NCBI GenBank assembly: GCA_034440475.1
Contig: JAWXCC010000002.1
Location: 16,787 to 80,786, forward strand
Length of the DNA: 64,000 nt
Reading direction: 5' to 3'
Origin: Phycisphaerae bacterium
GTDB taxonomy: Bacteria; Planctomycetota; Phycisphaerae; Phycisphaerales; SM1A02
The number at the start of each line of letters is the position of its first letter. The first letter of the stretch is position 1. Below, one piece after another: positions 1 through 64,000 of the stretch. A program made the translations under genes and the position numbers. The notes beneath the pieces were generated by a model. It saw only the letters and a program-made list of their open reading frames with translations. It was not told where the DNA came from and searched no databases.

Positions 1-1662
1 CCACTCGAGGCCGATCTTTCCCATTTCGCCGCCAGACTTCTTTGCGGCACCGTCCATGAGCCAGCCATTCACCGTCCCAGCGCCCACATGGCGCCAAACC
101 AGATCGTCCTTGCCATCTCCATCGAGATCGCCCGTTGCGTGAACTTGCCATTGAGACGGGACCGGCTGCGAGTTCTGCACCGGGCCCGCTACCTTCGAGA
201 ATCCGTCGAGTATCCAAGTCTGTACTGCGCCAGCGGCGCTCCGGAATGCAAGGTCGACGTTGCCGTCGCCGTCGAAGTCGCCGTTTCCGATGAATTCAAG
301 ATTCGCAGATTCTCCAATGACGTCACCATCAGTTCGCGTCACGCAGTTCATGAGCCACGCGCTGACCTTACCCGTTGGACCATTCCGCACAACAATGTCC
401 GCCATCCGATCTCCATTGATGTCGCCGATGGCTAACACAGTCACCGCCTTCAGGAGCGGTGTTGCACCGATGATGGCCGATGACTTCACGACCTGCTGCC
501 CCTTCATCAACCAGATTCGGAGCTCGCCGCTCGCCGTTCTCCACAGGATGTCACCGTACCCATCGCCGTTAAAGTCGCCCAAGCCCTGAGGGGACCACTG
601 CGTTGATGTTGGCGCGAGTGAGAGCGGTCCGCCGCCGTCCTTGACGAGGCCGTTCATGAACCAGACAGACGCCTGCTTCAACGCCTTCTGATGAAAGACA
701 ATGTCTGAGCGCTTGTCGAGATTGACGCGATCCTTATTGAAAGCACCACGGTCGCGCAGCGCACAAGAGTGGTCGAAAGGCGCGGTCGCGATCGCGAAGT
801 ATGGGCCGCCAGTCGACAGCGCGCTCGCCTGACCGAATTGGTCGAAGCCCCAACCCACGACGGTGCCATCGGCTTTCAGCGCGATGGTGTGGAACGCGCC
901 AGCAGCCACATCAATGCACGGCCCCAGATTTGGTGGCGGCGAACATTGGCCATAGTCATCCCAGCCCCAACAGACCACTGTGCCGTTCGACTTCAGCGCT
1001 ACGGTGTGGTGGTTACCAAGGACGACTTTTGTGCAGCTCCCGAGGTTGCTCGGGACGTTACAGGGACCGCCGAGATTCGATCCCCAGCAGACGATGCTTC
1101 CGTTCCAGCGGAGGGCCGCCGAATGACTTTCGCCTGCGGCGACCTTGTAGCAAGGGCCCACGGTCGCTGGCGGTGTCGCTTCCCCGGACGTATTGAGCCC
1201 CCAGCCGTAGACGGTGCCGTGACTATCAATTCCTAAACTGTGGTTGTATCCCGCAGCGATGTCGATCGCGACACTGAGTTGGGGTGGGACGCCACACTGT
1301 CCAAATGTATTGTCTCCCCACGCGACGATTTCGCCCGCTGCGGTGAGCGCGAGCGCGTGACCGTCTCGGTTCGAGACCTTGATGACGTCGCTAAGCCCGG
1401 CTGGGACGTTGGCCGCGAGCTCCCCAGTCCCCCATGCAACGACTGTTCCGTCGTGGCGACGCCCGATGGCACAGTGCCACCCTAGCGAGACGTCGACAAC
1501 CGTGCCGAGGTCGATCGGTACGTCTGTTCTCACACCCCATAAGAACGGCGTGCCGACTTTGACTTGAGCGCCAGCGGTAGAAGAAAGCGCCATCGAAGAC
1601 GCGAGAGTGCACAGGGCGATTGAATGACGGCGTAGACGATTCGATCGGCGAAATTCGCTCAT
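1..1662 (-). CDS. Secreted RCC1-repeat plus FG-GAP/VCBS-repeat protein (start in window, 3' end beyond position 1)
   Basis: Absent from the ORF track because there is no stop inside the window. My own minus-strand translation from the ATG at 1662-1660 gives MSEFRRSNRLRRHSIALCTLASSMALSSTAGAQ, which looks like a signal peptide. It is followed by repeated G-x-V-x-x-WG-x-N-x-x-GQC units (RCC1 type). Further on come GDFNGDGYGDILWR, GDINGDRMADIVV, GDFDGDGNVDLAF and GDLDGDGKDDLVWRH units (FG-GAP/VCBS type). The frame stays open to base 1. Confidence 0.8.
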   Translation of the reverse strand, partial: MSEFRRSNRLRRHSIALCTLASSMALSSTAGAQVKVGTPFLWGVRTDVPIDLGTVVDVSLGWHCAIGRRHDGTVVAWGTGELAANVPAGLSDVIKVSNRDGHALALTAAGEIVAWGDNTFGQCGVPPQLSVAIDIAAGYNHSLGIDSHGTVYGWGLNTSGEATPPATVGPCYKVAAGESHSAALRWNGSIVCWGSNLGGPCNVPSNLGSCTKVVLGNHHTVALKSNGTVVCWGWDDYGQCSPPPNLGPCIDVAAGAFHTIALKADGTVVGWGFDQFGQASALSTGGPYFAIATAPFDHSCALRDRGAFNKDRVNLDKRSDIVFHQKALKQASVWFMNGLVKDGGGPLSLAPTSTQWSPQGLGDFNGDGYGDILWRTASGELRIWLMKGQQVVKSSAIIGATPLLKAVTVLAIGDINGDRMADIVVRNGPTGKVSAWLMNCVTRTDGDVIGESANLEFIGNGDFDGDGNVDLAFRSAAGAVQTWILDGFSKVAGPVQNSQPVPSQWQVHATGDLDGDGKDDLVWRHVGAGTVNGWLMDGAAKKSGGEMGKIGLEW

Positions 1663-1806
1663 GGCGGTGCTCCTGTTGGTGCCGTGCACGGTTCAGCATG
1701 CTCATGAATCGGCAGCACACACACGAGCGAGGGACCGCTGGGGGCGTGACGGTCGGAAACGAACATTGTGCATGTTCGTTGGCGAACGACGCGTGGCGGT
1801 CTCGAA

Positions 1807-2583
1807 TCAGCGACTGCTTTGAGCCACGATTGAGTGGGACAGCCGCGCGCTAAACGCGGACAGCGCGTCTAACAGTTTGTAGTGCCACGGTACGCACACC
1901 CAGATCTGCGGCCGCTCTAACAGGTTGCATATGACCCGCGCGCAACGCTCCGGTGAGATCGCGCGCTTTCGCACCTTGACGAACAGCTTCGTCATGCGGG
2001 GTTCTAAGAAGTACGGCGTGTCGACGATTCCGGGAAAGATGCAGCTAAATCGCACGCCCTTGGGTGCGAACTCCGCATCGAGGGTTTCGGTGAGCGCACG
2101 GAGCGCAGCCTTTGAGGCTGCGTAGCCACTGTGTCCCCATGGCCCCATCTTCGCCGACATCGATGAAACATTCACCACCGTTCCGCGACCGCGCTCAAGC
2201 ATCGAGGGCAGGAATGCGCGGGTGAGCGAGAGTGGCGAAAAGTAGTTCACCTGCATGAGACGACGGTGATCGACGAGCGCATGCTCGAGGAACGGTTCAT
2301 AGATTCCATATCCCGCGTTGTTGATGATGGCGTCGACAGGACCGTGCGTTGAAAGAATCGCGCTCGCGGCTGCGTCCGCGGCGGCAGGATCTGAAAGGTC
2401 GGTCACGACCGCAACGCTTGGCGCGTAGCTCGAGAGCTCCTTCGCGAGAGAATCCAAGAGGGGTCCGCGTCGCGCAAGAAGAAACGTGCCCCAGCCGCGA
2501 CGTGCGAGCTCGTGCGCTACGGCCTTTCCGATTCCTGACGACGCTCCCGTCACAACCGCATGGGGACGTTCGTGATGGTTCAC
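1807..2583 (-). CDS. SDR-family short-chain dehydrogenase/reductase
   Basis: 258-aa ORF with TGASSGIGKAVA (Rossmann TGxxxGxG), NNAG, and YAASKAAL (the YxxxK catalytic motif). Confidence 0.9.
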   Translation of the reverse strand: MNHHERPHAVVTGASSGIGKAVAHELARRGWGTFLLARRGPLLDSLAKELSSYAPSVAVVTDLSDPAAADAAASAILSTHGPVDAIINNAGYGIYEPFLEHALVDHRRLMQVNYFSPLSLTRAFLPSMLERGRGTVVNVSSMSAKMGPWGHSGYAASKAALRALTETLDAEFAPKGVRFSCIFPGIVDTPYFLEPRMTKLFVKVRKRAISPERCARVICNLLERPQIWVCVPWHYKLLDALSAFSARLSHSIVAQSSR

Positions 2584-2611
2584 ATGACGCTCGCGCTACT
2601 AGACGCGACTG

Positions 2612-2695
2612 TTAGACGCAACCGCGGACGAGCAGGAAGAGCAAGATGAGCGGAATGGGAATGCCGAGCGCCCAAAGAAGAATCGCGGGTCGCAC
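2612..2695 (-). CDS. Possible 27-aa single-pass membrane peptide
   Basis: C-terminal part of ORF 2612..2836. From the GTG at 2695 it reads (M)RPAILLWALGIPIPLILLFLLVRGCV, and a GGGG lies about 6 nt upstream. Only hydrophobicity and a possible RBS support it. Confidence 0.25.
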   Translation of the reverse strand: MRPAILLWALGIPIPLILLFLLVRGCV

Positions 2696-3387
2696 TTTGC
2701 CCCAGCGCGGCTGTCGCGGTTGTCTGCGCCGCACGAGATAGTCCGATCGGGATGGAGACGTGTGGGTTAGGAGAGAATTGAGCACGGAGTTTCCTCTGAT
2801 GGAGACGGCACGCAGAAAGTCGGTGCTCGCGACCAATCAATACCTCTCCCGACAATCCCATGCTCGCGAGACCGCCGAGTTGGCACGAGATTAGTGGGAT
2901 CCCCTCAACGATCAGCCGCAGAAAACAAGATCGAGGCAGCATGGCTCGCCCGTTCGCTCATCACGGAACTCGACACACGCGCAGGTTCGTGCGCGACCGC
3001 TTTCACCAAATCGACGAGATGAGCTGAGCCGCGTCCTAGCAACGCAAAGTGAACGGGTTTCCGCTGCACCGTTCGAAAGTCTGGAGAGACGCACCGGCAC
3101 GGAGCAACCGTGACGACGGCGATGACTTACATCGCGATCGCGGAGCATCTCGACGCCAACAGCGCGGACTGGATGAAGCAAGTCAACGACTAGGAGTGCG
3201 GAACGGAGTGGTGCACGGATGTGCTCCACAAGATCGGCACTGTGCCTGAGCAAGCGCGAGTCCTTACCCGGTCCAAACACGCCGCTCACATGGTCAGGGT
3301 CTCATCGCGACCCGATCGCGATTCCAACTGCGGTCGTTCCGCCAGCGGTCGTTTCGATCCCCTGCACGTCCCTTCGAGGAGAAGTTC

Positions 3388-5043
3388 ATGTCCGTACCGG
3401 TTGTCGCTTCCGTCGCCTGCGGCCTCGCCGCGGTTCTCGCATCCACGTCGTTCGCTCAGGTCGCCTTTACCGGCTCATACACACAAGACTTCAACGGCCT
3501 CGGCCAGACCGGCGCGCAGACTCTCGCGGGCAAAGGGCCGCACGCGATCCAGGGTGTGCTCGGCGCCACCGGCGTGCTCGGTTGGTACGGCGCCAACTTC
3601 CTTGGCAGTAGCGCGAACACCGAGTTCAAGGCTCACAATGGCAGCTTGGCGGGCAGCGCTGGCCGGGGTGTAATCTCCTTCGGCGCGAACAGTTCGAGTG
3701 ATCGCGCGCTCGGGGCGCTTCCGACGAGCAATCAGATCTCGTCTATTGGACTGGTACTAACGAACAACACATTGGAGACCTTCGTGTCGCTCGACATTGC
3801 CTACACCGGCGAGCAGTGGCGAGCCGGCGAAGCCAATCTGCCCAACGTCCTCACCTTCGCTTACGGATTCGGCACCTCGCTCGAAGCCGCCACAACCACC
3901 ATCGCCGGACTGAGTTTCACCGCACCGAATCTAACCGGTGGCGAGGTCGCGATTGACGGGAACGCTCCAGAGAATCAAACTGCGTTCACTGACGTGCTCC
4001 GAGGACTCTCGTGGCGCCCGGGCCAGTCGATCGTTCTCCGCTGGAACGCGACCGAACTGTCAGGCCAGGACAACGGCCTCGGCATTGACGACCTCGTCCT
4101 CTCTGCCACGCCGGGCATCACTGTGTTTGATCTCGCCGACTACGAACTCGTTGCGACCTTTCCGTTGCCCAACCCCGCTGCGCTTGAGGCCTCGGGGGTC
4201 ACATACAACCTAGCGACCGGCACGCTGTTCGTGATCGGCGACGAGGGTTTGGCGATGGTCGAGGTGACGACAGAAGGACAGTTTGTTAGTCAGATGGCGC
4301 TGACTGGATTTGAGGACACCGAAGGCATCACCGCAATCGGCGGCGGACAGTTCGTGGTTGCCGAAGAACGCATCCAAGATGTGTACCTCCTGAACTATGT
4401 GGCTGGCGGCACGGTCGACCGGAGCGCGTTGCCGACGGTCTCTCTCGGCGGCACGGTGGGCAATTCGGGCCTCGAGGGCGTCAGCTTTGACCCGATCTCC
4501 GGCGACTACGTCACGGTCAAGGAGAAGAACCCGCAGGGGGTTTCTCTCGCCACAATCGACTGGGCGCTCGTCCAATGCTCGACCACTCCGTTGTTCACAC
4601 CAGCGCTCGGCGTGCTTGATCTTTCCGACGTGCAGACGCTGACGACGGTGCCGAGTCTGGTCGGCACTGCGGATCAAGATCAACTCATCATCCTGAGCCA
4701 AGAGTCGGCCAAGTTGCTTGAAGTGACTCGCACTGGCGAGGTGCTCAGCAGCTTCGATCTCTCCGCGATCGCCGGCGACGCTGAGGGAGTCACGATCGGA
4801 CCGGACGGAACGATCTACGTTGTCGGCGAGACGCCCGCGCTCTACGTGCTGAAGCCGATCGCCGCCCGGGCATGCCCCGCCGACCTCAATGGCGACGACC
4901 TCGTGAACGGCGCTGACCTCGCGATCTTGCTTGGTGCGTGGGGCCCATGCGTCGGATGCGCTGCGGATGTCGATGGGAACGGCGACGTGAATGGCGCAGA
5001 TCTGGCCATCGTCCTCGGCGCATGGGGCGGCTGCCCGCGCTGA
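3388..5043 (+). CDS. Secreted protein with an SdiA-regulated/YjiK-like beta-propeller region and a C-terminal double dockerin-like tail
   Basis: Signal peptide MSVPVVASVACGLAAVLASTSFA. The middle region reads EASGVTYNLATGTLFVIGDEG...FEDTEGITAIGGG...GLEGVSFDP. The tail is DLNGDDLVNGADLAILLGAWGPCVGCAADVDGNGDVNGADLAIVLGAWGGC. Confidence 0.8.
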   Translation: MSVPVVASVACGLAAVLASTSFAQVAFTGSYTQDFNGLGQTGAQTLAGKGPHAIQGVLGATGVLGWYGANFLGSSANTEFKAHNGSLAGSAGRGVISFGANSSSDRALGALPTSNQISSIGLVLTNNTLETFVSLDIAYTGEQWRAGEANLPNVLTFAYGFGTSLEAATTTIAGLSFTAPNLTGGEVAIDGNAPENQTAFTDVLRGLSWRPGQSIVLRWNATELSGQDNGLGIDDLVLSATPGITVFDLADYELVATFPLPNPAALEASGVTYNLATGTLFVIGDEGLAMVEVTTEGQFVSQMALTGFEDTEGITAIGGGQFVVAEERIQDVYLLNYVAGGTVDRSALPTVSLGGTVGNSGLEGVSFDPISGDYVTVKEKNPQGVSLATIDWALVQCSTTPLFTPALGVLDLSDVQTLTTVPSLVGTADQDQLIILSQESAKLLEVTRTGEVLSSFDLSAIAGDAEGVTIGPDGTIYVVGETPALYVLKPIAARACPADLNGDDLVNGADLAILLGAWGPCVGCAADVDGNGDVNGADLAIVLGAWGGCPR

Positions 5044-5074
5044 CGCGCCGATGTTGAGCAGCGTCGGTTGAGGC

Positions 5075-5101
5075 GTAGCGGCCGACTCGCTCGGCCGCTA
5101 C
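5075..5101. terminator. GC-rich hairpin between convergent genes (possible bidirectional terminator)
   Basis: GTAGCGGCCGA (5075-5085), loop CTCGC, then TCGGCCGCTAC (5091-5101). This is a perfect 11-bp stem, with no clear U-tract on either strand. Confidence 0.4.
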
Positions 5102-5239
5102 AGGCGCCAAGTGGGGCTTTAGAGCATCTGCGGGAACACTGCCAGCTGGCTACTACGTTGAGTGCCGGTCTCGACGGACGGTCCGCCTGCGATCGTCGAG
5201 CGGGTGGAGTGGAAGTGCTGCGACGCAGCGCGATCGAAC

Positions 5240-6388
5240 TCAGCCCGCGCGTTCCACTGTCCGTGACAGCTGCGCGCCAACCTGGGGACCGATGCGGTCA
5301 GACGCCGGCATTGGCACTACGAAGACGACTTCTCCACGCGGCGCTTCCACGAGCAGTGCATTGCACTCCGAGCGCTCGCGATCAAGCACGCGAATGAGAT
5401 GCAGCTCTCCGTTTCCTCGGCAGGTCCAGCGCTCGGTCTTTCCGCGACTGCCGAGGGCGTCGCTTACGAGGCGCCACGTGTGAGCTTCTGGTGAGTTCGC
5501 GCGATTGCCCGGCACCAGCGCCAGGAACGAATATAGCGCACGGTCATCGCGGCGACGAGTGATCGCCTGCACGGCTGCAACCATTGGCGTGGGTTCAATG
5601 CGGCGCGACTCGTGGCACCAGTCGTCGGGCCGCGCGAGCATGGGACAAGGGCGATCGTGCGGACACGGTCCGACGACGTGCATGCCGCCCGCCACGAGCA
5701 GGCGATCGCGCAGTCGCTGCAACGCGCGGGTCGTTGTTTTGAGCGCTGGCTCGATCACCGCGACGGGCACGCCGCGCGACCAGCGCAGCAGCACCTCGAA
5801 CGACTCGGCGTCGTACTCGCCGTCGCGAGCTAACCGCTCGTTGAATGCGGTCTGGCAGAGGACGAGGTCGCACGTCGGTGGCAGTGGAACCTGAAACGCA
5901 TCGGCGCACACCGTGCTGAGTGTGACGTCGATCCCCGCTAGCTCGGCAGCCTTGGCGACGACGCGGGTCCAGATCGCGAGCACGGCAGCTGAGTGATCGA
6001 TGCCGGTGAGCGAGAACGGTCCGCGCTGTCCGCGTTTCGCACACCAGTCGAGATAGCCGACGCTCGTGGCTCCGACGCCGCATCCAACGTCGACGATGGT
6101 TCGGGCAGTGGCGAACGACGGGTCGCGCCGTGCGCACTCATCGAGCACTAATCCGACCTTCGGCGCATCGGACGCAAGAAAATAGAGCAGCTTCGCGCCG
6201 AGATGCTCGCGGTCACCTTGACGCCGCGCGAGTACGCCACGTTCGACGGTGTAGAGGTCAGACAGCTCCACAACCCACTCAGCGACGGTCGCGACGCGGG
6301 CCGCTGGCACGAGGTCTCCCGACCACAACCATACTTCCAGCGCTGCTAAGAGAGAGCGGCTCACGGTGCTACCAATATGGACCGGCAT
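5240..6388 (-). CDS. Rsm22-like class I SAM-dependent methyltransferase
   Basis: SAM-binding motif VDVGCGVGATS, plus the Cys/His cluster GPCPHDRPCPM...WCHE as I recall it for the bacterial Rsm22 family. Confidence 0.7.
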   Translation of the reverse strand: MPVHIGSTVSRSLLAALEVWLWSGDLVPAARVATVAEWVVELSDLYTVERGVLARRQGDREHLGAKLLYFLASDAPKVGLVLDECARRDPSFATARTIVDVGCGVGATSVGYLDWCAKRGQRGPFSLTGIDHSAAVLAIWTRVVAKAAELAGIDVTLSTVCADAFQVPLPPTCDLVLCQTAFNERLARDGEYDAESFEVLLRWSRGVPVAVIEPALKTTTRALQRLRDRLLVAGGMHVVGPCPHDRPCPMLARPDDWCHESRRIEPTPMVAAVQAITRRRDDRALYSFLALVPGNRANSPEAHTWRLVSDALGSRGKTERWTCRGNGELHLIRVLDRERSECNALLVEAPRGEVVFVVPMPASDRIGPQVGAQLSRTVERAG

Positions 6389-6423
6389 CCAGAGCGCGAC
6401 GAACTCGCGCTGACGGTTGAAAA

Positions 6424-6497
6424 CGCACTTGGAGGGACTTGAACCCCCGACCCTCGGTTTCGAAGACCGATGCTCTATCCAACTGAGCTACAAGTGC
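6424..6497 (-). tRNA. tRNA-Arg (anticodon UCG), 74 nt, no encoded CCA
   Basis: Folded by hand on the minus strand. Acceptor stem GCACTTG/CAAGTGC, D arm GCTC/GAGC, anticodon stem TCGGT/ACCGA with loop CTTCGAA, T arm GGGGG/CCCTC with loop TTCAAGT, discriminator G. Confidence 0.9.
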
Positions 6498-6595
6498 TAG
6501 GACCGGAATCATACGGGATGGAACCGCAGAATCGCCGCCGAAATCGACGGGCACGGAACCCGATCCGCGGACAGACTCGGCCGTATCCTGCCGTT

Positions 6596-7414
6596 ATGTC
6601 CGCCACCGCCACGTCGCCGTCACTCGCGCCCGCCACCACGCTTATGGCTGGCAAGCGCGGGCTCATCGTCGGTATCGCCAACGATCATTCGTACGCGTAC
6701 TTCATCGCTGAAAGCCTCCGCAAACACGGGGCTGAGTGCCTCTTCACCCACTTGCCAGGCGAAAAGATGGAGCGCCGCTGTCGCAAGGCAGTCGAGCAAC
6801 TTGGCGTCGCCGATCCGTGGCTCGTGCCGATGGACGCGGGGAGCGACGAAGATCTCGACCGCGTGTTTGACCAAGTGAAGCGCGACTTCGGGACGATCGA
6901 CTTTCTCGTTCACTCAATCGCATTCGCCGACAAGGACTGGCTGCGCGAGGGTGCGTTCACCGCCACGCCGCGGCTGGTGTTCACGCAAGCCATGGACATC
7001 AGTGCGTACACGTATGCCGCAATGGCAAATCGCGCGGCACCACTGATGGCGAACGGCGGTTCGATGTTAGCTCTGTCGTATTACGGCTCGGAGAAAGCCG
7101 TACCGGGCTACAACGTCATGGGCGTCGCGAAGGCGGCGCTCGAAGCGACCATGCGATATCTCGCACTCGAGCTCGGACAGAAAGCGATCCGAGTCAACAC
7201 GATTTCGGGTGGCCCGCTGCGGACCATGAGTGCGCTCGCCGTAGGTGGATTTAGCGACATTCTGGGTTGGGTCGAGAAGAAGGCGCCGCTGAGGCGCAAC
7301 GTCACCGGCGCCGACGTCGGCGATACAGCGCTCTGGCTTCTGAGCGACCTCTCGAAGGGTGTAACGGGCCAGAACATCTACGTCGACGCGGGGTATTCGA
7401 TCGTCGGACTGTGA
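6596..7414 (+). CDS. fabI: Enoyl-[acyl-carrier-protein] reductase (NADH), FabI
   Basis: MAGKRGLIVGIANDHSYAYFIAESL, SIAFAD, and YNVMGVAKAALEATMRYLALELG (Y-x6-K). The track ORF starts at 6470 inside the tRNA, so I use the ATG at 6596. The ATG at 6644 is also possible. Confidence 0.9.
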   Translation: MSATATSPSLAPATTLMAGKRGLIVGIANDHSYAYFIAESLRKHGAECLFTHLPGEKMERRCRKAVEQLGVADPWLVPMDAGSDEDLDRVFDQVKRDFGTIDFLVHSIAFADKDWLREGAFTATPRLVFTQAMDISAYTYAAMANRAAPLMANGGSMLALSYYGSEKAVPGYNVMGVAKAALEATMRYLALELGQKAIRVNTISGGPLRTMSALAVGGFSDILGWVEKKAPLRRNVTGADVGDTALWLLSDLSKGVTGQNIYVDAGYSIVGL

Positions 7415-7452
7415 ACGGAGTCGATGTCCCGCGCCCCGGAACTGGACTTCGC

Positions 7453-7995
7453 ATGCGACGACAGAACAACCGACTTCGGACCGAATCTCGCCGTTTATTC
7501 GTTCCGCCTATCTGTTCACTGCTCGCGCTGACTGTGCTCGCGGGTTGCCGGAGTACAGCGACACAGACGCAGATGCTCGTGCCGGGAACGAACGGTCGCG
7601 CCGACACGATCGTGGCACTCGAGCCAGGCTGGGCGCAGCGCGCGGTGCGAGCGCTGCGTGATTCCCCTGGCTGCCTCGGTGTTGAAGCATCACAGTTGTC
7701 GGGTAACCGCGCCGCGATTTTTGCGATGTTTAGGGACAAGGCCTCGGCTGTGACGTGGTATCGAGGCGAGGTGCATCAATCGCTCGTCGACAAGGTGCGT
7801 TTCTACCGCGATCATGAGCACGGTCCGCTCTCCGGCGTCGCGGACGGCACCGGTCCGATCCTCGCCATCGCGACGCTCTCGCGGCGTGCGGCGGCCGACG
7901 GTGACACGCCGCCGTATGTTCTCCTCAGCGTGGAACTCTTCACGCCGCTGGAAGGTGGCGTGAGCTTTGGTGGCGCGTCGTTCTTGCCAAAATAG
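7453..7995 (+). CDS. Hypothetical lipoprotein
   Basis: The internal ATG at 7453 gives MRRQNNRLRTESRRLFVPPICSLLALTVLAGC, which carries a lipobox (LAGC). The upstream part of track ORF 7267.. overlaps the fabI 3' end and is Arg-rich shadow sequence. Confidence 0.6.
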   Translation: MRRQNNRLRTESRRLFVPPICSLLALTVLAGCRSTATQTQMLVPGTNGRADTIVALEPGWAQRAVRALRDSPGCLGVEASQLSGNRAAIFAMFRDKASAVTWYRGEVHQSLVDKVRFYRDHEHGPLSGVADGTGPILAIATLSRRAAADGDTPPYVLLSVELFTPLEGGVSFGGASFLPK

Positions 7996-8079
7996 GGGAA
8001 GAAACTCGCGCTGGGCCTGACTTCTCGAGGCTGGGTACACGTCGCTCCTCCGGCGAGTCTCAATCGTCATCGCGGCCGG

Positions 8080-8227
8080 ACACGGGACACACGACGAGAG
8101 TGTGCTCGAGCGTGAGCCATCCGACATGTGAAGACTGGGCAAGCCAGTCGCGAAGTGCGAGGAGGCCCCTTGCTCGCAAAGGTTCACTTGTCGGATGTCT
8201 GAGTTCGGCCAACACGGGACACACGAC
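8080..8227. repeat. Structured palindromic element flanked by 16-bp direct repeats
   Basis: Direct repeats ACACGGGACACACGAC at 8080-8095 and 8212-8227. Between them are 15-bp inverted arms, CATCCGACATGTGAA (8118-8132) and TTCACTTGTCGGATG (8183-8197), with one mismatch. The arms enclose two small hairpins: GACTGG-gcaag-CCAGTC and TGCGAG...CTCGCA. Confidence 0.6.
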
Positions 8228-8231
8228 CAGC

Positions 8232-8289
8232 GACTAACGAAGCACGCAGAAGCAAGGATCGATGCCAACTGCGTGTTTTCGAGTTGGGC
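8232..8289 (-). repeat. Candidate short attC-like site (weak)
   Basis: Minus-strand reading: GCCCAAC TCGAAAA CACGCAG ...19 nt... CTGCGTG CTTC GTTAGTC. The RYYYAAC box is perfect, the stem is 7 bp, and R' deviates at one position. No bulged bases. Confidence 0.35.
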
Positions 8290-8326
8290 GGTACGCGGCG
8301 CAAAGCATCGATGAGCGCTGGCGAGA

Positions 8327-8422
8327 AGCTAACACTCGTTGGAAATCGAGACGACTGAGCCCGCCGTCGGCGTGGAGCGGCAGCGTGAGATCATCAACGT
8401 GCGGGCCGTCAGACAGCTAGGT
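8327..8422 (-). repeat. Candidate degenerate attC site
   Basis: Minus-strand reading: ACCTAGC TG TCTGACGGCCCGC ... GCGGGCTCAG ...21 nt... GTTAGCT. CTGA[CG]GCCCGC pairs with GCGGGCTCAG, leaving two bulged bases. The L'-R' spacer is unusually long. Confidence 0.4.
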
Positions 8423-8701
8423 GCTGCTCGCCTCCGCGCCGAGCGGATTCACCAGCGCCCTCGACAGACGATCCTTGAGTGACGTCGTGCTCACACGCGT
8501 CTCCGCTAAAAGACGCATGCACTGCGCGAGCCACACGGACTCGCCCGATGCACCGAGCATGACGATAACCCCGTCGATGCCAACACGGTTCTTCGGCAGC
8601 TCGACGCGAGTGCCAACCCCGGGCACGAGCACGCTCGGTCGCGGATCGACCTCAGGGCGTTTCCGGCCGACGCCTGCGTCGACGCAGGATTCCAGCTGCG
8701 G

Positions 8702-8947
8702 ATGGTGCAGTCCGGCGACGAGCCTCTCGACTGGAAACCCCTTCGGGGAGTCGGGCACGGCGCGATGGAGATACGGGTCCGTCGGGGCGGAGCATTTCGA
8801 GTCGTCTACGTTGCCAAGTTTGCTGACGCGGTATACGTGCTTCACTGCTTCGGAAAGAAGACCGAGAAAACGAGCCGGACCGATATCGACCTAGTGATAC
8901 GCCGATACGGCGAGATGATGGCGCTATGGAAAACCGAGGAATCCTGA
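8702..8947 (+). CDS. higB: HigB-like (Gp49/RelE-ParE superfamily) toxin, N-terminally compromised
   Basis: WKPLRGVGHGAMEIRVRRGGAFRVVYVAKFADAVYVLHCFGKKTEKTSRTDIDL matches the Gp49-type HigB core as I recall it. The same frame upstream (from about 8633) reads ARSRIDLRAFPADACVDAGFQL, also family-like. No ATG/GTG/TTG lies between the upstream stop (8507-8509) and the ATG at 8702. Confidence 0.7.
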   Translation: MVQSGDEPLDWKPLRGVGHGAMEIRVRRGGAFRVVYVAKFADAVYVLHCFGKKTEKTSRTDIDLVIRRYGEMMALWKTEES

Positions 8948-9248
8948 CAATGAGTGCGCGACGCAAGCAGACAGACCACAACGTGTTTCTCGACCTTGGC
9001 CGCACGCCGCACGAGGCAGAGAACCTTCGCGCACGCGCCGACCTCATGATCGAGCTGATTCAAATCATCCGCGGCCGGAAGCTGACTCAGGCGGCGGCGG
9101 CAAAGCTCGTCGGCGTGAGCCAGCCCGCATGAGCGACCTGATGACGGGAAAGATAGGCCGATTCAGCATCGACGCGCTTGTCGAGATGCTGACTCGCGCC
9201 GGTCGTCGGGTTGAGTTCGCGACGAAGGCTGCCCGGCGGGTCGCCTAA
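8926..9248 (+). pseudogene. higA: HigA-like XRE-family HTH antitoxin, frameshifted
   Basis: Frame 1 reads ...NVFLDLGRTPHEAENLRARADLMIELIQIIRGRKLTQAAAAKLVGVSQPA and then stops. The next frame, from 9129, reads MSDLMTGKIGRFSIDALVEMLTRAGRRVEFATKAARRVA and stops. Adding one C to the CCC run at 9124-9126 restores the expected ...GVSQPRMSDLMTGKI... The real start is probably the ATG at 8950. Confidence 0.75.
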
Positions 9249-9354
9249 CGACCATTGAGCTGTGCTGCACGCGACGTGCGTGCAGCCGAGGCGTAGGTCT
9301 CGCGACAATCATAACGCACGCACGCCGCAAATCAGCACACGCGAGTTGCTAGGT
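9243..9354 (-). repeat. attC site (R'' variant ACCTAGC)
   Basis: Minus-strand reading: ACCTAGC AACTC GCGTGTGCTG ... CAGCACAGC TCAATGGTC GTTAGGC. The L stem pairs with one bulged G. Confidence 0.7.
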
Positions 9355-9559
9355 TGCCGCCCTTGTACGCGCAGGCCGCGCCCCGACCACCGCGAGATAC
9401 GGACCCGCGCCGAGGAACTGCGAGCCCTCCGGCGAGCGCGGCGTGCCCGCGTTGCCGCCCGACCCCGACGATCGCACGAAAGTTCCCGAGATCTGACCGC
9501 CTCGCGTTGGCGTCTGGCCATGCCGAGCCGATAGACTCGACGCGACAAGAGACTACCCC

Positions 9560-9766
9560 ATGGAATTCACGATCGAAACAGAATCGGAAGACGACGGGCG
9601 CTGGATCGCCGAGGTGCCGACGCTCTCCGGAGTGATGGCAGACGGCGCGACCCGCGACGAGGCTCGCTTTCGCGTACACGCGCTGGCGCTGCGCGTGGTC
9701 GCCGAGCGACTCGAGCACGGCGAAGGCGGATCCGAGTTTCTCACAATCGTGTTCCGTGCCGCATGA
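9560..9766 (+). CDS. hicB: HicB-family antitoxin
   Basis: MEFTIETESEDDGRWIAEVPTLSGVMADGATRDEARFRVHALALRVVAERLE, a UPF0150/HicB-like fold signature. It shares an ATGA overlap with the next ORF. Confidence 0.8.
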   Translation: MEFTIETESEDDGRWIAEVPTLSGVMADGATRDEARFRVHALALRVVAERLEHGEGGSEFLTIVFRAA

Positions 9767-9974
9767 GCGACTGGCGAAGCTCACGGGCGCGACGGATCTT
9801 GGCGGCGCTGCTACGCATCGGCTGGCGCGAGAAGCGATCGTCGGGATCCCCCGGACTCTGGCTCGCGATGGCTGGCCGGACTACGTGTTCGCGTTCCATG
9901 ACAGCGAAGAGATCGGCCCGAAGATGCTCGCGAGAATCAGCAAGCGCACCGGGCTGACGCCGGAAGAACTCTGA
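9763..9974 (+). pseudogene. hicA: HicA-family mRNA interferase toxin, frameshifted
   Basis: The N-terminal part (frame of 9763) reads MSDWRSSRARRILAALLRIGWREKRSSGS. The C-terminal part (frame of 9756) reads RTLARDGWPDYVFAFHDSEEIGPKMLARISKRTGLTPEEL. One extra C in the C5 run at 9848-9852 joins them into a canonical HicA. Confidence 0.75.
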
Positions 9975-9987
9975 CTCGGATCGGGCA

Positions 9988-10092
9988 ACCTAACGACCAT
10001 TGAGCTATGCCGCACGCACGTGCGGCCGAGGCTGAAGGCCTCGCGACAATAGTAACCCGCACGTGCGTGTCGGCTTGAGCGAATTGTTAGAC
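9988..10092 (-). repeat. attC site
   Basis: Minus-strand reading: GTCTAAC AATTC GCTCAAGCCGACACGCACGTGCGG ... CCGCACGTGCGTGCGGCATAGC TCAATGGTC GTTAGGT. The stem is long and bulged. The brnA stop TAA lies inside GTCTAAC. Confidence 0.85.
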
Positions 10093-10317
10093 AGTGCCTT
10101 TCCGGAGCGGTTGCCACTTCATCGCGAGCTGCCGGCCACTGCTCGCGCAATCGCGGAGATAGAGGTTGATTAGGCTCTGGTACGGCAGCGCGGTCTTCTC
10201 CGCGAGGCGCTTGAAGTACTCGATCGTGCCATGGTCCAAGCGGATCGTGATGGATCGCTTGAGTCGCTTGGCGTAGGGATTCCGCTTTGCCCGGGAGAAG
10301 TCGTAGTCGCTCTTCAT
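10087..10317 (-). CDS. brnA: BrnA antitoxin (ribbon-helix-helix)
   Basis: DFSRAKRNPYAKRLKRSITIRLDHGTIEYFKRLAEKTALPYQSLINLYLRDCA. ATGA overlap with brnT. Confidence 0.85.
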   Translation of the reverse strand: MKSDYDFSRAKRNPYAKRLKRSITIRLDHGTIEYFKRLAEKTALPYQSLINLYLRDCASSGRQLAMKWQPLRKGTV

Positions 10318-10640
10318 GGCGCGTTCCTTTCGGTGTACTGGCGGCGCTCGTGCCGATTCGCGCGGCGAGCCGAGATGATTCGGACGACATCGTCGTACTC
10401 CCGATGAGTGTGGACGACGACCAGGAGACGGACCGAAGGACCCAGCCCGAGGAGGACGAACCGGTCCTCGTCCCCGGACTGCTCAGAGTCGGCCATGAAC
10501 AGCGCGAATTCGTCGGCGAACACCATGCTCGCCTCGTCGAAGGTCACGCCATGCTTGCCCTTGTTCGCCGCGGCTTTGCGCGGATCCCATTCGAAGCGGA
10601 GTTCGGCCACGGCGTTAGTGTACCTACGACGTAGTGACAC
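10314..10640 (-). CDS. brnT: BrnT toxin (DUF497)
   Basis: FEWDPRKAAANKGKHGVTFDEASMVFAD...RFVLLGLGPSVRLLVVVHTHREYDDVVRIISARRANRHERRQY. The track start at 10640 is GTG; an alternative GTG lies at 10610. Confidence 0.85.
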   Translation of the reverse strand: MSLRRRYTNAVAELRFEWDPRKAAANKGKHGVTFDEASMVFADEFALFMADSEQSGDEDRFVLLGLGPSVRLLVVVHTHREYDDVVRIISARRANRHERRQYTERNAP

Positions 10641-10677
10641 TGCAACGCCACAGTTTTGGCCGCCGACGCCTTGGGCC

Positions 10678-10791
10678 GCCTAACGATTTGCGAGCTGTGC
10701 TGAGGCCACGACGGCGGCCGCAGGAAGCGAAGCCTCCGGAGGTCGCCTGACGGCCGCCGCCGCGGCCGTCAGAACTAGCGAACTGTTAGGA
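10678..10791 (-). repeat. attC site
   Basis: Minus-strand reading: TCCTAAC AGTTC GCTAGTTCTGACGGCC ... GGCCTCAGCACAGC TCGCAAATC GTTAGGC. The stop TAA of the upstream cassette ORF lies inside TCCTAAC. Confidence 0.8.
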
Positions 10792-11869
10792 AGTTTCGGG
10801 GCTGGCTCGCGCAATTGGAATGACACTCTCGATTTCTCCAACGCCAGGAGACTTTGGCGGACCAAGCTTAGGAACAATTGATTCCAGCCAAACAAGGATC
10901 GCCGAAACGTTGACCAAGAGCTGCAGTAGGCGATCGAACGTGAGCGGGCCGGTTTTGGCTACGAGCTTGCCCTCATGAACGAATATGTTGCGATACTCGT
11001 ACGGTTCGGAGAACGCTTGCACAACTTGGGGTCTGACTTAAGCCCTTTCCCCGCAAGAATCGCGAGAAGCGAGTCGAGGTACTCGCGCAGCGATGGTTCC
11101 CGCCTGTAGTCCCCACCGCGATCTTGAATCCAAGGCCATAGATCAGGCGGTTGCATTCGCTCGGCAGCGATCGCGGAAACGACGGCGTGAACCGCCGTCT
11201 CGATGGCGCTAGCTGCCAACACAACCGCTGGCCCTAGGTGTGAGTTGAGCGACTGGGCATCGAGAAACAGCGTTCGCCAAGGGGCTGACTGGAAGTTGGG
11301 ACCCAGTTCTTGGCAACGAACCAACAGTTGGGGCCGAACCGACCAGAGCGCGATATTGCAGCCGGCCCCGCCAGCTCCTCGGATGAGTGCCGGATCCATG
11401 ACGAGCTCGCTTCCATCATCAGCTCGGTACTCAAGAGTCCAGAACTCCACGCTTCCCAACGGACGAACCTGCGGAAGATTGGTCAAGGCGCCATTCGTTC
11501 GATCCAAGTGTTCAGTGCAATTAGTGCGGCTGATTGAGGAGGATCGTTTGATTGTCGTGATTCAATGATGGACTTCTGCCGGTCGAAGGCCCGTCGCCGA
11601 AAGTGCACCTCAATCGCATTGGCATGGACTGCTGGCACGCCGTCAATTCGAAAAGATGGATCCGCGCTCGGGTCCGACACTAGCGCCATTGCGGCTGCGG
11701 CGCGCTCCAAGATGGGCATGCTCGGATCTCCTGCTCGTGTGCCCGCGACGACGCACGGTGAGTGGATTGTCACCTCGCAGTCGTTCCAAGACTGGGTTAG
11801 CAAGGGCATTTCCGCCTTGTGAGGCACCGGGATCGTGAACGGAAGCAGGAGTCGGAATTTCGCGATCAT
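10786..11869 (-). pseudogene. Cassette gene with a C-terminal HEPN-like (RNxxxH) domain, split by at least one frameshift
   Basis: Three consecutive overlapping ORFs lie on one strand, in frames 1, 2 and 0: 11483-11869, 10959-11507 and 10786-11022. One extra base in the GGGG run at 11028-11031 joins ...LAILAGKGLKSDP to QVVQAFSEPYEYRNIFVHEGKLV. The surrounding sequence looks like a four-helix pattern. The ATG at 11869 is 11 nt from the attC boundary. Confidence 0.55.
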
Positions 11870-11879
11870 TCGAGAAGCT

Positions 11880-11980
11880 GCCTAACGATCCTGAGCTTTG
11901 CCGCACGCACGTGCGGCCGAGGCGTAAGCGTCGCGCAGAATGTACATCACGCGCGTGTCGGCATGAGCGATGGGTTAGGC
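11880..11980 (-). repeat. attC site
   Basis: Minus-strand reading: GCCTAAC CCATC GCTCATGCCGACACGCGCGTG ... CCGCACGTGCGTGCGGCAAAGC TCAGGATC GTTAGGC. The stop TAA of the 11975.. ORF lies inside GCCTAAC. Confidence 0.85.
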
Positions 11981-12688
11981 CTTGCTGGACAGCTGTCCGC
12001 ATTCCGGGCATGTGGAGTGCCTTGCAAGGACGTACCCGCAGTTGGGACACAGGCCAGCACGTCCACGAAGCATGCGACGGAGGCGGAGCGGTGCGAAGAC
12101 CAGCAACCACCTGACGGACGCCCATACGAGCACGTCTGCCAGAAATCCCGGCCAAACGGGACGGATCGGAAGCATGAGTCGGAGGAACCCCTTCCATTGT
12201 GGGGCGGGATGAGCGCTGATCTGCCATCCGCCTTCGACAGTGCGTTTGACGACTCGCTCGACTCGAATCACATAGCCGAGAGCTGCAGACGGCCATCCAG
12301 CTCGCGATTCGACGGTGAACAGCAGCTGGTCGGACTTTGGAGGGTTGGCAATGTGCGACCACGGAGCGATGTCCGAGGGATTTGCTTGCCCTCGCGATGC
12401 AACGAACGCACGGTCAGCGACGGAATCGCCGGTCGCGAAAAGGCTGCCTTGGGGCGGAGGCACGACCATGGATTCGCGGAACACTGCCGCCGCGAAGACC
12501 GTCTCGCGCCCAAGCGACTGCTAGCGAGAAATGGCCCACATCGGCGCGTTGTGCCCAGTGTTGGCGTGTAGCACAGACGAACGAGTTGGACCCGCGAGCG
12601 AGGTGAAGGCCCAAGCGAGCGCCACGGTGACGGCCACGCCATTGACGTCGCAGATGAGAAGCGCTTTGAAGGTTTTTCGCGGCTGCAC
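11975..12688 (-). pseudogene. Membrane protein with C-terminal zinc ribbon (CxxCGY...CPECG), interrupted by an in-frame TAG
   Basis: Track ORFs 12521..12886 and 11975..12484 are in the same frame, separated only by the TAG at 12521-12523. From the GTG at 12688 the frame reads VQPRKTFKALLICDVNGVAVTVALAWAFTSLAG (TM-like), then ...AISR, the stop, then QSLGRETVFAAAVFRESM..., and ends RRMLRGRAGLCPNCGYVLARHSTCPECGQLSSKA. Confidence 0.6.
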
Positions 12689-13466
12689 CGGGTGTGTCCA
12701 GTATGAGGCACCATGCCGTAGGCATCGCAAGCAGTATAACCCGCACGGGCATATCGGCATGAGCGAAGTGTTCGGCGAGCGCGGATCGACTTCTGCCGCA
12801 TTCCGGGCAGGTCTGAGATCCGCCCAACAGATGTCCACAAGCGACGCATTGGTCACGCCGCTGGCGAATTCCCCGCCGCGCGACAAGGGGCAACTGTATT
12901 AACAGGAGCAGCGGGACCGCGATGGATGCGGAGCTGATGGCAAGTGAGATCCAGATCGGAAGAATTGGCAATGCGGCTCTATCGTCAAGCTTGAATAACC
13001 AGCCGGACGGTACCGGAACCTCCAAGCAACCTCGAGTTTGACTCGCCTCGTTCCGAGGGTCTGGTCCGTCGGCGACCACTTCGTACATGGAGAGCACCGC
13101 GATTGGCCATCCGAAAATCTCCTCACGGATGTAGATGTTGTGTGGGTAGCTCGAGAAGGGGTCGTTGTTGGCGTAGAAGTCGGGGTTGTCGGTGAGACCG
13201 AGGTACTTCTCGCAAGCGCCCCAGCAGTGCGCCTGACCCGCATCCGAAACCTGGAGTTGATCGCGGGCGGCATTTGGGATCGCCATCGCAGCGGTCGTCG
13301 ACTCGACGGCGATAGTGCGCAGTCGAATTCGATCTCGCATGCTGAGGGTGCGGCGACTGCTCAAGTAGAGGTCTCCCAGTCCGTTCCGCGTTTGGGAGAG
13401 TACGGCGGCCGCGACCGCAGTCATCAGCGATGCAAAGAAGCCAAGTCCAAGGCAGACAAGCAGCAC
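12414..13466 (-). CDS. Membrane protein with zinc ribbon; the ORF is extended by a stop-loss inside a decayed attC
   Basis: N-terminal TM segment LLVCLGLGFFASLMTAVAAAVL, a second TM segment, then RRGIRQRRDQCVACGHLLGGSQTCPECGRSRSALA. The next codon, GAA (12771-12773), occupies the position of the TAA in the R'' box (GCCGAAC versus GCCTAAC). The ORF then runs on for about 119 Arg-rich codons through the attC remnant and across the start of the next cassette. Confidence 0.6.
   Translation of the reverse strand: MLLVCLGLGFFASLMTAVAAAVLSQTRNGLGDLYLSSRRTLSMRDRIRLRTIAVESTTAAMAIPNAARDQLQVSDAGQAHCWGACEKYLGLTDNPDFYANNDPFSSYPHNIYIREEIFGWPIAVLSMYEVVADGPDPRNEASQTRGCLEVPVPSGWLFKLDDRAALPILPIWISLAISSASIAVPLLLLIQLPLVARRGIRQRRDQCVACGHLLGGSQTCPECGRSRSALAEHFAHADMPVRVILLAMPTAWCLILDTPGAAAKNLQSASHLRRQWRGRHRGARLGLHLARGSNSFVCATRQHWAQRADVGHFSLAVAWARDGLRGGSVPRIHGRASAPRQPFRDRRFRR
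12693..12776 (-). repeat. Decayed attC site (both R boxes mutated, internal deletion)
   Basis: Minus-strand reading: GCCGAAC ACTTC GCTCATGCCGATATGCCCGTGCGGGTTATACTGCTTGCGA TGCC TACGGCATGGTGCC TCATACTGGAC ACACCC. It aligns to the 9988-10092 copy but lacks about 20 nt, and ACACCC sits where GTTAGG should be. Confidence 0.6.
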
Positions 13467-13953
13467 AACAGGCCACGACGCCGATCTGTGTTTTCCCTAG
13501 GCACTGGGTCGCTCCGCCCAACTCTCAACTATTCCGTCCGGAGTTTCTGGAAAGTGCGGTCGGCAGAAATCGGCACTATGAGTGACGCGAGAACCGTAAG
13601 TCGCGAAGGTATCACGGAATCCAGATGGGGGAAGAGGCTGTGTCCGATTTATGCGGCGGGCGATGCGCCAAAATCGCGGCATAGCTCGGTCGCCCGCTTT
13701 CTACTGGGACTAGCCCTTGCCAGCTTGTTGACTCGTCTGCCTCGACCTCAGTCCGGATTCCGGCACCTCGGGCGCCGTCGGGTGCCGCCAGCGCAGCGCC
13801 TAGCAGTCCGCAGATCGCACTTTCACCGCGATATGTCACGACCCGCCGCGTCGGTTGCTCCGCTCGTCGGGGTTGGCGCCTCGTCCAAGCGGGGATCTCA
13901 CATCTGTCACATCGTCGATTCGTTTATCGCGAGCGCCGGACTCCTTCGAAATC

Positions 13954-14730
13954 TTACGCGGACAGCCGGTCGAGCGGGCTGACTACTCCATGCCCACCGC
14001 GGTTCAGGACATGTGTATAGATCGAGGTGGTCGAGGCATCATTGTGGCCTAACAGCTCCTGCACGGTCCGAACGTCATATCCCGCCTCAAAGAGGTGCGT
14101 CGCGAATGAGTGGCGCAACGTATGCGGTGTCGCGGGTTTCGCAATGCGTGTGCGGCGCACCGCGTCTCTCATTGCTCGCTGAATCAAGCTTGCATCGAGC
14201 ATGGTCACGCGATCCTTCGCGCCTTTTCCATCGCGGATACGGATCTCAGCATGATCGATGTCGATGTCCTTGACGCGCAACGTCAAGGCCTCGAAGAGGT
14301 GCATTCCAGTGCCATAGAGAAGTTCACACACCAACTGCGGAACGTCGTCCATAGCGCTGAGCAACTCTTGGACCTCACGGACAGTCAAGACGATCGGCAG
14401 CCGCTTGGGTCGCCTCGCGCGCACGATCTCTTTGATCTGGAGGAGCGGCTTCTTCAGCACGTCGCGATAGAGGAAGAGCACCGCGCACAGCGCCTGATGC
14501 TGAGTCGAACTGGCGACATCATGCTCCGTCGCGAGGCGTGACAGGAATTGCTGCACCTCGTGCTCTGCGAGTGTCACCGGATGTCGTCGGTCGTGGAACA
14601 CGAGGTATCGCCTGATCCATCCCAGATACGCCGACCTCGTGTTCGGACTCAGATGTCGCGCCGCCATGAGCTCGACGATCGCTGAATAGAGCGTCGGCGT
14701 GTCCGTACCCGGTACCAGCGGAAGAGGCAT
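13954..14730 (-). CDS. intI: Integron integrase homolog (IntI), internally deleted and probably inactive
   Basis: From the ATG at 14730: MPLPLVPGTDTPTLYSAIVELMAARHLSPNTRSAYLGWIRRYLVFH...LLYGTGMHLFEALTLRVKDIDIDHAEIRIRDGKGAKDRVTMLDASLIQRAMRDAVRRTRIAKPATPHTLRHSFATHLFEAGYDVRTVQELLGHNDASTTSIYTHVLNRGGHGVVSPLD. That is 258 aa, against roughly 320-340 aa for typical IntI. The track ORF start at 15069 adds an implausible 113-aa leader. Confidence 0.85.
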   Translation of the reverse strand: MPLPLVPGTDTPTLYSAIVELMAARHLSPNTRSAYLGWIRRYLVFHDRRHPVTLAEHEVQQFLSRLATEHDVASSTQHQALCAVLFLYRDVLKKPLLQIKEIVRARRPKRLPIVLTVREVQELLSAMDDVPQLVCELLYGTGMHLFEALTLRVKDIDIDHAEIRIRDGKGAKDRVTMLDASLIQRAMRDAVRRTRIAKPATPHTLRHSFATHLFEAGYDVRTVQELLGHNDASTTSIYTHVLNRGGHGVVSPLDRLSA

Positions 14731-14969
14731 CGGCCCGCTCCGCCCACTTCCGTCGTGGAAATTCTGTTGCGACTTATAGCTCCCACCTCCGACGCGAGAG
14801 CCTATAGCCATGAAGACTCCGCACCGAAAATCGCGGCCGAAGTCTGCCCCGTGGAAATTCCCCCGCGCCGCGAAATTCGCTGTGGAGCAGCCGACACCCA
14901 ATTCGCAAGCGAACGGGTGATGCCACTGTGCTTCTCGGCGTTCGTCGCCAGCGCCGCGCGACGATGAAA

Positions 14970-15005
14970 CCAAATCCATCGCCAAATCCATTGCCAAATC
15001 CATTG
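14970..15005. repeat. 12-bp tandem repeat x3 upstream of intI
   Basis: CCAAATCCATCG CCAAATCCATTG CCAAATCCATTG. It lies between the GTPase gene stop (15036) and the intI start (14730). Confidence 0.8.
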
Positions 15006-15035
15006 AATGCAAAACGCATCGACCCGCGTCTCTCG

Positions 15036-16061
15036 TTATGCACTCAGCAGGCGCTCGTCGAAAATCCACGGCCGCGGACTTTCGATGTCAGCCTGCGGCA
15101 CAAGGCGTTCGCGCATCAGCGCCGCGAGTTCGACGAGACCCTCGCCAGTTGTCGCGCATACCTCGATATCAGCGGCAGGTGACGGAAGCGTGCGCCCGGC
15201 CTTCAAGTCTCGTTTTGTTAGGACGCGCAGATCGGGCGCGCGTCCGAGATCGGGCCACGAGGCAGCCTTGCCACTCGAAGGATCGGCGGGCTCCGCGACG
15301 GCGATGACAAGATCAGCGCCCGCGATGACGCTGCGTGCAAGTTCAATCGCTGCTCGCTCGATTGGGTCGCTTGTCTCGCGTATGCCTGGCGTGTCGAACC
15401 AGTCGACCACGAGACCGGCGACATCGATTCGCGCCGCGACGTAATCGCGCGTCGTGCCCGCTTCGGGACTCGTGATCGCGATGGTGCTTCCGACGAGTGC
15501 ATTACTCAGCGTGCTCTTGCCCGCATTCGGAAGACCGACAACCGCAACGCGCGGCGGCACGAGCAATCGGCGCAGGCGCAGTGAGCGCGGCCGATCTTCA
15601 TCGTTTGGCGGATTTATCTGCCACACGGTGGATTGCTGGAGCAAGAGTGACACGGCGAGCGGGCTTGCCGCTCGTGTGAGCGCAGCGAGCGCGTGTGCTT
15701 CGATCCGATCAGCGGCTTCTGGGAACACCTCAAGCGGGTCGATGTTTGACGCATCTTCAAGCCAGCCAATCGCATGGGCCGCGAGCCAATCGCGCAGCCG
15801 CGCGAGGACACGCTCGCCGCCGTGCGGGCAGAGTTGCGCGCGATCTTCTGAGAGCAGCGCCACGATCCCGTCGTCGAAGTCGCCGAACCGCCGATGGGAA
15901 ACGCTCGCAATGGCGGGCGACGAGCGCGGATAGAGCCGACTCAATCCAGCGCGCACGTCGCCTATGAGGTCGACAACGGCTATAGCCCCCGGGCCGCGCG
16001 GCGTCGAGAGAACCGCAAAGCAGTCGGGGTCTGCAACAAGATGCTCGGTTGAATCGGTCAT
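15036..16061 (-). CDS. MnmE/TrmE-like GTPase (short form)
   Basis: N-terminal LSTPRGPGAIAVVDLIG, G1 GLPNAGKST, TTRD, G3 DTPG, G4 TKRD. I see no C-terminal CxGK motif, and at 341 aa it is shorter than classical MnmE. Confidence 0.65.
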   Translation of the reverse strand: MTDSTEHLVADPDCFAVLSTPRGPGAIAVVDLIGDVRAGLSRLYPRSSPAIASVSHRRFGDFDDGIVALLSEDRAQLCPHGGERVLARLRDWLAAHAIGWLEDASNIDPLEVFPEAADRIEAHALAALTRAASPLAVSLLLQQSTVWQINPPNDEDRPRSLRLRRLLVPPRVAVVGLPNAGKSTLSNALVGSTIAITSPEAGTTRDYVAARIDVAGLVVDWFDTPGIRETSDPIERAAIELARSVIAGADLVIAVAEPADPSSGKAASWPDLGRAPDLRVLTKRDLKAGRTLPSPAADIEVCATTGEGLVELAALMRERLVPQADIESPRPWIFDERLLSA

Positions 16062-16903
16062 TCGTCGTCGCGCGGAGAGGCGTCGTCTTCGCTGTCACTC
16101 GCACTGCCGCTCGCGGGGCCTCGCTCAAGCGAGCCATCAGTCAGTGCGTAGCGCACTGCGACAGCCATCCCTTGCAGTGTGAGGTCGGGCACGATGCGAT
16201 CGACGAGTTCGTCGTTCGCGAAGAGCACTTCGGCGTCGCCACCAGTAGCAATGACCGGAGGAAATGCGCCGTAGCTCTCGGCGTAGCGTTCGACGAGTCG
16301 CCAGACCAGTCCGCGCACGCCCTCAAAGACTCCGCGCAACATCGCCTCACTCGTGTTGCGGCCGAAAGCGTCGGCGGTGGGGCGGCGGAACTCGATGAGC
16401 GGAAGCGCGTCGGTGTGCTCGTGCAGCGCCGTCAACTGGAGACGGACGCCAGGTGCGATCGCGCCGCCTTGAAACGTGCCAGCTCCGTCGATGAAGTCGA
16501 CCGTGACGGCGGTCCCGGCGTCGACGATCACGCACGCCTGCTTCATGCGGTCCCACGCCGCCGCGGCATTGAGCAAGCGGTCCGCGCCGACGATCGTCTC
16601 GGGATCGAGGGCCTCGCCGATCGGCACTGGAATGTCATCCCCGATGCGATAGACGTCGACACCGAGCTGATCTTCGAGCATCGAGACCAGTGAGGACGAA
16701 ACCTTCTCATTCACGCTGGCCAGTGCGATCGCTGCGTTTCCGTCAGCACGGAGGTCGTTCCACATGCGCGTGACGTCACTCAGAATTGCCGCGAGATCGG
16801 TGGTGGAGAACCGGTGGCTTTCCTCGAGTTTGTCGTCGACGAAACGACCGAGCTGAACGCGAGTGTTACCTACTTGAAGTGCGAGGAGTGATGGAGCATT
16901 CAT
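16058..16903 (-). CDS. coaX: Type III pantothenate kinase
   Basis: LALQVGNTRVQLG, VIVDAGTAVTVDFI, GGAIAPG, IATGGDA. It has an acidic C-terminal tail and a 4-nt overlap with both neighbours. Confidence 0.85.
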   Translation of the reverse strand: MNAPSLLALQVGNTRVQLGRFVDDKLEESHRFSTTDLAAILSDVTRMWNDLRADGNAAIALASVNEKVSSSLVSMLEDQLGVDVYRIGDDIPVPIGEALDPETIVGADRLLNAAAAWDRMKQACVIVDAGTAVTVDFIDGAGTFQGGAIAPGVRLQLTALHEHTDALPLIEFRRPTADAFGRNTSEAMLRGVFEGVRGLVWRLVERYAESYGAFPPVIATGGDAEVLFANDELVDRIVPDLTLQGMAVAVRYALTDGSLERGPASGSASDSEDDASPRDDE

Positions 16904-17856
16904 GCGTGGGTCCGAGGGACTGGGGTTAGTTGGAGAGGCGAGCTCGGCGCGAGTCCCGCTGCTGCTTCGGTTCCGGTCGCGCGGGCGATGCGTTGGCGCA
17001 GAGCTGCAAAGAGCGAGCGGGCGGCGCGACCAGGCGCTCCATCGCCAATCTTGTCGCCGTCGATTTCGACGACAGCACTCACAAGACGACGGCTTGATGT
17101 AATCACCACCTCGTCGGCGCTTCGAAGTTCTGAAAGCGACAACGGTCGCACTCGCGCTTGGAGACCGGCATCGGCCGCGGACTCGATGACTTCCATTCGA
17201 GTCACGCCATGCAGAATCGGTGGATCGTCGTCGACCGGTGGCGTGATCAATTCGTCGCCTCTGACTATAAACACGTTGGTATACGCGCCCTCGGAGACCA
17301 TACCTTCCCGATGCAAGATTGCTTCACTCGCTCCGTGTTCGTCGGCGTCGAGCAGCGCGAGGATGTTGCCCATAAGGCTCAGCGTTTTGATCTGGCACAG
17401 CGACCAGCGCAGATCCTCGCGCACGACGGCACGCACCGAAGCAGGTTCGGTGAAGCGTTCGATCGGCTCGCACGCGGTCGCGCTCGCGAAGACCGTGGGA
17501 ACGAGCGAACCGACCGGAATGTGCGAACGGGCGGTCCCGGCACCGCGGGTCACTTGAAGGTAAACCGCTGCGTCATCGAGGTCGTTCGCATCGAGAATCG
17601 CTTCGCAGATGCTTGGCAAGCTGCCAGCGTCGAACCCGGAAATCCGCGCGAGCGCCAGACTCCGACGGAGTCGCACGATGTGAAGATCCATCCCAACGCC
17701 AAATCGCCGCTGGCCGACGGATGGGCCGCAACGAAAGAAGCGGACGAGCTCGTAAATGCCGTCGCCAAAAAGAAATCCACGATCGAAGACGCTCACCGTG
17801 GCTGAGCGCTCATCGACGAGCTTTCCGTTGAGCCAAACCTGCCGCGATTCAGGCAT
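16900..17856 (-). CDS. Class IV aminotransferase (branched-chain / D-amino-acid aminotransferase family)
   Basis: MPESRQVWLNGKLVDERSATVSVFDRGFLFGDGIYE and ILHGVTR. I chose the start at 17856, which avoids an overlap with the upstream gene. Confidence 0.85.
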   Translation of the reverse strand: MPESRQVWLNGKLVDERSATVSVFDRGFLFGDGIYELVRFFRCGPSVGQRRFGVGMDLHIVRLRRSLALARISGFDAGSLPSICEAILDANDLDDAAVYLQVTRGAGTARSHIPVGSLVPTVFASATACEPIERFTEPASVRAVVREDLRWSLCQIKTLSLMGNILALLDADEHGASEAILHREGMVSEGAYTNVFIVRGDELITPPVDDDPPILHGVTRMEVIESAADAGLQARVRPLSLSELRSADEVVITSSRRLVSAVVEIDGDKIGDGAPGRAARSLFAALRQRIARATGTEAAAGLAPSSPLQLTPVPRTHA

Positions 17857-17875
17857 CGGCGGAGTATACGGAACC

Positions 17876-18694
17876 CTAACGATTTGCTCGCGCCGCCTCG
17901 ATGAAGGCGCGCACTCGCGCGGGATCGATTGGGTTGTCCCAGCGTCCACCGCGTTTGGTGTCACTTCCCACGATGACGGCGTCGGCATGATCGAGCAGCG
18001 TCGCAACCGTGGCCGACGTCGCGCCGCTGCCCACGACGATCGGAATACCGCAGCCACGCCGCGCTGCGTCGAGATCACCAATCGCCGTGGGCTGGCCTGT
18101 CGCGGCGCCCGTCATCACGATCGCGCTCGCACCAAAGAACTCCGCAGCTGCGGCGTTTTCGGCGACTGAAATGTCGGCGGTAATCGCGTGCGCTGAGTGC
18201 TTCTTCTTGACGTCCGCAATGACGGCGATGTGGTCGGCACCGATCGCGCGGCGGTAGCGGAGGAGGGGACCAGCGTCGGCATCGGCGATGAGCCCTTCAT
18301 CGGCGACTGACGCGAAAACGAAGCCTTCGGCGCGGACGAACTGGAGATCCGCTGCGAGTGCGATCGCCAGAGCGGCATGGTTGGCACCAGCCAGAACCTG
18401 AACGCCAATCGGGATCCCGGCTGCCTCGCGCACGGCGCACGCCACGCGCGTCATGGCCGCGACAATCTCGGGGCCTACATCGCGCCTGAGATACGGCACG
18501 TCGTGCATGTTCTCGAGAATGATGGCGTCGAAACCCGCCTCGGCGAGCGCGACTGCCTCAGCTCGCGCGTGCGCGGCGATCGCGGCCACCGACTCGCTCG
18601 CTCGCGAGGTTCCGGGCAGCGCGCGGACATGAACCATGCCGACCAGCGCGCGGTGGCGTCCGAAGAGTGAGACCGTGTGTTCCGAAGCAGACAT
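17876..18694 (-). CDS. BtpA/SgcQ-family protein
   Basis: LVGMVHVRALPGTSRA...AGFDAIILENMHDVPY...VVGSGAT, the TIM-barrel BtpA signature as I recall it. Confidence 0.75.
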   Translation of the reverse strand: MSASEHTVSLFGRHRALVGMVHVRALPGTSRASESVAAIAAHARAEAVALAEAGFDAIILENMHDVPYLRRDVGPEIVAAMTRVACAVREAAGIPIGVQVLAGANHAALAIALAADLQFVRAEGFVFASVADEGLIADADAGPLLRYRRAIGADHIAVIADVKKKHSAHAITADISVAENAAAAEFFGASAIVMTGAATGQPTAIGDLDAARRGCGIPIVVGSGATSATVATLLDHADAVIVGSDTKRGGRWDNPIDPARVRAFIEAARANR

Positions 18695-18815
18695 CGTCGC
18701 GCGAGTCTATCAATAGGAACCCCGGCAATAGGAGCTCCGGCGAATCTGAGCCCGACGGGGGGGCGGCAACCAACCGGCGGTGGAGCGAGGCACTGGGCGG
18801 TACGCTGCTCCGCCC

Positions 18816-19703
18816 ATGGCGCGGATCCTCAAAGATCTCGTGTTGGTCGTCACCGGTGCAAGCTCAGGAATCGGGCGTGCGACTGCGCTCGTGGCCGCAC
18901 GCGCTGGCATGGACGTTGTCGTTTCTGGGCGGCGCGCGGAACGACTTCAGCGCGTTGTCGAAGAAATCCATGCGATTGGACGGCGCGCGGTCGCTGTCGA
19001 GGGCGATGTCGCCGAGCCAGGATTTTCGTCGCGGCTGCTGGACCAGGCCGAACGCGCGATGGGCCGATTTGACGTCGTCTTCGCGAACGCCGGCTACGGT
19101 GCCGAACGCCGCGTGCTCGACTTCTCCGACGCTGAGTTACGGCGAATGTTTGAGGTGAACTTCTTCTCGGCGACGGAACTCGTCTCTGAGGCAGCGCGGC
19201 GCATGATTGTTCGTCGGACTAGCGGGCACGTCTTGATGTGCAGCTCGTGCGTCGCTCGATTCACGCTTCCGGGCTACGGTCCGTACGCGGCGACGAAAGC
19301 GGCCCAAGCCATGATCGGGCGATCGATGCGCTACGAACTTCGAGAGCATGGGATCGAAGTCTCAACCGTTCATCCGGTCGCGACCTCGACTGAGTTTTTT
19401 GAAGTTGCCGTGCGCGGGGAGGGAACCAATGGGGCCTCGGCGCGAGGCGCGAACGGTACCAAGGGGGGCACTGGCACTCCGACCACTGCGGGACACGTCC
19501 CGAGCTTCATCGTGCAGTCGCCCGAGCGCGTGGCGCGAGCTGTGATCGCGTGCCTCCGCCGCCCGCGCGCCGAAGTGTGGACGTCGTTCCCCGCTCGCGT
19601 CGGTGCCGGACTTTTCACGACGTTTCCGTGGCTCGCTGACTTCTTCCTCGAGCCGCAGTTGAAACACCTGCCTCCAACTCGAGGACAGTCGGCCGAGCGG
19701 TGA
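18816..19703 (+). CDS. SDR-family oxidoreductase
   Basis: MARILKDLVLVVTGASSGIGRATAL, ANAGYG, YAATKAA. I prefer the ATG at 18816 over the GTG at 18780. Confidence 0.85.
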   Translation: MARILKDLVLVVTGASSGIGRATALVAARAGMDVVVSGRRAERLQRVVEEIHAIGRRAVAVEGDVAEPGFSSRLLDQAERAMGRFDVVFANAGYGAERRVLDFSDAELRRMFEVNFFSATELVSEAARRMIVRRTSGHVLMCSSCVARFTLPGYGPYAATKAAQAMIGRSMRYELREHGIEVSTVHPVATSTEFFEVAVRGEGTNGASARGANGTKGGTGTPTTAGHVPSFIVQSPERVARAVIACLRRPRAEVWTSFPARVGAGLFTTFPWLADFFLEPQLKHLPPTRGQSAER

Positions 19704-19834
19704 CGCGGGGTTCGTGACGCGTTGAAACGATCCGTTGCTGCGCGGGTAGCAGGGTCGTATCCTGCGTCCCCTTTCCGCAGCGTGTTGCTGGTGACCTGCT
19801 GTCGCCAGTCGTCAATTGGTTTCGGGAGCGTCTC

Positions 19835-20854
19835 ATGGATATCAGAGTTGGAATCAACGGATTCGGTCGCATCGGTCGCCTCGTCTATCGCATTGGAATG
19901 TCGCAGGGCGGCTTCGAGTTCGTTGGTGTCAACGACCTCGTACCCGCCGACAACTTGGCTTACTTGGTTCGTCACGACACGTCGCATGGACGGTTTGCGA
20001 AAGACGTGCGAGTTGATGGTGACGCGCTCGTTTGTGAAGGAAAGCGAACGAAGTGCACGTCGATGAAGGACCCGGCGACTTTGCCTTGGAAGGAACTCGG
20101 CTGTCAATATGTGCTCGAGGCCACGGGCCTGTTCACGTCGGGTGACGACGCGCGGAAGCACATCGCGGCTGGCGCGAAGCGGGTCTTGATCTCGGCGCCA
20201 ACGAAGTCTGACGACGTGCCGACACTCGTCTACAAGGTCAATCACGAGAAGTACGATCCGGCGCAGCACGCCGTCGTGTCGAACGCGAGCTGCACGACGA
20301 ATTGCCTCGCGCCGATCGTGAAGGTCATTCTCGACCAGTTCGGACTAGACGAGGGATTGATGACGACCGTGCACGCGGTCACGGCCACACAGCCGACCCA
20401 AGATGGTCCAAGCAAGAAAGACTGGCGCGGTGGTCGGAACGCGTACATGAACATCATCCCGTCGTCGACCGGCGCCGCGAAAGCGGTCGCATTGTGCTTG
20501 CCGCAAGTGAAGGGCAAGTTGACAGGCATGGCGTTCCGTGTGCCAACCTCGAACGTCTCATGTGTCGATCTCACCTTCCGGACATCGAAGCCGACATCGA
20601 TCGAGGCTATTAGCGCAGCGATGAAAGTTGCGGCGGCTGGACCACTCAGCGGTGTGCTTGGTTACACCGACGAGGAAGTGGTGTCGAGCGACTTCATGAG
20701 CGATCCGCACTCGTCGATTTACGATGCTGCGGCTGGTATTCAACTCAACGATCGCTTCTTCAAGATCGTGTCGTGGTACGACAACGAGTATGGTTACGCG
20801 AGTCGTTGTATCGACATGCTCCGTCTCATGGCCGACAAGGACGGAGTGCGGTAA
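19835..20854 (+). CDS. gap: Type I glyceraldehyde-3-phosphate dehydrogenase
   Basis: [37 protein letters not shown]. Confidence 0.95.
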
Positions 20855-20972
20855 GGCAGATCTCACGTCGAAGCTCTCGCTTATCGCTACTGCCCGGGGC
20901 GAAGATTGTCGTCGGTCTCCGAGCTGATCGCGGATCTTGCTTCACGCACGCTTGTCCACGAGGTAGCATCGA

Positions 20973-23462
20973 TTGAACGTGAGTAGCGCGCGCCATGATC
21001 GCGTCGGACGACTTTTTCTCGAGGCGGCTCGCCTCGACGAGCAGGTTCGCCGCGCATTCCTCGATTCTCGCTGCGGCGACGACCCGTCCATTGCTGACGA
21101 GGTCGAGGCCTTGCTACGGCATCGGGAAAGCCCGGCACTTGCGATTGCGACCGGCGCTATCAACGTCGGCGCGGTGCTCGACGGCGCACTCGACGCCGAT
21201 AGCGCTCGACCATCGCCTGGCTCTGCGTTCTCGAGCGTCGCCCGATACAAGATCGTCCGCGTTCTCGGCGAAGGCGGCATGGGGACGGTGTATCTCGCCG
21301 AGCAGGATCAGCCGCGCCGCACCGTTGCGCTCAAGGTGATGCGGTCAACGATCAGTAACGCCGAGCGGCTTCGCAAGCGCTTTCGGCTTGAGGCGGACGT
21401 GCTTGGTCGACTCGAGCATCCCGGCATCGCGCGCATTTACGACGCCGGCACAGCGACAGTAACCACGGCCGATGGCACCGCGACGGTTCCGTACTTTGCG
21501 ATGGAGTACGTCGATGGTCTGCCGCTCACCGAGCACATCGCGAAAGCGAAGCTCGGCACTCGTGATCGCATGCGCATCATCGCGCGCATCGCCGAGGCCG
21601 TCGGTGCCGCGCATCGCATCGGCGTGGTGCATCGCGATATCAAGCCCGCGAATGTGCTCGTCGATCAAGCCGGTCAGCCCAAAGTGCTCGATTTCGGCGT
21701 TGCACGAGCGACTGACAGCGACGTCGCGCTGACGACTGTGCAGACGGATGTGGGGCAGTTGATTGGCACGCTTGGTTACATGAGTCCCGAGCAGGTCGCG
21801 GGCGATCCGACTAAAATCGGCGTACGAAGCGATGTCTACGCGCTGGGGGCGCTCGCGTACGAGGTGCTCACGGGACGTCCGCTCGTTGATGCCCGCGGTA
21901 AGACGGTCGCCGAGGTTGCGCGGATTATTCGCGACGATGACCCGACAAAGCTCTCGTCGGTCGATCGTGTCTTCCGAGGCGATCTTGAAACAATCGTCGC
22001 GAAGGCGATCGAGAAGGATCCGGAGCGGCGCTACAGCGACGCGAGCGCATTCGCGACGGACGTCGATCACTATCTCCGCGATGAACCAATCGTCGCTCGG
22101 CCGCCAACGACCTTCTATCAACTGAGCAAGTTCGCGCGCCGTAATCGAGCGTTAGTCGCCGGAGTGATCGCAACCTTTATAGTGCTCGTTCTCGGGCTGG
22201 TCGGGACGTCGATCGGATTCGTCAACGCGCGTCAGCAAACCGAGCTGGCGCGTGCTGCCCAAGCGAAGGCAGATCGACGCTTCGACGAGGTCCACAAGCT
22301 CGCTCGCGCGTTCGTCTACGACGTTCACGACAAGATCGTCGATCTTCCGGGCTCGACCGAGGCACGCAAGACGATCGTGACGATCGCGCTCACCTACCTC
22401 GATAGTCTCGCTGGCGAGGCGACCGAAAACGTCCTGCTCGCCGGGGACGTCTCCGAGGCATACCTCAAGATCGGGCAGGCGCAGGGATATGGATCGCGAG
22501 CCAACCTCGGTGATCGCGCAGGTGCCCGCAAGAGCTTTGAGAAAGCGCTCGAGATTCGCGAGCGCCTCGTCGCCGCCAATCCAACCGACGAGAAGTTACC
22601 GCTCTTGGTAGCCCGGGCGAGGAACCAGATTGCGAATCTTGACTGGGCCGAGGGGCATTGCGAGGAGGCGATCGCCGGCTTCCAACTCTCGCTAGATGTG
22701 CGCGAGGCCTACCTCGCGAAATCGCCAGACGATCCGCCGCGGTTGCGCGAGGTCGGCATCAGTGAACAGTGGATCGGCAACGTTCACCGCGAAATGGCGA
22801 CACTCGCGGAACGTGCTGGCGACGAAGCGTCCTCACAGAAGCACTTGGACGAAGCGCTCGTGCACTACACCCGCTATCTCGACATGATGCAGCGCATCGC
22901 GACCCCCGAGAACCGTGGTTCACAGCGAGATCTGAGCGTTGCGGTCGAGAAGATAGGCGACATTCTCAGCGACCTCAAGCGACATGACGAAGCGCTCGTG
23001 CAGTATCGAGAGGGACTTGAGATTCGCGAACGTCTGTACGCGGCGAACCCCGACAACGCTGAATCGACGACCGACCTCGCGGTTGCGCTCGGGAAGACCG
23101 GATCGCGTCTCATGTCCCTCACACGGCTCGACGAGGCAGCCCCGCTGTTGGAACGCAGTCACGAGCTATTGGTCAAGTGCTCAGCTCTCGATCCGAGCGA
23201 CGTGTTCGCGAAGCAGAACATCGCGGTCGCTGAGATGCGACGCGGTGAACTCGCAGTCAATCGATACGACGCGCAAAAGAAGGCGACCGGCACGCGTGAC
23301 GCGGCGCTGTTAGATGAATGCGAATTGCGGGCTAGGAACGCGCTTGCGGTCTTGGGCGAACTCGCAGCGATGGGCAAGCTCGATAAGAGCAAAGAGGCCT
23401 GGCGCGCAGGATTCAATCAGCTACTCGGCGAAGCGTCCACTAGGCGATCGGCGCCGGACTAA
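20973..23462 (+). CDS. Ser/Thr protein kinase with a TM segment and C-terminal TPR repeats
   Basis: GEGGMGTVYLA, VALKVM, HRDIKPANVLV, DFGVAR, GTLGYMSPEQ. A TM segment (LVAGVIATFIVLVLGLVGTSIGF) follows, then TPR-like repeats. Confidence 0.9.
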   Translation: MNVSSARHDRVGRLFLEAARLDEQVRRAFLDSRCGDDPSIADEVEALLRHRESPALAIATGAINVGAVLDGALDADSARPSPGSAFSSVARYKIVRVLGEGGMGTVYLAEQDQPRRTVALKVMRSTISNAERLRKRFRLEADVLGRLEHPGIARIYDAGTATVTTADGTATVPYFAMEYVDGLPLTEHIAKAKLGTRDRMRIIARIAEAVGAAHRIGVVHRDIKPANVLVDQAGQPKVLDFGVARATDSDVALTTVQTDVGQLIGTLGYMSPEQVAGDPTKIGVRSDVYALGALAYEVLTGRPLVDARGKTVAEVARIIRDDDPTKLSSVDRVFRGDLETIVAKAIEKDPERRYSDASAFATDVDHYLRDEPIVARPPTTFYQLSKFARRNRALVAGVIATFIVLVLGLVGTSIGFVNARQQTELARAAQAKADRRFDEVHKLARAFVYDVHDKIVDLPGSTEARKTIVTIALTYLDSLAGEATENVLLAGDVSEAYLKIGQAQGYGSRANLGDRAGARKSFEKALEIRERLVAANPTDEKLPLLVARARNQIANLDWAEGHCEEAIAGFQLSLDVREAYLAKSPDDPPRLREVGISEQWIGNVHREMATLAERAGDEASSQKHLDEALVHYTRYLDMMQRIATPENRGSQRDLSVAVEKIGDILSDLKRHDEALVQYREGLEIRERLYAANPDNAESTTDLAVALGKTGSRLMSLTRLDEAAPLLERSHELLVKCSALDPSDVFAKQNIAVAEMRRGELAVNRYDAQKKATGTRDAALLDECELRARNALAVLGELAAMGKLDKSKEAWRAGFNQLLGEASTRRSAPD

Positions 23463-23622
23463 CAGTTCTCGATCGCGATTCTTCGCTCCGCGTAGTGACT
23501 CGCGAGCGCGTCATCGCTTTCAGCTCGATAGAGGAACTCAAGTCCTTCGCAGACATACCGGTCTGGAGCACCGACAGCGTCGCATTAGCGTTCGAGTTGC
23601 AACTGCGCTTCGATCGCTTCGG

Positions 23623-24192
23623 TCACTCTCCCGAGAGCTCGCGGGAAAGCCAAGCCCGAGCGATGGCCCAGTCGTCGGAGACGGTCGAGCGGACGACTCC
23701 TAGGACGTGGGCCGTCTCTTCAATCGACAGGCCGCCAAAGAACCGCAGTTCGACAACCTTCGCTTGGCGCGGATGAAGGGTCTGGAGCTTTCCGAGGGCC
23801 TCTTCGAGCGCGAGCAGATCAACATCGTTGCGCCCGCTGTCGGCCTTCATGTCGTCATGCAGGCTTGTGCGATGTCGGCCGCCGCCACGCTTCTCGGCGT
23901 TCACGTTGCGAGCGTGATCGACTAACACATGGCGAATCGTCTGCGCCGCGACAGCCATAAAGTGGGCCCGGCTTTTCCAGTCGGCGTTCGTTTGATCGAT
24001 GAGGCGCAGGTACGCCTCATGGACCAAGGCGGTTGGTTGAAGCGTGTGGTCGTTTCGCTCGCGGCGCATCCAGTGCCGCGCCATCGCGCGGAGATCATCG
24101 TAAACGAGCGGAAGCAGGCGATTCGCGGCCGACGAATCGCCGTTGTTCAACGCGTCGAGGATGGCAGTCGCTTCCGACGTGCGCTCGGACAT
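23623..24192 (-). CDS. ECF-type sigma-70 family factor
   Basis: NRLLPLVYDDLRAMARHWMRRERNDHTLQPTALVHEAYLRL (region 2) and VVELRFFGGLSIEETAHVLGVVRSTVSDDW (region 4 HTH). Confidence 0.85.
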   Translation of the reverse strand: MSERTSEATAILDALNNGDSSAANRLLPLVYDDLRAMARHWMRRERNDHTLQPTALVHEAYLRLIDQTNADWKSRAHFMAVAAQTIRHVLVDHARNVNAEKRGGGRHRTSLHDDMKADSGRNDVDLLALEEALGKLQTLHPRQAKVVELRFFGGLSIEETAHVLGVVRSTVSDDWAIARAWLSRELSGE

Positions 24193-24240
24193 GCCGCGAT
24201 GGTAACAGTGACCGCGATGGGTCGCGAAACAATAAGCTAT

Positions 24241-24579
24241 TTACGGTTTCCGCCCACGGGTGCTTGATCGGGGCTTTACAGCTTTCGGAGCGGACGCGAC
24301 TGCTGGCGGCGACGGTGCAGCGAGTGCGACTGGCTTCGCCAGTGCGGGATGGGCCAACGGCTGAGGCACCGTGTGCTTCGACGAGCGCGTCGCTCGCGAC
24401 GCCTCAGTTCGATACACAACAACCAAGAATGTCGCGGTCGCGGTCTCATCGACCGCGAGATGGCCGACGTAAGTTGGATCGAGCTTGAGCGCCTTGACGA
24501 TCGCGGGCACTGTCGCTGTAGGAACGCCGCTCGTTGAACTGACATGAAGGGGCATCGAGAGTTCTCCACAGAGGGTCAT
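24241..24579 (-). CDS. Hypothetical protein with a Pro/Ala-rich basic tail
   Basis: ATGA overlap with the upstream lipoprotein gene, and same-strand placement between that gene and the ECF sigma gene. No recognisable motif. Confidence 0.4.
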   Translation of the reverse strand: MTLCGELSMPLHVSSTSGVPTATVPAIVKALKLDPTYVGHLAVDETATATFLVVVYRTEASRATRSSKHTVPQPLAHPALAKPVALAAPSPPAVASAPKAVKPRSSTRGRKP

Positions 24580-25874
24580 TCAGGGACATTGAGCTGGTCG
24601 ACGACGATACCGAGATCCTTAACAGAGGCGCTCAGGATCCAGACAGCTGGCGGCGCGTCGTCCTTCCAACGAGCAACCAGCAACTTGCGCATCTCCGCAG
24701 TGTGCTCGGATCCGTCTTCCGCATCGGTGAGCCAGGTCAGAATGCGGTTGCGGAATGTCTCTGCGGTCGGACTAACAACGAAGAGGCGGATCGCAGGCTG
24801 ATCTTTCAGGGCGCGGGGGTCTTCAAGCTGAGAGATTGTCGCGACGGGCACACCGAGCGAACCATCCTCGCGAATCGGGAAGTCGTAGCCGAGATAGCCG
24901 ATCACGAGCGGGCGATCGAAGTTCTCCTTCATCGTGACGCTGCGTGCGGTGGCTTGGACGATGCGAAGCGAGCCGCCCGGCATCATCTTCGACCCTCCTT
25001 CGACCATCGGGACCGAAGTCGGTCGCAACGAACCGCTAAGCGCGTCAGACGCCTTTTCGAAGTTCGCGCCGGTTGACGCACCGCTAGCGATATCGAGCAC
25101 GCTGACTTCTGGGGCAGCGCCGACATCGATGCCGGTTGAGCCAGCCGAGTCGCTAATGAGTGATACGACGACGCCGCCCGTGAGGTACACACGCTGTACG
25201 ACGCGCAGAAAGAGTGGCGTAGGGTAATTCGCTGCCCGAAGGCGCTTGAACACATCCTGCCGGTCCGGATTGCCAGCCCACTCTTGCAGCTTGCGGTAGA
25301 TCGCCTCGGGCTCGCCCGCGTAGGTGTATGCATCCGAGATCGTCACGCTGCCGGTAGCGCTGTCCGAGCGCATGAAACCGAAACCGATGGGAACGCCTTG
25401 CACTGGGATCGCCAACTTGAGTCCAACGCCGCGACGGACCTCGAAGGTGTAGCTCGGGAAACCAGCGCGAGGCGCTTCGACGATAGGGAAGTCTGGCGGT
25501 GGATCGTCGCCGTGAATTGCGCGCGTGGGTCGATGGTGGGGCAACTGCGCGTACGTGTCGTCCCAGTAGTCCTCGGCGTAAAACTTGTCGTAGTCGAGGT
25601 CATGAAGTCGCACGACCATCTGGTCGAGCGGAAGAAAGCCGCGGCGCTTGTACTCTTCGGCTTGGGCTTGAATCGGGCGCTGAACGAGGAAGACGTCGCC
25701 GGGCTGGAGGTCTTCGGTGAGCGGGTAGACAGGAACGACTTGACTCGCGCGGATGGTTTGGCACCAGTCCTTCGCGACGCGCTCGAGTTCTTTTTCCTGT
25801 GACGCGCAACCCGCGATGGCTCCGACTGCGGCGCAGACGAGCGCGATCATGAGCCCACGTTTGTTCGATGGCAT
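24576..25874 (-). CDS. Hypothetical lipoprotein
   Basis: MPSNKRGLMIALVCAAVGAIAGCAS (lipobox). The 432-aa ORF has a normal amino-acid composition. Confidence 0.6.
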   Translation of the reverse strand: MPSNKRGLMIALVCAAVGAIAGCASQEKELERVAKDWCQTIRASQVVPVYPLTEDLQPGDVFLVQRPIQAQAEEYKRRGFLPLDQMVVRLHDLDYDKFYAEDYWDDTYAQLPHHRPTRAIHGDDPPPDFPIVEAPRAGFPSYTFEVRRGVGLKLAIPVQGVPIGFGFMRSDSATGSVTISDAYTYAGEPEAIYRKLQEWAGNPDRQDVFKRLRAANYPTPLFLRVVQRVYLTGGVVVSLISDSAGSTGIDVGAAPEVSVLDIASGASTGANFEKASDALSGSLRPTSVPMVEGGSKMMPGGSLRIVQATARSVTMKENFDRPLVIGYLGYDFPIREDGSLGVPVATISQLEDPRALKDQPAIRLFVVSPTAETFRNRILTWLTDAEDGSEHTAEMRKLLVARWKDDAPPAVWILSASVKDLGIVVDQLNVPE

Positions 25875-26021
25875 ACTGGTGTTCCCTCTGTGTATCGGCG
25901 CAGCGCCATTCGACGCGTGCCCAACCGCTAACCGTAAACCGAAGCCAACGGTGCGCGAAGACCACGACCGCGAATCAACGGGACGAAGGAAAAATCGAGC
26001 GCAATTCTGGCGCTGTCGTGC

Positions 26022-27509
26022 TCAGCGGGGACGCGCGCCGCGCGGCCGATTCCATGATCGCGCTTCGCTGCCTGGCGCGCGCGACGGACTGCTCGGCGAA
26101 GCGGCTCCGGAGGAAGCCTGTCCACCGCGGTGGCTGCTGTTCGCACTCTTCATTCCACTTCCCGCAGCGGGTTTCCCGCGTGGCCCGCTCTTGGACGAGT
26201 GACCTGCAGGTGACGACGAGCGCTGCGGTTTTCCCGCGCGTGAACCGGCTGATGAGGACGAGGCGTGGCTCCTTGGCGGCGCGCCGCGCCGATCCTCACG
26301 CTCAGGGCGCTCGAGCCGTTCGTGGGTCCTCGCCTCGCGCTCAGCGGCGACCGTCGTCGCGGCGAGCGCTGGCATCGGCTTGACTTCGATCTTCGACCCG
26401 ACAAGCCGTTCGATCGCCCGAAGCTGGTCGCGCTCACTCGCGTCGCAGAAGGCGATCGCGTCGCCTGCGGCACCCGCGCGGCCGGTTCGGCCGATGCGGT
26501 GGATGTAGGCCTCTGGTTCGTCAGGCAGGTCGAAGTTCACGACGTGGCTGATCGCATCGACATCGAGGCCGCGGGCGGCCACGTCGGTCGCGACAAGCAC
26601 GCGGAGCTTCCCGCTGCGGAAGCCGTCGAGCGCGCGGGTACGGCGATTCTGTGCCTTGTTGCCGTGAATCGCGTCGGCGACGACGCCGCTTGAGATCAGT
26701 CGCTTTGCGACCTTGTCGGCACCGTGTTTCGTGCGCGTGAAGACAACGACGCGATCGAATGACTCGTCGCTGAGCAAGTGCTGAAGGAGCGCGAGCTTTT
26801 GCTGCTGCTGGACGAACACCACCGATTGCTGGATCTTCGGCGCGGCGCTCGCGACCGGAGTGACCGCGACCTCGACCGGGTTGTGCAGCAGTGAACTGGC
26901 GAGCTTGCGGATTTCAGCCGGCATGGTGGCTGAGAACAGCATGGTCTGTCGACGCGAAACGAGTGCCGCGACGATCGTGCGGATCGGCTTGATGAAGCCC
27001 ATGTCGAGCATGCGATCGGCCTCGTCGAGAACGAGGATCTCAATCGAGCGCAGGTCGACGAGCTTCTGCTGCATGAGATCGATGAGGCGACCTGGCGTTG
27101 CGACGAGCACGTCGACGCCGCGCTTCAACGCAGACACCTGATTCACCTGACTAACACCACCGAAGACCACCGTCGAACGCACGGGCGCGTGCCGACCGTA
27201 GGTGCGAAAGCTCTCATTGATCTGTGACGCAAGTTCGCGCGTGGGAGCGAGAATGAGGGCGCGTGGAGTGGTTGTGACGCGCGGCTGCGAACCGGCACTC
27301 TGGGCAGCCGCGCTGGCGGCGAGCCTCTGCAAAATCGGCAACGCAAACGCTGCGGTCTTACCGGTGCCAGTCTGGGCGCAGCCGAGGAGATCGCGGCCTT
27401 CAAGAGCAGGCGGGATTGCCTTTGATTGGATTGGAGTGGGGGTGGTGTACCCCTCGTCGGCGAGAGCGCGGACGAGCGGAGCGGACAAGTGGAGAGATCG
27501 GAAGGCCAT
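26022..27509 (-). CDS. DEAD-box ATP-dependent RNA helicase with an RG/S-rich C-terminal tail
   Basis: [31 protein letters not shown]. The ATG at 27509 ([12 protein letters not shown]...) is preferred to the track start. Confidence 0.9.
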
Positions 27510-27843
27510 GAGAAAAGCGAAAACCCTTCTGTACCCCTCTGACGGCGGCTCACAGGGAGAACGCTTTCCAGCGAGGCATTTGAAACAAGTGGGGTGACAC
27601 GCGACGCGACGAACGCACCGCACGCCGAACCCCTACGAAGTTACAGGATACGGCCACGCGAGAGGTTGCGCAGCGGAAACTTTGAGAAACGGTGTCGCGG
27701 ACCGGTTCAACGAGGTTCTCGGAGTCCGTGCTAGGAAACACTGCCGCCGTTTCCACGCCGCAATTACCCTGATGCGAGATTCACGTTCGGGCTTCGCAGA
27801 GTGATCGTGGTCGGTCGCAGTCTCGGTCTCCAAGGAGCACGTC

Positions 27844-30153
27844 ATGTCCCAGCGTCAGCGTGGCTTCGTCGGTGTCGTCCTTGTGATGTTCCTAGCGCTT
27901 CTGGTGGCTCACGCTGCGACGCGCGCCGATCAGGCCGAACTCGGGTTCGAGAGCGACCCGCTCGTTGCCAACGGCTGGGTCGTCCCAACGCCGGGCTGGA
28001 CGGCAGAACTCACCGACGAGCAACCGAGCGCTGGCACGCACTGCGCCAAGCTCGGGAAGAAGCCTGAGTCTGCGTCGACGTTCGGCAATCTGATGCGAAC
28101 GATCGACGCCGCGCCGTATCGCGGTAAGCGTGTCGCGCTCTCATCGAAGATTCGTGTCGTTGGCGATGGCCGCAGCCAGATGTGGATTCGCATCGATCGC
28201 GCGAACGACGTCATGGGTGGATTCGACAACATGTCCAACCGCCCCGTGTTCGGGAACGGTGAATGGACGACCGCGATGTCCGAGGTCGATGTCGCGGCCG
28301 ACGCGCTCGCCGTCAATGTGGGCTTCATGGTCTTCGGTGCCGCGACGGCGTTCGTCGACGAGGTTGCGCTTGAAGTCAAGGGCGACGCGGCGCCCGTGCA
28401 AGCGGCTTCGCCGCTGCGAGCGCTCACGGCGCGCGGGCTTGAGAATGTTCGTGCGGCTGTACAGCTTTTGAACTACGTCCGTTTCTTTCATCCGAGCGAT
28501 CAAGCAGTTGGGGTCGCGAGCTGGGGGCATGTTGCGATCGACGTCATCGAACAAGCCGAGCCTGCCGTTGACGCTGCCGACCTCGCACGACGACTGTCGA
28601 CAGCATTTGCTCCGCTCGCGCCGACACTCGAAATGTGGGCGGGTGACTCGGCGGCGGCCCCCGCGCTACCTAACGCGCTATCGAGTGCGACGAACGTGCG
28701 GTCGTGGCGCCACGTTGGGGCAGGAACGATCGCCGCTCCAAGCCGAGGCAACGCGTACTCAAGCGCGGTCACCGAGCGCACCCTCAGCGCTGCCGTCACG
28801 CCGACGGACTGGGCAGCGTCGTTCTTGGTGAAGCGGCTTGACGGCGGCGTCTCGTTTCGCCTTCCTATTCAGGTCTACGGCGACGAAAAGGGAACGATCC
28901 CGCACGGCTCGACGCCACCGGCGCTCATGAAGGACGCAGCGCGGCCAGTTCTCGAGTCGAGTAACCGCTCGACGCGCCTCGCCGCGATCGCCATGGCGTG
29001 GGGCGTGTTCCAGCATTTCTACCCGTACTTTGAGCCCGATGGCGATCTCACTCCCGCTGACTGGGACAGCGCGTTGACGGCAGCGCTTGAAACGGCCGCG
29101 ACCGACGCTGACGCTACAGCCATGCTTGCGACGCTTCAGACACTTGTCGCAACGCTCCACGATGGACACGGCAATGTGTCTGGCGGAGCCGCACCGCGAA
29201 AGGCGATGTTGCCCGTCTTGCTCGAGTGGGCAGGCGACGAACTCGTGGTGGTGGGCGTGCACGCTTCCGCGGACAAGAGTGCGAACGTCGGCGACGTTGT
29301 CCTCGCGATTGATGGTCGCACAACGGCCGAGTGTTTTCGCGATGCAGCGACGCGGATCTCAGGCGCGACCGACGGCTGGATTCGTTCGCGTTCCACGATG
29401 GAGATAGCGACTGGTGCAGCGGACAACGATCCCGCGGTCCTATCGCTGCGTGGTCAAGACGGTGTGGAACGAAATGCGACGCTGCGACGGATTCCGCTGC
29501 AGCAGATCGCGGGCGGAAGCGCGCGGCGACCCGAGACCGGAAGCGAACTTGCGCCCGGCATCGTGTACTTCGATCTCAACGCCGCAGAGCTTCCGGCGCT
29601 GACCGCGGTGATGCCGAGGCTCGAGACCGCGAAAGGCATCGTCTTCGACATGCGCGGATATCCCGGAGGCGCGGCCTATTCGCTGATTCAGCACTTGATC
29701 GACGCACCAGCGACGAGCGCACGCTGGAGGAAGCCGGTCGTCACGATGCCGGATCGAGAAGGTTGGACGTGGGACGAGAGCGGCCGCTGGAGTATGCCGC
29801 CACTCGCGCCGCGGCTGCGGGCACCGATCGTCTTCGTCACTGACGGGCGTGCGATTTCTTACGCTGAATCCATCATGGGCATCATCGAGCACTACAAACT
29901 GGGAACGATCGTCGGCGCGACGACCGCCGGCACCAACGGGAACGTCAACCCGTTCGAGGTGCCCGGCGGGTTTTCGGTCTCATGGACGGGCATGCGCGTG
30001 CTCAAGCACACCGGTAGCCGCCATCATGGCGTGGGTATCGCGCCCCACCGTCCGATCAAGCCGACCGCAAAAGGCATCGCCGAAGGACACGACGAGGTGT
30101 TAGAGAAAGCAGTCGAAGTGCTGCGAACGAAAATCGAGACTCAGGACGGGTGA
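27844..30153 (+). CDS. Secreted S41-family (tail-specific-like) peptidase
   Basis: Signal peptide, then FDMRGYPGGAAYS and FVTDGRAISYAESIMG, followed by GATTAGTNG. Confidence 0.75.
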   Translation: MSQRQRGFVGVVLVMFLALLVAHAATRADQAELGFESDPLVANGWVVPTPGWTAELTDEQPSAGTHCAKLGKKPESASTFGNLMRTIDAAPYRGKRVALSSKIRVVGDGRSQMWIRIDRANDVMGGFDNMSNRPVFGNGEWTTAMSEVDVAADALAVNVGFMVFGAATAFVDEVALEVKGDAAPVQAASPLRALTARGLENVRAAVQLLNYVRFFHPSDQAVGVASWGHVAIDVIEQAEPAVDAADLARRLSTAFAPLAPTLEMWAGDSAAAPALPNALSSATNVRSWRHVGAGTIAAPSRGNAYSSAVTERTLSAAVTPTDWAASFLVKRLDGGVSFRLPIQVYGDEKGTIPHGSTPPALMKDAARPVLESSNRSTRLAAIAMAWGVFQHFYPYFEPDGDLTPADWDSALTAALETAATDADATAMLATLQTLVATLHDGHGNVSGGAAPRKAMLPVLLEWAGDELVVVGVHASADKSANVGDVVLAIDGRTTAECFRDAATRISGATDGWIRSRSTMEIATGAADNDPAVLSLRGQDGVERNATLRRIPLQQIAGGSARRPETGSELAPGIVYFDLNAAELPALTAVMPRLETAKGIVFDMRGYPGGAAYSLIQHLIDAPATSARWRKPVVTMPDREGWTWDESGRWSMPPLAPRLRAPIVFVTDGRAISYAESIMGIIEHYKLGTIVGATTAGTNGNVNPFEVPGGFSVSWTGMRVLKHTGSRHHGVGIAPHRPIKPTAKGIAEGHDEVLEKAVEVLRTKIETQDG

Positions 30154-30160
30154 CGGGCTG

Positions 30161-31027
30161 TTAGCCCCATGCGCCGAGAAGAATGCCAAGGTCGGCGGGT
30201 GTAACGAGTCCATCACCGGTGAAGTCGGCAGGACAACCAACGCACTCGCCCCAGGAACCGAGAAGAATTCCGAGGTCGGGCGGTCCTACGACGCCATCGC
30301 CGTTGAGATCGGCCGGGTTCGGCATCGGGCACTCGTCCGGGATGCCATCGTTGTTGAGATCAGTCTGGGTCCCTTCGATGATCTCTTGCCAGTCGGGCGT
30401 GCCGTCGTTGTCGCAGTCAGCCGTCGGATCTGGGATGACGCGGATGAGCAGTCCCGTTGACAGCGTGTCGCCGCCGGAGACGAACAGCGCCGCGCTGATC
30501 GTGTGAGCACCGCCGGGGATTTCGCCGACCCACACGCCCTCGGGTGGGAGGATCCGCGGAAGGAAATCGTTGTCTGCTGGCGGGAAGAAGATGTTCCAGG
30601 TGGCGTAGATGAACGTCGGTCCGTCGACGGTGAACTCGACGGAGTATTCCGCAATCGCGCTCGGGACCTCGCGAGGAACGGTCGAGAACGCATCGGCTGT
30701 CGCGCTCGATTCGATGGCGATCGCGTTGTAGCTCAGGGTCACGCCAGCGAACTCGCTGATGGTTCGCGACGCGCTCTCGCAACTAATGAAACACGTAGTA
30801 TCGATCGGTGGCGAGCAGGTGTCGCTGCATCCGGTGCCGATTGAGATCGACGCGGTCGCACTCGTGACGACGAGCGATGAAGCGTTCGCTTCGCTTACGA
30901 GCTGTGGACTCGTCAGGACGAGCGCAACTGAGACAGCAGACGACAGAGCGGTGAGGCACATCCGCGTTGGCACAGTACGACTCCGGCGAAAGAGGGAGAG
31001 GGCGACCCCGACTATGCGGCGCGCCAT
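30161..31027 (-). CDS. Secreted protein with a double dockerin-like tail
   Basis: The tail reads ADLNGDGVVGPPDLGILLGSWGECVGCPADFTGDGLVTPADLGILLGAWG. The N-terminus looks like a signal peptide; the start may instead be the internal Met (MCLTALSS...). Confidence 0.7.
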   Translation of the reverse strand: MARRIVGVALSLFRRSRTVPTRMCLTALSSAVSVALVLTSPQLVSEANASSLVVTSATASISIGTGCSDTCSPPIDTTCFISCESASRTISEFAGVTLSYNAIAIESSATADAFSTVPREVPSAIAEYSVEFTVDGPTFIYATWNIFFPPADNDFLPRILPPEGVWVGEIPGGAHTISAALFVSGGDTLSTGLLIRVIPDPTADCDNDGTPDWQEIIEGTQTDLNNDGIPDECPMPNPADLNGDGVVGPPDLGILLGSWGECVGCPADFTGDGLVTPADLGILLGAWG

Positions 31028-31298
31028 TCTTGGGGGGGTTGGGGGAGAGCGGCTCTATTCTCTCCCACACTGGACTGTTGTCCAAGGGAAATCACCCTTT
31101 CGGAGACGCGATCGCTTCGTCGATCTAGCCGTAGGGGCAACGCGACGCGGATGGTTCGAGGTGTGATCCCCATTGCCTTCGGTGGCAAGGGTGTCCGGAC
31201 ATGGCCTGTTTTCGCCATCCCTCGTCCGGAAACGCGCGAGGTCGGGGCTGCGCGCTGCTGAGTATTAGCTGGGCGGGTCGGTCCACGGCGACTCGCGC

Positions 31299-32393
31299 TC
31301 ACTTTGCTGGTGTCGCGTCCGCTTCACCGCTCCATTTGACGCGCTCGGCGCGCTTGACCACACCGTTCTCGATGAAGACGTCCCATGGCGGCGTAATGAC
31401 CCATGCTTTGATGATCGCAGGCATGTCGACGTGCAGGGCTGGGTTCGGAACTTCGTTGACGAACAGTCTGCCCGTGTACGCAGTCGGCGTCGGGAGTTGA
31501 ATCAGCACGTACTTCGGAGCGCTCGCGGGATCGGCCTTCTGCTTCTCCGCGAGTTCGCGCAGATGATCTGCGCAGTGATTACACGAGGCGTAATAGATGA
31601 TGAGTGTCGCGTCGGGAGGGAACGCTGACACATCGGTCCACCGTCCGAGTTCAGTGTCAACGAGTCGTCTTCCAACCCAACTAATCGGGCGCAGAATGAC
31701 TTGGTCGGGAATCAGGTCGGGGAGCTGCCAAGGCGCACTCGCTCGCTCCGGAACTGATGCGACCTCGGGGACGCGCGTGGGCGATGGGGGCGCGACAACA
31801 CTGCGACTAACAACAGAGCGGGCTTCGACAGGTCTGAGCGGGCGCATGCGCGCATCGGAATACCAACCCAAGGCGAGCCCCAGCGCGAACCCAAGCGGGG
31901 CGGCGATCCCCGCAAGGCGATTCACCCGCCACGGACGGCGCTGTGCAACGACGATCAAAACGGCGACGAGCAGACTGATGTCGATGGCGAACACGATCCA
32001 TGCAGGCATCGGAAGCGCGCCGCCGAAGCAGCCGCACGTGGCCGCACCGGTTCGTAGATGCAGCACGAGGATCACCGCAAACGTGGCGAGGAGCGCGGCG
32101 AGTGGTGGCCATCCGATGCGCGGGACGAAGAGGGCAAAGAACGCGATCGTCGTCTCGACAACCACTGCGGCAGAGATCACGAGGAACGGATCGATCTCAA
32201 GCGCAAGAATCGGAGCTGGAAGCTCCTTCGGCGTTCCCGCAAACGCTTTCGCGAAGGCGCCTGCGAGAACCCAGAGCGCTGCGATGCGAACGACCCAATA
32301 CACAAGCGCATGTTGCGACGGCGAGACGGCAACTTCGACTGCCTTCTCAGCCCGGGCTGCTCTCTCGACGTTGACGGCTGCGCGCTTGGACAT
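31299..32393 (-). CDS. MauE/DoxX-like membrane domain fused to a thioredoxin-like CxxC domain
   Basis: From the ATG at 32393 there are four or more TM helices (VRIAALWVLAGAFAKAF..., GAATCGCFGG). The C-terminal domain follows, with YYASCNHCADHL. Confidence 0.55.
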   Translation of the reverse strand: MSKRAAVNVERAARAEKAVEVAVSPSQHALVYWVVRIAALWVLAGAFAKAFAGTPKELPAPILALEIDPFLVISAAVVVETTIAFFALFVPRIGWPPLAALLATFAVILVLHLRTGAATCGCFGGALPMPAWIVFAIDISLLVAVLIVVAQRRPWRVNRLAGIAAPLGFALGLALGWYSDARMRPLRPVEARSVVSRSVVAPPSPTRVPEVASVPERASAPWQLPDLIPDQVILRPISWVGRRLVDTELGRWTDVSAFPPDATLIIYYASCNHCADHLRELAEKQKADPASAPKYVLIQLPTPTAYTGRLFVNEVPNPALHVDMPAIIKAWVITPPWDVFIENGVVKRAERVKWSGEADATPAK

Positions 32394-32601
32394 GCCGCGA
32401 CAGACTACCGCAGTCTGAGCGCTTGGGTCGGTGAGCGAGTTACTCAGGCAAGCGCGCGGCGTCGGACTTTCGGTCGCCACGTCCGCTTGAATGGGGACCC
32501 ACATCGGCACGCTGCCGACACCTGCGGGGGACGCTTCAGGGTTTACGAAGTACTGGGATAAGAATAACCTGAGGTGGCAGAACGGTGCGGGCTGGCACCC
32601 A

Positions 32602-32635
32602 GATGCACGGGGATAGAAGATGCACGAGGATAGAA
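32602..32635. promoter_or_regulatory. 17-bp tandem direct repeat in a divergent intergenic region
   Basis: GATGCACGGGGATAGAA GATGCACGAGGATAGAA. It lies about 100 bp upstream of the 32733 ORF and about 210 bp upstream of the 32393 start on the other strand. Confidence 0.4.
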
Positions 32636-32732
32636 CGGGCAGATCGTGTTTCGCTCGCAGTTTCAGTTGCTGTTCTGATATCGCTCTTGTGGGACTGATA
32701 GCGCCTCGCAAGCCGGAACGAGATCCAGCAAC

Positions 32733-33095
32733 ATGCTCTTTCACTTTGAACATCGATCGCAGCCTGTCATCGAGCGAAGGAACTTCGTTCGTCGGATCGC
32801 GACAGGGTTTACCGTGGGGTCGTCGCTGATCTTCGTGTCGCTGCTCGTTGGTATGCCGGGCTATCGATACTTCGAGGGGCTCTCCTACGAGGACTCCTTC
32901 ATCAATGCCGCGATGATCCTGTCGGGCATGGGACCGCTGTGGTCACCAGTGACCACCGAAGGGAAAATATTCGCTGGCCTGTACGCGCTCTATAGCGGGC
33001 TCGCCGTCATCGCGATCGCTGGCATCGTGTTCGCGCCGTTCCTGCATCGGCTGCTGCATCTCTTGCACGCTGATGACAAGAACTCAGCCGACTGA
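32733..33095 (+). CDS. Small integral membrane protein
   Basis: Two or three hydrophobic segments (GFTVGSSLIFVSLLVGM, IFAGLYALYSGLAVIAIAGIVFAPF). No family assigned. Confidence 0.5.
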   Translation: MLFHFEHRSQPVIERRNFVRRIATGFTVGSSLIFVSLLVGMPGYRYFEGLSYEDSFINAAMILSGMGPLWSPVTTEGKIFAGLYALYSGLAVIAIAGIVFAPFLHRLLHLLHADDKNSAD

Positions 33096-33104
33096 CACTA
33101 GCAG

Positions 33105-34574
33105 CTAGCCCCACGCGCCAAGCAGGATGGCGAGATCAGCGGCGTCGACGATTCGGTCCCGGTTCAGATCGCTGGCACCGCTAGTGGCGCCGAAGTCTCC
33201 AAGCAGAAGCCCGAGATCGACCGCGGCCACTATGCCATCGCCATCGAGGTCGCCGAGGCGGCGGAGAAAGTGAGTACTCACGTAGTCGCCGACCGCAGTT
33301 CCGACTTGATTGCCGCCGTCGGCGTCCATCTGGAAGTGCACGCCGAGGTAAATGCGGCTGCGTGCGTTCTCAAGCGCAGCTTCCCTCAAGCTCGTGAAGC
33401 TGCGGTAATAGCCCGGGGTGTCGTCAGACGTCGCGGTGAAGCTGATCGCATCGGTTCCGTAGAAATGCCGAACGACTGCCGCGTGCGAAGCGCCGAAGGT
33501 CGCATGGCCGGAGATCCACGCTGGGAACGGCGGCGTATAGATCGTCAGCATCGGAGAATAGGAAAGCCCTTCCCAACCAAGATCGGCCACAGTCGCCGGA
33601 TTGCCGTCAGCGTCGCCAGCCCGGATCGCAGTGATGGGTCGCCACAGGTCGATATCAGTTGAATACTTGCAGTCCCAAGCCGCGATACCAGCGTCGGCCA
33701 TGCCTAGCGCGACGAGCGCGAAGAGCCGCGCGTTCGCGAGGAGCGAATTGCCCTGGCCTTGTGCGATGACTTGCGTGATGTGGAAGAGCTGTCCGGGCGG
33801 CTTGAAGGTTCCGTCTTTGTCGTTCGCCCAGAAGATCGCGAGCTGGGTTTGATCGGCGGTTCGCGTCACGCTGTCGAGCGCGCCGCTTGTGCGGACATCT
33901 TCGTAGTCCGCGGCGTATTGCGGGCTCGCGAGTAACTCCGCCGCCGTGTTGTAGCCGTAGGGGCCAGAGGTCGGCCGGAACTGGTCGCCGCTCGTCATGC
34001 ACCACGGCGTCACATTTGGCCAGTGCGGACTCGCGGGAGCACTAAAGTTAGGCGGTGTCGGAATCCAATCGCCCGGAATGCTGCCGGGTACGTAGGTGAC
34101 GAAATCGTCCGCGCCGTCGTTCGCTCGCGCAGCGGCGCATGCCCCGGCGCACGCCTTGCCCAGCGCAATACCCGCGTCTTTGGCGCGTCCGTCGCGAAGA
34201 GCGGCGAGCTGCGATGCATAGAGCGCGTCGAATTGCCGGTGCAGCGAGGGACTTGCGTACAGCTCAGACATCGCCTGATGGGCCGCGGTCGCGATCGCGG
34301 CTTCCATCGACGTGCCGGGGGGGCAGGGGACGAAGTTGAGATATGGCTCGTACAGACGATCGATCGAGTTCGCAGCGTCGAACATCGCGACGTGCACAAT
34401 GGCTGCCTCGCGTGAGATCGGGCCGGGCGGGCCACCGGTCTCACGGATCGCCTGTTGAAGCTGAGTGTTCCAGTCGGTTACGACATCGCCGAGGACGGTC
34501 ACCGATATCGCCGCAGTAAAGAGCGTCGGCGCGAGCGAGCAGCGCCCGATGAGTCTGTTTACGTTAGGGTTCAT
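33105..34574 (-). CDS. PAP2 / vanadium-haloperoxidase-like protein with a double dockerin-like tail
   Basis: PPFPAWISGHATFGASHAAV and SRIYLGVHFQMD (PAP2-type motifs). The tail is DLDGDGIVAAVDLGLLLGDFG...DLNRDRIVDAADLAILLGAWG. Start at the ATG at 34574. Confidence 0.75.
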   Translation of the reverse strand: MNPNVNRLIGRCSLAPTLFTAAISVTVLGDVVTDWNTQLQQAIRETGGPPGPISREAAIVHVAMFDAANSIDRLYEPYLNFVPCPPGTSMEAAIATAAHQAMSELYASPSLHRQFDALYASQLAALRDGRAKDAGIALGKACAGACAAARANDGADDFVTYVPGSIPGDWIPTPPNFSAPASPHWPNVTPWCMTSGDQFRPTSGPYGYNTAAELLASPQYAADYEDVRTSGALDSVTRTADQTQLAIFWANDKDGTFKPPGQLFHITQVIAQGQGNSLLANARLFALVALGMADAGIAAWDCKYSTDIDLWRPITAIRAGDADGNPATVADLGWEGLSYSPMLTIYTPPFPAWISGHATFGASHAAVVRHFYGTDAISFTATSDDTPGYYRSFTSLREAALENARSRIYLGVHFQMDADGGNQVGTAVGDYVSTHFLRRLGDLDGDGIVAAVDLGLLLGDFGATSGASDLNRDRIVDAADLAILLGAWG

Positions 34575-34785
34575 GGTTGTGCCCCTAGAATGGAATGAAG
34601 CGGATGGAAACATACGACGCATTCAGCTTCGCACCACGCAAGAGAGGGAGCGACTCTCGCCAAACTAACGCGCTCTACCGTTCGGGCCTAAGAAAAACTG
34701 CGAGAAACGGCGGCGGCAACCAGTCCGAGTTCGAGGAGCTGTGCACGGCCGATGCCCGCCCAGACGCTCGGTACGCTCCCATGCG

Positions 34786-35286
34786 ATGCCACTGCTTGTC
34801 AGACCCATCGAGCCGCGCGATCTCTCCGATATCCGCGCTGAACTCACGGCCCACTGGGGTTCGTCACAGATCTGGTCGCTTGGTCGCCGGCACAACGCGG
34901 ACGATCTCCCCGGATTTATCGCCGAGTTGGGCGGTCGATTCGCCGGTCTAATCACGCTGCATGTTGATCCCGGAGGCTGGCAGTGCGAGGTCATCACGCT
35001 CAGTAGTCGCTCCGCGCAGCGAGGAGTCGGTGCGGCGCTCCTCGCCGCAGCGGAGCGGTTCGCCCGGGATCACGGTTGCCGCCGCGTGTTCCTGACGACC
35101 ACGAACGACAACACTCGAGCGATTCGCTTCTACCAGCGACGCGGTTGGCGTTTCGCCGCGCTGCACAAGGGCATCGTCGACCGAGTGCGCACGTACAAGC
35201 CCGAGCTTCCGCTGCTCGGGTTAGATGACATCCCGATCCGTGATGAGATTGAGTTCGAGTGCTGGTTGGATGGCACGCCAGACTAA
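34786..35286 (+). CDS. GNAT-family N-acetyltransferase
   Basis: RGVGAALLAAAERFARDHGCRRVFLTTTNDNTRAIRFYQRRGW, the motif A region. Confidence 0.8.
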   Translation: MPLLVRPIEPRDLSDIRAELTAHWGSSQIWSLGRRHNADDLPGFIAELGGRFAGLITLHVDPGGWQCEVITLSSRSAQRGVGAALLAAAERFARDHGCRRVFLTTTNDNTRAIRFYQRRGWRFAALHKGIVDRVRTYKPELPLLGLDDIPIRDEIEFECWLDGTPD

Positions 35287-35326
35287 CAAACGAGAGATCC
35301 GTCGAGAGCAGCGAGAGAAGTGAAAG

Positions 35327-35360
35327 GAGGCCGAAGATCCGCTGTCGGACCTTCGGCCTC
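35327..35360. terminator. Hairpin between convergent genes
   Basis: GAGGCCGAAG (35327-35336) pairs with CTTCGGCCTC (35351-35360). The loop is 14 nt and has inner CCG/CGG pairing. Confidence 0.4.
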
Positions 35361-35388
35361 TGGTCTACTTTCGTCGTTCACGAGACGA

Positions 35389-37425
35389 TCACTGTCCGCA
35401 CTGGCAGGCGGCGACGCACTGGTTAGCCGCCTCACCTACGCAGATGCTGTCCCAAGTGTTGACGCAGCAGAACGGATCGAGGTTGCAGACGCAGGCGGCA
35501 CAGCCGGGCTGATCGCAGCTGCCGCCACCGTGGGAGAAGCAGCAGTTACTCGCAGCGCACGGCCCCCAGCCGCCGAGCAAGACTGCGAGATCGGCTGCGT
35601 CGACACGGCCGTCGTGGTTGAGGTCGGACGGACTGCCTCCGCCAGCGTTCCATGCTCCGAGCAGGATGGCGAGGTCGCTCGCGTCAACGCCGCCGCTGTT
35701 GTTGATGTCACCGACGCAGGGAACTTCGATCAACGCTGGGCGACCCTCCAGAGTATCGAGATCGTTCCACTGGCCGCTCGCTCCCATTTCAACGAAGTCT
35801 TGGTTGCCTTGATTGTTCGGCTCACCTGGGAACCATGGGAACGCGAAACCAATCGCTTCGTGGGTCACAGTTTGGAACTGCCCCTCGATGAGCTGATCAG
35901 TGAGACCGATGAACGCCGAATTGACATCTCGGAATGGATCGAGCAAATTAAGCTTGAGCCACGTATTCTCCGCTGCGGTGTTAGGCACCGCGAGATATCC
36001 ACCGAGGTTCTCGGCTGCCTTCTGAGCCTCCGTCCACGACGCCGACTGCGTCACCCAGTAGCGGTGCTTTGAGGCGGGATTGACAAACGGTCCATGCAGT
36101 GCGAGCGGCTTGCACCACGCGTTGGCTTCGCCGACGCACGTACTGTCCCAAGAGGTGTTGCAGCAGAACGAATCCACCGCGCACACGAGGTTGCAGCACG
36201 ACTCAATGTCGCAACCCGGGCCGTGAGTGGAGAAACACGAACCGCCCGCAGTACCGCACAGACGAACGCTGACTTCGGTCACCGCACGAAGCGAAGTGAA
36301 CGCAAACAAGTCGTTCCATCGCCCGCCGCTCGCCTCGAGCTTGACAAAGTCCTCGTTCCCAAAGTTGTTAGGCTGGCCGGGTAGCCAATTGGTGTAACTC
36401 ACTGGTGCGCCGCTTGACCAGACGAAGTTGCCTTCGGACGTCGCGTCGTTCAATCCGATCCAGAGATCGCTGTTGCCGACGGTTGGGACGGCATTGCCAA
36501 GGTTGAATCGAATCCACTCGTTCTCCGAACCGGAGTTGACGGTCAGAGGATCCGAGCCTTGCGAGACCGCCTCTGCGCGAGCGAATTGCCATGCGGAGGG
36601 GGAGAGCAGCGTATGGACGTGACCGGTGTGCGGATTGATGATCGGGCCCGCTTCGACCTGCGGATTGCACCAGAAGGCGGCCTCGTCGACGCAGATGCCG
36701 TCCCAAGAAATGTTGCAGCAGAAAGCGTCGACAGCGCAGACGAAGTTGCAGCAATCTGTGTCATTGCAAAACGGATTCGAGTGCGTGCTGGTGCAACTTC
36801 CCGCGTCGGGATCGCCGCAGAAGAAGACCTCGACTTCAGCGATGGCTTTGCGCGTCGCGGTTGGCGGAAGATCGTTCCACTTGCCTCCCGCGTCGAGGAC
36901 GTGCACGACGTCTTCCAGACCGCCAGCGTTGTCGGGTTGTGTCGGGGCCCAGTTCACGTAGTTGACCGTTTCGCCGTTCGACCAAACGAAGTTCCCTTCG
37001 TTCGTGATGTCATTGAGTCCGATCCAGTAATTGCCAGCTGGCTGGAGATTCGCCAAGACCCAAGCGTTCTCTGCTGCGTTCGAGAGCGTGACGAGGTGGC
37101 CGCCGAGCGTTCCAGCCTTGTCGCTCGCCTTCTTCCACGTTGAATTGTCGAGCGCGTAGTACTTGTTCCCATTGGTCGGGTTGACGACTGGACCGCTCGT
37201 CACGTTCGATACGCAGAAGTCATTTGCCTCACTGACGCACTGATTGTCCCAACTGTTGTTGCAGCAGAATGGGTCGAAGGCGCAGACTGCGTTACATCAG
37301 TCCGTGTCGTTACACCCCGGTCCGTGGGTGACGAAGCAATCGCCACCCGCTCCACATTGACCAAACGTGACCGTCGCTGGCGCGAGCAAACAGCTTGCTG
37401 CCAGGACCACTTGTTTCCAATTCAT
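35389..37425 (-). pseudogene. Secreted triple C-type-lectin protein with Cys-rich modules and a dockerin-like segment; in-frame TGA at codon 43
   Basis: The track ORF 35389..37203 starts at a GTG. My own translation from the ATG at 37425 gives MNWKQVVLAASCLLAPATVTFGQCGAGGDCFVTHGPGCNDTD, then TGA (37297-37299), then CNAVCAFDPFCCNNSWDNQCVSEANDFC..., all in the same frame. Three CTLD signatures are present: WIGLND...QPDN...WNDL, QPNN...WNDL and EPNN...WNDL. Confidence 0.75.
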
Positions 37426-37618
37426 GGGTATCTCTCCTCAGATCGACATCCGCACCACCACACGAAAATGGTCACCGGGGTGGTGGCCTTAGCGGCGGTA
37501 CCTGTCGCCCTCCAGTAGATCACCAACGTCTGCTCGATTGCCTGCCAAGCGAAGAACAACCACCGCGCCGAGGTCTCAGCCCTTGCGAACAAGACCACAC
37601 CCGGCACCCCCCAATCTC

Positions 37619-38014
37619 TCAATACGCGGCCGCGCCAGCCTCAGCCACGGCATGATCCTGGTCGCCCGATCCGCCGCTCACGCCGACCGCGCCAACCACC
37701 TTGCCGCCGCGCTTCAGAGGCACACCGCCAGCAAAGATCATGATGCGCCCGTCGTTTGACGCGTGAATGCCAAAAAACTGGCCGCCAGACTGGCTGTGCA
37801 GTGCGAGGTCTCTCGTCTCGATATCGAACGCCCGGGCCGTAAACGCCTTCTTCATCGAAATGTCGATCGAGCCGATCCACGCGCCATCCATGCGGATGTG
37901 CGCCACGATGTTTCCACCGGCGTCTGCGACCGCGATGTTCATGGGCTGACCGATCTCCGCTGCCTTCTTCTCAGCAGCGGCAATGACACGGCGGGCATCG
38001 GCAAGGGTAACCAT
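37619..38014 (-). CDS. GlcG/HbpS-like (DUF336) heme-binding family protein
   Basis: MVTLADARRVIAAAEKKAAEIGQPMNIAVADAGGNIVAHIRMDGA...AGGVPLKRGGKVVGAVGVSGGSGDQD. Confidence 0.8.
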   Translation of the reverse strand: MVTLADARRVIAAAEKKAAEIGQPMNIAVADAGGNIVAHIRMDGAWIGSIDISMKKAFTARAFDIETRDLALHSQSGGQFFGIHASNDGRIMIFAGGVPLKRGGKVVGAVGVSGGSGDQDHAVAEAGAAAY

Positions 38015-38403
38015 TGGGGACGATTCCTCGTTGTTGGGCGTTGCGGAGAATTCAATCGTGACGGCGACCGCCGCGTGGCGGATTGTGACTTGTCGCGAGC
38101 ATTGTGCAACGCGATGCGGAACATCCAACGCGACGCGGTGCGAGTCACTCGACTAACAAGCGACCTTCACTCGTCAATTTTCGTGGCGAGCGGCGGACGT
38201 CATTTTCGTTTCAATGGAATTTCCCCGTGGAATACTCTGCAAGCGTCGCTACACTGCGGCCCTCGACCGCGCCGCGCGGTCGGCACGCACAGATCACACG
38301 TAGCCCGCTTCGACGGAGATTCGGCGCAAGTCAGGCTCTCCCGAAGCGTGTTCCGAGCGGAACCGGACGTGAGTACGAGGCCCGACGTGAGTATGAGGAT
38401 TGA

Positions 38404-39429
38404 ATGACCCAAGCCGCTGTCCGCAAGGACGCAATTCCCGACGTTGCGATTCTGCCGACTCCGGTCTTGGCGAACTCTACCACTCGTCGCAAGAAAGCGC
38501 ACATCGCGCTCCCACTCCCCGACGCGGTGGTCCCAGGTGACATTGTTTGGACGTACGTCATCGCGATCAGTGCGGTGCATCTCATCGCGTTGACGGCAGT
38601 GTTGCCGTGGCTCTTTAGCTGGTCCGGTCTCATCTCGATGCTCGCCGGCGTTCACGTGTTCGGTTGGGGGATCAATCTCTGCTACCACCGGCTGCTCGCG
38701 CACAAGAGTGCGAAGGTGCCGAAGTGGCTGGAGCACACGTTTGTCGTGTTCGCGCTCTGCTGTATGCAAGACACACCGGGAAAGTGGGTCGCGACGCATC
38801 GCTACCACCACAAGCACTCGGACGAGACAGCAGATCCGCATACGCCGCTCGTCGCGTTCCTCTGGGCGCACGTCGGGTGGCTGCTCGTCCGCAACCGGGC
38901 GACCCAGAACGTCGGAACCTACCGGCGCTTTGCTCGCGACGTGCTTGAAGATCCGTTCTATCTCGCACTTGAACTTTCGTCGGCGTGGATCTGGATTTAT
39001 CTCGGCCATGCGGCGCTCTTCTTTGCTGCTGGCTTCGGTGTCGGTTGGTTATTCGACGGCTCCGTCGCCGCTGGCGTGCAGTTCGGTTTGAGTCTTCTCG
39101 TCTGGGGAGTGTTTGTGCGCACCGTCGCGGTGTGGCACATCACTTGGTCCGTCAACTCGCTGACCCACCTCTTCGGCTACTCGAACTACGACAACGGCGA
39201 CCACAGCAAAAACAACTGGCTCGTTGGGATCGTCGCGGCGGGTGAGGGCTGGCACAACAACCATCATCACGACCCTGCGAGCGCATCGAATCAGCATCGC
39301 TGGTGGGAGATCGACGTGATCTACTACGAGATTCTGCTCTTGCAACTCCTCGGACTGGCGCGCGACGTTGTCCCGCCGAAGTTCCGACGCGACGCTGCAC
39401 GGGCAGAGCGGTCGCGAACGCGGCGCTAG
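38404..39429 (+). CDS. Acyl-CoA (delta-9 type) fatty acid desaturase
   Basis: Histidine boxes HRLLAH, HRYHHKHSD and GEGWHNNHHH, plus TM segments. Confidence 0.9.
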   Translation: MTQAAVRKDAIPDVAILPTPVLANSTTRRKKAHIALPLPDAVVPGDIVWTYVIAISAVHLIALTAVLPWLFSWSGLISMLAGVHVFGWGINLCYHRLLAHKSAKVPKWLEHTFVVFALCCMQDTPGKWVATHRYHHKHSDETADPHTPLVAFLWAHVGWLLVRNRATQNVGTYRRFARDVLEDPFYLALELSSAWIWIYLGHAALFFAAGFGVGWLFDGSVAAGVQFGLSLLVWGVFVRTVAVWHITWSVNSLTHLFGYSNYDNGDHSKNNWLVGIVAAGEGWHNNHHHDPASASNQHRWWEIDVIYYEILLLQLLGLARDVVPPKFRRDAARAERSRTRR

Positions 39430-39433
39430 CTGA

Positions 39434-40204
39434 GTGAACCTGCCGTCGGTGATTGAGGAGATTGCCCAGACTCCGCGCGGGCTGGTGCTGGTCACGGGTA
39501 CGACGGGCAGCGGAAAGACCACAACGCTTGCCGCGATCATCCACTCCATCAACCAGAAGCGCGGACACCGCATCATCACGATCGAAGATCCGATCGAGTT
39601 CGTGCACACCTCGAAGCGATCGTTGATTGCGCAGCGCGAACTGGGGAGCGACACACCGTCATTCCTCGCAGCGCTGCGAGTCGCTCTTCGTCAGGATCCG
39701 GATGTGATCCTCTTGGGCGAGCTGCGCGATAGCGAAACGACGCGCACGGCGCTACAAGCCGCAGACACCGGTCACGTCGTCTTTTCGACGATGCACACCA
39801 CGAACGCGTCGCAGACGCTTCAGCGCATCATCGCGCTCTTTCCATCCGATGAGCGTGAGCTCCTCCTCATGCAACTCGCCGGAAATCTTGAGGCGGTGAT
39901 CAGCCGACGCCTCGCACGGACGTTGAACAAGAGAGATCGCGTTCCGGTGGTCGAGATCATGCGCAGCACGCCGGTGACACGGAAGTTGATCCGAAAGGGA
40001 ACGCCGAAGATGCTTCCGCAGGCGATCGCGAACGGCGATGCAGGCATGCAGCTCTTCGATCAACATCTCGCCAAGCTGTGGAAAGCTGAGTTGATCAGCG
40101 GCACTGAGGCGCTACGGATGGCGACGAATCCGGAAGCTGTCGCCATGATCATGAAGGGATTGTCGGCTGGCGACTTGGCGACCAGCGTGTTTGGTGCGGG
40201 ATGA
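39434..40204 (+). CDS. PilT/PilU-like type IV pilus retraction ATPase, lacking the N-terminal domain
   Basis: It starts at a GTG directly after an in-frame TGA: (M)NLPSVIEEIAQTPRGLVLVTGTTGSGKTTTL (Walker A), IITIEDPIEF, DPDVILLGELRD (Walker B), and TGHVVFSTMHT. About 100 N-terminal residues of a normal PilT are absent. Confidence 0.8.
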   Translation: MNLPSVIEEIAQTPRGLVLVTGTTGSGKTTTLAAIIHSINQKRGHRIITIEDPIEFVHTSKRSLIAQRELGSDTPSFLAALRVALRQDPDVILLGELRDSETTRTALQAADTGHVVFSTMHTTNASQTLQRIIALFPSDERELLLMQLAGNLEAVISRRLARTLNKRDRVPVVEIMRSTPVTRKLIRKGTPKMLPQAIANGDAGMQLFDQHLAKLWKAELISGTEALRMATNPEAVAMIMKGLSAGDLATSVFGAG

Positions 40205-40208
40205 GTCG

Positions 40209-41681
40209 TTAGAGCGATTGCTGGAGCGCCTCGTGCAGTGGATCGAGCATGGTGCCAAATCGTGCCGCGCGTCCGATGGACTTGTCACTGATCGGTCGCG
40301 CGGCTTGCTCGCTGCCGAGGGTAGGCGGCGCGTGCTCGCCGCGCCCAGTCGTGGTGGGACTACGCGGCACGTGGTGTTGCATGCACGCGTCGTTCCACGG
40401 GAGTCCGATGAAGTCGAGAATGCGGCGCGTCTGCGCTTCTTGATCGCGCACGAGGTCTTCGTACTGCACGGTGAGGATTGGCATTCCGCTCACCGCCTTC
40501 CAGTGCTCCATGAGCGCATCGGTGCCGCGAATCGCGAGTCCGATGTGCTTGAGATCGGCGCTCCAGGGGATGGCGCTCGGCTCGATTCGTTCAAAGCAGG
40601 AGATGCCGTTATCCATCGGGTCGCGCTGAAGGTGAATGATGCGCGCGTCGGGCAGCGCCATAGCGACGAGTCCCACCATCGTCCAGTTCTGGAGATGCTT
40701 GTCAGAAATGCGCAGCGCATTCGGGCCGTATCGGTTCGTTTCCGCGAGGTAGCGGTTCGCGATGCGATCGAGATCCACCGCACCGAAGCGACGGGCGATG
40801 CGCGGCCAGGCGGAGTCCGGATCTTTCGAACTCCACTCCGAGGCTTGTCCGCGCAACGCTCTTGTTTCGCCAGCACCACCGGCCTGTGGGTGCGATGCGA
40901 TGATTCGATCGAGCAGCGTCGTGCCCGAGCGCGGCATGGCTGCGATGAAAACGGGACGTGAAGTTCGTACGGTGGCCTTCGCTGATTTGCGGATCGCTTC
41001 GGCGGAGAACACCTCACGCATCAGCGCGACTCCAGCTCGAAACCCAGCCTCGTCAAACTTCACAGGGATGGAGGTGTTTGCCGCCGTGTACGACCGCATC
41101 GCATCGGCATACTCACCCCGCTTCTCTTGCGCCTCGCCGATCGAATGAAGGATGTTGTAGCGCGTCATCGCCGGAAGCGCAGCATTCGAGACGTGCGGCG
41201 TGAGGACGTCGATTGCTCCGCGCGGATCGTCCATGTCGAGCAAGGTTGCAGCGATGCCGCACGCAACGGTCGCGTCGCCGGGGATCCGCCGAAACGCTCC
41301 AAGAGCCTTTTCGAATCGTCCTAGCCGGCGATGAGCCATGCCAGTCAGCAACGTCGCTTCGACGTTCGGCTGATTCTTCAGTATCTGCGCGCACAAGACG
41401 ATGACATCCTCGTCGCGTCCCTCGCGCCAGTTGAGTTGCGCCCGCGCCAGCGTTGCACCAACGTGAAAGGGGCGAATCCGATCTGCGGTGTCGAGCGCGC
41501 CCCGTGCGTCATCGAAGCGCCCCACCTGGGTCAGGACGCGACCGAGTGCGATCCAACCCTCGAGGTACTTCGGTGCCGCCGTCGTCACCGAGCGCGCCGC
41601 CGATTCGGCGAGTCCAAGCTGCCCGTTGTTGAGCGCGGCGATCGCTCGCTGCACCATTTGATCGGCCGGAAGTGAGATCAC
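40209..41681 (-). CDS. TPR-repeat sulfotransferase-family protein
   Basis: N-terminal TPR-like repeats, then PVFIAAMPRSGTTLLDRIIASHP (PAPS 5'-phosphosulfate-binding motif). Confidence 0.8.
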   Translation of the reverse strand: MISLPADQMVQRAIAALNNGQLGLAESAARSVTTAAPKYLEGWIALGRVLTQVGRFDDARGALDTADRIRPFHVGATLARAQLNWREGRDEDVIVLCAQILKNQPNVEATLLTGMAHRRLGRFEKALGAFRRIPGDATVACGIAATLLDMDDPRGAIDVLTPHVSNAALPAMTRYNILHSIGEAQEKRGEYADAMRSYTAANTSIPVKFDEAGFRAGVALMREVFSAEAIRKSAKATVRTSRPVFIAAMPRSGTTLLDRIIASHPQAGGAGETRALRGQASEWSSKDPDSAWPRIARRFGAVDLDRIANRYLAETNRYGPNALRISDKHLQNWTMVGLVAMALPDARIIHLQRDPMDNGISCFERIEPSAIPWSADLKHIGLAIRGTDALMEHWKAVSGMPILTVQYEDLVRDQEAQTRRILDFIGLPWNDACMQHHVPRSPTTTGRGEHAPPTLGSEQAARPISDKSIGRAARFGTMLDPLHEALQQSL

Positions 41682-41738
41682 GCAAAGTTCTCCGGGCGCA
41701 AGAAGGCAATTTCGATCGCGCCGAAAATGTAAGAGGGG

Positions 41739-43124
41739 TTAGACCGACCACGCGCCGAGGAGAATCGCAAGATCGCCGCCAGTGACGACGCCGTCGCAGT
41801 CAATGTCGGCGATGCCGCTGAGTCCCCAGAGTCCAAGGAGTATCGCGAGGTCTTTGCCGTTGACGAGCCCATCACCAGAAAGATCGGCGAGCCCCGGCGC
41901 AGATGGCAAAGCGGTGCAGACAATGGCTTCGACGACGGCACCACCCACGAGCGTGACATCGACGTGTGCACACACGCGGCACTGCCGAGGCAGGTCGAGG
42001 CCGGGACCAACAGTGGTGTTGGCGGTGAAGTCGGAGATGGTTCCGTCGGCGTTTCCGTCGCCATCAAGGTCGACGTCGTCGCCTACTCGCATCAGAATGT
42101 TGAGATCGTTCGCCTTCGGTCCCGGCGTGATCACGAAAAGAAGTTCTCCGGCGCTCGAGTTCCAGATGGCACCGACTTGGCCGAGATCGTTCAGTCCGAC
42201 GGCGAGCGGGTTGCCGGTCAAGGTAATTCCGAGCCCGAGCACAAAACTTTCGCGGGCGACGGCAGTGCTGTTGAGCACGAGGAAACCGTCTTCGGAAGTC
42301 CCGGCATCGGTGTCGCCGGAGAGCGCCCAGTCGCCGGCGTTGTTGACTTTCATGTCGCCGAAGTTCTGCCAGTTGCCGCCGAACCCGGTCGGGAAGCTCT
42401 CGCGCGCGAGGATCGACCCTGAAAGGATGACAACGTCGTTGCTAGTTGAGGGGGCGGAGATCGTGACCTTCACGATGTACTCCGATCCGTCGGTCGAGAA
42501 GTCGTACGGGAAGCCGACACTCGGACCACTCGTGATGAGCTGGCCGTCGATCGTCTCGCCGCTCGCAAGCACTTTGACGCCGCCTTGGTACAGAGCACGC
42601 GCGAACGCGCCGCCACCCTGGACCGGGGAAGTGCCTGAAACCCACGTCGGCGTTCCGTTGGCATCCATCTGCGGTCTGGAACAGAATGTTAGATATTGGC
42701 CGGGCAACCCGGGAGCCGGGTCCGTCTCCTTAAAGAGCGACGCGCCGTTGACCCAGACCGCGTCGAGTGAATCTTGCGACGGGCTGTAGACCCAGTCGCC
42801 GTTGTCACTGATACCCATCGTCGTCTCGCCACCCACGAGGACGACGGGAAGGGCATCACTGTTGAGCCAGACGATGCCGCCATCGAACCAAACGAAGTGG
42901 TTGTTGCCGGTGCCCGGATCGATCGCACCCACAAAAGCGACGCGGCCATCCCGGGTGAGGAAGGGGTTGTTGAGGACACTGATCGGAGCACCACCCGAGC
43001 CGAGCGTCGGCTGTCCAGTGACAGCGAGTCCCGTGATGGGTTGGTTCACGGGGCTACCGGCGCCAGCGAAAGCAGAGGGGATGTGTGCGAGCGAGGCGAC
43101 TATCAGAGCGCGAGCGAGTGTCAT
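41739..43124 (-). CDS. Secreted protein with a double dockerin-like tail
   Basis: Signal peptide MTLARALIVASLAHIPSAFA. The tail is ADLSGDGLVNGKDLAILLGLWGLSGIADIDCDGVVTGGDLAILLGAWSV. Confidence 0.7.
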   Translation of the reverse strand: MTLARALIVASLAHIPSAFAGAGSPVNQPITGLAVTGQPTLGSGGAPISVLNNPFLTRDGRVAFVGAIDPGTGNNHFVWFDGGIVWLNSDALPVVLVGGETTMGISDNGDWVYSPSQDSLDAVWVNGASLFKETDPAPGLPGQYLTFCSRPQMDANGTPTWVSGTSPVQGGGAFARALYQGGVKVLASGETIDGQLITSGPSVGFPYDFSTDGSEYIVKVTISAPSTSNDVVILSGSILARESFPTGFGGNWQNFGDMKVNNAGDWALSGDTDAGTSEDGFLVLNSTAVARESFVLGLGITLTGNPLAVGLNDLGQVGAIWNSSAGELLFVITPGPKANDLNILMRVGDDVDLDGDGNADGTISDFTANTTVGPGLDLPRQCRVCAHVDVTLVGGAVVEAIVCTALPSAPGLADLSGDGLVNGKDLAILLGLWGLSGIADIDCDGVVTGGDLAILLGAWSV

Positions 43125-43337
43125 CGAGGTCTTCTCCTAGCGGTCCCAGCGTGACGAAGTCGTTGACCGGAATGGCCAGCGTACCGCGGTGGGCTGCGAG
43201 AACGGGCGAGTCGCGAGCATGCAGAGGAGCGCACTCAGAGCGCCTCAGGATGAGAACGACCGGATCAGACCGACCGGCGTCGCACGAAGCGAGAGCTGAA
43301 CGTCAAGCGCTCTGTGAGGGCGGCCGAAGTGCGGGGC

Positions 43338-44135
43338 ATGACTGCGCAGCAGACTTCGATCTACCGTACATCCGCTATCCGATTCGCCTTCCAATCGCTG
43401 GCGCTCGCTGTCGCCGCCATCCCGTTCTCGGGCTGCGCGACCTCGAACGTGTCTGAAACGCCATCGGTCGCGCGCTCGGATTCGATGCCGCCTGTCTCGC
43501 CAAAGGAGGCGATGGACCGGCTGCTCGTCGGCAACCAACGATTCGTCAGCAATCAGGACAACGGAACGCAGCGTGACCCGAGTCGCCGCGCCGAACTTGC
43601 GAAGGGGCAGCATCCGTTCGCGATTGTTCTAGCGTGCTCCGATTCGCGCGTTCCGCCCGAACTCGTCTTTGATCAGGAACTCGGAGATATCTTCGTCATC
43701 CGCGTCGCGGGGAACACAGCCGACGACGTCGCGCTCGGATCGATCGAGTACGCGGTCGAGCATCTCGGCGCGAAGCTCGTCGTCGTTCTCGGACACGAGA
43801 GGTGCGGCGCGGTTTCCGCTGCGGTCAAGGGCGGCGAGTTGCCCGGACACCTGCCCAAGGTCGTCGCCGACATCCTGCCGCTCGTGGCAGCATCCAAGGC
43901 GCATCCGGGCGATCCCGTCCACAACTGCGTCTGGCACAACGCGGCGACCGTGGCCGCGCGGATACGCGAGTCGGGCCCGATCCTGAACGAGTTCGTCGAG
44001 CGCGGCGACATCGTAGTCGTGAGCGCTGTGTACGACCTCGACACGGGGATTGTGCGCTTCCTGCCGAAGACGCAGGAGGGCTCAAGAGCCGGGCGCGTCG
44101 CCGACGCCGCCGGTGTCCGTTTCATCGGGCCCTGA
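43338..44135 (+). CDS. Beta-class carbonic anhydrase, probable lipoprotein
   Basis: CSDSRVPPE and VLGHERCGAV. N-terminal ...AVAAIPFSGCATS. Confidence 0.85.
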   Translation: MTAQQTSIYRTSAIRFAFQSLALAVAAIPFSGCATSNVSETPSVARSDSMPPVSPKEAMDRLLVGNQRFVSNQDNGTQRDPSRRAELAKGQHPFAIVLACSDSRVPPELVFDQELGDIFVIRVAGNTADDVALGSIEYAVEHLGAKLVVVLGHERCGAVSAAVKGGELPGHLPKVVADILPLVAASKAHPGDPVHNCVWHNAATVAARIRESGPILNEFVERGDIVVVSAVYDLDTGIVRFLPKTQEGSRAGRVADAAGVRFIGP

Positions 44136-44207
44136 CCGGCAGGTGAAGTCTCGGCAGCGAGTTTCGATCGGGTGCCAAGCGCGATATCGTGCCGCACCTC
44201 GACCGTG

Positions 44208-44987
44208 ATGGGCTTTGCAGATTCAACTTCTGGATCGACCGAGCGACGTGACGCAACACGGGGCGCGTGGTCTCGTGGTGCGAGCGCTCGCCCGTTCTTT
44301 CTCCGTTTCGCCCGACTGTGGACCGTGGCGTCGCTCTTCGTTCTCGCTTCCTGCGCACCGCTTGGTCCGCGTGGCGTCTCCTTCCAACTGGACACGATCG
44401 AAGGCGTCGAAGCGCTCGATCCGTCTCTGGTGCCGCTGCTCAAGTCGGACCCGGTCGTCCTCCTGGCCATGTTTCATCTCGCGAGCGCGGCGGACGTGGG
44501 GGGAGAGGTCGAGCTCCCCGAGTACCTCCGCGACATGGAGCCGGAGGTGACGATTGCCCGCGAGCAACTTCGGACGATGCCACCTGACGTTCACGCTCGA
44601 TTCGTCGAGCAGATCCGGCTGGCTCGCGAACTGGAACCAGAGTGGAACGACGTCCACTACAACTGGGGCTACACGTTTGGCGTGATGGGTCTCTCGCCGG
44701 AGCGGACGTTCGACATCTTGGACGGATGGGAGCAGTTCGAACACAACACTCCGATTGGCAAGGGACTCGGTCTCTCGATGAGCGAAGGTGCGTTCGGCTA
44801 CCTGTGGGATCTCGAACACGGGATGGCGGGATACGCGGCGGGAGCTGCGGAGTCGGAAGAGGAAGCGCCGACCGTGCGTGCCGGTGCTGTGAGCGAGGCG
44901 TCACCGACGCGATCGCGCGTCGAGGAACCCGTGCAGGATACGACGCGCTCGTCGACTGAACGGCCTGCTGCGCCGCCGGTTAGCTAA
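44208..44987 (+). CDS. Hypothetical protein (possible lipoprotein)
   Basis: RLWTVASLFVLASCAP is lipobox-like. The start is uncertain: GTG at 44172 or ATG at 44208. Confidence 0.45.
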   Translation: MGFADSTSGSTERRDATRGAWSRGASARPFFLRFARLWTVASLFVLASCAPLGPRGVSFQLDTIEGVEALDPSLVPLLKSDPVVLLAMFHLASAADVGGEVELPEYLRDMEPEVTIAREQLRTMPPDVHARFVEQIRLARELEPEWNDVHYNWGYTFGVMGLSPERTFDILDGWEQFEHNTPIGKGLGLSMSEGAFGYLWDLEHGMAGYAAGAAESEEEAPTVRAGAVSEASPTRSRVEEPVQDTTRSSTERPAAPPVS

Positions 44988-44997
44988 CACTCGCCCG

Positions 44998-46926
44998 CTA
45001 ACATTCGCCCCAAGCTCCGAGCACGATCGCAAGATCAGCACCGTCGACTATGTTGTCAGCGTTGAGGTCGGCCGTGCAGGCGCCACCAGCGCAGCCCCAA
45101 GCACCGAGCACGACCGCGAGATCGGCGCCGTCCACATTGCCGTTGCCGTCGAGGTCGCCCAAGCAATCGGGGATTTCGGTGCCGAAGACTTCGAGATCCT
45201 CCGAGGGGATGTTCGACCAGCCCGGCTGATCATGCTCCGATGGCACTAGGTTGGAGCGGCTGCGCGACAGCCGCAGCACCGTTCCCACTGGCTTGCCGAC
45301 GAACGCCGACGCGTCGGCGGGCACCCACGATCCAGCGGAGCCGCGTTTGAAGGCGAGGACTCCCGCGTTACACACGACGTGCATGGTTCCAGAACTATCG
45401 AACTCGACACACGTCGGATTCACGATTGACGGGTGCGTGAAGAATTCGATCGCAACGGTGCCCGCTGCGCTCTTGTAGATGCCGAAGATCGTGTTCGATG
45501 CGTCGGACACGATCCACACCTAGGCTTGGATCGGGCAGATTGCTATCCGCCGGTTGCCTCCGAGGGGAACTAACGTCGGCACGTTGAGTACTTCCCATGG
45601 CTCGACGCGCGAGGTGATGTCGCGCGGAATGCGGAGAATCTTTGCCGGGAGCGACGACGAGAGCAGAACGACTCGGTCGGCCGCATCGTCGTACGCAAGA
45701 GCGCTGTACGCACCTGGCAGCGCGGCCGTCCATTCGGTCATTGGCGTTGCGTCGGGGGCAAATCGGCGCAATGTTGGCGTCGTCCCACCCAGCACATAGA
45801 GGTCGCGTTGCCGGCCCGTCGTAACGCGTGTGGCACCACTGATCGTCGCAATCTTCGTGGAGACGCCCGAAGCGGGGTCGATGCGATGCAGCGTCTTGGG
45901 TCCGCCGGCCACGGCCGTGTTGTTGAGCGAGAAGAGAGTCGCGTTGTCTTGCTGCACCGCGAGGTCGATGACCGCGAGCCCCGGAGTCGGCTGCCACGAA
46001 CCGCTCCCGTTTCCCGGCGCGCCAGCGAAATTCGAAACACCGAACTGCTGCACGTTTGTCGCCGTGAAGCTGAACCCGGCGCGCGGCGTGATCGTCAGAA
46101 CCGTGTCGAGGATTTTCCACTGCGCGTCGCCGGACGACCAATCGAGCGTCGTGACGGTTCGCAGATGGATATCACCGCTCGAATCTTGAATCGCGGCTTG
46201 GAGCGCGAGCGTGTTCCATCGTGAGTTCGTGAAGGGCTCCTGGGTGAGCAGGCTCGATGAGTTCGATGGATTCCGGACGTCCATCCAATGCTCGAAGTTG
46301 GCATTGCGAAACCCAGCGGCGTAGGCGCAGCAGTGTCCGCCATCGCGCTTGAGGAGCGGCAGCCCGGACGACGAGCCAATCAGGTCGTAGCGGCCGTAAC
46401 ACACGGCGATGAGCGGGTGCGACGGCGTTGCCGCGACCTGCGCGACGACGCTGTCGCTCGGGGACCAGCCGCCAAAAGCCGCGAATATCGCGGTATCGAG
46501 TTGGTCTTCGGTGCCCGAGTCGTGGATCCAACTTACGACGCCGAACTGCTGGTTCGTCGTGTTCGTTCCGCAGCCTTCGGGGTCGACGCCGGAACCGGTC
46601 GACATGATGATGCCCATCAAGTCGATCAAGGTGGTTGCTTGGTTGTAGGTTGCTGGGCTGTTCCAGTTCGTCGGCCCTGGAATCACGTCGCCAAACCCGT
46701 GATTGGCTGCGTAGGTAAGTAGATCCATCGCCGAGGTCGGAACGCAGTGGCACGAGCCGTTACCGTCGAGCGTGATCCGCTTCTGGTCGAAGTCCGGAAT
46801 GCCAACGCGGCGGACGTAGTAGTCAGTGGCGCTCGTGTAGCTGGACGCGACGACGTCGGCACCCGCTGCGCTCACGATTCCTGCGGTGATCACGCATCCC
46901 GCGATCAATCGGTCAACTCTCTGCAT
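44998..46926 (-). pseudogene. Secreted protein with a double dockerin-like tail, split by an in-frame TAG
   Basis: Track ORFs 45520..47223 and 44998..45519 share a frame and are separated only by the TAG at 45520-45522 (...RRIAICPIQA, stop, VWIVSDASNTIFG...). The upstream part has a signal peptide (MQRVDRLIAGCVITAGIVSAAGA, from the ATG at 46926). Its motifs GSCHCVPTSAMDLL and GGHCCAYAAGF hint at a papain-fold peptidase, with low confidence. The downstream part carries DLDGNGNVDGADLAVVLGAWGCAGGACTADLNADNIVDGADLAIVLGAWGEC. Confidence 0.65.
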
Positions 46927-47607
46927 GACGATCCTCCGGTGGCGAAGCCGCTGGGGCGCGAACCGCGCTGTCACGTATGCTCGCGGTCGCTGCCGTCCAT
47001 TTAGCGCGAGTCGAATGAAGGATGCGCCAGTTTTTTGGATGTTTGGGATCAAAGCCGAAAGTCGGCGCGATAACGATGGCTCGCGCCCGTTCACCCCGCT
47101 GGCAGCCCCGTCGACCGCGCAGTGGTGCCATTCGCATGTCACTGCGGCGACGGTCCGCTGTTCCGCCGGAACCGTCGGCACGCGAGCTTGCTGCGACGGT
47201 CGGTGTCGTCGATGGAGAGCCAAGCGCCGCGGTGCTTCACGGCAACGGCTGCGTGCTGGGGGAAGTCGAAGCTGAAGACATGTCCGCAGATTCCGCAGAT
47301 TCGCGCAGATTGCGAGGCAGCGAACTGGATGCTCGTGGTGACCCTCACGGTACAGCGATCATGGTGTTTGTCGCTGGCCGACGCATGGCGGTTGAGCGTC
47401 GGCTGAACCCGCGTCCAGCGCGCGACTCGAGCAAACATCGTTTTCAGGCGCTTCAGGCTTTCGTGTGGGTACGAAGATAGGAAGACGAGTTTTCAGGCGG
47501 CGCAGCGTGCGCTCTGGCGCGTTCGTTGCGTCTGTTGAGCGGTGGTTTCACCACATTTTCCCGCAGCGCCCGATCGAGCGGCGGCACTACCAAGCCGAGT
47601 CTGCGTT

Positions 47608-49077
47608 TCATTGCGTCCACAGCTGAAGCCACACTGATTCGAGTTCTTGTGACCCGAGCTGAGTTGTTCTCGTCGTTGTAGCCGTCTTGATGTCGACCGC
47701 GCGTCGACCGTCGGGCGATGCGACCTTCGACGAGACGATCGCCCCGTCCTCGGAGACGATCTCTCCAAGGGCGCGCGAGATCGAAACAGCGCCAGTCTCG
47801 AGATCAATCTCGACACCGACGACCTCACCGGCCCACCGTGCGGAGGGGCCTTCGAACGCCAGCCGCCGGTCGTCGACGATTCGGGCCCGTCTGATTCCCC
47901 CGATAGGCACGAGGGCATCCCCCTTCAGCTCAATCTGACGGACTTCCCCCGCGGTCCCCACCATGAGGTGCGTCAGAAGGGCACGCTTTGCTGGCGTCGG
48001 CATTGGCGGCGGACCCAGCGTCACCGTCGCCCACTCAATCCGCGGTCCCGCGCCGACTGCGGCGGTCCCTGCCTCAAGTTGCCAATTCGCTCCGGGACCG
48101 GGTTGGCCGATCGCGATCGCTTCCGACTCAGCGACCACGCGCACTGCGCCGTTCGACATGTCGACCACGACGATCTCGACTGGGTACGGGGCCGTCGCCG
48201 CGCTGGTTGCCGGTCCGACGAGCCGGTCACGTCGAGCGACGATCGAGCGCCCGTCTGGAGTGAATCCGCAGACGCGAACGAAGCCATCCGCGTTGCTGCC
48301 GATCACCTTCGTGTGCGACTGCTGCGCGACGGTGTCGAACCAGCGGATCTCTTGATTCCAACCGCTTGTCGGGTCGAACACCGCCCACGCGAGTATGCCG
48401 CCATCGTCCGACGCGACCCACTCCCCAGCTGCCGGTTTTTGGATGACGCAGTGTGACAGATGCCGAAGTTCGTTCGACGGCGGACAGTCGATGATGTCAA
48501 CGCGGGTAGCGAGGGCAGCGTAGGCAAACTGCCGAGGAACGCGCCACAGCGGCCAGCTTGCGAACCGAACAAAAAACGCGTTCGGCCACGCTTCGAACGG
48601 TCGGAACGGCGCTAGGGTCGACCAAAGCAGCGTGCCACGTATAGCGAGCGCGCCAGCGAGCGCGATGGCGATCGCAGCCAGCGGGAGCGGAAGCAGGCGC
48701 CACGCGAGTCGTCGCCCGATCACGCGTTGCTTTTGTCCAAGCTGCGATCCGCACTCTGGGCAGCGCTCAGGAAGGCGAACCGATATATCGAGTTCCTGAT
48801 TGCATCGTCGGCAGTAGGTGCGACCAGCCGCGCGCGGGCGACGCACGGTTCGAACAGTCCACCACGATGCGATCGCGAGCCCAACGACGAGGGCAATCAC
48901 GCCGAAATCAGCTCGATGGTTGTCAAGCCAAGGCCACGGACGTGCGTCGACGAGTCGCTCTACGAGGATGCGTTGGCCGTCCATCGTCCACGTCGGCGTC
49001 GGCGAATCGAGCGTCGCCCGCGCGTCGGGCAACTCGATGCTGCCTGCGAAATTCTGAACGTCAGTCTCTTCGATCAA
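47608..49077 (-). CDS. Membrane protein with a zinc ribbon next to its TM segment and a repeat-rich C-terminal region
   Basis: TM segment FGVIALVVGLAIASWW, then VRRPRAAGRTYCRRCNQELDISVRLPERCPECG, a second TM segment, and a long extracytoplasmic-looking region. Confidence 0.6.
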   Translation of the reverse strand: MIEETDVQNFAGSIELPDARATLDSPTPTWTMDGQRILVERLVDARPWPWLDNHRADFGVIALVVGLAIASWWTVRTVRRPRAAGRTYCRRCNQELDISVRLPERCPECGSQLGQKQRVIGRRLAWRLLPLPLAAIAIALAGALAIRGTLLWSTLAPFRPFEAWPNAFFVRFASWPLWRVPRQFAYAALATRVDIIDCPPSNELRHLSHCVIQKPAAGEWVASDDGGILAWAVFDPTSGWNQEIRWFDTVAQQSHTKVIGSNADGFVRVCGFTPDGRSIVARRDRLVGPATSAATAPYPVEIVVVDMSNGAVRVVAESEAIAIGQPGPGANWQLEAGTAAVGAGPRIEWATVTLGPPPMPTPAKRALLTHLMVGTAGEVRQIELKGDALVPIGGIRRARIVDDRRLAFEGPSARWAGEVVGVEIDLETGAVSISRALGEIVSEDGAIVSSKVASPDGRRAVDIKTATTTRTTQLGSQELESVWLQLWTQ

Positions 49078-49182
49078 TGGTGAACTCGCAGTGCGAGGCG
49101 CGGGTTGCCGCTCATTCTACGCAGAGTACGCGAGATACGGTCGAGACTCACACGAACGTACGCCCGAGCGGAACACCGCGCC

Positions 49183-49218
49183 AAAAACGCAAACGCCCCG
49201 ATCGATCGATCGGGGCGT
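49183..49218 (-). terminator. Rho-independent terminator
   Basis: 26-nt perfect palindrome ACGCCCCGATCGATCGATCGGGGCGT (49193-49218). On the minus strand it is followed by TTGCGTTTTTGG. It lies 55 nt after the stop of the 49273.. gene. Confidence 0.75.
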
Positions 49219-49272
49219 CTGTGCTCGATTGATAGCTCTCGAAGAGCCGCGAAACCCGCTGTCCAGTACTAC

Positions 49273-51822
49273 TCAGCACGGCCCCCAGCCACCGAGCAGC
49301 ACTGCGAGGTCAGCGGCGTCGACGAAGCCTGATCCATTGAGGTCTGCGGCACCGCTGCCGCCCCACGCACCAAGCAGCACCGCGAGGTCGGCGGCGTCCG
49401 TCATGCCGTTGCCGGTGAGATCGGTCGGACAGGGGACGCCTTCGAATTCGTAGCAGCCGCGATCGAGGTAGCTCACTGGGCCGAGGCCCATGTTGGCGGA
49501 CGCGGCGTCGTCGATGAAGCGCTCGGTGCCGTCGAGGTCGGTGGTGTACGCGCTCGGCAAGAGCCAGTTCGACATCGCGTTGTCGATCGCGTTCGATGCC
49601 GCGAGCAGGCGATAGTCATCATCGGCGGTGCCGCGAACGAGGTCAGCGCCGAGCGGATTCACGAAGGCGGGATCGTTGCCGTCGTTGCCAGCGCCGCCGA
49701 AGCCACCGGTCCACCCGAGGACGGACGTCGCCGCAACGTCGAGGAGGCCGAGCGACGTGAGCTGTCGTTGTTCAAGCACGCCCGCGAGTCCGGCGTTCTT
49801 CCACAGAATCGAGTTGCGCAGTGTGAGAGCTGCTGCCGGGGCGATGTACACGCCGCCGCAACCAGCTGCGGTCGAGATGTTGTCGACGATCGTTGAGTTG
49901 ACGATGAGTCCGTTTGCAACAGCGATGAAGCTCACAGCGCCGTTGCCCGCGCCGTCGTTGCCATGCACGAGCGTGTTGACGATGCTCGGCTGTCCGCTTG
50001 AGAGAAGTATCGCGCTGCCAGCGCCGGTGCTCACGTTCATGTTGAAGCGGCAGCTTTCGATCGTCACGTCACTGGTCAGCGCGAAGAGGCCAGAGCCACC
50101 ATCGAGCGACTCATTCTGTCGCACCCAACAATCGCGAATCACTGGCGCACCGTTCTGAATCACGATGCCGCCGCCGAAGCTCCGTAGTCCCGCAGCGGGG
50201 CCGTTCGCGTTGCCCTTCTGCACGATGAAGCCAGACATGCCACCGGTGGCATCGACGTTCAGCGCGGCGACAACGTTGTAGGAATTGTCGCCGCTCCCCG
50301 CAGCACCAATCGCACCGGAGAGTACGGTTTGATGCGCCAACGCGTCGCGTTCGCTGATGTCGACTTCGCCGCCGGCGAAGCCGCCGATCAACTGCGTGCC
50401 GCTGACGAGCGGGAAGCGCAGATTACGATTGTTCGTTCCGCGATCGGGCTGATACGTCCCTTGGGCGACGAGGACGTACTGAATCGGCGTAACCAGAGCG
50501 TCGTCCATCGCGTCTTGCAAGTCGGTGTAGGCGTCCGTCCATGTCGTACCGTTGTTGGCGCCCGCGGCCGCAACGTTGACGTATCGAACGTCGCAGACGG
50601 TTTCGATGGCGCCCATGTCGACGATCGGTCCAGTGCCAGCACCGGTGTCGAGAACGCTGACTTCGTTGACGTAGCGCGCGTTGCCGTCGAGATCGGAGGT
50701 CACCCACGCCGGTACGAGAGCATTGCTGCCAGCGTCGATGCAGGGTGAGGTCCGACGAAGTTGCAGGTCGCCCGCCAGAGCGTCGACGAACTGCGGATCG
50801 GTATCGATGTTGCCAACACCGGGCCAGCCGCCTTGGACGTTGCTGCGGGCGACGAGGGTGGTCACGCCAGCGCCGGAGACGTCGATCGAAGTCGTGTTCG
50901 ACCCAATGATCGAGTTGGAGACGAGCGCGAGCAGCGGGAAGCCCAGGTCGTTGAGTTCGATCCCAGCGGCGCCGCCGTTGTAGATCGTGCAGTTAACGAT
51001 CGTCACCAAAACTGGATTCGAGATCGACAGGGCTTCGACCGCTACATCGCCGCTGAAGAAGATGCTGTTACTCACGTAGAGGCCTTCGCGGGTCGAGAGG
51101 ACCTCGCCGTCCTTGTCGTCGAATGTGCAGCGATCGAAGAGGCCGGTCCCGCTGAGCACGTTGGCGCTGCTGACGCTCGTTGCGTCGTTGTCGAGAAAAT
51201 CGCAATCAGCAAAGGTGCAAATGCCTCTCATTTCGACTGCACCTCCGCCGGTCGCATGGTTGGAATCGAAGAGACAGTCCTCGACTGTGACGTTGCCCGT
51301 GATGGACATGGCACCGCCGCCGGTCGCCTCGTTGCTGATGAACTGGCAGTCGATGAACGTCGCGTTGCCGTTGACGTACGCGCCACCGCCGAGGGTGGCG
51401 TCACAATTCTTGATGATGCAGTGCTTGATCTCGGGGTCGCCCGTGATATCGAGGCCGCCGCCGGTGGTGTCGCTTCCCTGCTTGATCGTGAAGCCGATGA
51501 GTTTGGCGTCTGGTCCAACGCCTCCATCGATGCGAACGGCGGTGTCGATAAAGTCGGCGTCGATGACGGTCAAGGTGGGATCGGCGAAGCTCGATGCCTT
51601 CACGGTGATCTCCTTCCCGAGGAAGTCGATCTGCTCGTGATAGGTGCCAGCGGCAACGAGCACGGTGTCGCCAGCCGCTGCGGCGTTGATGGCGTCTTGG
51701 ATCGTTGGAAACGCCGCAGGGACATTGCGAACAACGGCGCTGGCGGTGCCAGCGGTGAAGAAGAGCGTGGTGGCGAGGGTGGATCGGACAAAAGAGGCGG
51801 TGCTAGTCGTGACGAATCGCAT
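49273..51822 (-). CDS. Secreted right-handed parallel beta-helix repeat protein with a double dockerin-like tail
   Basis: Signal peptide, then many GGA/GGG-containing beta-helix turns (NxxxxGGAxxx). The tail is DLTGNGMTDAADLAVLLGAWGGSGAADLNGSGFVDAADLAVLLGGWGPC. Confidence 0.8.
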   Translation of the reverse strand: MRFVTTSTASFVRSTLATTLFFTAGTASAVVRNVPAAFPTIQDAINAAAAGDTVLVAAGTYHEQIDFLGKEITVKASSFADPTLTVIDADFIDTAVRIDGGVGPDAKLIGFTIKQGSDTTGGGLDITGDPEIKHCIIKNCDATLGGGAYVNGNATFIDCQFISNEATGGGAMSITGNVTVEDCLFDSNHATGGGAVEMRGICTFADCDFLDNDATSVSSANVLSGTGLFDRCTFDDKDGEVLSTREGLYVSNSIFFSGDVAVEALSISNPVLVTIVNCTIYNGGAAGIELNDLGFPLLALVSNSIIGSNTTSIDVSGAGVTTLVARSNVQGGWPGVGNIDTDPQFVDALAGDLQLRRTSPCIDAGSNALVPAWVTSDLDGNARYVNEVSVLDTGAGTGPIVDMGAIETVCDVRYVNVAAAGANNGTTWTDAYTDLQDAMDDALVTPIQYVLVAQGTYQPDRGTNNRNLRFPLVSGTQLIGGFAGGEVDISERDALAHQTVLSGAIGAAGSGDNSYNVVAALNVDATGGMSGFIVQKGNANGPAAGLRSFGGGIVIQNGAPVIRDCWVRQNESLDGGSGLFALTSDVTIESCRFNMNVSTGAGSAILLSSGQPSIVNTLVHGNDGAGNGAVSFIAVANGLIVNSTIVDNISTAAGCGGVYIAPAAALTLRNSILWKNAGLAGVLEQRQLTSLGLLDVAATSVLGWTGGFGGAGNDGNDPAFVNPLGADLVRGTADDDYRLLAASNAIDNAMSNWLLPSAYTTDLDGTERFIDDAASANMGLGPVSYLDRGCYEFEGVPCPTDLTGNGMTDAADLAVLLGAWGGSGAADLNGSGFVDAADLAVLLGGWGPC

Positions 51823-52351
51823 TGGAGGGTCCTTGAGTTGACTTGGTAAGTGACGGACAGTCCCGTCAAGCCCTCATGCGACGTGCGGGCCACGGCTCCC
51901 TCATCTGGCGACGAAGAAAGTTGAGCGAACGCGACAAGTCGCCGTGGGCGACCCTTCGCTGGCCTCCTTGGCCTTGGTCACGTTCATCACGCCGCTGGCG
52001 AGGAGTAGTAGGGCCAGCAGTACGCCGACTTGCGACACCCCATGCCCCATGATCGACGCGCGTTACGGCGCCCTTCGTGAACCTTTGACGAAAGTCCGAG
52101 TTTCGCCAGCACGGGTTCGACGAGCGCTTCTGAGACTGGAAGTGGTTCGGGCCCGGGAAAGGTCCCGGAAAAGATACTGCTTGAGCAACACCGTTGGTTT
52201 CAGGACGAGCGGTGCGCAGCGAATCCCGCGCAAAAGATCGTGGTCGGGCCACTCAGGTTCGCGTCGCGCTGGCTGCGATGTATCTTCGATCGTCACGCAG
52301 CCCGAATGACCATGGCCACGGGTTGCTCCGCCACGTCCGCCGGAGCCTCCT

Positions 52352-54244
52352 ATGGGCAGATTCATCGTTCTTCTTTATGCGCTTGCGTCGCTGCTGGTCT
52401 TCGTGATTGCGATGCCCGTGCACGCTGGGCTCGTCGACTCGTTCGTCCTCGCGCTGGAAGAACCTGTGTCGAACGGCGTTCCGGTCCGTGGTGCTGGCAA
52501 CATCGAAGTGGCCGGTGCCACCGACACCTACGAACTCACGATCGATAAGCCGACGATAGTGTATTTCGACGAGCAATCGTCGAGCTGTGCTCTCACCTGG
52601 ACGTGCGTCGGGCCAGCGAACGTCGTCGTGTTTGGTGCGAATCAGATGTGCGGGTTAGATCCAAGTCAACAGTACCTCGCGCCGGGCGTCTACACGATCA
52701 CGGTGACAGGGCCCCAACCTGGAATCTATGCGTTCACAGTTTGGGCGCTCAATCCGCCAGAACAGTTTTCGATCGCGCTTGAGCAGGGAGTGTCGAACGG
52801 CGTTCCCGTGGCCGGCGCTGGCAACATCGAAGAGCCTGGCGCCAAGGATCAGTATCAGCTCGCGATCGCCGCGCCGACTTCGGTGTACTTCGAAGAGCAG
52901 AGTGGCGGTTGCGCGCTGATCTGGTCGTGTGTGAGTCCCTCCGGGGCACTGGTGTTCTCGGATAGCGCGATCTGCGTGGGTGACCCGGGAGTCTTCGCGC
53001 TCAGCGAAGCTGGCCCCTACACCATCACCGTCGCGGGCAACGGTAGCGCGACCGGAACGTATGCGTTCACCGTATGGCAACTTGACGAACCTGAGGTCTT
53101 CACGATCGCTCTCGATACGACGATTTCGAGTGGTGTCCCCGCCGCTGGCGCAGGCGTGATCGAAGAGCCCGGCGCGACCGACGTCTATCAGCTCACCATC
53201 GCGGCACCGACTGCGATATACGCCGAAGAACTAACGGGTGCGTGCAACATCGCATGGTTGTGTACCGATCCGAACGGCGTCGTCTTGTTCTCAGATTCCG
53301 CAATTTGCGTCACTGATCCCGGCTCGCTCACGCTCGCGACTCCCGGCACCTACACCATCACGGTCGTCGGCGTCGGCGGCTCGACCGGCACTTACTCGTT
53401 CAAGCTCTGGACGTTGAGTCCACCTCAGGTATTCGAGATCGCGCTGAATGACGTGGTGGCGAATGGCATTCCGGGCACCGGCGCTGGCAATCTTGAGACG
53501 CCGGGATCCATTGATGTCTACGCACTCAACGTGGTGTTTCCGACCACGGTCTATTTCGATGAGCTCCGTGGCAACTGTTCGATTTTCTGGGGCGCTGTCG
53601 ATCCGAACAGCACGTCGCTCTTCGCCAACAACGTGATCTGTGTCACCGATCCGGGGACGTTCACGCTGCTATCTCCCGGAGTGCATCTCATCACGGTCAA
53701 GAGTCCATCGGGCGGGATTGGCACATACGCATTCCGAGTGATCGAATCGATGCCTCCGCAACTGTTCGACATCGCGCTTGGCGACATCGTTGCGAACGGC
53801 ATTCCCGCGGCCGGTGCGGGCAACATCGAACAACCCGGATCGCTCGATGTCTATCGATTCGACGCCGAGGCTGGGGACGTCGTGTGCTTCGACGAGATTG
53901 CTGGCGCTTGTTCGCTCGCATGGCAGCTCACCGATCCTCTCAACGCCGCCGTATTCAGTGACTCAGCGATGTGCGTAAACACTCCCGGGAAGCGAACGCT
54001 GACGACGACGGGTACCTACACGATCAGTGTGTACGGACCGGGTGGCACAAGTGGCGTCTATTCTTTCGGGATCTTCCCCGGCAGCGCCGCAGACCTCGAT
54101 GGGGATTGCCACGTAAGTGCCCCAGATCTCGCGATCCTCCTTGGCGCGTGGGGAGTGTGTCCGAGTGGCTGCGAAGCTGACCTTGATGACGACGGCGTTG
54201 TGAGCGCGCCGGATATTGCAATCTTGCTTGGCGCTTGGAACTAA
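52352..54244 (+). CDS. Secreted protein with five tandem modules of about 100 aa (PPC-domain-like) and a double dockerin-like tail
   Basis: Signal peptide MGRFIVLLYALASLLVFVIAMPVHA. The module recurs five times: (V/I)(S/A)NG(V/I)PxxGAGNIExPGxxDxYxL...C...W.C..P...(V/L)F....(I/M)C..DPG......GxYTITVxG...GTYxF. The tail is DLDGDCHVSAPDLAILLGAWGVCPSGCEADLDDDGVVSAPDIAILLGAWN. Confidence 0.8.
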   Translation: MGRFIVLLYALASLLVFVIAMPVHAGLVDSFVLALEEPVSNGVPVRGAGNIEVAGATDTYELTIDKPTIVYFDEQSSSCALTWTCVGPANVVVFGANQMCGLDPSQQYLAPGVYTITVTGPQPGIYAFTVWALNPPEQFSIALEQGVSNGVPVAGAGNIEEPGAKDQYQLAIAAPTSVYFEEQSGGCALIWSCVSPSGALVFSDSAICVGDPGVFALSEAGPYTITVAGNGSATGTYAFTVWQLDEPEVFTIALDTTISSGVPAAGAGVIEEPGATDVYQLTIAAPTAIYAEELTGACNIAWLCTDPNGVVLFSDSAICVTDPGSLTLATPGTYTITVVGVGGSTGTYSFKLWTLSPPQVFEIALNDVVANGIPGTGAGNLETPGSIDVYALNVVFPTTVYFDELRGNCSIFWGAVDPNSTSLFANNVICVTDPGTFTLLSPGVHLITVKSPSGGIGTYAFRVIESMPPQLFDIALGDIVANGIPAAGAGNIEQPGSLDVYRFDAEAGDVVCFDEIAGACSLAWQLTDPLNAAVFSDSAMCVNTPGKRTLTTTGTYTISVYGPGGTSGVYSFGIFPGSAADLDGDCHVSAPDLAILLGAWGVCPSGCEADLDDDGVVSAPDIAILLGAWN

Positions 54245-54278
54245 CAGGCCGCTGCTGGATTCGTAGCGAAGCCCTCAC

Positions 54279-54737
54279 CTACCGCCCCGGCGCGGGCACC
54301 GTGCCGCCGCCATCGCCACCTGAGTCCGCGGTCTCACCGCTTCCGGTAAACTGACCGCTGCCATTGGTGAGTTGATAGGCGAATCGCCAGCCACCGGGTG
54401 AGTACATCCCCGAGTTCTGCCAGTCGTCAATCGTGACCGTTCCCGACTAGGCGCCCGTCGATACGTCCGACGTGAAGGTTCCCGCCGCGCCAGCTTGCCA
54501 CCCGGTTTTTTGGTTCCAGTCCGCGTTTCAATTCTCGCGTCAAGTCCAAACGCCTCTGTCCGCGAGGCGCTGCCACTCGATTGCTGCGTCGGCAGCTGGG
54601 CCAAAGATCGTCGCGTCGGGCGACATGCTGACAGCATCGAGTGCCACCGAGAGATCGGGGCCCTGCGCCGCGCAAGCGGCGAGAAAAATCGAAGTGCTGG
54701 CGAGGGCGAGGATGCGGCGGGAGCGAGGTGCGGGCAT
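54279..54737 (-). pseudogene. Possible decayed lipoprotein gene (three in-frame stops)
   Basis: Track ORF 54540..54737 (MPAPRSRRILALASTSIFLAACAAQG..., lipobox) continues in the same frame through three stops. These are TGA at 54540-54542, TGA at 54528-54530 and TAG at 54447-54449. The sequence between and after them looks protein-like: NADWNQKTGWQAGAAGTFTSDVSTGA, stop, then SGTVTIDDWQNSGMYSPGGWRFAYQLTNGSGQFTGSG. The frame ends at the TAG at 54279-54281. Confidence 0.35.
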
Positions 54738-54923
54738 GCGCGGAGTTTACGTGTCACGGGCTGCTAGACGCAACACATTCACGAGCGCATGGGCTGGAAC
54801 GGAACAGAGTTCTGCGGATGCCGACTCGACCTCTCGTATCCGCCAATGGGTTCGACGATCCTGCTTTCGTTCAAGCTTCCCGAGGCGCCGACGAAAAGCT
54901 GATCGCCGCTTTCGAAGTGTTCG

Positions 54924-55511
54924 TTAGTTCCGCGCGGAGCGGCTTGCCGTCTTCTTGACCGTCTTCTTGATGGTTTTCTTGGCGGGGTTTTTCGCCGGTG
55001 TCGTCTTGCTCGGTTTCGCAGCGGTTGCTGACTTCTTGGAAGCTCGGGCGCCGCCCGCTGGTTCGGCTAGGCGCGCGACATAGCGCGCGACGTAGGTCTT
55101 CGCGGGCACATGCCGAACCGCTTCGCCGACGAGCGCCAGCGGCAGATCGTCGAGCTTCTTGAAGCGAATGCAGCTCTTGCCCATGTCGAGCTTCTTTCCT
55201 GTCTTCTTCCACTCACTCGTGAGCCACGCTGCTTCGCGCTCGTCGCCGTACATGCACATCAGGTACAGCGACATGTGATTCTTCTGCGACGCGAGACCCG
55301 CGAAGCACAGCGGCTGACTCGGATCGCAGTGGTACCCTGCGGGGAATACGCGGTGCGGCACGAAATAGCCAATCATTCCGTACTGCATACCCTCCTCGTA
55401 ATCGGAATCAAGGTTCTTGATGATGACGGCGCGAACCGCTTCGATGGCAGCGCGGCGATCAGCGGGAAGAGACTTGAGATAAGACTCCACGGTTGTCGAG
55501 TTTGATTTCAT
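54924..55511 (-). CDS. DUF1801-domain protein with a Lys-rich tail
   Basis: MKSNSTTVESYLKSLPADRRAAIEAVRAVIIKNL...GMIGYFVP...KNHMSLYLM...GKSCIRFKKLDDLP. Confidence 0.75.
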   Translation of the reverse strand: MKSNSTTVESYLKSLPADRRAAIEAVRAVIIKNLDSDYEEGMQYGMIGYFVPHRVFPAGYHCDPSQPLCFAGLASQKNHMSLYLMCMYGDEREAAWLTSEWKKTGKKLDMGKSCIRFKKLDDLPLALVGEAVRHVPAKTYVARYVARLAEPAGGARASKKSATAAKPSKTTPAKNPAKKTIKKTVKKTASRSARN

Positions 55512-55571
55512 GGCTCATGAATTGTTGCGGAAGTCTCGACGCAGCGAAAGCATTCGGTGGCTGGGAGACTC

Positions 55572-55606
55572 AAAAAGAAAACTGGGACGCCTTGCGGCGT
55601 CCCAGT
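55572..55606 (-). terminator. Rho-independent terminator
   Basis: ACTGGGACGCC (55581-55591), loop TTGC, then GGCGTCCCAGT (55596-55606). On the minus strand the 11-bp stem is followed by TTTTCTTTTT. It is downstream of the 55660.. gene. Confidence 0.8.
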
Positions 55607-55659
55607 GGTACTCGGCACTCGTTTCGTGGGTGGGAATCGAGGAGCGTCGTTATCGCTAC

Positions 55660-58056
55660 TTAGCCACACGCGCCCCAGGCACCCAAAAGGCCAGCCAAGT
55701 CAGTAGCGTCGACGAGACCGTCAGAGTTCACGTCACCGGGGAAGCCCGGTACTCCGCGTGATCCCCATGCTCCAAGGAGTACTGCGAGGTCGCCAGCGTC
55801 GACGTTGCCATCGCCATTGAGATCCGAGGGGCACGCGGAGCCGCAGACGATGAGATCGAGCTGGAAGTTGTCAATGCCCGCTTCCGTCGTCGAGTCGTTC
55901 GGTGAGTCGGACACACTGAAGCGAACCTGGATGTTGGCGGTGGGCTCGACGTAATCGCTGACCCGGAAGAACTTCGAAGACCACATGCTGGTGGTAGTGA
56001 AGATGTTCATGACGGAAGTCCAAGTCGTGCCGCCGTTGTTACTAACCTCAACCACCATCTTGTCAGCGCCGGCGACTCCGAAGTCGTCGCAGAAGAACCA
56101 AGCGGCAAACGAGATGAGTCCGTCCTGGCCTGAGAGATCAAACGCGGGGGACGTCAGGATGGTCGGACCAAAATCAACGTCGGCAGCCCCGGGCGCGCCG
56201 CCTGCGGTACCGTTCTGGGTCACGAAACACTTCGTACCCGTACCGTTCGTTGCGTCATCCTCGGGCGACGCAAGCTTGCCCGCGACGACGGTGCCGTTCG
56301 GATTCGCGACGCCCCACCCGCCGCCGGTGAGCGACGCGTGATTCGTAATAATCCAAGTCGAGGTGTCGCCTTCGAATTCCTCGCGAAGCGCGATCTCGGT
56401 TCCGACGGCGGATAGCGCGGAGTACGGCGCGGCGGCCCCGCTCGGCGGGTCAGCGAAGACGCCGTTCCCGGGGAGTAGCTGCGACGTGATCCACCATGAA
56501 ATGTTCTCGGGGCAGGGCACGCCCGGAAGCGTTGCCTCGTAGGCGCCGGCTCCAATAGGAATCAGCGGCTGAACCTGCTCTGTACCGCCCTTCGTGATGT
56601 AGTGGAGCGTCGGCGAGTCGGGCACGATTGTGCCGCCGCCGAAGGTCGTGAGATTGACGCCGAAGATATGCGGCGCGTTCGGAGTGATGAACGCGGGCAA
56701 ACCCTGCGGATAGCTCGTGACGATGCCGATCGGCGGAACATTCATCCAGATGCGGGTGCCGCTGCAACGACCAATGACCAGATCCTTCCAACCATCGCCA
56801 TTGATATCGAACACAGCGACATCGAAGGTACCGTTCAGCTCGCTGGTCGGGATGCCGCACGTCCCTTGATCCTGGATCGTCACGCTCGGGACGTTGCCGA
56901 GGTTGCGGTAGAAGTGAAGCCGACTTCCGCAGCCGAAGATATCGACGTCGAAATCGCAGATGAGTACGTCGTTGAAGCCATCGTTATTGATATCGACGAT
57001 CCGGCTGTTTCCACCGAAGCCGTCGTCGCCACCAGATTGGAACGAGTAGGTCTTGCTCTCGAAGTTTGCCATGCCGTCAGCGCCGTTGCCGACGTTCAGC
57101 AGGAAACGATCAGAGCCATCGTCGCTCAGCACCGCGTCGAGCTTGCCGTCATTGTTGAGCTCGCCGACGGACATGTTGTAGTGCGCCCCCGAACTCGCCG
57201 TCTCGTGCTTATTGAAGAAGCCGATCTGCGCGGGATTGTTGTAGCTCACTTTGAACGGGCCGTTTTCCGACTTGATGACATCCCTCACGCCATCGCCGTT
57301 CATGTCCTGAATTGCGCCAGCGGTGCCGAAGCCCGACGAGATCATCTGCGGAGTCATTCGCGCCAAGGTCAAATCGGCAAAGTAGCCAAGCCCGTCGTTG
57401 ATGAGCAGGCGATCACCCTGACCGCTGTTGTAGTTCACGATGTAGATATCGACCGAGCCGTCGCCAGTGACATCACCCGCAGCGATTCCGCAACCGTTCG
57501 GTGCCTCGGGCATCTGTGGAATGCGGGACTCTTCGTACTTGAAGCCCTTCCACAAGCCGCCGCCATCGAGTCCCTGATTCATGTAGACGCGCGGATGCGA
57601 AATCGTCTTGGGGAACGACTGGTTGAGCGCGGGGCATGTGATGAAGTCGCGCCAGCCATCGTTATTCACATCAGCGATGACGACATCGCGATCATTTGTA
57701 ACGTCGAGGAAGCCTTGTCCCCCGTCCGTCGCGGCCGTCGCATACTCGGTCGTGCGATCGACGAGCACGCCACTTTCATTCATGAGGAGCAGGTTCCGTT
57801 TGCCGTTTGGCGTCGTCACGGGTTGCTTTCGCATCACGACGAGATCGATGTCACCATCGTTATCGAAGTCCGCGTAGCCGTAGTCCTTCTCTTCGGTATC
57901 GGCCGATCCGAGATTTGCTGGCGCGACGAGGCGCGTTGCGGTCTGGTTGACGAAGGTCGCCCATCCGTCGGCCATGGCGCTCGTTGCCACCACTCCAGAG
58001 ACGAGTGCCATCGTGGTGATCGCGCCAGTCGCGATCGTTCGTGTCGTCATTCTCAT
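55660..58056 (-). CDS. Secreted seven-repeat FG-GAP/VCBS propeller protein with an additional beta-sandwich-like domain and a double dockerin-like tail
   Basis: From the ATG at 58056: MRMTTRTIATGAITTMALVSGVVATSAMA. Repeats: DFDNDGDIDLVV, DVNNDGWRDFI, GDVTGDGSVDIYI, QDMNGDGVRDVI, GELNNDGKLDAVL, VDINNDGFNDVLI, FDINGDGWKDLVI. The tail is DLNGDGNVDAGDLAVLLGAWG...DVNSDGLVDATDLAGLLGAWGACG. Confidence 0.8.
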   Translation of the reverse strand: MRMTTRTIATGAITTMALVSGVVATSAMADGWATFVNQTATRLVAPANLGSADTEEKDYGYADFDNDGDIDLVVMRKQPVTTPNGKRNLLLMNESGVLVDRTTEYATAATDGGQGFLDVTNDRDVVIADVNNDGWRDFITCPALNQSFPKTISHPRVYMNQGLDGGGLWKGFKYEESRIPQMPEAPNGCGIAAGDVTGDGSVDIYIVNYNSGQGDRLLINDGLGYFADLTLARMTPQMISSGFGTAGAIQDMNGDGVRDVIKSENGPFKVSYNNPAQIGFFNKHETASSGAHYNMSVGELNNDGKLDAVLSDDGSDRFLLNVGNGADGMANFESKTYSFQSGGDDGFGGNSRIVDINNDGFNDVLICDFDVDIFGCGSRLHFYRNLGNVPSVTIQDQGTCGIPTSELNGTFDVAVFDINGDGWKDLVIGRCSGTRIWMNVPPIGIVTSYPQGLPAFITPNAPHIFGVNLTTFGGGTIVPDSPTLHYITKGGTEQVQPLIPIGAGAYEATLPGVPCPENISWWITSQLLPGNGVFADPPSGAAAPYSALSAVGTEIALREEFEGDTSTWIITNHASLTGGGWGVANPNGTVVAGKLASPEDDATNGTGTKCFVTQNGTAGGAPGAADVDFGPTILTSPAFDLSGQDGLISFAAWFFCDDFGVAGADKMVVEVSNNGGTTWTSVMNIFTTTSMWSSKFFRVSDYVEPTANIQVRFSVSDSPNDSTTEAGIDNFQLDLIVCGSACPSDLNGDGNVDAGDLAVLLGAWGSRGVPGFPGDVNSDGLVDATDLAGLLGAWGACG

Positions 58057-58219
58057 GCAGGTCTCCTTGCAGGCCCGAACGGAGGCGGGGCGAGATGAAC
58101 ACGCAAGCACCGGATTGGTCGTGTGCGACGCGCGTTGCGGATGCCGTACCACCCGCATTAGGGAGCTTTGAGAGAACGTGCCACGGCGTTCGTAGCGGCG
58201 TTCGTAGTGAGCGAGTGAG

Positions 58220-59908
58220 TCAGGTTGTGGGACACGGGCCCCATGACCCCAGCACGATGCCGAGATCAACCGCGTTCGTCGTGCCGTCGCCGTTGATGTC
58301 GGCACCAGCGGTTCCCCACGCACCGAGCGCAATGCCGAGGTCGGCGGCATCGACTCCGCCACTGGCATTCAGGTCAGCGGCGCACGCGGTGCAGGAGTCG
58401 GGGATGCCGTCATGGTTCTTGTCCGTCGCGCCGAGGAGCACCTCTAGAAGGTCGCTCGTTCCGTCGTCGTCACAGTCCCGATTCGACGGCTGGTACCGAG
58501 AAAGGAAAACGGCGAAGTCGTTGAGGTCGACATCGCCGTCTTGGTCCGCGTCGTGAATGGCGCAGGGAGCGTCGGCGTTCACTCCCACATCACCGAAGCA
58601 CCCCATGAACGCGTCGAAGTCGAAGAGATCGATGGCGTTACTTCCATCAGCATCGAACGCGAGCCGGCCGAGTGAATCGAGGAACGCAACGAGCTTCGCT
58701 TGCTCGGACGGGGGGAGCGCGAAGAACGCCGCGCCGATGTCGCGGGCCTCGCTCGCGACGACGTTATGCCACCAAATCGCGCCACCGTTCCCAGCGACGC
58801 GGTCAAAGAACGAGCCACCAGCGGCGCGACCGTCGTGCAGCATGGGGTCGCGAGATCTGAGGTTCCAGAGCGTAGGCGTGCGCATCTCAAGCGCTTCCGC
58901 GTCGCCGTCGACGAAGCCGTCGCCGAGGAGTCCCATGTCGTGCAGCAGGAAGTCGGAGTAGGGGCGGATCGTCTTGTTGCGGAGCGCGTCCTCTAGGCCC
59001 CGAGCATCGGCGGTCGTCCATTGCGCAACGTGGCACTTGGCGCATCCGATCGCGTTGAAGATGGCCTCGCCTGACATCCCGGATTTCGGCGTTTGCGGCG
59101 GGGGACTCAGAAACCGCTGGAAGTCGGTGACGCGATCGAGGAAGTCCAAGCCTTCAGCATCGGGACCGTCCTCGGGATCGGCGACAGAGTCGCATTGCGC
59201 GAGCACCGCGGCGTCGCCGTTCGGGGCATTTTCTTCTTGGAAGAACCGATTCGTGAGGCCCATCTCGTTGACGGCGGCGTCAGCAGAGAACGAGAGCACA
59301 GTGGCGACTTGGGCTTTCCAGCCAAAGCGACCGATGCGTGGTACGCCCGGCGCTTCGACCGATTGAACCGTGCGAGCACGGCCGCTCACGAGGTCGCCGT
59401 CGAGATCGAGCGGATCGGCATTGGCCGCAATGGCCGCGTCGGGGATCGCTTCGATCATGCCGAACGCCATGGACGAATTCGTGAGGCGAAGGATGATCGT
59501 GTTCGCCCCGACGTACACCTCTTCGGCGCACCCCTCACTCAGCGAACTCACTTGCAACAGCGGTCCGCCAAATTGCGTGAGCGGATCGAAGCTGCCCTTA
59601 TCAGCAAGTCCGAAGTTTTTGACCGTGATCGAACCCCAGCCACCAACGGGATTCGTATGACACGTTGCGCAACTCGACTTGTTGAAGATCGGGCCCAGAC
59701 CCTCGGCTTCCTGAAGCGGCGTTTGGTAACGCTGTTTGCCGAGTTCAAATCGTGCGAGTTGCTCGGCGGTCAGTCCGGGGAGCGGAGAGCCGGCCTTCTC
59801 GTAGTCGGGTCCGCTGGCGAAAGCGCCGGGAGGAGTGGCGACAAGGCATGTAGCGACGGCAAACCCGTTCGCGAACATCATGCGGACGCGTTGTGTGTCG
59901 TGAGTCAT
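58220..59908 (-). CDS. Di-heme DUF1111-family (putative peroxidase/thiol oxidoreductase) protein with a dockerin-like tail
   Basis: Two CxxCH motifs (SSCATCHTNP and IGCAKCHVAQ), plus GRFGWKAQ. The tail is DLNASGGVDAADLGIALGAWGTAGADINGDGTTNAVDLGIVLGSWGPC. The start is uncertain: 59908, 59881 or 59968. Confidence 0.75.
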   Translation of the reverse strand: MTHDTQRVRMMFANGFAVATCLVATPPGAFASGPDYEKAGSPLPGLTAEQLARFELGKQRYQTPLQEAEGLGPIFNKSSCATCHTNPVGGWGSITVKNFGLADKGSFDPLTQFGGPLLQVSSLSEGCAEEVYVGANTIILRLTNSSMAFGMIEAIPDAAIAANADPLDLDGDLVSGRARTVQSVEAPGVPRIGRFGWKAQVATVLSFSADAAVNEMGLTNRFFQEENAPNGDAAVLAQCDSVADPEDGPDAEGLDFLDRVTDFQRFLSPPPQTPKSGMSGEAIFNAIGCAKCHVAQWTTADARGLEDALRNKTIRPYSDFLLHDMGLLGDGFVDGDAEALEMRTPTLWNLRSRDPMLHDGRAAGGSFFDRVAGNGGAIWWHNVVASEARDIGAAFFALPPSEQAKLVAFLDSLGRLAFDADGSNAIDLFDFDAFMGCFGDVGVNADAPCAIHDADQDGDVDLNDFAVFLSRYQPSNRDCDDDGTSDLLEVLLGATDKNHDGIPDSCTACAADLNASGGVDAADLGIALGAWGTAGADINGDGTTNAVDLGIVLGSWGPCPTT

Positions 59909-60133
59909 ACGGCCGTCGAGGCTCCTATAGAAGATGGTTCGGTTCAGTCTGTACGCTTGCTTCGCCACGGGGTGCTCGGCGGAGTCCGCCGCACCGCCTT
60001 GAGGTGAGCGTAATCGACGACAGCCGTGATGCCAGCCAAATCTTGCATTCGAGTTCGTTCGTTTGTGCAGTCGCTGGTCCTGTCGCGCTCTCTCGAAGAG
60101 TTGCGACTGGCATCCCCCGGCTGGTGTCCCCCG

Positions 60134-60994
60134 ATGCGAGTCGCCACGTTGTTACTCGGCGGGCTTGGTTGTTTCATAAGCGCAGGGTGTGAGCGCGGCG
60201 GCCCGTCCTCTGGACCAGCGCCTGCTCCGGCCGCCGCCACTGCCGTTACGAGCGACGGACATCGCACCGCGTTTGACGCGGTGCCCCGGCCCCCGGGAAA
60301 AGACCCTCCGTTTGTACTGGCGGACGACCGCATCCAGATCGCGAAGGCAATGCTCCGGGCCAACCGTTTCGACGATGCTGAACTCGCTCTGAAGACGGTG
60401 CTCGCGCGGCGCCCGGACATCGCCCAAGCCGAGTTTTTCCTCGGTGTGGCGATTCAGAAACAGAAGCGCTACGCCGACGCGAAGCCACATTTCGAACGCG
60501 TCATCGCGCTCGGGTCCGCGTTCCCCGAGATCGACTATGTCTTTCACTTTCTCGGATGGTGCCTGTATTACCTCGGCGATCTGCCCGGGGCGCAGATCGC
60601 GTTTGAGGAGCATCTTCGCCGCGTTCCGACCGAGGCAGATACGCAGTTCGGACTCGGAGTTGTCGCGTTCGACGACGACCGCATTGACGAGGCGGAAGCA
60701 CACTTCAAACGCGCGATAGAGATGCAACTGGGCGACGCGCGTGCGGCGCGCGAGATCGCGAAAGCGGAGGCGCGACTCAGCGACGTCTATGTTCGTCGCG
60801 ATCGGATCGTTGAGGCTGAACAAGTGCTGCGGGACTCGGTGACGCGGTATCCCGACCACTATGAAGCGTGGGCAAAGCTCGCGCGGGTGCTCGATCGACT
60901 GGAGCGCACGGACGAGGCGACGTCAGCACGCGAACAGGAGCAGGCCGCAATCAATCGCGCGGCAGGGCGAGGCGACTTGAGTGGCACTAACTAA
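60134..60994 (+). CDS. TPR-repeat lipoprotein
   Basis: MRVATLLLGGLGCFISAGC (lipobox), followed by TPR-like helical repeats. Confidence 0.7.
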   Translation: MRVATLLLGGLGCFISAGCERGGPSSGPAPAPAAATAVTSDGHRTAFDAVPRPPGKDPPFVLADDRIQIAKAMLRANRFDDAELALKTVLARRPDIAQAEFFLGVAIQKQKRYADAKPHFERVIALGSAFPEIDYVFHFLGWCLYYLGDLPGAQIAFEEHLRRVPTEADTQFGLGVVAFDDDRIDEAEAHFKRAIEMQLGDARAAREIAKAEARLSDVYVRRDRIVEAEQVLRDSVTRYPDHYEAWAKLARVLDRLERTDEATSAREQEQAAINRAAGRGDLSGTN

Positions 60995-61014
60995 CACATC
61001 TGGCGCGACGAAAG

Positions 61015-61041
61015 CCGCCCGTCGCGCGGTGCGACGGGCGG
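61015..61041. terminator. Hairpin between convergent genes
   Basis: CCGCCCGTCGC (61015-61025), loop GCGGT, then GCGACGGGCGG (61031-61041). Perfect 11-bp stem; the U-tracts are weak. Confidence 0.45.
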
Positions 61042-61079
61042 TCGGAATGTTGCGCACTTCTGTGATACGTTGACCGGAC

Positions 61080-62807
61080 TCACGGGCACCACGCGAGGGA
61101 CAACGCGTCGATCAGCCACGGTCCAACGCGATTGTCGGGTGAATTGCCGCAGGTATACGATCGCTGGATCGTGCCGATTGCGCCATTGAGGTAGAGCCCG
61201 CCTCCCGAGCCGAGCGTCGGAGCTGCAGAGTTTCCCGACACGAAGCAACCACGGTCGAGAGCACAGATTCCGCCGAAGACTGCGATAGCGCCGCCGTGGT
61301 GCTCTGCGTCGTTGGCAATGAAGGTCGACTGCGAGATTTGTGCGGCGCCCGCAAGAATCGCGATCGCGCCGCCAGACGAGCCGAGCGCAGGAGTGCTGAA
61401 CGGGTCAAAGTGCGTTACGTTGTTCACGAAGGTGCAGCGATCGACGATCAGCGTGCCGCTGTTGAGAGCAATCGCGCCGCCCGAGCCCCCGTCGGGGCCA
61501 CTGAGGACTCCGCCGGTCTCGTTGCTGTCGAAGTTACAGCGAACGAACTTGGCCTGTCCCGCTCCCCAAATGCCGACCGCTCCGCCGCCAGCGTCGATGT
61601 AGAAACCGTCGGTAGAGACGTTACCCACGAAGTCACAGTTCTTGAACCTCGCCTTGCCTTCGACGCGCACGGCGCCGTCGGCGTCGCCTCCGAAGTTGTC
61701 GTAGAACTGACACCGCTCAAACACGATGTTCGATCCGAGCACGCGCACCGCCCCACCGTTTCCCCAAGTTTCGTTCCGCAGAAACGACGAGTCTCGCACT
61801 GTGCCAGCGCCGTGCAGGTTGAGCGCACCGGTGCCGGTATCGGTAGGGCCATTGTCTGTGAACTGGCAATTCCTGACGAGGAAGTTCGGAGAGTTGACGA
61901 CACCGACGGTCGGAGCGCTGTTGTAGCTTCCGTTCTGCGAAAACGAGGAATTGGTGATGGTGCACGCTGGGCCGCTGATCTCGATCGGGTATCCCCAGTT
62001 GCGGCCGCCGTGGTTCGTAAACGTGTTGCGGGTGAGTACGGTCGTCGCGTTGATCGCCTTGAAACCCACCGGGCCAACAATCGCGTCGAGTCGCGAATCT
62101 GTCATCGTGACGGATCCGCCGCCGAAGCGAAGCACCGCATCCGGGAAGTCGAACCAGAAGTTCTGAAACGTCGAGCGCGAGATTGTTGCAAGCGATCCGT
62201 TCGCAACGAGGACGGCTCGCGATCCGTACTGCACGTCGACGGAATCGAACACCACGCTGCCACCTTGTACGGTGAACGCCGTCAGATCATTCCACCACAC
62301 TCCGATGTCAGGGATCGTGGTGTTCCGAACGGTGAGCGCTGTTCCGACTGCCGAGAACTCCGGCGCGTTGCCGCCCGCGTCGACATCGATGAGGCAATCG
62401 ACGATGAGCAGTTGGCCGCCGCTGAAGGCGTATTGGTTCGCGCCGCGGAGCGTGACACCGTTGAAGGAAATGAGCTGGCTCGGCGCGAGTACTGACGTCG
62501 ACTTGGAAGCGAAGCCAGTGCTGGTCGGAGCGACCACGCAACTGCCCGGGTTCGCCGGGTTTCCGCGAATTGTGACGGGAAGCGCGCCGATCGAGAACGG
62601 CGCGGTATCCGTAAACCCAACGGAAAGTTGAATGATGTCGTTCGGAGAGGCGGCGCTCAGCGCCGCGGCGATCGAGGGATACGTGCTGGTACCGGAGTTT
62701 CCGACGAAGAGTGTTGCGGCGTCGCTCGTCGACGCGATGAGTATCGGCAGGGCTCCGGCGACGACTGCGGTGAGCGATGAGCGGCGGATTGTCGAGATGG
62801 TGCGCAT
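61080..62807 (-). CDS. Secreted parallel beta-helix repeat protein (no dockerin-like tail)
   Basis: From the ATG at 62807: MRTISTIRRSSLTAVVAGALPILIASTSDA. Repeated NxxxGGAI/GGAV beta-helix turns follow. Confidence 0.7.
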   Translation of the reverse strand: MRTISTIRRSSLTAVVAGALPILIASTSDAATLFVGNSGTSTYPSIAAALSAASPNDIIQLSVGFTDTAPFSIGALPVTIRGNPANPGSCVVAPTSTGFASKSTSVLAPSQLISFNGVTLRGANQYAFSGGQLLIVDCLIDVDAGGNAPEFSAVGTALTVRNTTIPDIGVWWNDLTAFTVQGGSVVFDSVDVQYGSRAVLVANGSLATISRSTFQNFWFDFPDAVLRFGGGSVTMTDSRLDAIVGPVGFKAINATTVLTRNTFTNHGGRNWGYPIEISGPACTITNSSFSQNGSYNSAPTVGVVNSPNFLVRNCQFTDNGPTDTGTGALNLHGAGTVRDSSFLRNETWGNGGAVRVLGSNIVFERCQFYDNFGGDADGAVRVEGKARFKNCDFVGNVSTDGFYIDAGGGAVGIWGAGQAKFVRCNFDSNETGGVLSGPDGGSGGAIALNSGTLIVDRCTFVNNVTHFDPFSTPALGSSGGAIAILAGAAQISQSTFIANDAEHHGGAIAVFGGICALDRGCFVSGNSAAPTLGSGGGLYLNGAIGTIQRSYTCGNSPDNRVGPWLIDALSLAWCP

Positions 62808-62970
62808 GATGTGCTCCTTGAGTAACCACTCGGTATGCGAACGCCGGCATCCCGTCTCTCTGATGGCGATGAACATTGCGGGACTTTTCAGAGCGACATC
62901 GCCGCTACAGTTCATTGCCATGGCCGAGCAGCAGCAAATGACGTTCGCGACGAGTCGACGTAGCGCGACT

Positions 62971-63765
62971 CTAGAGCCCGCGCGACTGTCGGTACATCGC
63001 TGCGTTGTTCCGCACCATGCGACGGAATTGCCAGTACGAAGGTGTCGTGTACGACGTCGTAGACGTCTGTGGAACCGCGCGAGCGCGAAGTTCGTCATAG
63101 TGCTCGCACACCTCGCTGAACGCGCTCGGTATGCGCTCTCGTGCTCGCCGCATGTTGTGCTCGACGGTCTCGCGCAACGTCGGTCGAAATTCGATCGGGT
63201 ATCGCTGCTGGAGCAGAATGTCTCCGGCGTCAATCTTTCGCGCGACTTGATGAATGGTGAACCCAGTGTCGGGAACGTTTTCGTAGATCGGCCAGATGAT
63301 GCTCTGAGCGCCTTGGAACTGCGGCAAGATCTCGGTGTGGATGTTGACCATGCCACAGCGCGGGATCGAGTAGACGGTCTCGGCGATGTATCCGTTGCCG
63401 AGCGAGAGCCCGAGGTCGGCGCGCAGCGTTCGGAAGATCTCGCGCGTGGGCTCAGAGTTCAGGAACTCCGTGTCGAAGAGCGGAACGCCGTGGGCCGCGC
63501 ACACCGTTCGGATCTCGGGGGCATCGAGATCGACGTACCACGCGCGCATGCGGACGCCATTCAGTGCGCCGAGCGGTCCGATGCGCCAGAGCTTCTTGAG
63601 TTTCCTCCGAAGTACGCGCGACTGACCCGGAGAGCCGCCGTGTGCTCGGACGACTCCGACGACCTCGATGTTTCGATTGGCGCAGAGTTCGGGGAGGCAG
63701 CGCGAAGCGATGTCGCGCGGGAGACAGGTGAGGACGACGATACGCGGGCGCTGAACTCTATTCAT
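62971..63765 (-). CDS. Formyltransferase-family protein
   Basis: From the ATG at 63765: MNRVQRPRIVVLT.... The NIHTEILPQFQGAQ motif resembles N-x-H-x-S-LLP-x-x-RG, and TGFTIHQVARKIDAGDIL follows. Confidence 0.7.
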   Translation of the reverse strand: MNRVQRPRIVVLTCLPRDIASRCLPELCANRNIEVVGVVRAHGGSPGQSRVLRRKLKKLWRIGPLGALNGVRMRAWYVDLDAPEIRTVCAAHGVPLFDTEFLNSEPTREIFRTLRADLGLSLGNGYIAETVYSIPRCGMVNIHTEILPQFQGAQSIIWPIYENVPDTGFTIHQVARKIDAGDILLQQRYPIEFRPTLRETVEHNMRRARERIPSAFSEVCEHYDELRARAVPQTSTTSYTTPSYWQFRRMVRNNAAMYRQSRGL

Positions 63766-64000
63766 GGTCCGGGCCCCAGCCACGTCTTCACGCCCGCAGT
63801 TTCCTCCATGTTGCCGCGCGCGAAGTACTCGACGTGCGCAATCGGCCACTCGGCCTCGAAGTGATGTCGTGGAATAGAGTAGCGGTCGGTGATCGCTGGG
63901 CGGATCGTGCCGCGGAACGCGCCGAAGCAGGCGCGGTATCCAGCGGTTTGCGCCATCGCTAACGATGTCTGGTCCGCATCAGCGCGGCGACCGAATGGCC
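63762..64000 (-). CDS. ORF of unknown function, possibly continuing beyond the window
   Basis: ATGA overlap with the formyltransferase start. The frame stays open upstream of the listed Met (63956) to the window edge. Confidence 0.3.
   Translation of the reverse strand, partial: PFGRRADADQTSLAMAQTAGYRACFGAFRGTIRPAITDRYSIPRHHFEAEWPIAHVEYFARGNMEETAGVKTWLGPGP

What the first reader, a model, noticed from the sequence alone, without database searches (positions are those of the whole stretch)
8232..14730. Sedentary chromosomal integron whose integrase is transcribed toward its own cassette array
Seen in the sequence: a minus-strand ORF at 13954-14730 carries IntI/tyrosine-recombinase blocks. These include RSAYLGWIRRYLVFH, LLYGTGMHLFEALTLRVKDIDIDH, GKGAKDR, KPATPHTLRHSFAT, RTVQELLGHNDASTTSIYTHV and VVSPLD. 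On its 3' side, at gene-sized intervals, lie 84-114 bp imperfect palindromes bounded by YCTAAC...GTTAGRY. They are at 9243-9354, 9988-10092, 10678-10791 and 11880-11980. A decayed copy lies at 12693-12776, and weaker candidates at 8327-8422 and 8232-8289. Read on the minus strand they begin GTCTAAC AATTC GCTCAAGCCGAC or GCCTAAC CCATC GCTCATGCCGAC, and end AGC TCAATGGTC GTTAGGT. This is the R''-spacer-L''...L'-spacer-R' asymmetry, with bulged bases, that I recall for aadA-type attC sites. Inference: the top strand of the array is the minus strand, and the cassettes run from about 13.5 kb down to about 8.2 kb. intI is therefore co-oriented with the array and points into it. This differs from the divergent intI/attI layout of class 1-3 and Vibrio integrons. 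An inverted-integrase layout has been described for Treponema denticola and a few other lineages. Core genes bracket the element (tRNA-Arg/fabI on one side, GTPase-coaX on the other), so it looks chromosomal rather than plasmid- or transposon-borne.
Basis: partly seen in the sequence, partly recalled or inferred. Interest (0 to 1): 0.75.

Follow-up and report, generated by a model that had tools for sequence, protein, structure and literature searches.

The report
Decaying inverted-type chromosomal integron
This is a real gene-capture element (an integron) in the chromosome of a Phycisphaerae bacterium, laid out in the already-known "inverted" way, but its recombinase has lost an essential domain and a catalytic residue, so it is most likely a frozen relic rather than a working system.

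Summary
The ORF at 13954-14730(-) is an integron-integrase homologue. The two "weaker candidates" at 8232-8422 are not supported.

The orientation call also holds. The attC top strand is the minus strand, so intI and the cassettes point the same way and the array lies 3' of intI. This was calibrated against attC_aadA1 of plasmid R100 and against classical integrons from other genomes.

This layout is already known as the "inverted integrase group" (Treponema, Planctomycetes and others). The closest relative, a Phycisphaerales MAG, has the same layout with an intact intI and at least 14 attC sites.

It carries an in-frame 216-nt deletion that removes the IntI-specific domain (VchIntIA residues 174-241), and catalytic Arg-I is replaced by His. 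Two of the three toxin-antitoxin cassettes are also pseudogenes.

Two relatives have an empty site where this 7.6-kb block sits.

Verdict: a new, degenerate member of a known kind. Interest is low to moderate.

The parts
13954..14730 (-). intI remnant (258 aa). Gene callers extend it to 14991 (345 aa, P0001).
   Evidence: TIGR02249 scores 321 bits, above the cutoff of 265, but in two stretches. VchIntIA (2a3v) residues 174-241 have no counterpart. There is a 72-aa gap against 9 full-length homologues.
14198..14199 (-). Junction of the in-frame 216-nt deletion that removed the IntI-specific domain
   Evidence: Nucleotide alignment with the intI of L001. In this interval 24 of 27 IntI-like genes hold 71-75 aa (two 72-aa rows were read in the wrong frame), Xer-like outgroups hold 30-37 aa, and the window holds 0.
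14299..14301 (-). Codon CAC (His) at the position of catalytic Arg-I (R135 of VchIntIA)
   Evidence: All 9 aligned homologues have Arg here. L001 has CGG.
13514..13540 (-). Candidate attI crossover region (CGGACGG-AATA-GTTGAGA-GTTGGGC). Low confidence.
   Evidence: This is the first GTTRRRY upstream of the cassette-1 ORF. L001 has CGGACGG-CGTGG-GTTGGGA at the equivalent place. The global alignment of the two spacers is uninformative.
12774..13466 (-). Cassette 1 ORF: a 231-aa membrane protein with a C-terminal zinc ribbon. In this window it reads through to 12414 because its stop codon is lost.
   Evidence: It has no Pfam or NCBIfam family. It is a paralogue of the cassette-2 ORF.
12696..12776 (-). 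attC remnant E. The R''-L'' arm is conserved and the R' arm is lost. A SNP at 12773 destroys CCTAAC and the TAA stop in this window only.
   Evidence: R2 gives 20.3 bits, E 0.005. R1 alignment. SNP against L002-L004.
11975..12484 (-). Cassette 2 ORF: 169 aa with a zinc-ribbon C-terminus. Its stop is the TAA inside the R'' box of attC D.
11880..11980 (-). attC D
   Evidence: R2 78 bits, E 1e-17. R1 91 bits on the minus strand against 11.7 bits on the plus strand.
10959..11869 (-). Cassette 3: two overlapping ORFs (128 aa at 11483-11869; 182 aa at 10959-11507). No known family.
10678..10791 (-). attC C
   Evidence: R2 39.6 bits, E 6e-8. R1 75 bits on the minus strand against 12 bits on the plus strand.
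10087..10640 (-). Cassette 4: intact brnT (10314-10640) and brnA (10087-10317) toxin-antitoxin pair
   Evidence: PF04365 90 bits; PF14384 33 bits.
9988..10092 (-). attC B. Its 5' arm matches 23 of 24 bases of attC_aadA1.
   Evidence: R2 94.7 bits, E 6e-22. DNA fold z-score -6 to -7. Comparison with the R100 attC.
9560..9974 (+). Cassette 5, reverse-oriented: hicB-like gene (9560-9766) plus frameshifted hicA (9763-9974)
   Evidence: UPF0150 hit. HicA_toxin matches the full profile only after the frameshift is repaired.
9243..9354 (-). attC A (R'' degenerate: ACCTAGC)
   Evidence: R2 70 bits, E 9e-16.
8540..9248 (+). Trailing cassette remnant, reverse-oriented: higB (Gp49) without a usable start codon, and higA split by a -1 frameshift. 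No recognisable attC follows it.
   Evidence: No covariance-model hit at 8232-8422.
7415..15035 (.). The whole 7.6-kb block that is absent from two relatives (GTPase and fabI are adjacent there). It also holds a 180-aa lipoprotein-like ORF at 7453-7995(+).
   Evidence: Synteny with L086 and L088.
6424..7414 (.). Core flank: tRNA-Arg(TCG) at 6424-6497(-) and a fabI-like gene at 6593-7414(+)
15036..16903 (-). Core flank: GTPase (15036-16061) and type III pantothenate kinase coaX (16058-16903)
   Evidence: CoaX is 100% identical to a protein of an NCBI Phycisphaerae MAG.

Best explanation
This is a chromosomal integron of the inverted-integrase type, caught in decay, in a Phycisphaerae (Planctomycetota) genome.

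How an intact element of this type is thought to work (inferred from established integron biology). IntI binds the folded bottom strand of attC, here the plus strand. It recognises the two extrahelical bases and recombines attC with an attI site just downstream of intI. Cassettes are therefore inserted pointing the same way as intI. They can be transcribed by read-through from intI or from a promoter at its 3' end.

What this copy looks like (shown). The recombinase has lost 72 codons in frame, and its catalytic Arg-I is now His.

What follows (inferred). The lost segment is the IntI-specific segment that reads the extrahelical bases. The protein should therefore neither recognise nor cleave attC, and the array is frozen. 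It holds six cassette units, four intact attC sites and one half-site.

The rest of the element is eroding too (shown). Two of the three toxin-antitoxin cassettes are pseudogenes, the terminal attC sites are unrecognisable, and one population SNP has just destroyed an R'' box and its stop codon.

The cassettes could now move only if another IntI acted in trans. None is present in this 64-kb window.
For: IntI identity:
- TIGR02249 scores above its cutoff.
- The protein falls in the IntI clade against Xer-like outgroups with 100% bootstrap.

Inactivation:
- VchIntIA residues 174-241 have no counterpart.
- There is a 72-aa gap and an Arg-to-His change against 9 homologues.
- The deletion is exactly 216 nt.
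- Even Xer proteins keep 30-37 residues in this interval.

attC sites:
- The independent model R2 finds all four sites and the remnant on the minus strand.
- In 17 sites, 92% of pair cells are paired, 11 pairs show compensatory changes, and 0 of 500 shuffles do as well.
- The fold shows a 7-bp R box and a central spacer of 5 nt against 7-9 nt. It also shows two single-base bulges (C and A on the top strand, so G and T on the bottom strand) separated by 6 bp.

Orientation:
- R1 scores attC_aadA1 of R100 at 44 bits on the aadA1 coding strand against 13 bits on the other strand.
- In six classical integrons the hits lie upstream of intI on the opposite strand.
- In L001, L006, L021 and L030 the hits lie downstream of intI on the same strand as intI, as in the window.

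Decay of cargo.

Literature:
- The co-oriented layout is described for Treponema, whose intI genes cluster with those of the planctomycetes Kuenenia and Blastopirellula (PMC3607928).
- An 'inverted integrase group' is recognised (PMC3575428).
- About one third of chromosomal intI genes are pseudogenes (PMC2426708).
Against: - The intI remnant is still an uninterrupted ORF, 76% identical to its intact relative over the retained parts. Loss of activity is inferred from sequence and has not been measured.
- attI is only a candidate.
- No sigma-70-like promoter was found. That scan does not cover planctomycete promoters.
- Only 64 kb of the genome is visible, so an intact second intI elsewhere cannot be excluded.
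Confidence: 0.85

Rival explanations
1. It is a working sedentary chromosomal integron: the co-oriented integrase is active and still shuffles cassettes.
For: The ORF is open. The K, H-x-x-R, H and Y catalytic motifs are retained. Four well-formed attC sites are present.
Against: A 72-aa deletion covers the IntI-specific domain and core strands. Catalytic Arg-I is His. The array is identical, apart from 1-4 SNPs, in three other assemblies. The toxin-antitoxin cassettes are pseudogenised.
Confidence: 0.06
2. The deleted IntI has been kept for a non-catalytic role, for example as an attI/attC-binding repressor or as a protein that stabilises the array.
For: The deletion is in frame and no stop codon or frameshift has accumulated in 777 nt, whereas neighbouring toxin-antitoxin genes carry frameshifts. 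The N-terminal DNA-binding domain (PF13495) is intact.
Against: An in-frame deletion happens by chance one time in three. The density of lesions (2 in 0.8 kb) is similar to that of the neighbouring pseudogenes. No relative closer than 72% identity is available to test for selection.
Confidence: 0.05
3. The attC top strand is the plus strand, so the array points toward intI. The layout would then be convergent, for instance an array separated from its true intI/attI by rearrangement.
For: attC sites are near-palindromes. Two toxin-antitoxin cassettes (hicBA, higBA) are coded on the plus strand.
Against: Scores are 75-103 bits on the minus strand against 12 bits or less on the plus strand. The model's polarity was verified on attC_aadA1 of R100 and on six classical integrons. 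All non-toxin-antitoxin cassette ORFs are on the minus strand. The relative L001 has the same polarity.
Confidence: 0.02
4. The palindromes are not attC sites but REP-like elements or terminators, and the recombinase is a Xer or phage integrase.
For: Rfam has no match to these palindromes; its only hit in the window is the tRNA.
Against: The model built from these repeats recognises the experimentally defined attC_aadA1 and the arrays next to intI in 10 other genomes. The repeats occur only next to intI within the 64 kb. Xer models score far below their cutoffs.
Confidence: 0.01

Closest known systems
Inverted-integrase-group chromosomal integrons. Treponema denticola is the described type; its intI clusters with those of Kuenenia stuttgartiensis, Blastopirellula marina, Synechococcus and Chlorobium (PMC3607928, PMC3575428).
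   Same: [quoted passage not shown] The element is chromosomal. The host phylum (Planctomycetota) is already represented in the group.
   Different: The integrase here is a deletion remnant and the array is small and decaying. Membership of the same IntI clade could not be resolved with the sequences available.
Intact integron of Phycisphaerales MAG GCA_046350495.1 (locus L001; IntI is P0002)
   Same: It has the closest IntI (72% identity by BLASTP; sister with 100% bootstrap). The attC family and the co-oriented layout are the same. A homologous higBA pair is present.
   Different: L001 has a full-length 370-aa IntI with Arg-I and the IntI domain. It has at least 14 attC sites within 10 kb. 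It sits at a different chromosomal locus (next to uppS/purA). The site equivalent to the window's locus is empty in that genome.
CALIN elements with a neighbouring intI pseudogene (IntegronFinder classes; Cury et al. 2016, PMC4889954)
   Same: [quoted passage not shown]
   Different: Here the remnant is still an open ORF that passes TIGR02249. Whether IntegronFinder would call it complete or CALIN was not run.
Class 1 integron In2 of plasmid R100 (intI1-attI1-aadA1-attC)
   Same: The attC architecture is the same: R'' GTCTAAC, a 5-nt spacer, an L'' box with a bulged base, and 'CGAC' with a bulged A. The 5' arm of site B matches 23 of 24 bases.
   Different: In In2, intI1 is divergent from the cassettes and the element is plasmid- and transposon-borne. 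Its attC is 60 bp long, against 101-114 bp here.
VchIntIA / Vibrio cholerae superintegron (PDB 2a3v)
   Same: It is the best solved-structure match (E 4e-64). The N-terminal and C-terminal catalytic segments align.
   Different: Residues 174-241 of VchIntIA are missing, and R135 is replaced by His.

Membership tests
Integron (functional platform) | A tyrosine recombinase of the IntI family | tested here: met
   TIGR02249 scores 321 bits, above the cutoff of 265. The protein groups with IntI against Xer-like outgroups at 100% bootstrap.
Integron (functional platform) | The IntI-specific additional domain (between patches II and III), which contacts the extrahelical bases of attC | tested here: not met
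   A 72-aa gap against 9 homologues and no counterpart for VchIntIA residues 174-241.
Integron (functional platform) | A complete R-K-H-R-H/W-Y catalytic set | tested here: not met
   Arg-I is His (GTGM-H-LFE) at 14299-14301. K, HxxR, H and Y are present.
Integron (functional platform) | attC sites: R''/R' boxes RYYYAAC...GTTRRRY, an L box, an unpaired central spacer, extrahelical bases, and a spacing of one cassette | tested here: met
   Four sites plus one remnant. The model also recognises attC_aadA1.
Integron (functional platform) | An attI site adjacent to intI | tested here: inconclusive
   There is only a candidate GTTGAGA/GTTGGGC at 13514-13540, with a loosely similar motif in L001.
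Integron (functional platform) | A cassette promoter Pc | tested here: inconclusive
   No sigma-70-type match in 13300-15200. Planctomycete promoters are not covered by the scan.
Inverted-integrase-group integron | The array lies 3' of intI, with the attC top strand on the intI coding strand | tested here: met
.
Inverted-integrase-group integron | IntI falls in the clade of inverted integrases (T. denticola, B. marina, K. stuttgartiensis and others) | tested here: inconclusive
   The sister L001 is inverted (100% bootstrap), but deeper nodes have under 30% support. Inverted and classical loci interleave in the NJ trees. The reference members could not be fetched.
Sedentary chromosomal integron (as defined in Cury et al. 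2016) | Chromosomal, and either more than 19 attC sites or present in all genomes of the species | tested here: not met
   The element is chromosomal but has only 4 intact attC sites plus 1 remnant. The array is identical in 3 other assemblies of the same population, yet the site is empty in two related genomes. The pan-genome criterion cannot be tested here.
CALIN + pseudo-intI (IntegronFinder) | At least 2 attC sites and no protein matching both PF00589 and intI_Cterm | not testable with these tools
   PF00589 and PF13495 are present. The intI_Cterm profile is not available here, although the region it models (PMC4889954) is the one deleted.
XerC/XerD or phage integrase | A score above the family cutoff, and no IntI-type N- and C-terminal signature | tested here: not met
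   XerC, XerD and XerA score 146-154 bits against cutoffs of 220-335.

The most novel reading that the evidence does not exclude
The whole platform (intI, attI and array, 7.6 kb) entered a 4-nt gap between two convergent housekeeping genes as one block, with no transposase, IS or tRNA-integration signature. If so, inverted-type chromosomal integrons in Phycisphaerae relocate as units by an unrecognised route. Alternatively, the in-frame-deleted IntI may be kept for a non-catalytic DNA-binding role.
Probability: 0.2. Interest if true: 0.45.

Novelty: new member of a known kind. Interest (0 to 1): 0.25.

Why it matters
The finding adds a clear, well-anchored example of an inverted-layout integron in Phycisphaerae, and it shows one in the act of dying. 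The integrase has lost exactly the segment that distinguishes IntI from Xer, while the attC sites still fold correctly. This pairing illustrates how clusters of attC sites without an integrase (CALINs) may arise.

The window can be compared with an intact relative and with an empty site. That gives a natural before-and-after set for studying the gain and decay of integron platforms.

It does not change what is known about how integrons work.

Tried and rejected
- Candidates at 8327-8422 and 8232-8289. Neither R1 nor R2 supports them.
- R1 hit at 48911-49012 (20.8 bits). It has no CTAAC/GTTAG boxes and lies inside a 489-aa ORF, so it is a chance hairpin.
- Hairpin at 28668-28720 from the crude RYYYAAC...GTTRRRY scan. 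It is not attC-like and has no covariance-model hit.
- Rfam. It gave no match to the palindromes; the only hit in the window is the tRNA.
- attI by alignment of the intI-to-cassette-1 spacers of the window and L001. The alignment is uninformative (66% identity, at noise level for this GC content).
- Sigma-70 promoter scan. No hit.
- NJ phylogenies to test for a monophyletic inverted clade. They are unresolved beyond the window+L001 pair. The first ORF-picking attempt chose wrong frames in GC-rich loci, and one script timed out.
- GC content. The cassettes are not compositionally distinct from the flanks.
- Terminal inverted repeats or target-site duplications at the ends of the 7.6-kb insert. 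The end sequences were printed and inspected by eye only, with no dedicated repeat search, and nothing obvious was seen.

Full report
**Observation**

It scores 321 bits on NCBIfam TIGR02249 'integron integrase' (cutoff 265). The XerC, XerD and XerA models stay far below their cutoffs.

The four palindromes at 9243-9354, 9988-10092, 10678-10791 and 11880-11980 align with each other. Each folds as single-stranded DNA into a long imperfect hairpin. A crude scan of the whole 64 kb for YYYAAC...GTTRRR plus a stable fold recovers the three sites with strict ends as the top three hits.

To avoid circularity I built a covariance model (R2) only from 13 attC sites of a different genome (L001). I then searched the whole window with the filters off. 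It finds the 'decayed copy' at 12701-12776 with 20.3 bits, E 0.005.

The two 'weaker candidates' at 8232-8289 and 8327-8422 get no hit from R2. From R1 there is only a marginal 10-bit match at 8218-8299, which uses different boundaries. I treat these two as unsupported.

**Structure of the sites**

The consensus fold of the sites has these features:
- a 7-bp R box (RYCTAAC / GTTAGGY);
- an unpaired central spacer of 5 nt on the 5' arm against 7-9 nt on the 3' arm;
- a 3-bp stem, a single bulged C, a 6-bp stem, a single bulged A, and then a variable terminal stem.

Over 17 sites (4 in the window, 13 in L001), 92% of pair cells are standard pairs. Eleven pairs show compensatory changes, and no shuffle out of 500 reaches the observed covariation. 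Every slid register collapses to 21-44% paired.

This matches the canonical attC anatomy of R and L boxes, unpaired central spacer, extrahelical bases and variable terminal structure, as summarised in PMC12614218.

**Orientation**

The two bulged bases lie on the 5' arm of the minus strand. On the plus strand they are therefore G and T on the 3' arm. That is where the bottom strand of attC_aadA carries its extrahelical bases.

I checked my recollection of attC_aadA1. The 60-mer occurs at 99% identity or better in 1962 plasmid records (five listed hits are 100% identical). In R100 it lies immediately 3' of aadA1 on the aadA1 coding strand, with intI1 divergent. Its first 24 bases, GTCTAACAATTCGTTCAAGCCGAC, differ at one position from the minus strand of site B.

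Model R1 was built with the window's minus strand as 'top'. It scores attC_aadA1 at 44 bits on the aadA1 strand and 13 bits on the other strand.

I then ran R1 on 80 intI-like loci from GTDB species representatives, each oriented with intI on the plus strand. R1 hit 11 of them, and 10 fall into two configurations.
- In six loci all hits lie upstream of intI on the opposite strand, which is the classical divergent layout. These are L042 Aquabacterium, L063 Chloroflexia, L010, L031, L009 and L082.
- In L006 (Acidobacteriota), L030 (Thermoanaerobaculia) and L021 (Planctomycetia) all hits lie downstream of intI on the same strand. L001 shows the same pattern.
- One weak hit (27.8 bits) in L083 lies downstream of intI on the opposite strand and fits neither pattern.

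The window belongs to the second class. All the cassette ORFs that are not toxin-antitoxin genes are also on the minus strand.

- Against the solved VchIntIA structure (2a3v) the protein aligns in two blocks. Residues 174-241 of VchIntIA have no counterpart.
- Against nine full-length homologues there is one clean 72-residue gap.
- At the DNA level the gap is exactly 216 nt, with the junction at 14198/14199.
- In the same interval 24 of 27 IntI-like genes in the wider sample have 71-75 residues; the other three rows were wrong-frame reads, as were two of the 72-residue rows. Xer-like recombinases have 30-37 residues and the window has none. So the deletion removes the IntI-specific insertion and also core strands of the catalytic domain.
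[quoted passage not shown] As I recall from MacDonald et al. 2006, it holds the residues that cradle the extrahelical bases.
- The residue aligned with catalytic R135 of VchIntIA is His (codon CAC at 14299-14301; L001 has CGG). It is Arg in all nine homologues.
- Three other metagenome assemblies of the same population (L002-L004) differ from the window by only 1-4 SNPs. None of these SNPs touches either lesion.

I infer that the protein can neither recognise nor cleave attC. This is an inference from sequence, not a measurement.

**The rest of the element is also eroding**

Cassettes, in order from intI:
1. A 231-aa zinc-ribbon membrane protein.
2. A 169-aa paralogue of it.
3. Two ORFs of unknown family.
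4. An intact brnT/brnA pair.
5. A reverse-oriented hicB plus hicA. The hicA gene matches the HicA_toxin profile only after a frameshift in a C-run is repaired.
6. A reverse-oriented higB/higA pair. Here higA is split by a -1 frameshift, and the Gp49 domain of higB starts upstream of the first available start codon.

Site E keeps a near-perfect R''-L'' arm but has lost its R' arm. In this window alone a SNP at 12773 turns its CCTAAC into CCGAAC. That removes the TAA stop of cassette 1, so the ORF runs on to 350 aa. No recognisable attC closes the last cassette.

**Context**

The flanks are housekeeping genes:
- tRNA-Arg(TCG) and a FabI-like gene on one side;
- an MnmE-like GTPase and type III pantothenate kinase on the other.

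CoaX is 100% identical to a protein of an NCBI 'Phycisphaerae bacterium' MAG.

The nearest IntI (P0002, 72% identity, annotated 'integron integrase', Phycisphaerales MAG GCA_046350495.1) is full length. At least 14 attC sites of the same family follow it on its own strand within 10 kb. The inverted layout is therefore ancestral to this pair, not a local rearrangement.

In that same MAG the coaX-GTPase operon is followed after 4 nt by the convergent fabI (L086). A second relative (L088) also has nothing integron-like between the two genes. Window 7415-15035 is therefore a 7.6-kb block that these relatives lack, and their own integron sits elsewhere. No transposase is present in the block, and no terminal repeats were obvious by eye (no dedicated repeat search was run).

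'Chromosomal' is supported. 'Sedentary' in the strict sense (more than 19 attC sites, or universal in the species) is either not met or not testable.

**Comparison with what is known**

[quoted passage not shown] They recur across Treponema, whose IntI proteins cluster with those of the planctomycetes Kuenenia and Blastopirellula, and with Synechococcus and Chlorobium (PMC3607928).
- Reviews list an 'inverted integrase group' as one of three broad IntI groups (PMC3575428).
- Integrons in Planctomycetes were reported by several surveys (PMC2426708, PMC4889954).
- About a third of chromosomal intI genes are pseudogenes (PMC2426708).
- attC clusters next to intI pseudogenes are a recognised, if minor, origin of CALINs (PMC4889954).

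My NJ trees place the window protein firmly inside IntI, sister to L001 (100% bootstrap for both). Deeper nodes are unresolved, and inverted and classical loci interleave. Membership of a single inverted clade therefore remains open.

**Verdict**

However, the layout is a known class, and the element is a degenerate, probably inactive, member of it. The modest points of interest are the clean in-frame loss of exactly the IntI-defining segment and the comparison between the empty site and the occupied site.

Noticed in passing
window 7415-15035; L086 11829-11834; L088 7398-8330: Two related Phycisphaerales genomes have GTPase and fabI adjacent (4 nt apart in L086). The window has a 7.6-kb block there that carries the integron remnant. 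The L086 genome keeps its intact integron at another locus (L001).
   Followed up: partly
window 12773: A population SNP: C in the window, A in three other assemblies. It converts the R'' box CCTAAC of attC remnant E to CCGAAC and removes the TAA stop, which extends the cassette-1 ORF from 231 to 350 aa.
   Followed up: yes
window 14970-15005: A 12-bp tandem repeat in three copies (CCAAATCCATTG) between the GTPase stop and the conserved start of intI. It lies inside the N-terminal extension that gene callers add to intI (encoding MDLAMDLAMDL).
   Followed up: no
window 8648-9126 (+) vs L001 11466-11947 (+): The decayed higBA pair at the far end of the window's array is reverse-oriented relative to intI. 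It is homologous (59% and 47% amino-acid identity) to the first gene pair after intI in L001, where the pair is co-oriented with intI.
   Followed up: no
window 11975-12484 and 12774-13466 (-): Cassettes 1 and 2 encode paralogous membrane proteins that end in a CxxCG...CPECG zinc ribbon (40% identity over 63 aa). Neither has a Pfam or NCBIfam family. The N-terminus of the second appears to lie in another frame (12521-12886), which suggests a frameshift.
   Followed up: partly
window 7453-7995 (+): A 180-aa ORF with a lipoprotein-type signal (LAGC) and no known family. It lies inside the inserted block but beyond the last recognisable attC. It may be an old reverse-oriented cassette.
   Followed up: no
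L006 14497-15098 and 20159-20759: In an Acidobacteriota inverted-layout integron, pairs of attC hits with identical scores recur 5.66 kb apart. This suggests a duplicated block of cassettes.
   Followed up: no
L006, L030, L021 vs L042, L063, L010, L031, L009, L082: Inverted-layout integrons occur in Acidobacteriota, Thermoanaerobaculia and Planctomycetia. In a poorly resolved IntI tree they do not separate from classical-layout ones, so the layout may have arisen more than once.
   Followed up: partly
L083 7166-7258 (-): One weak attC-like hit (27.8 bits) lies downstream of an Opitutus intI on the opposite strand. It fits neither layout.
   Followed up: no
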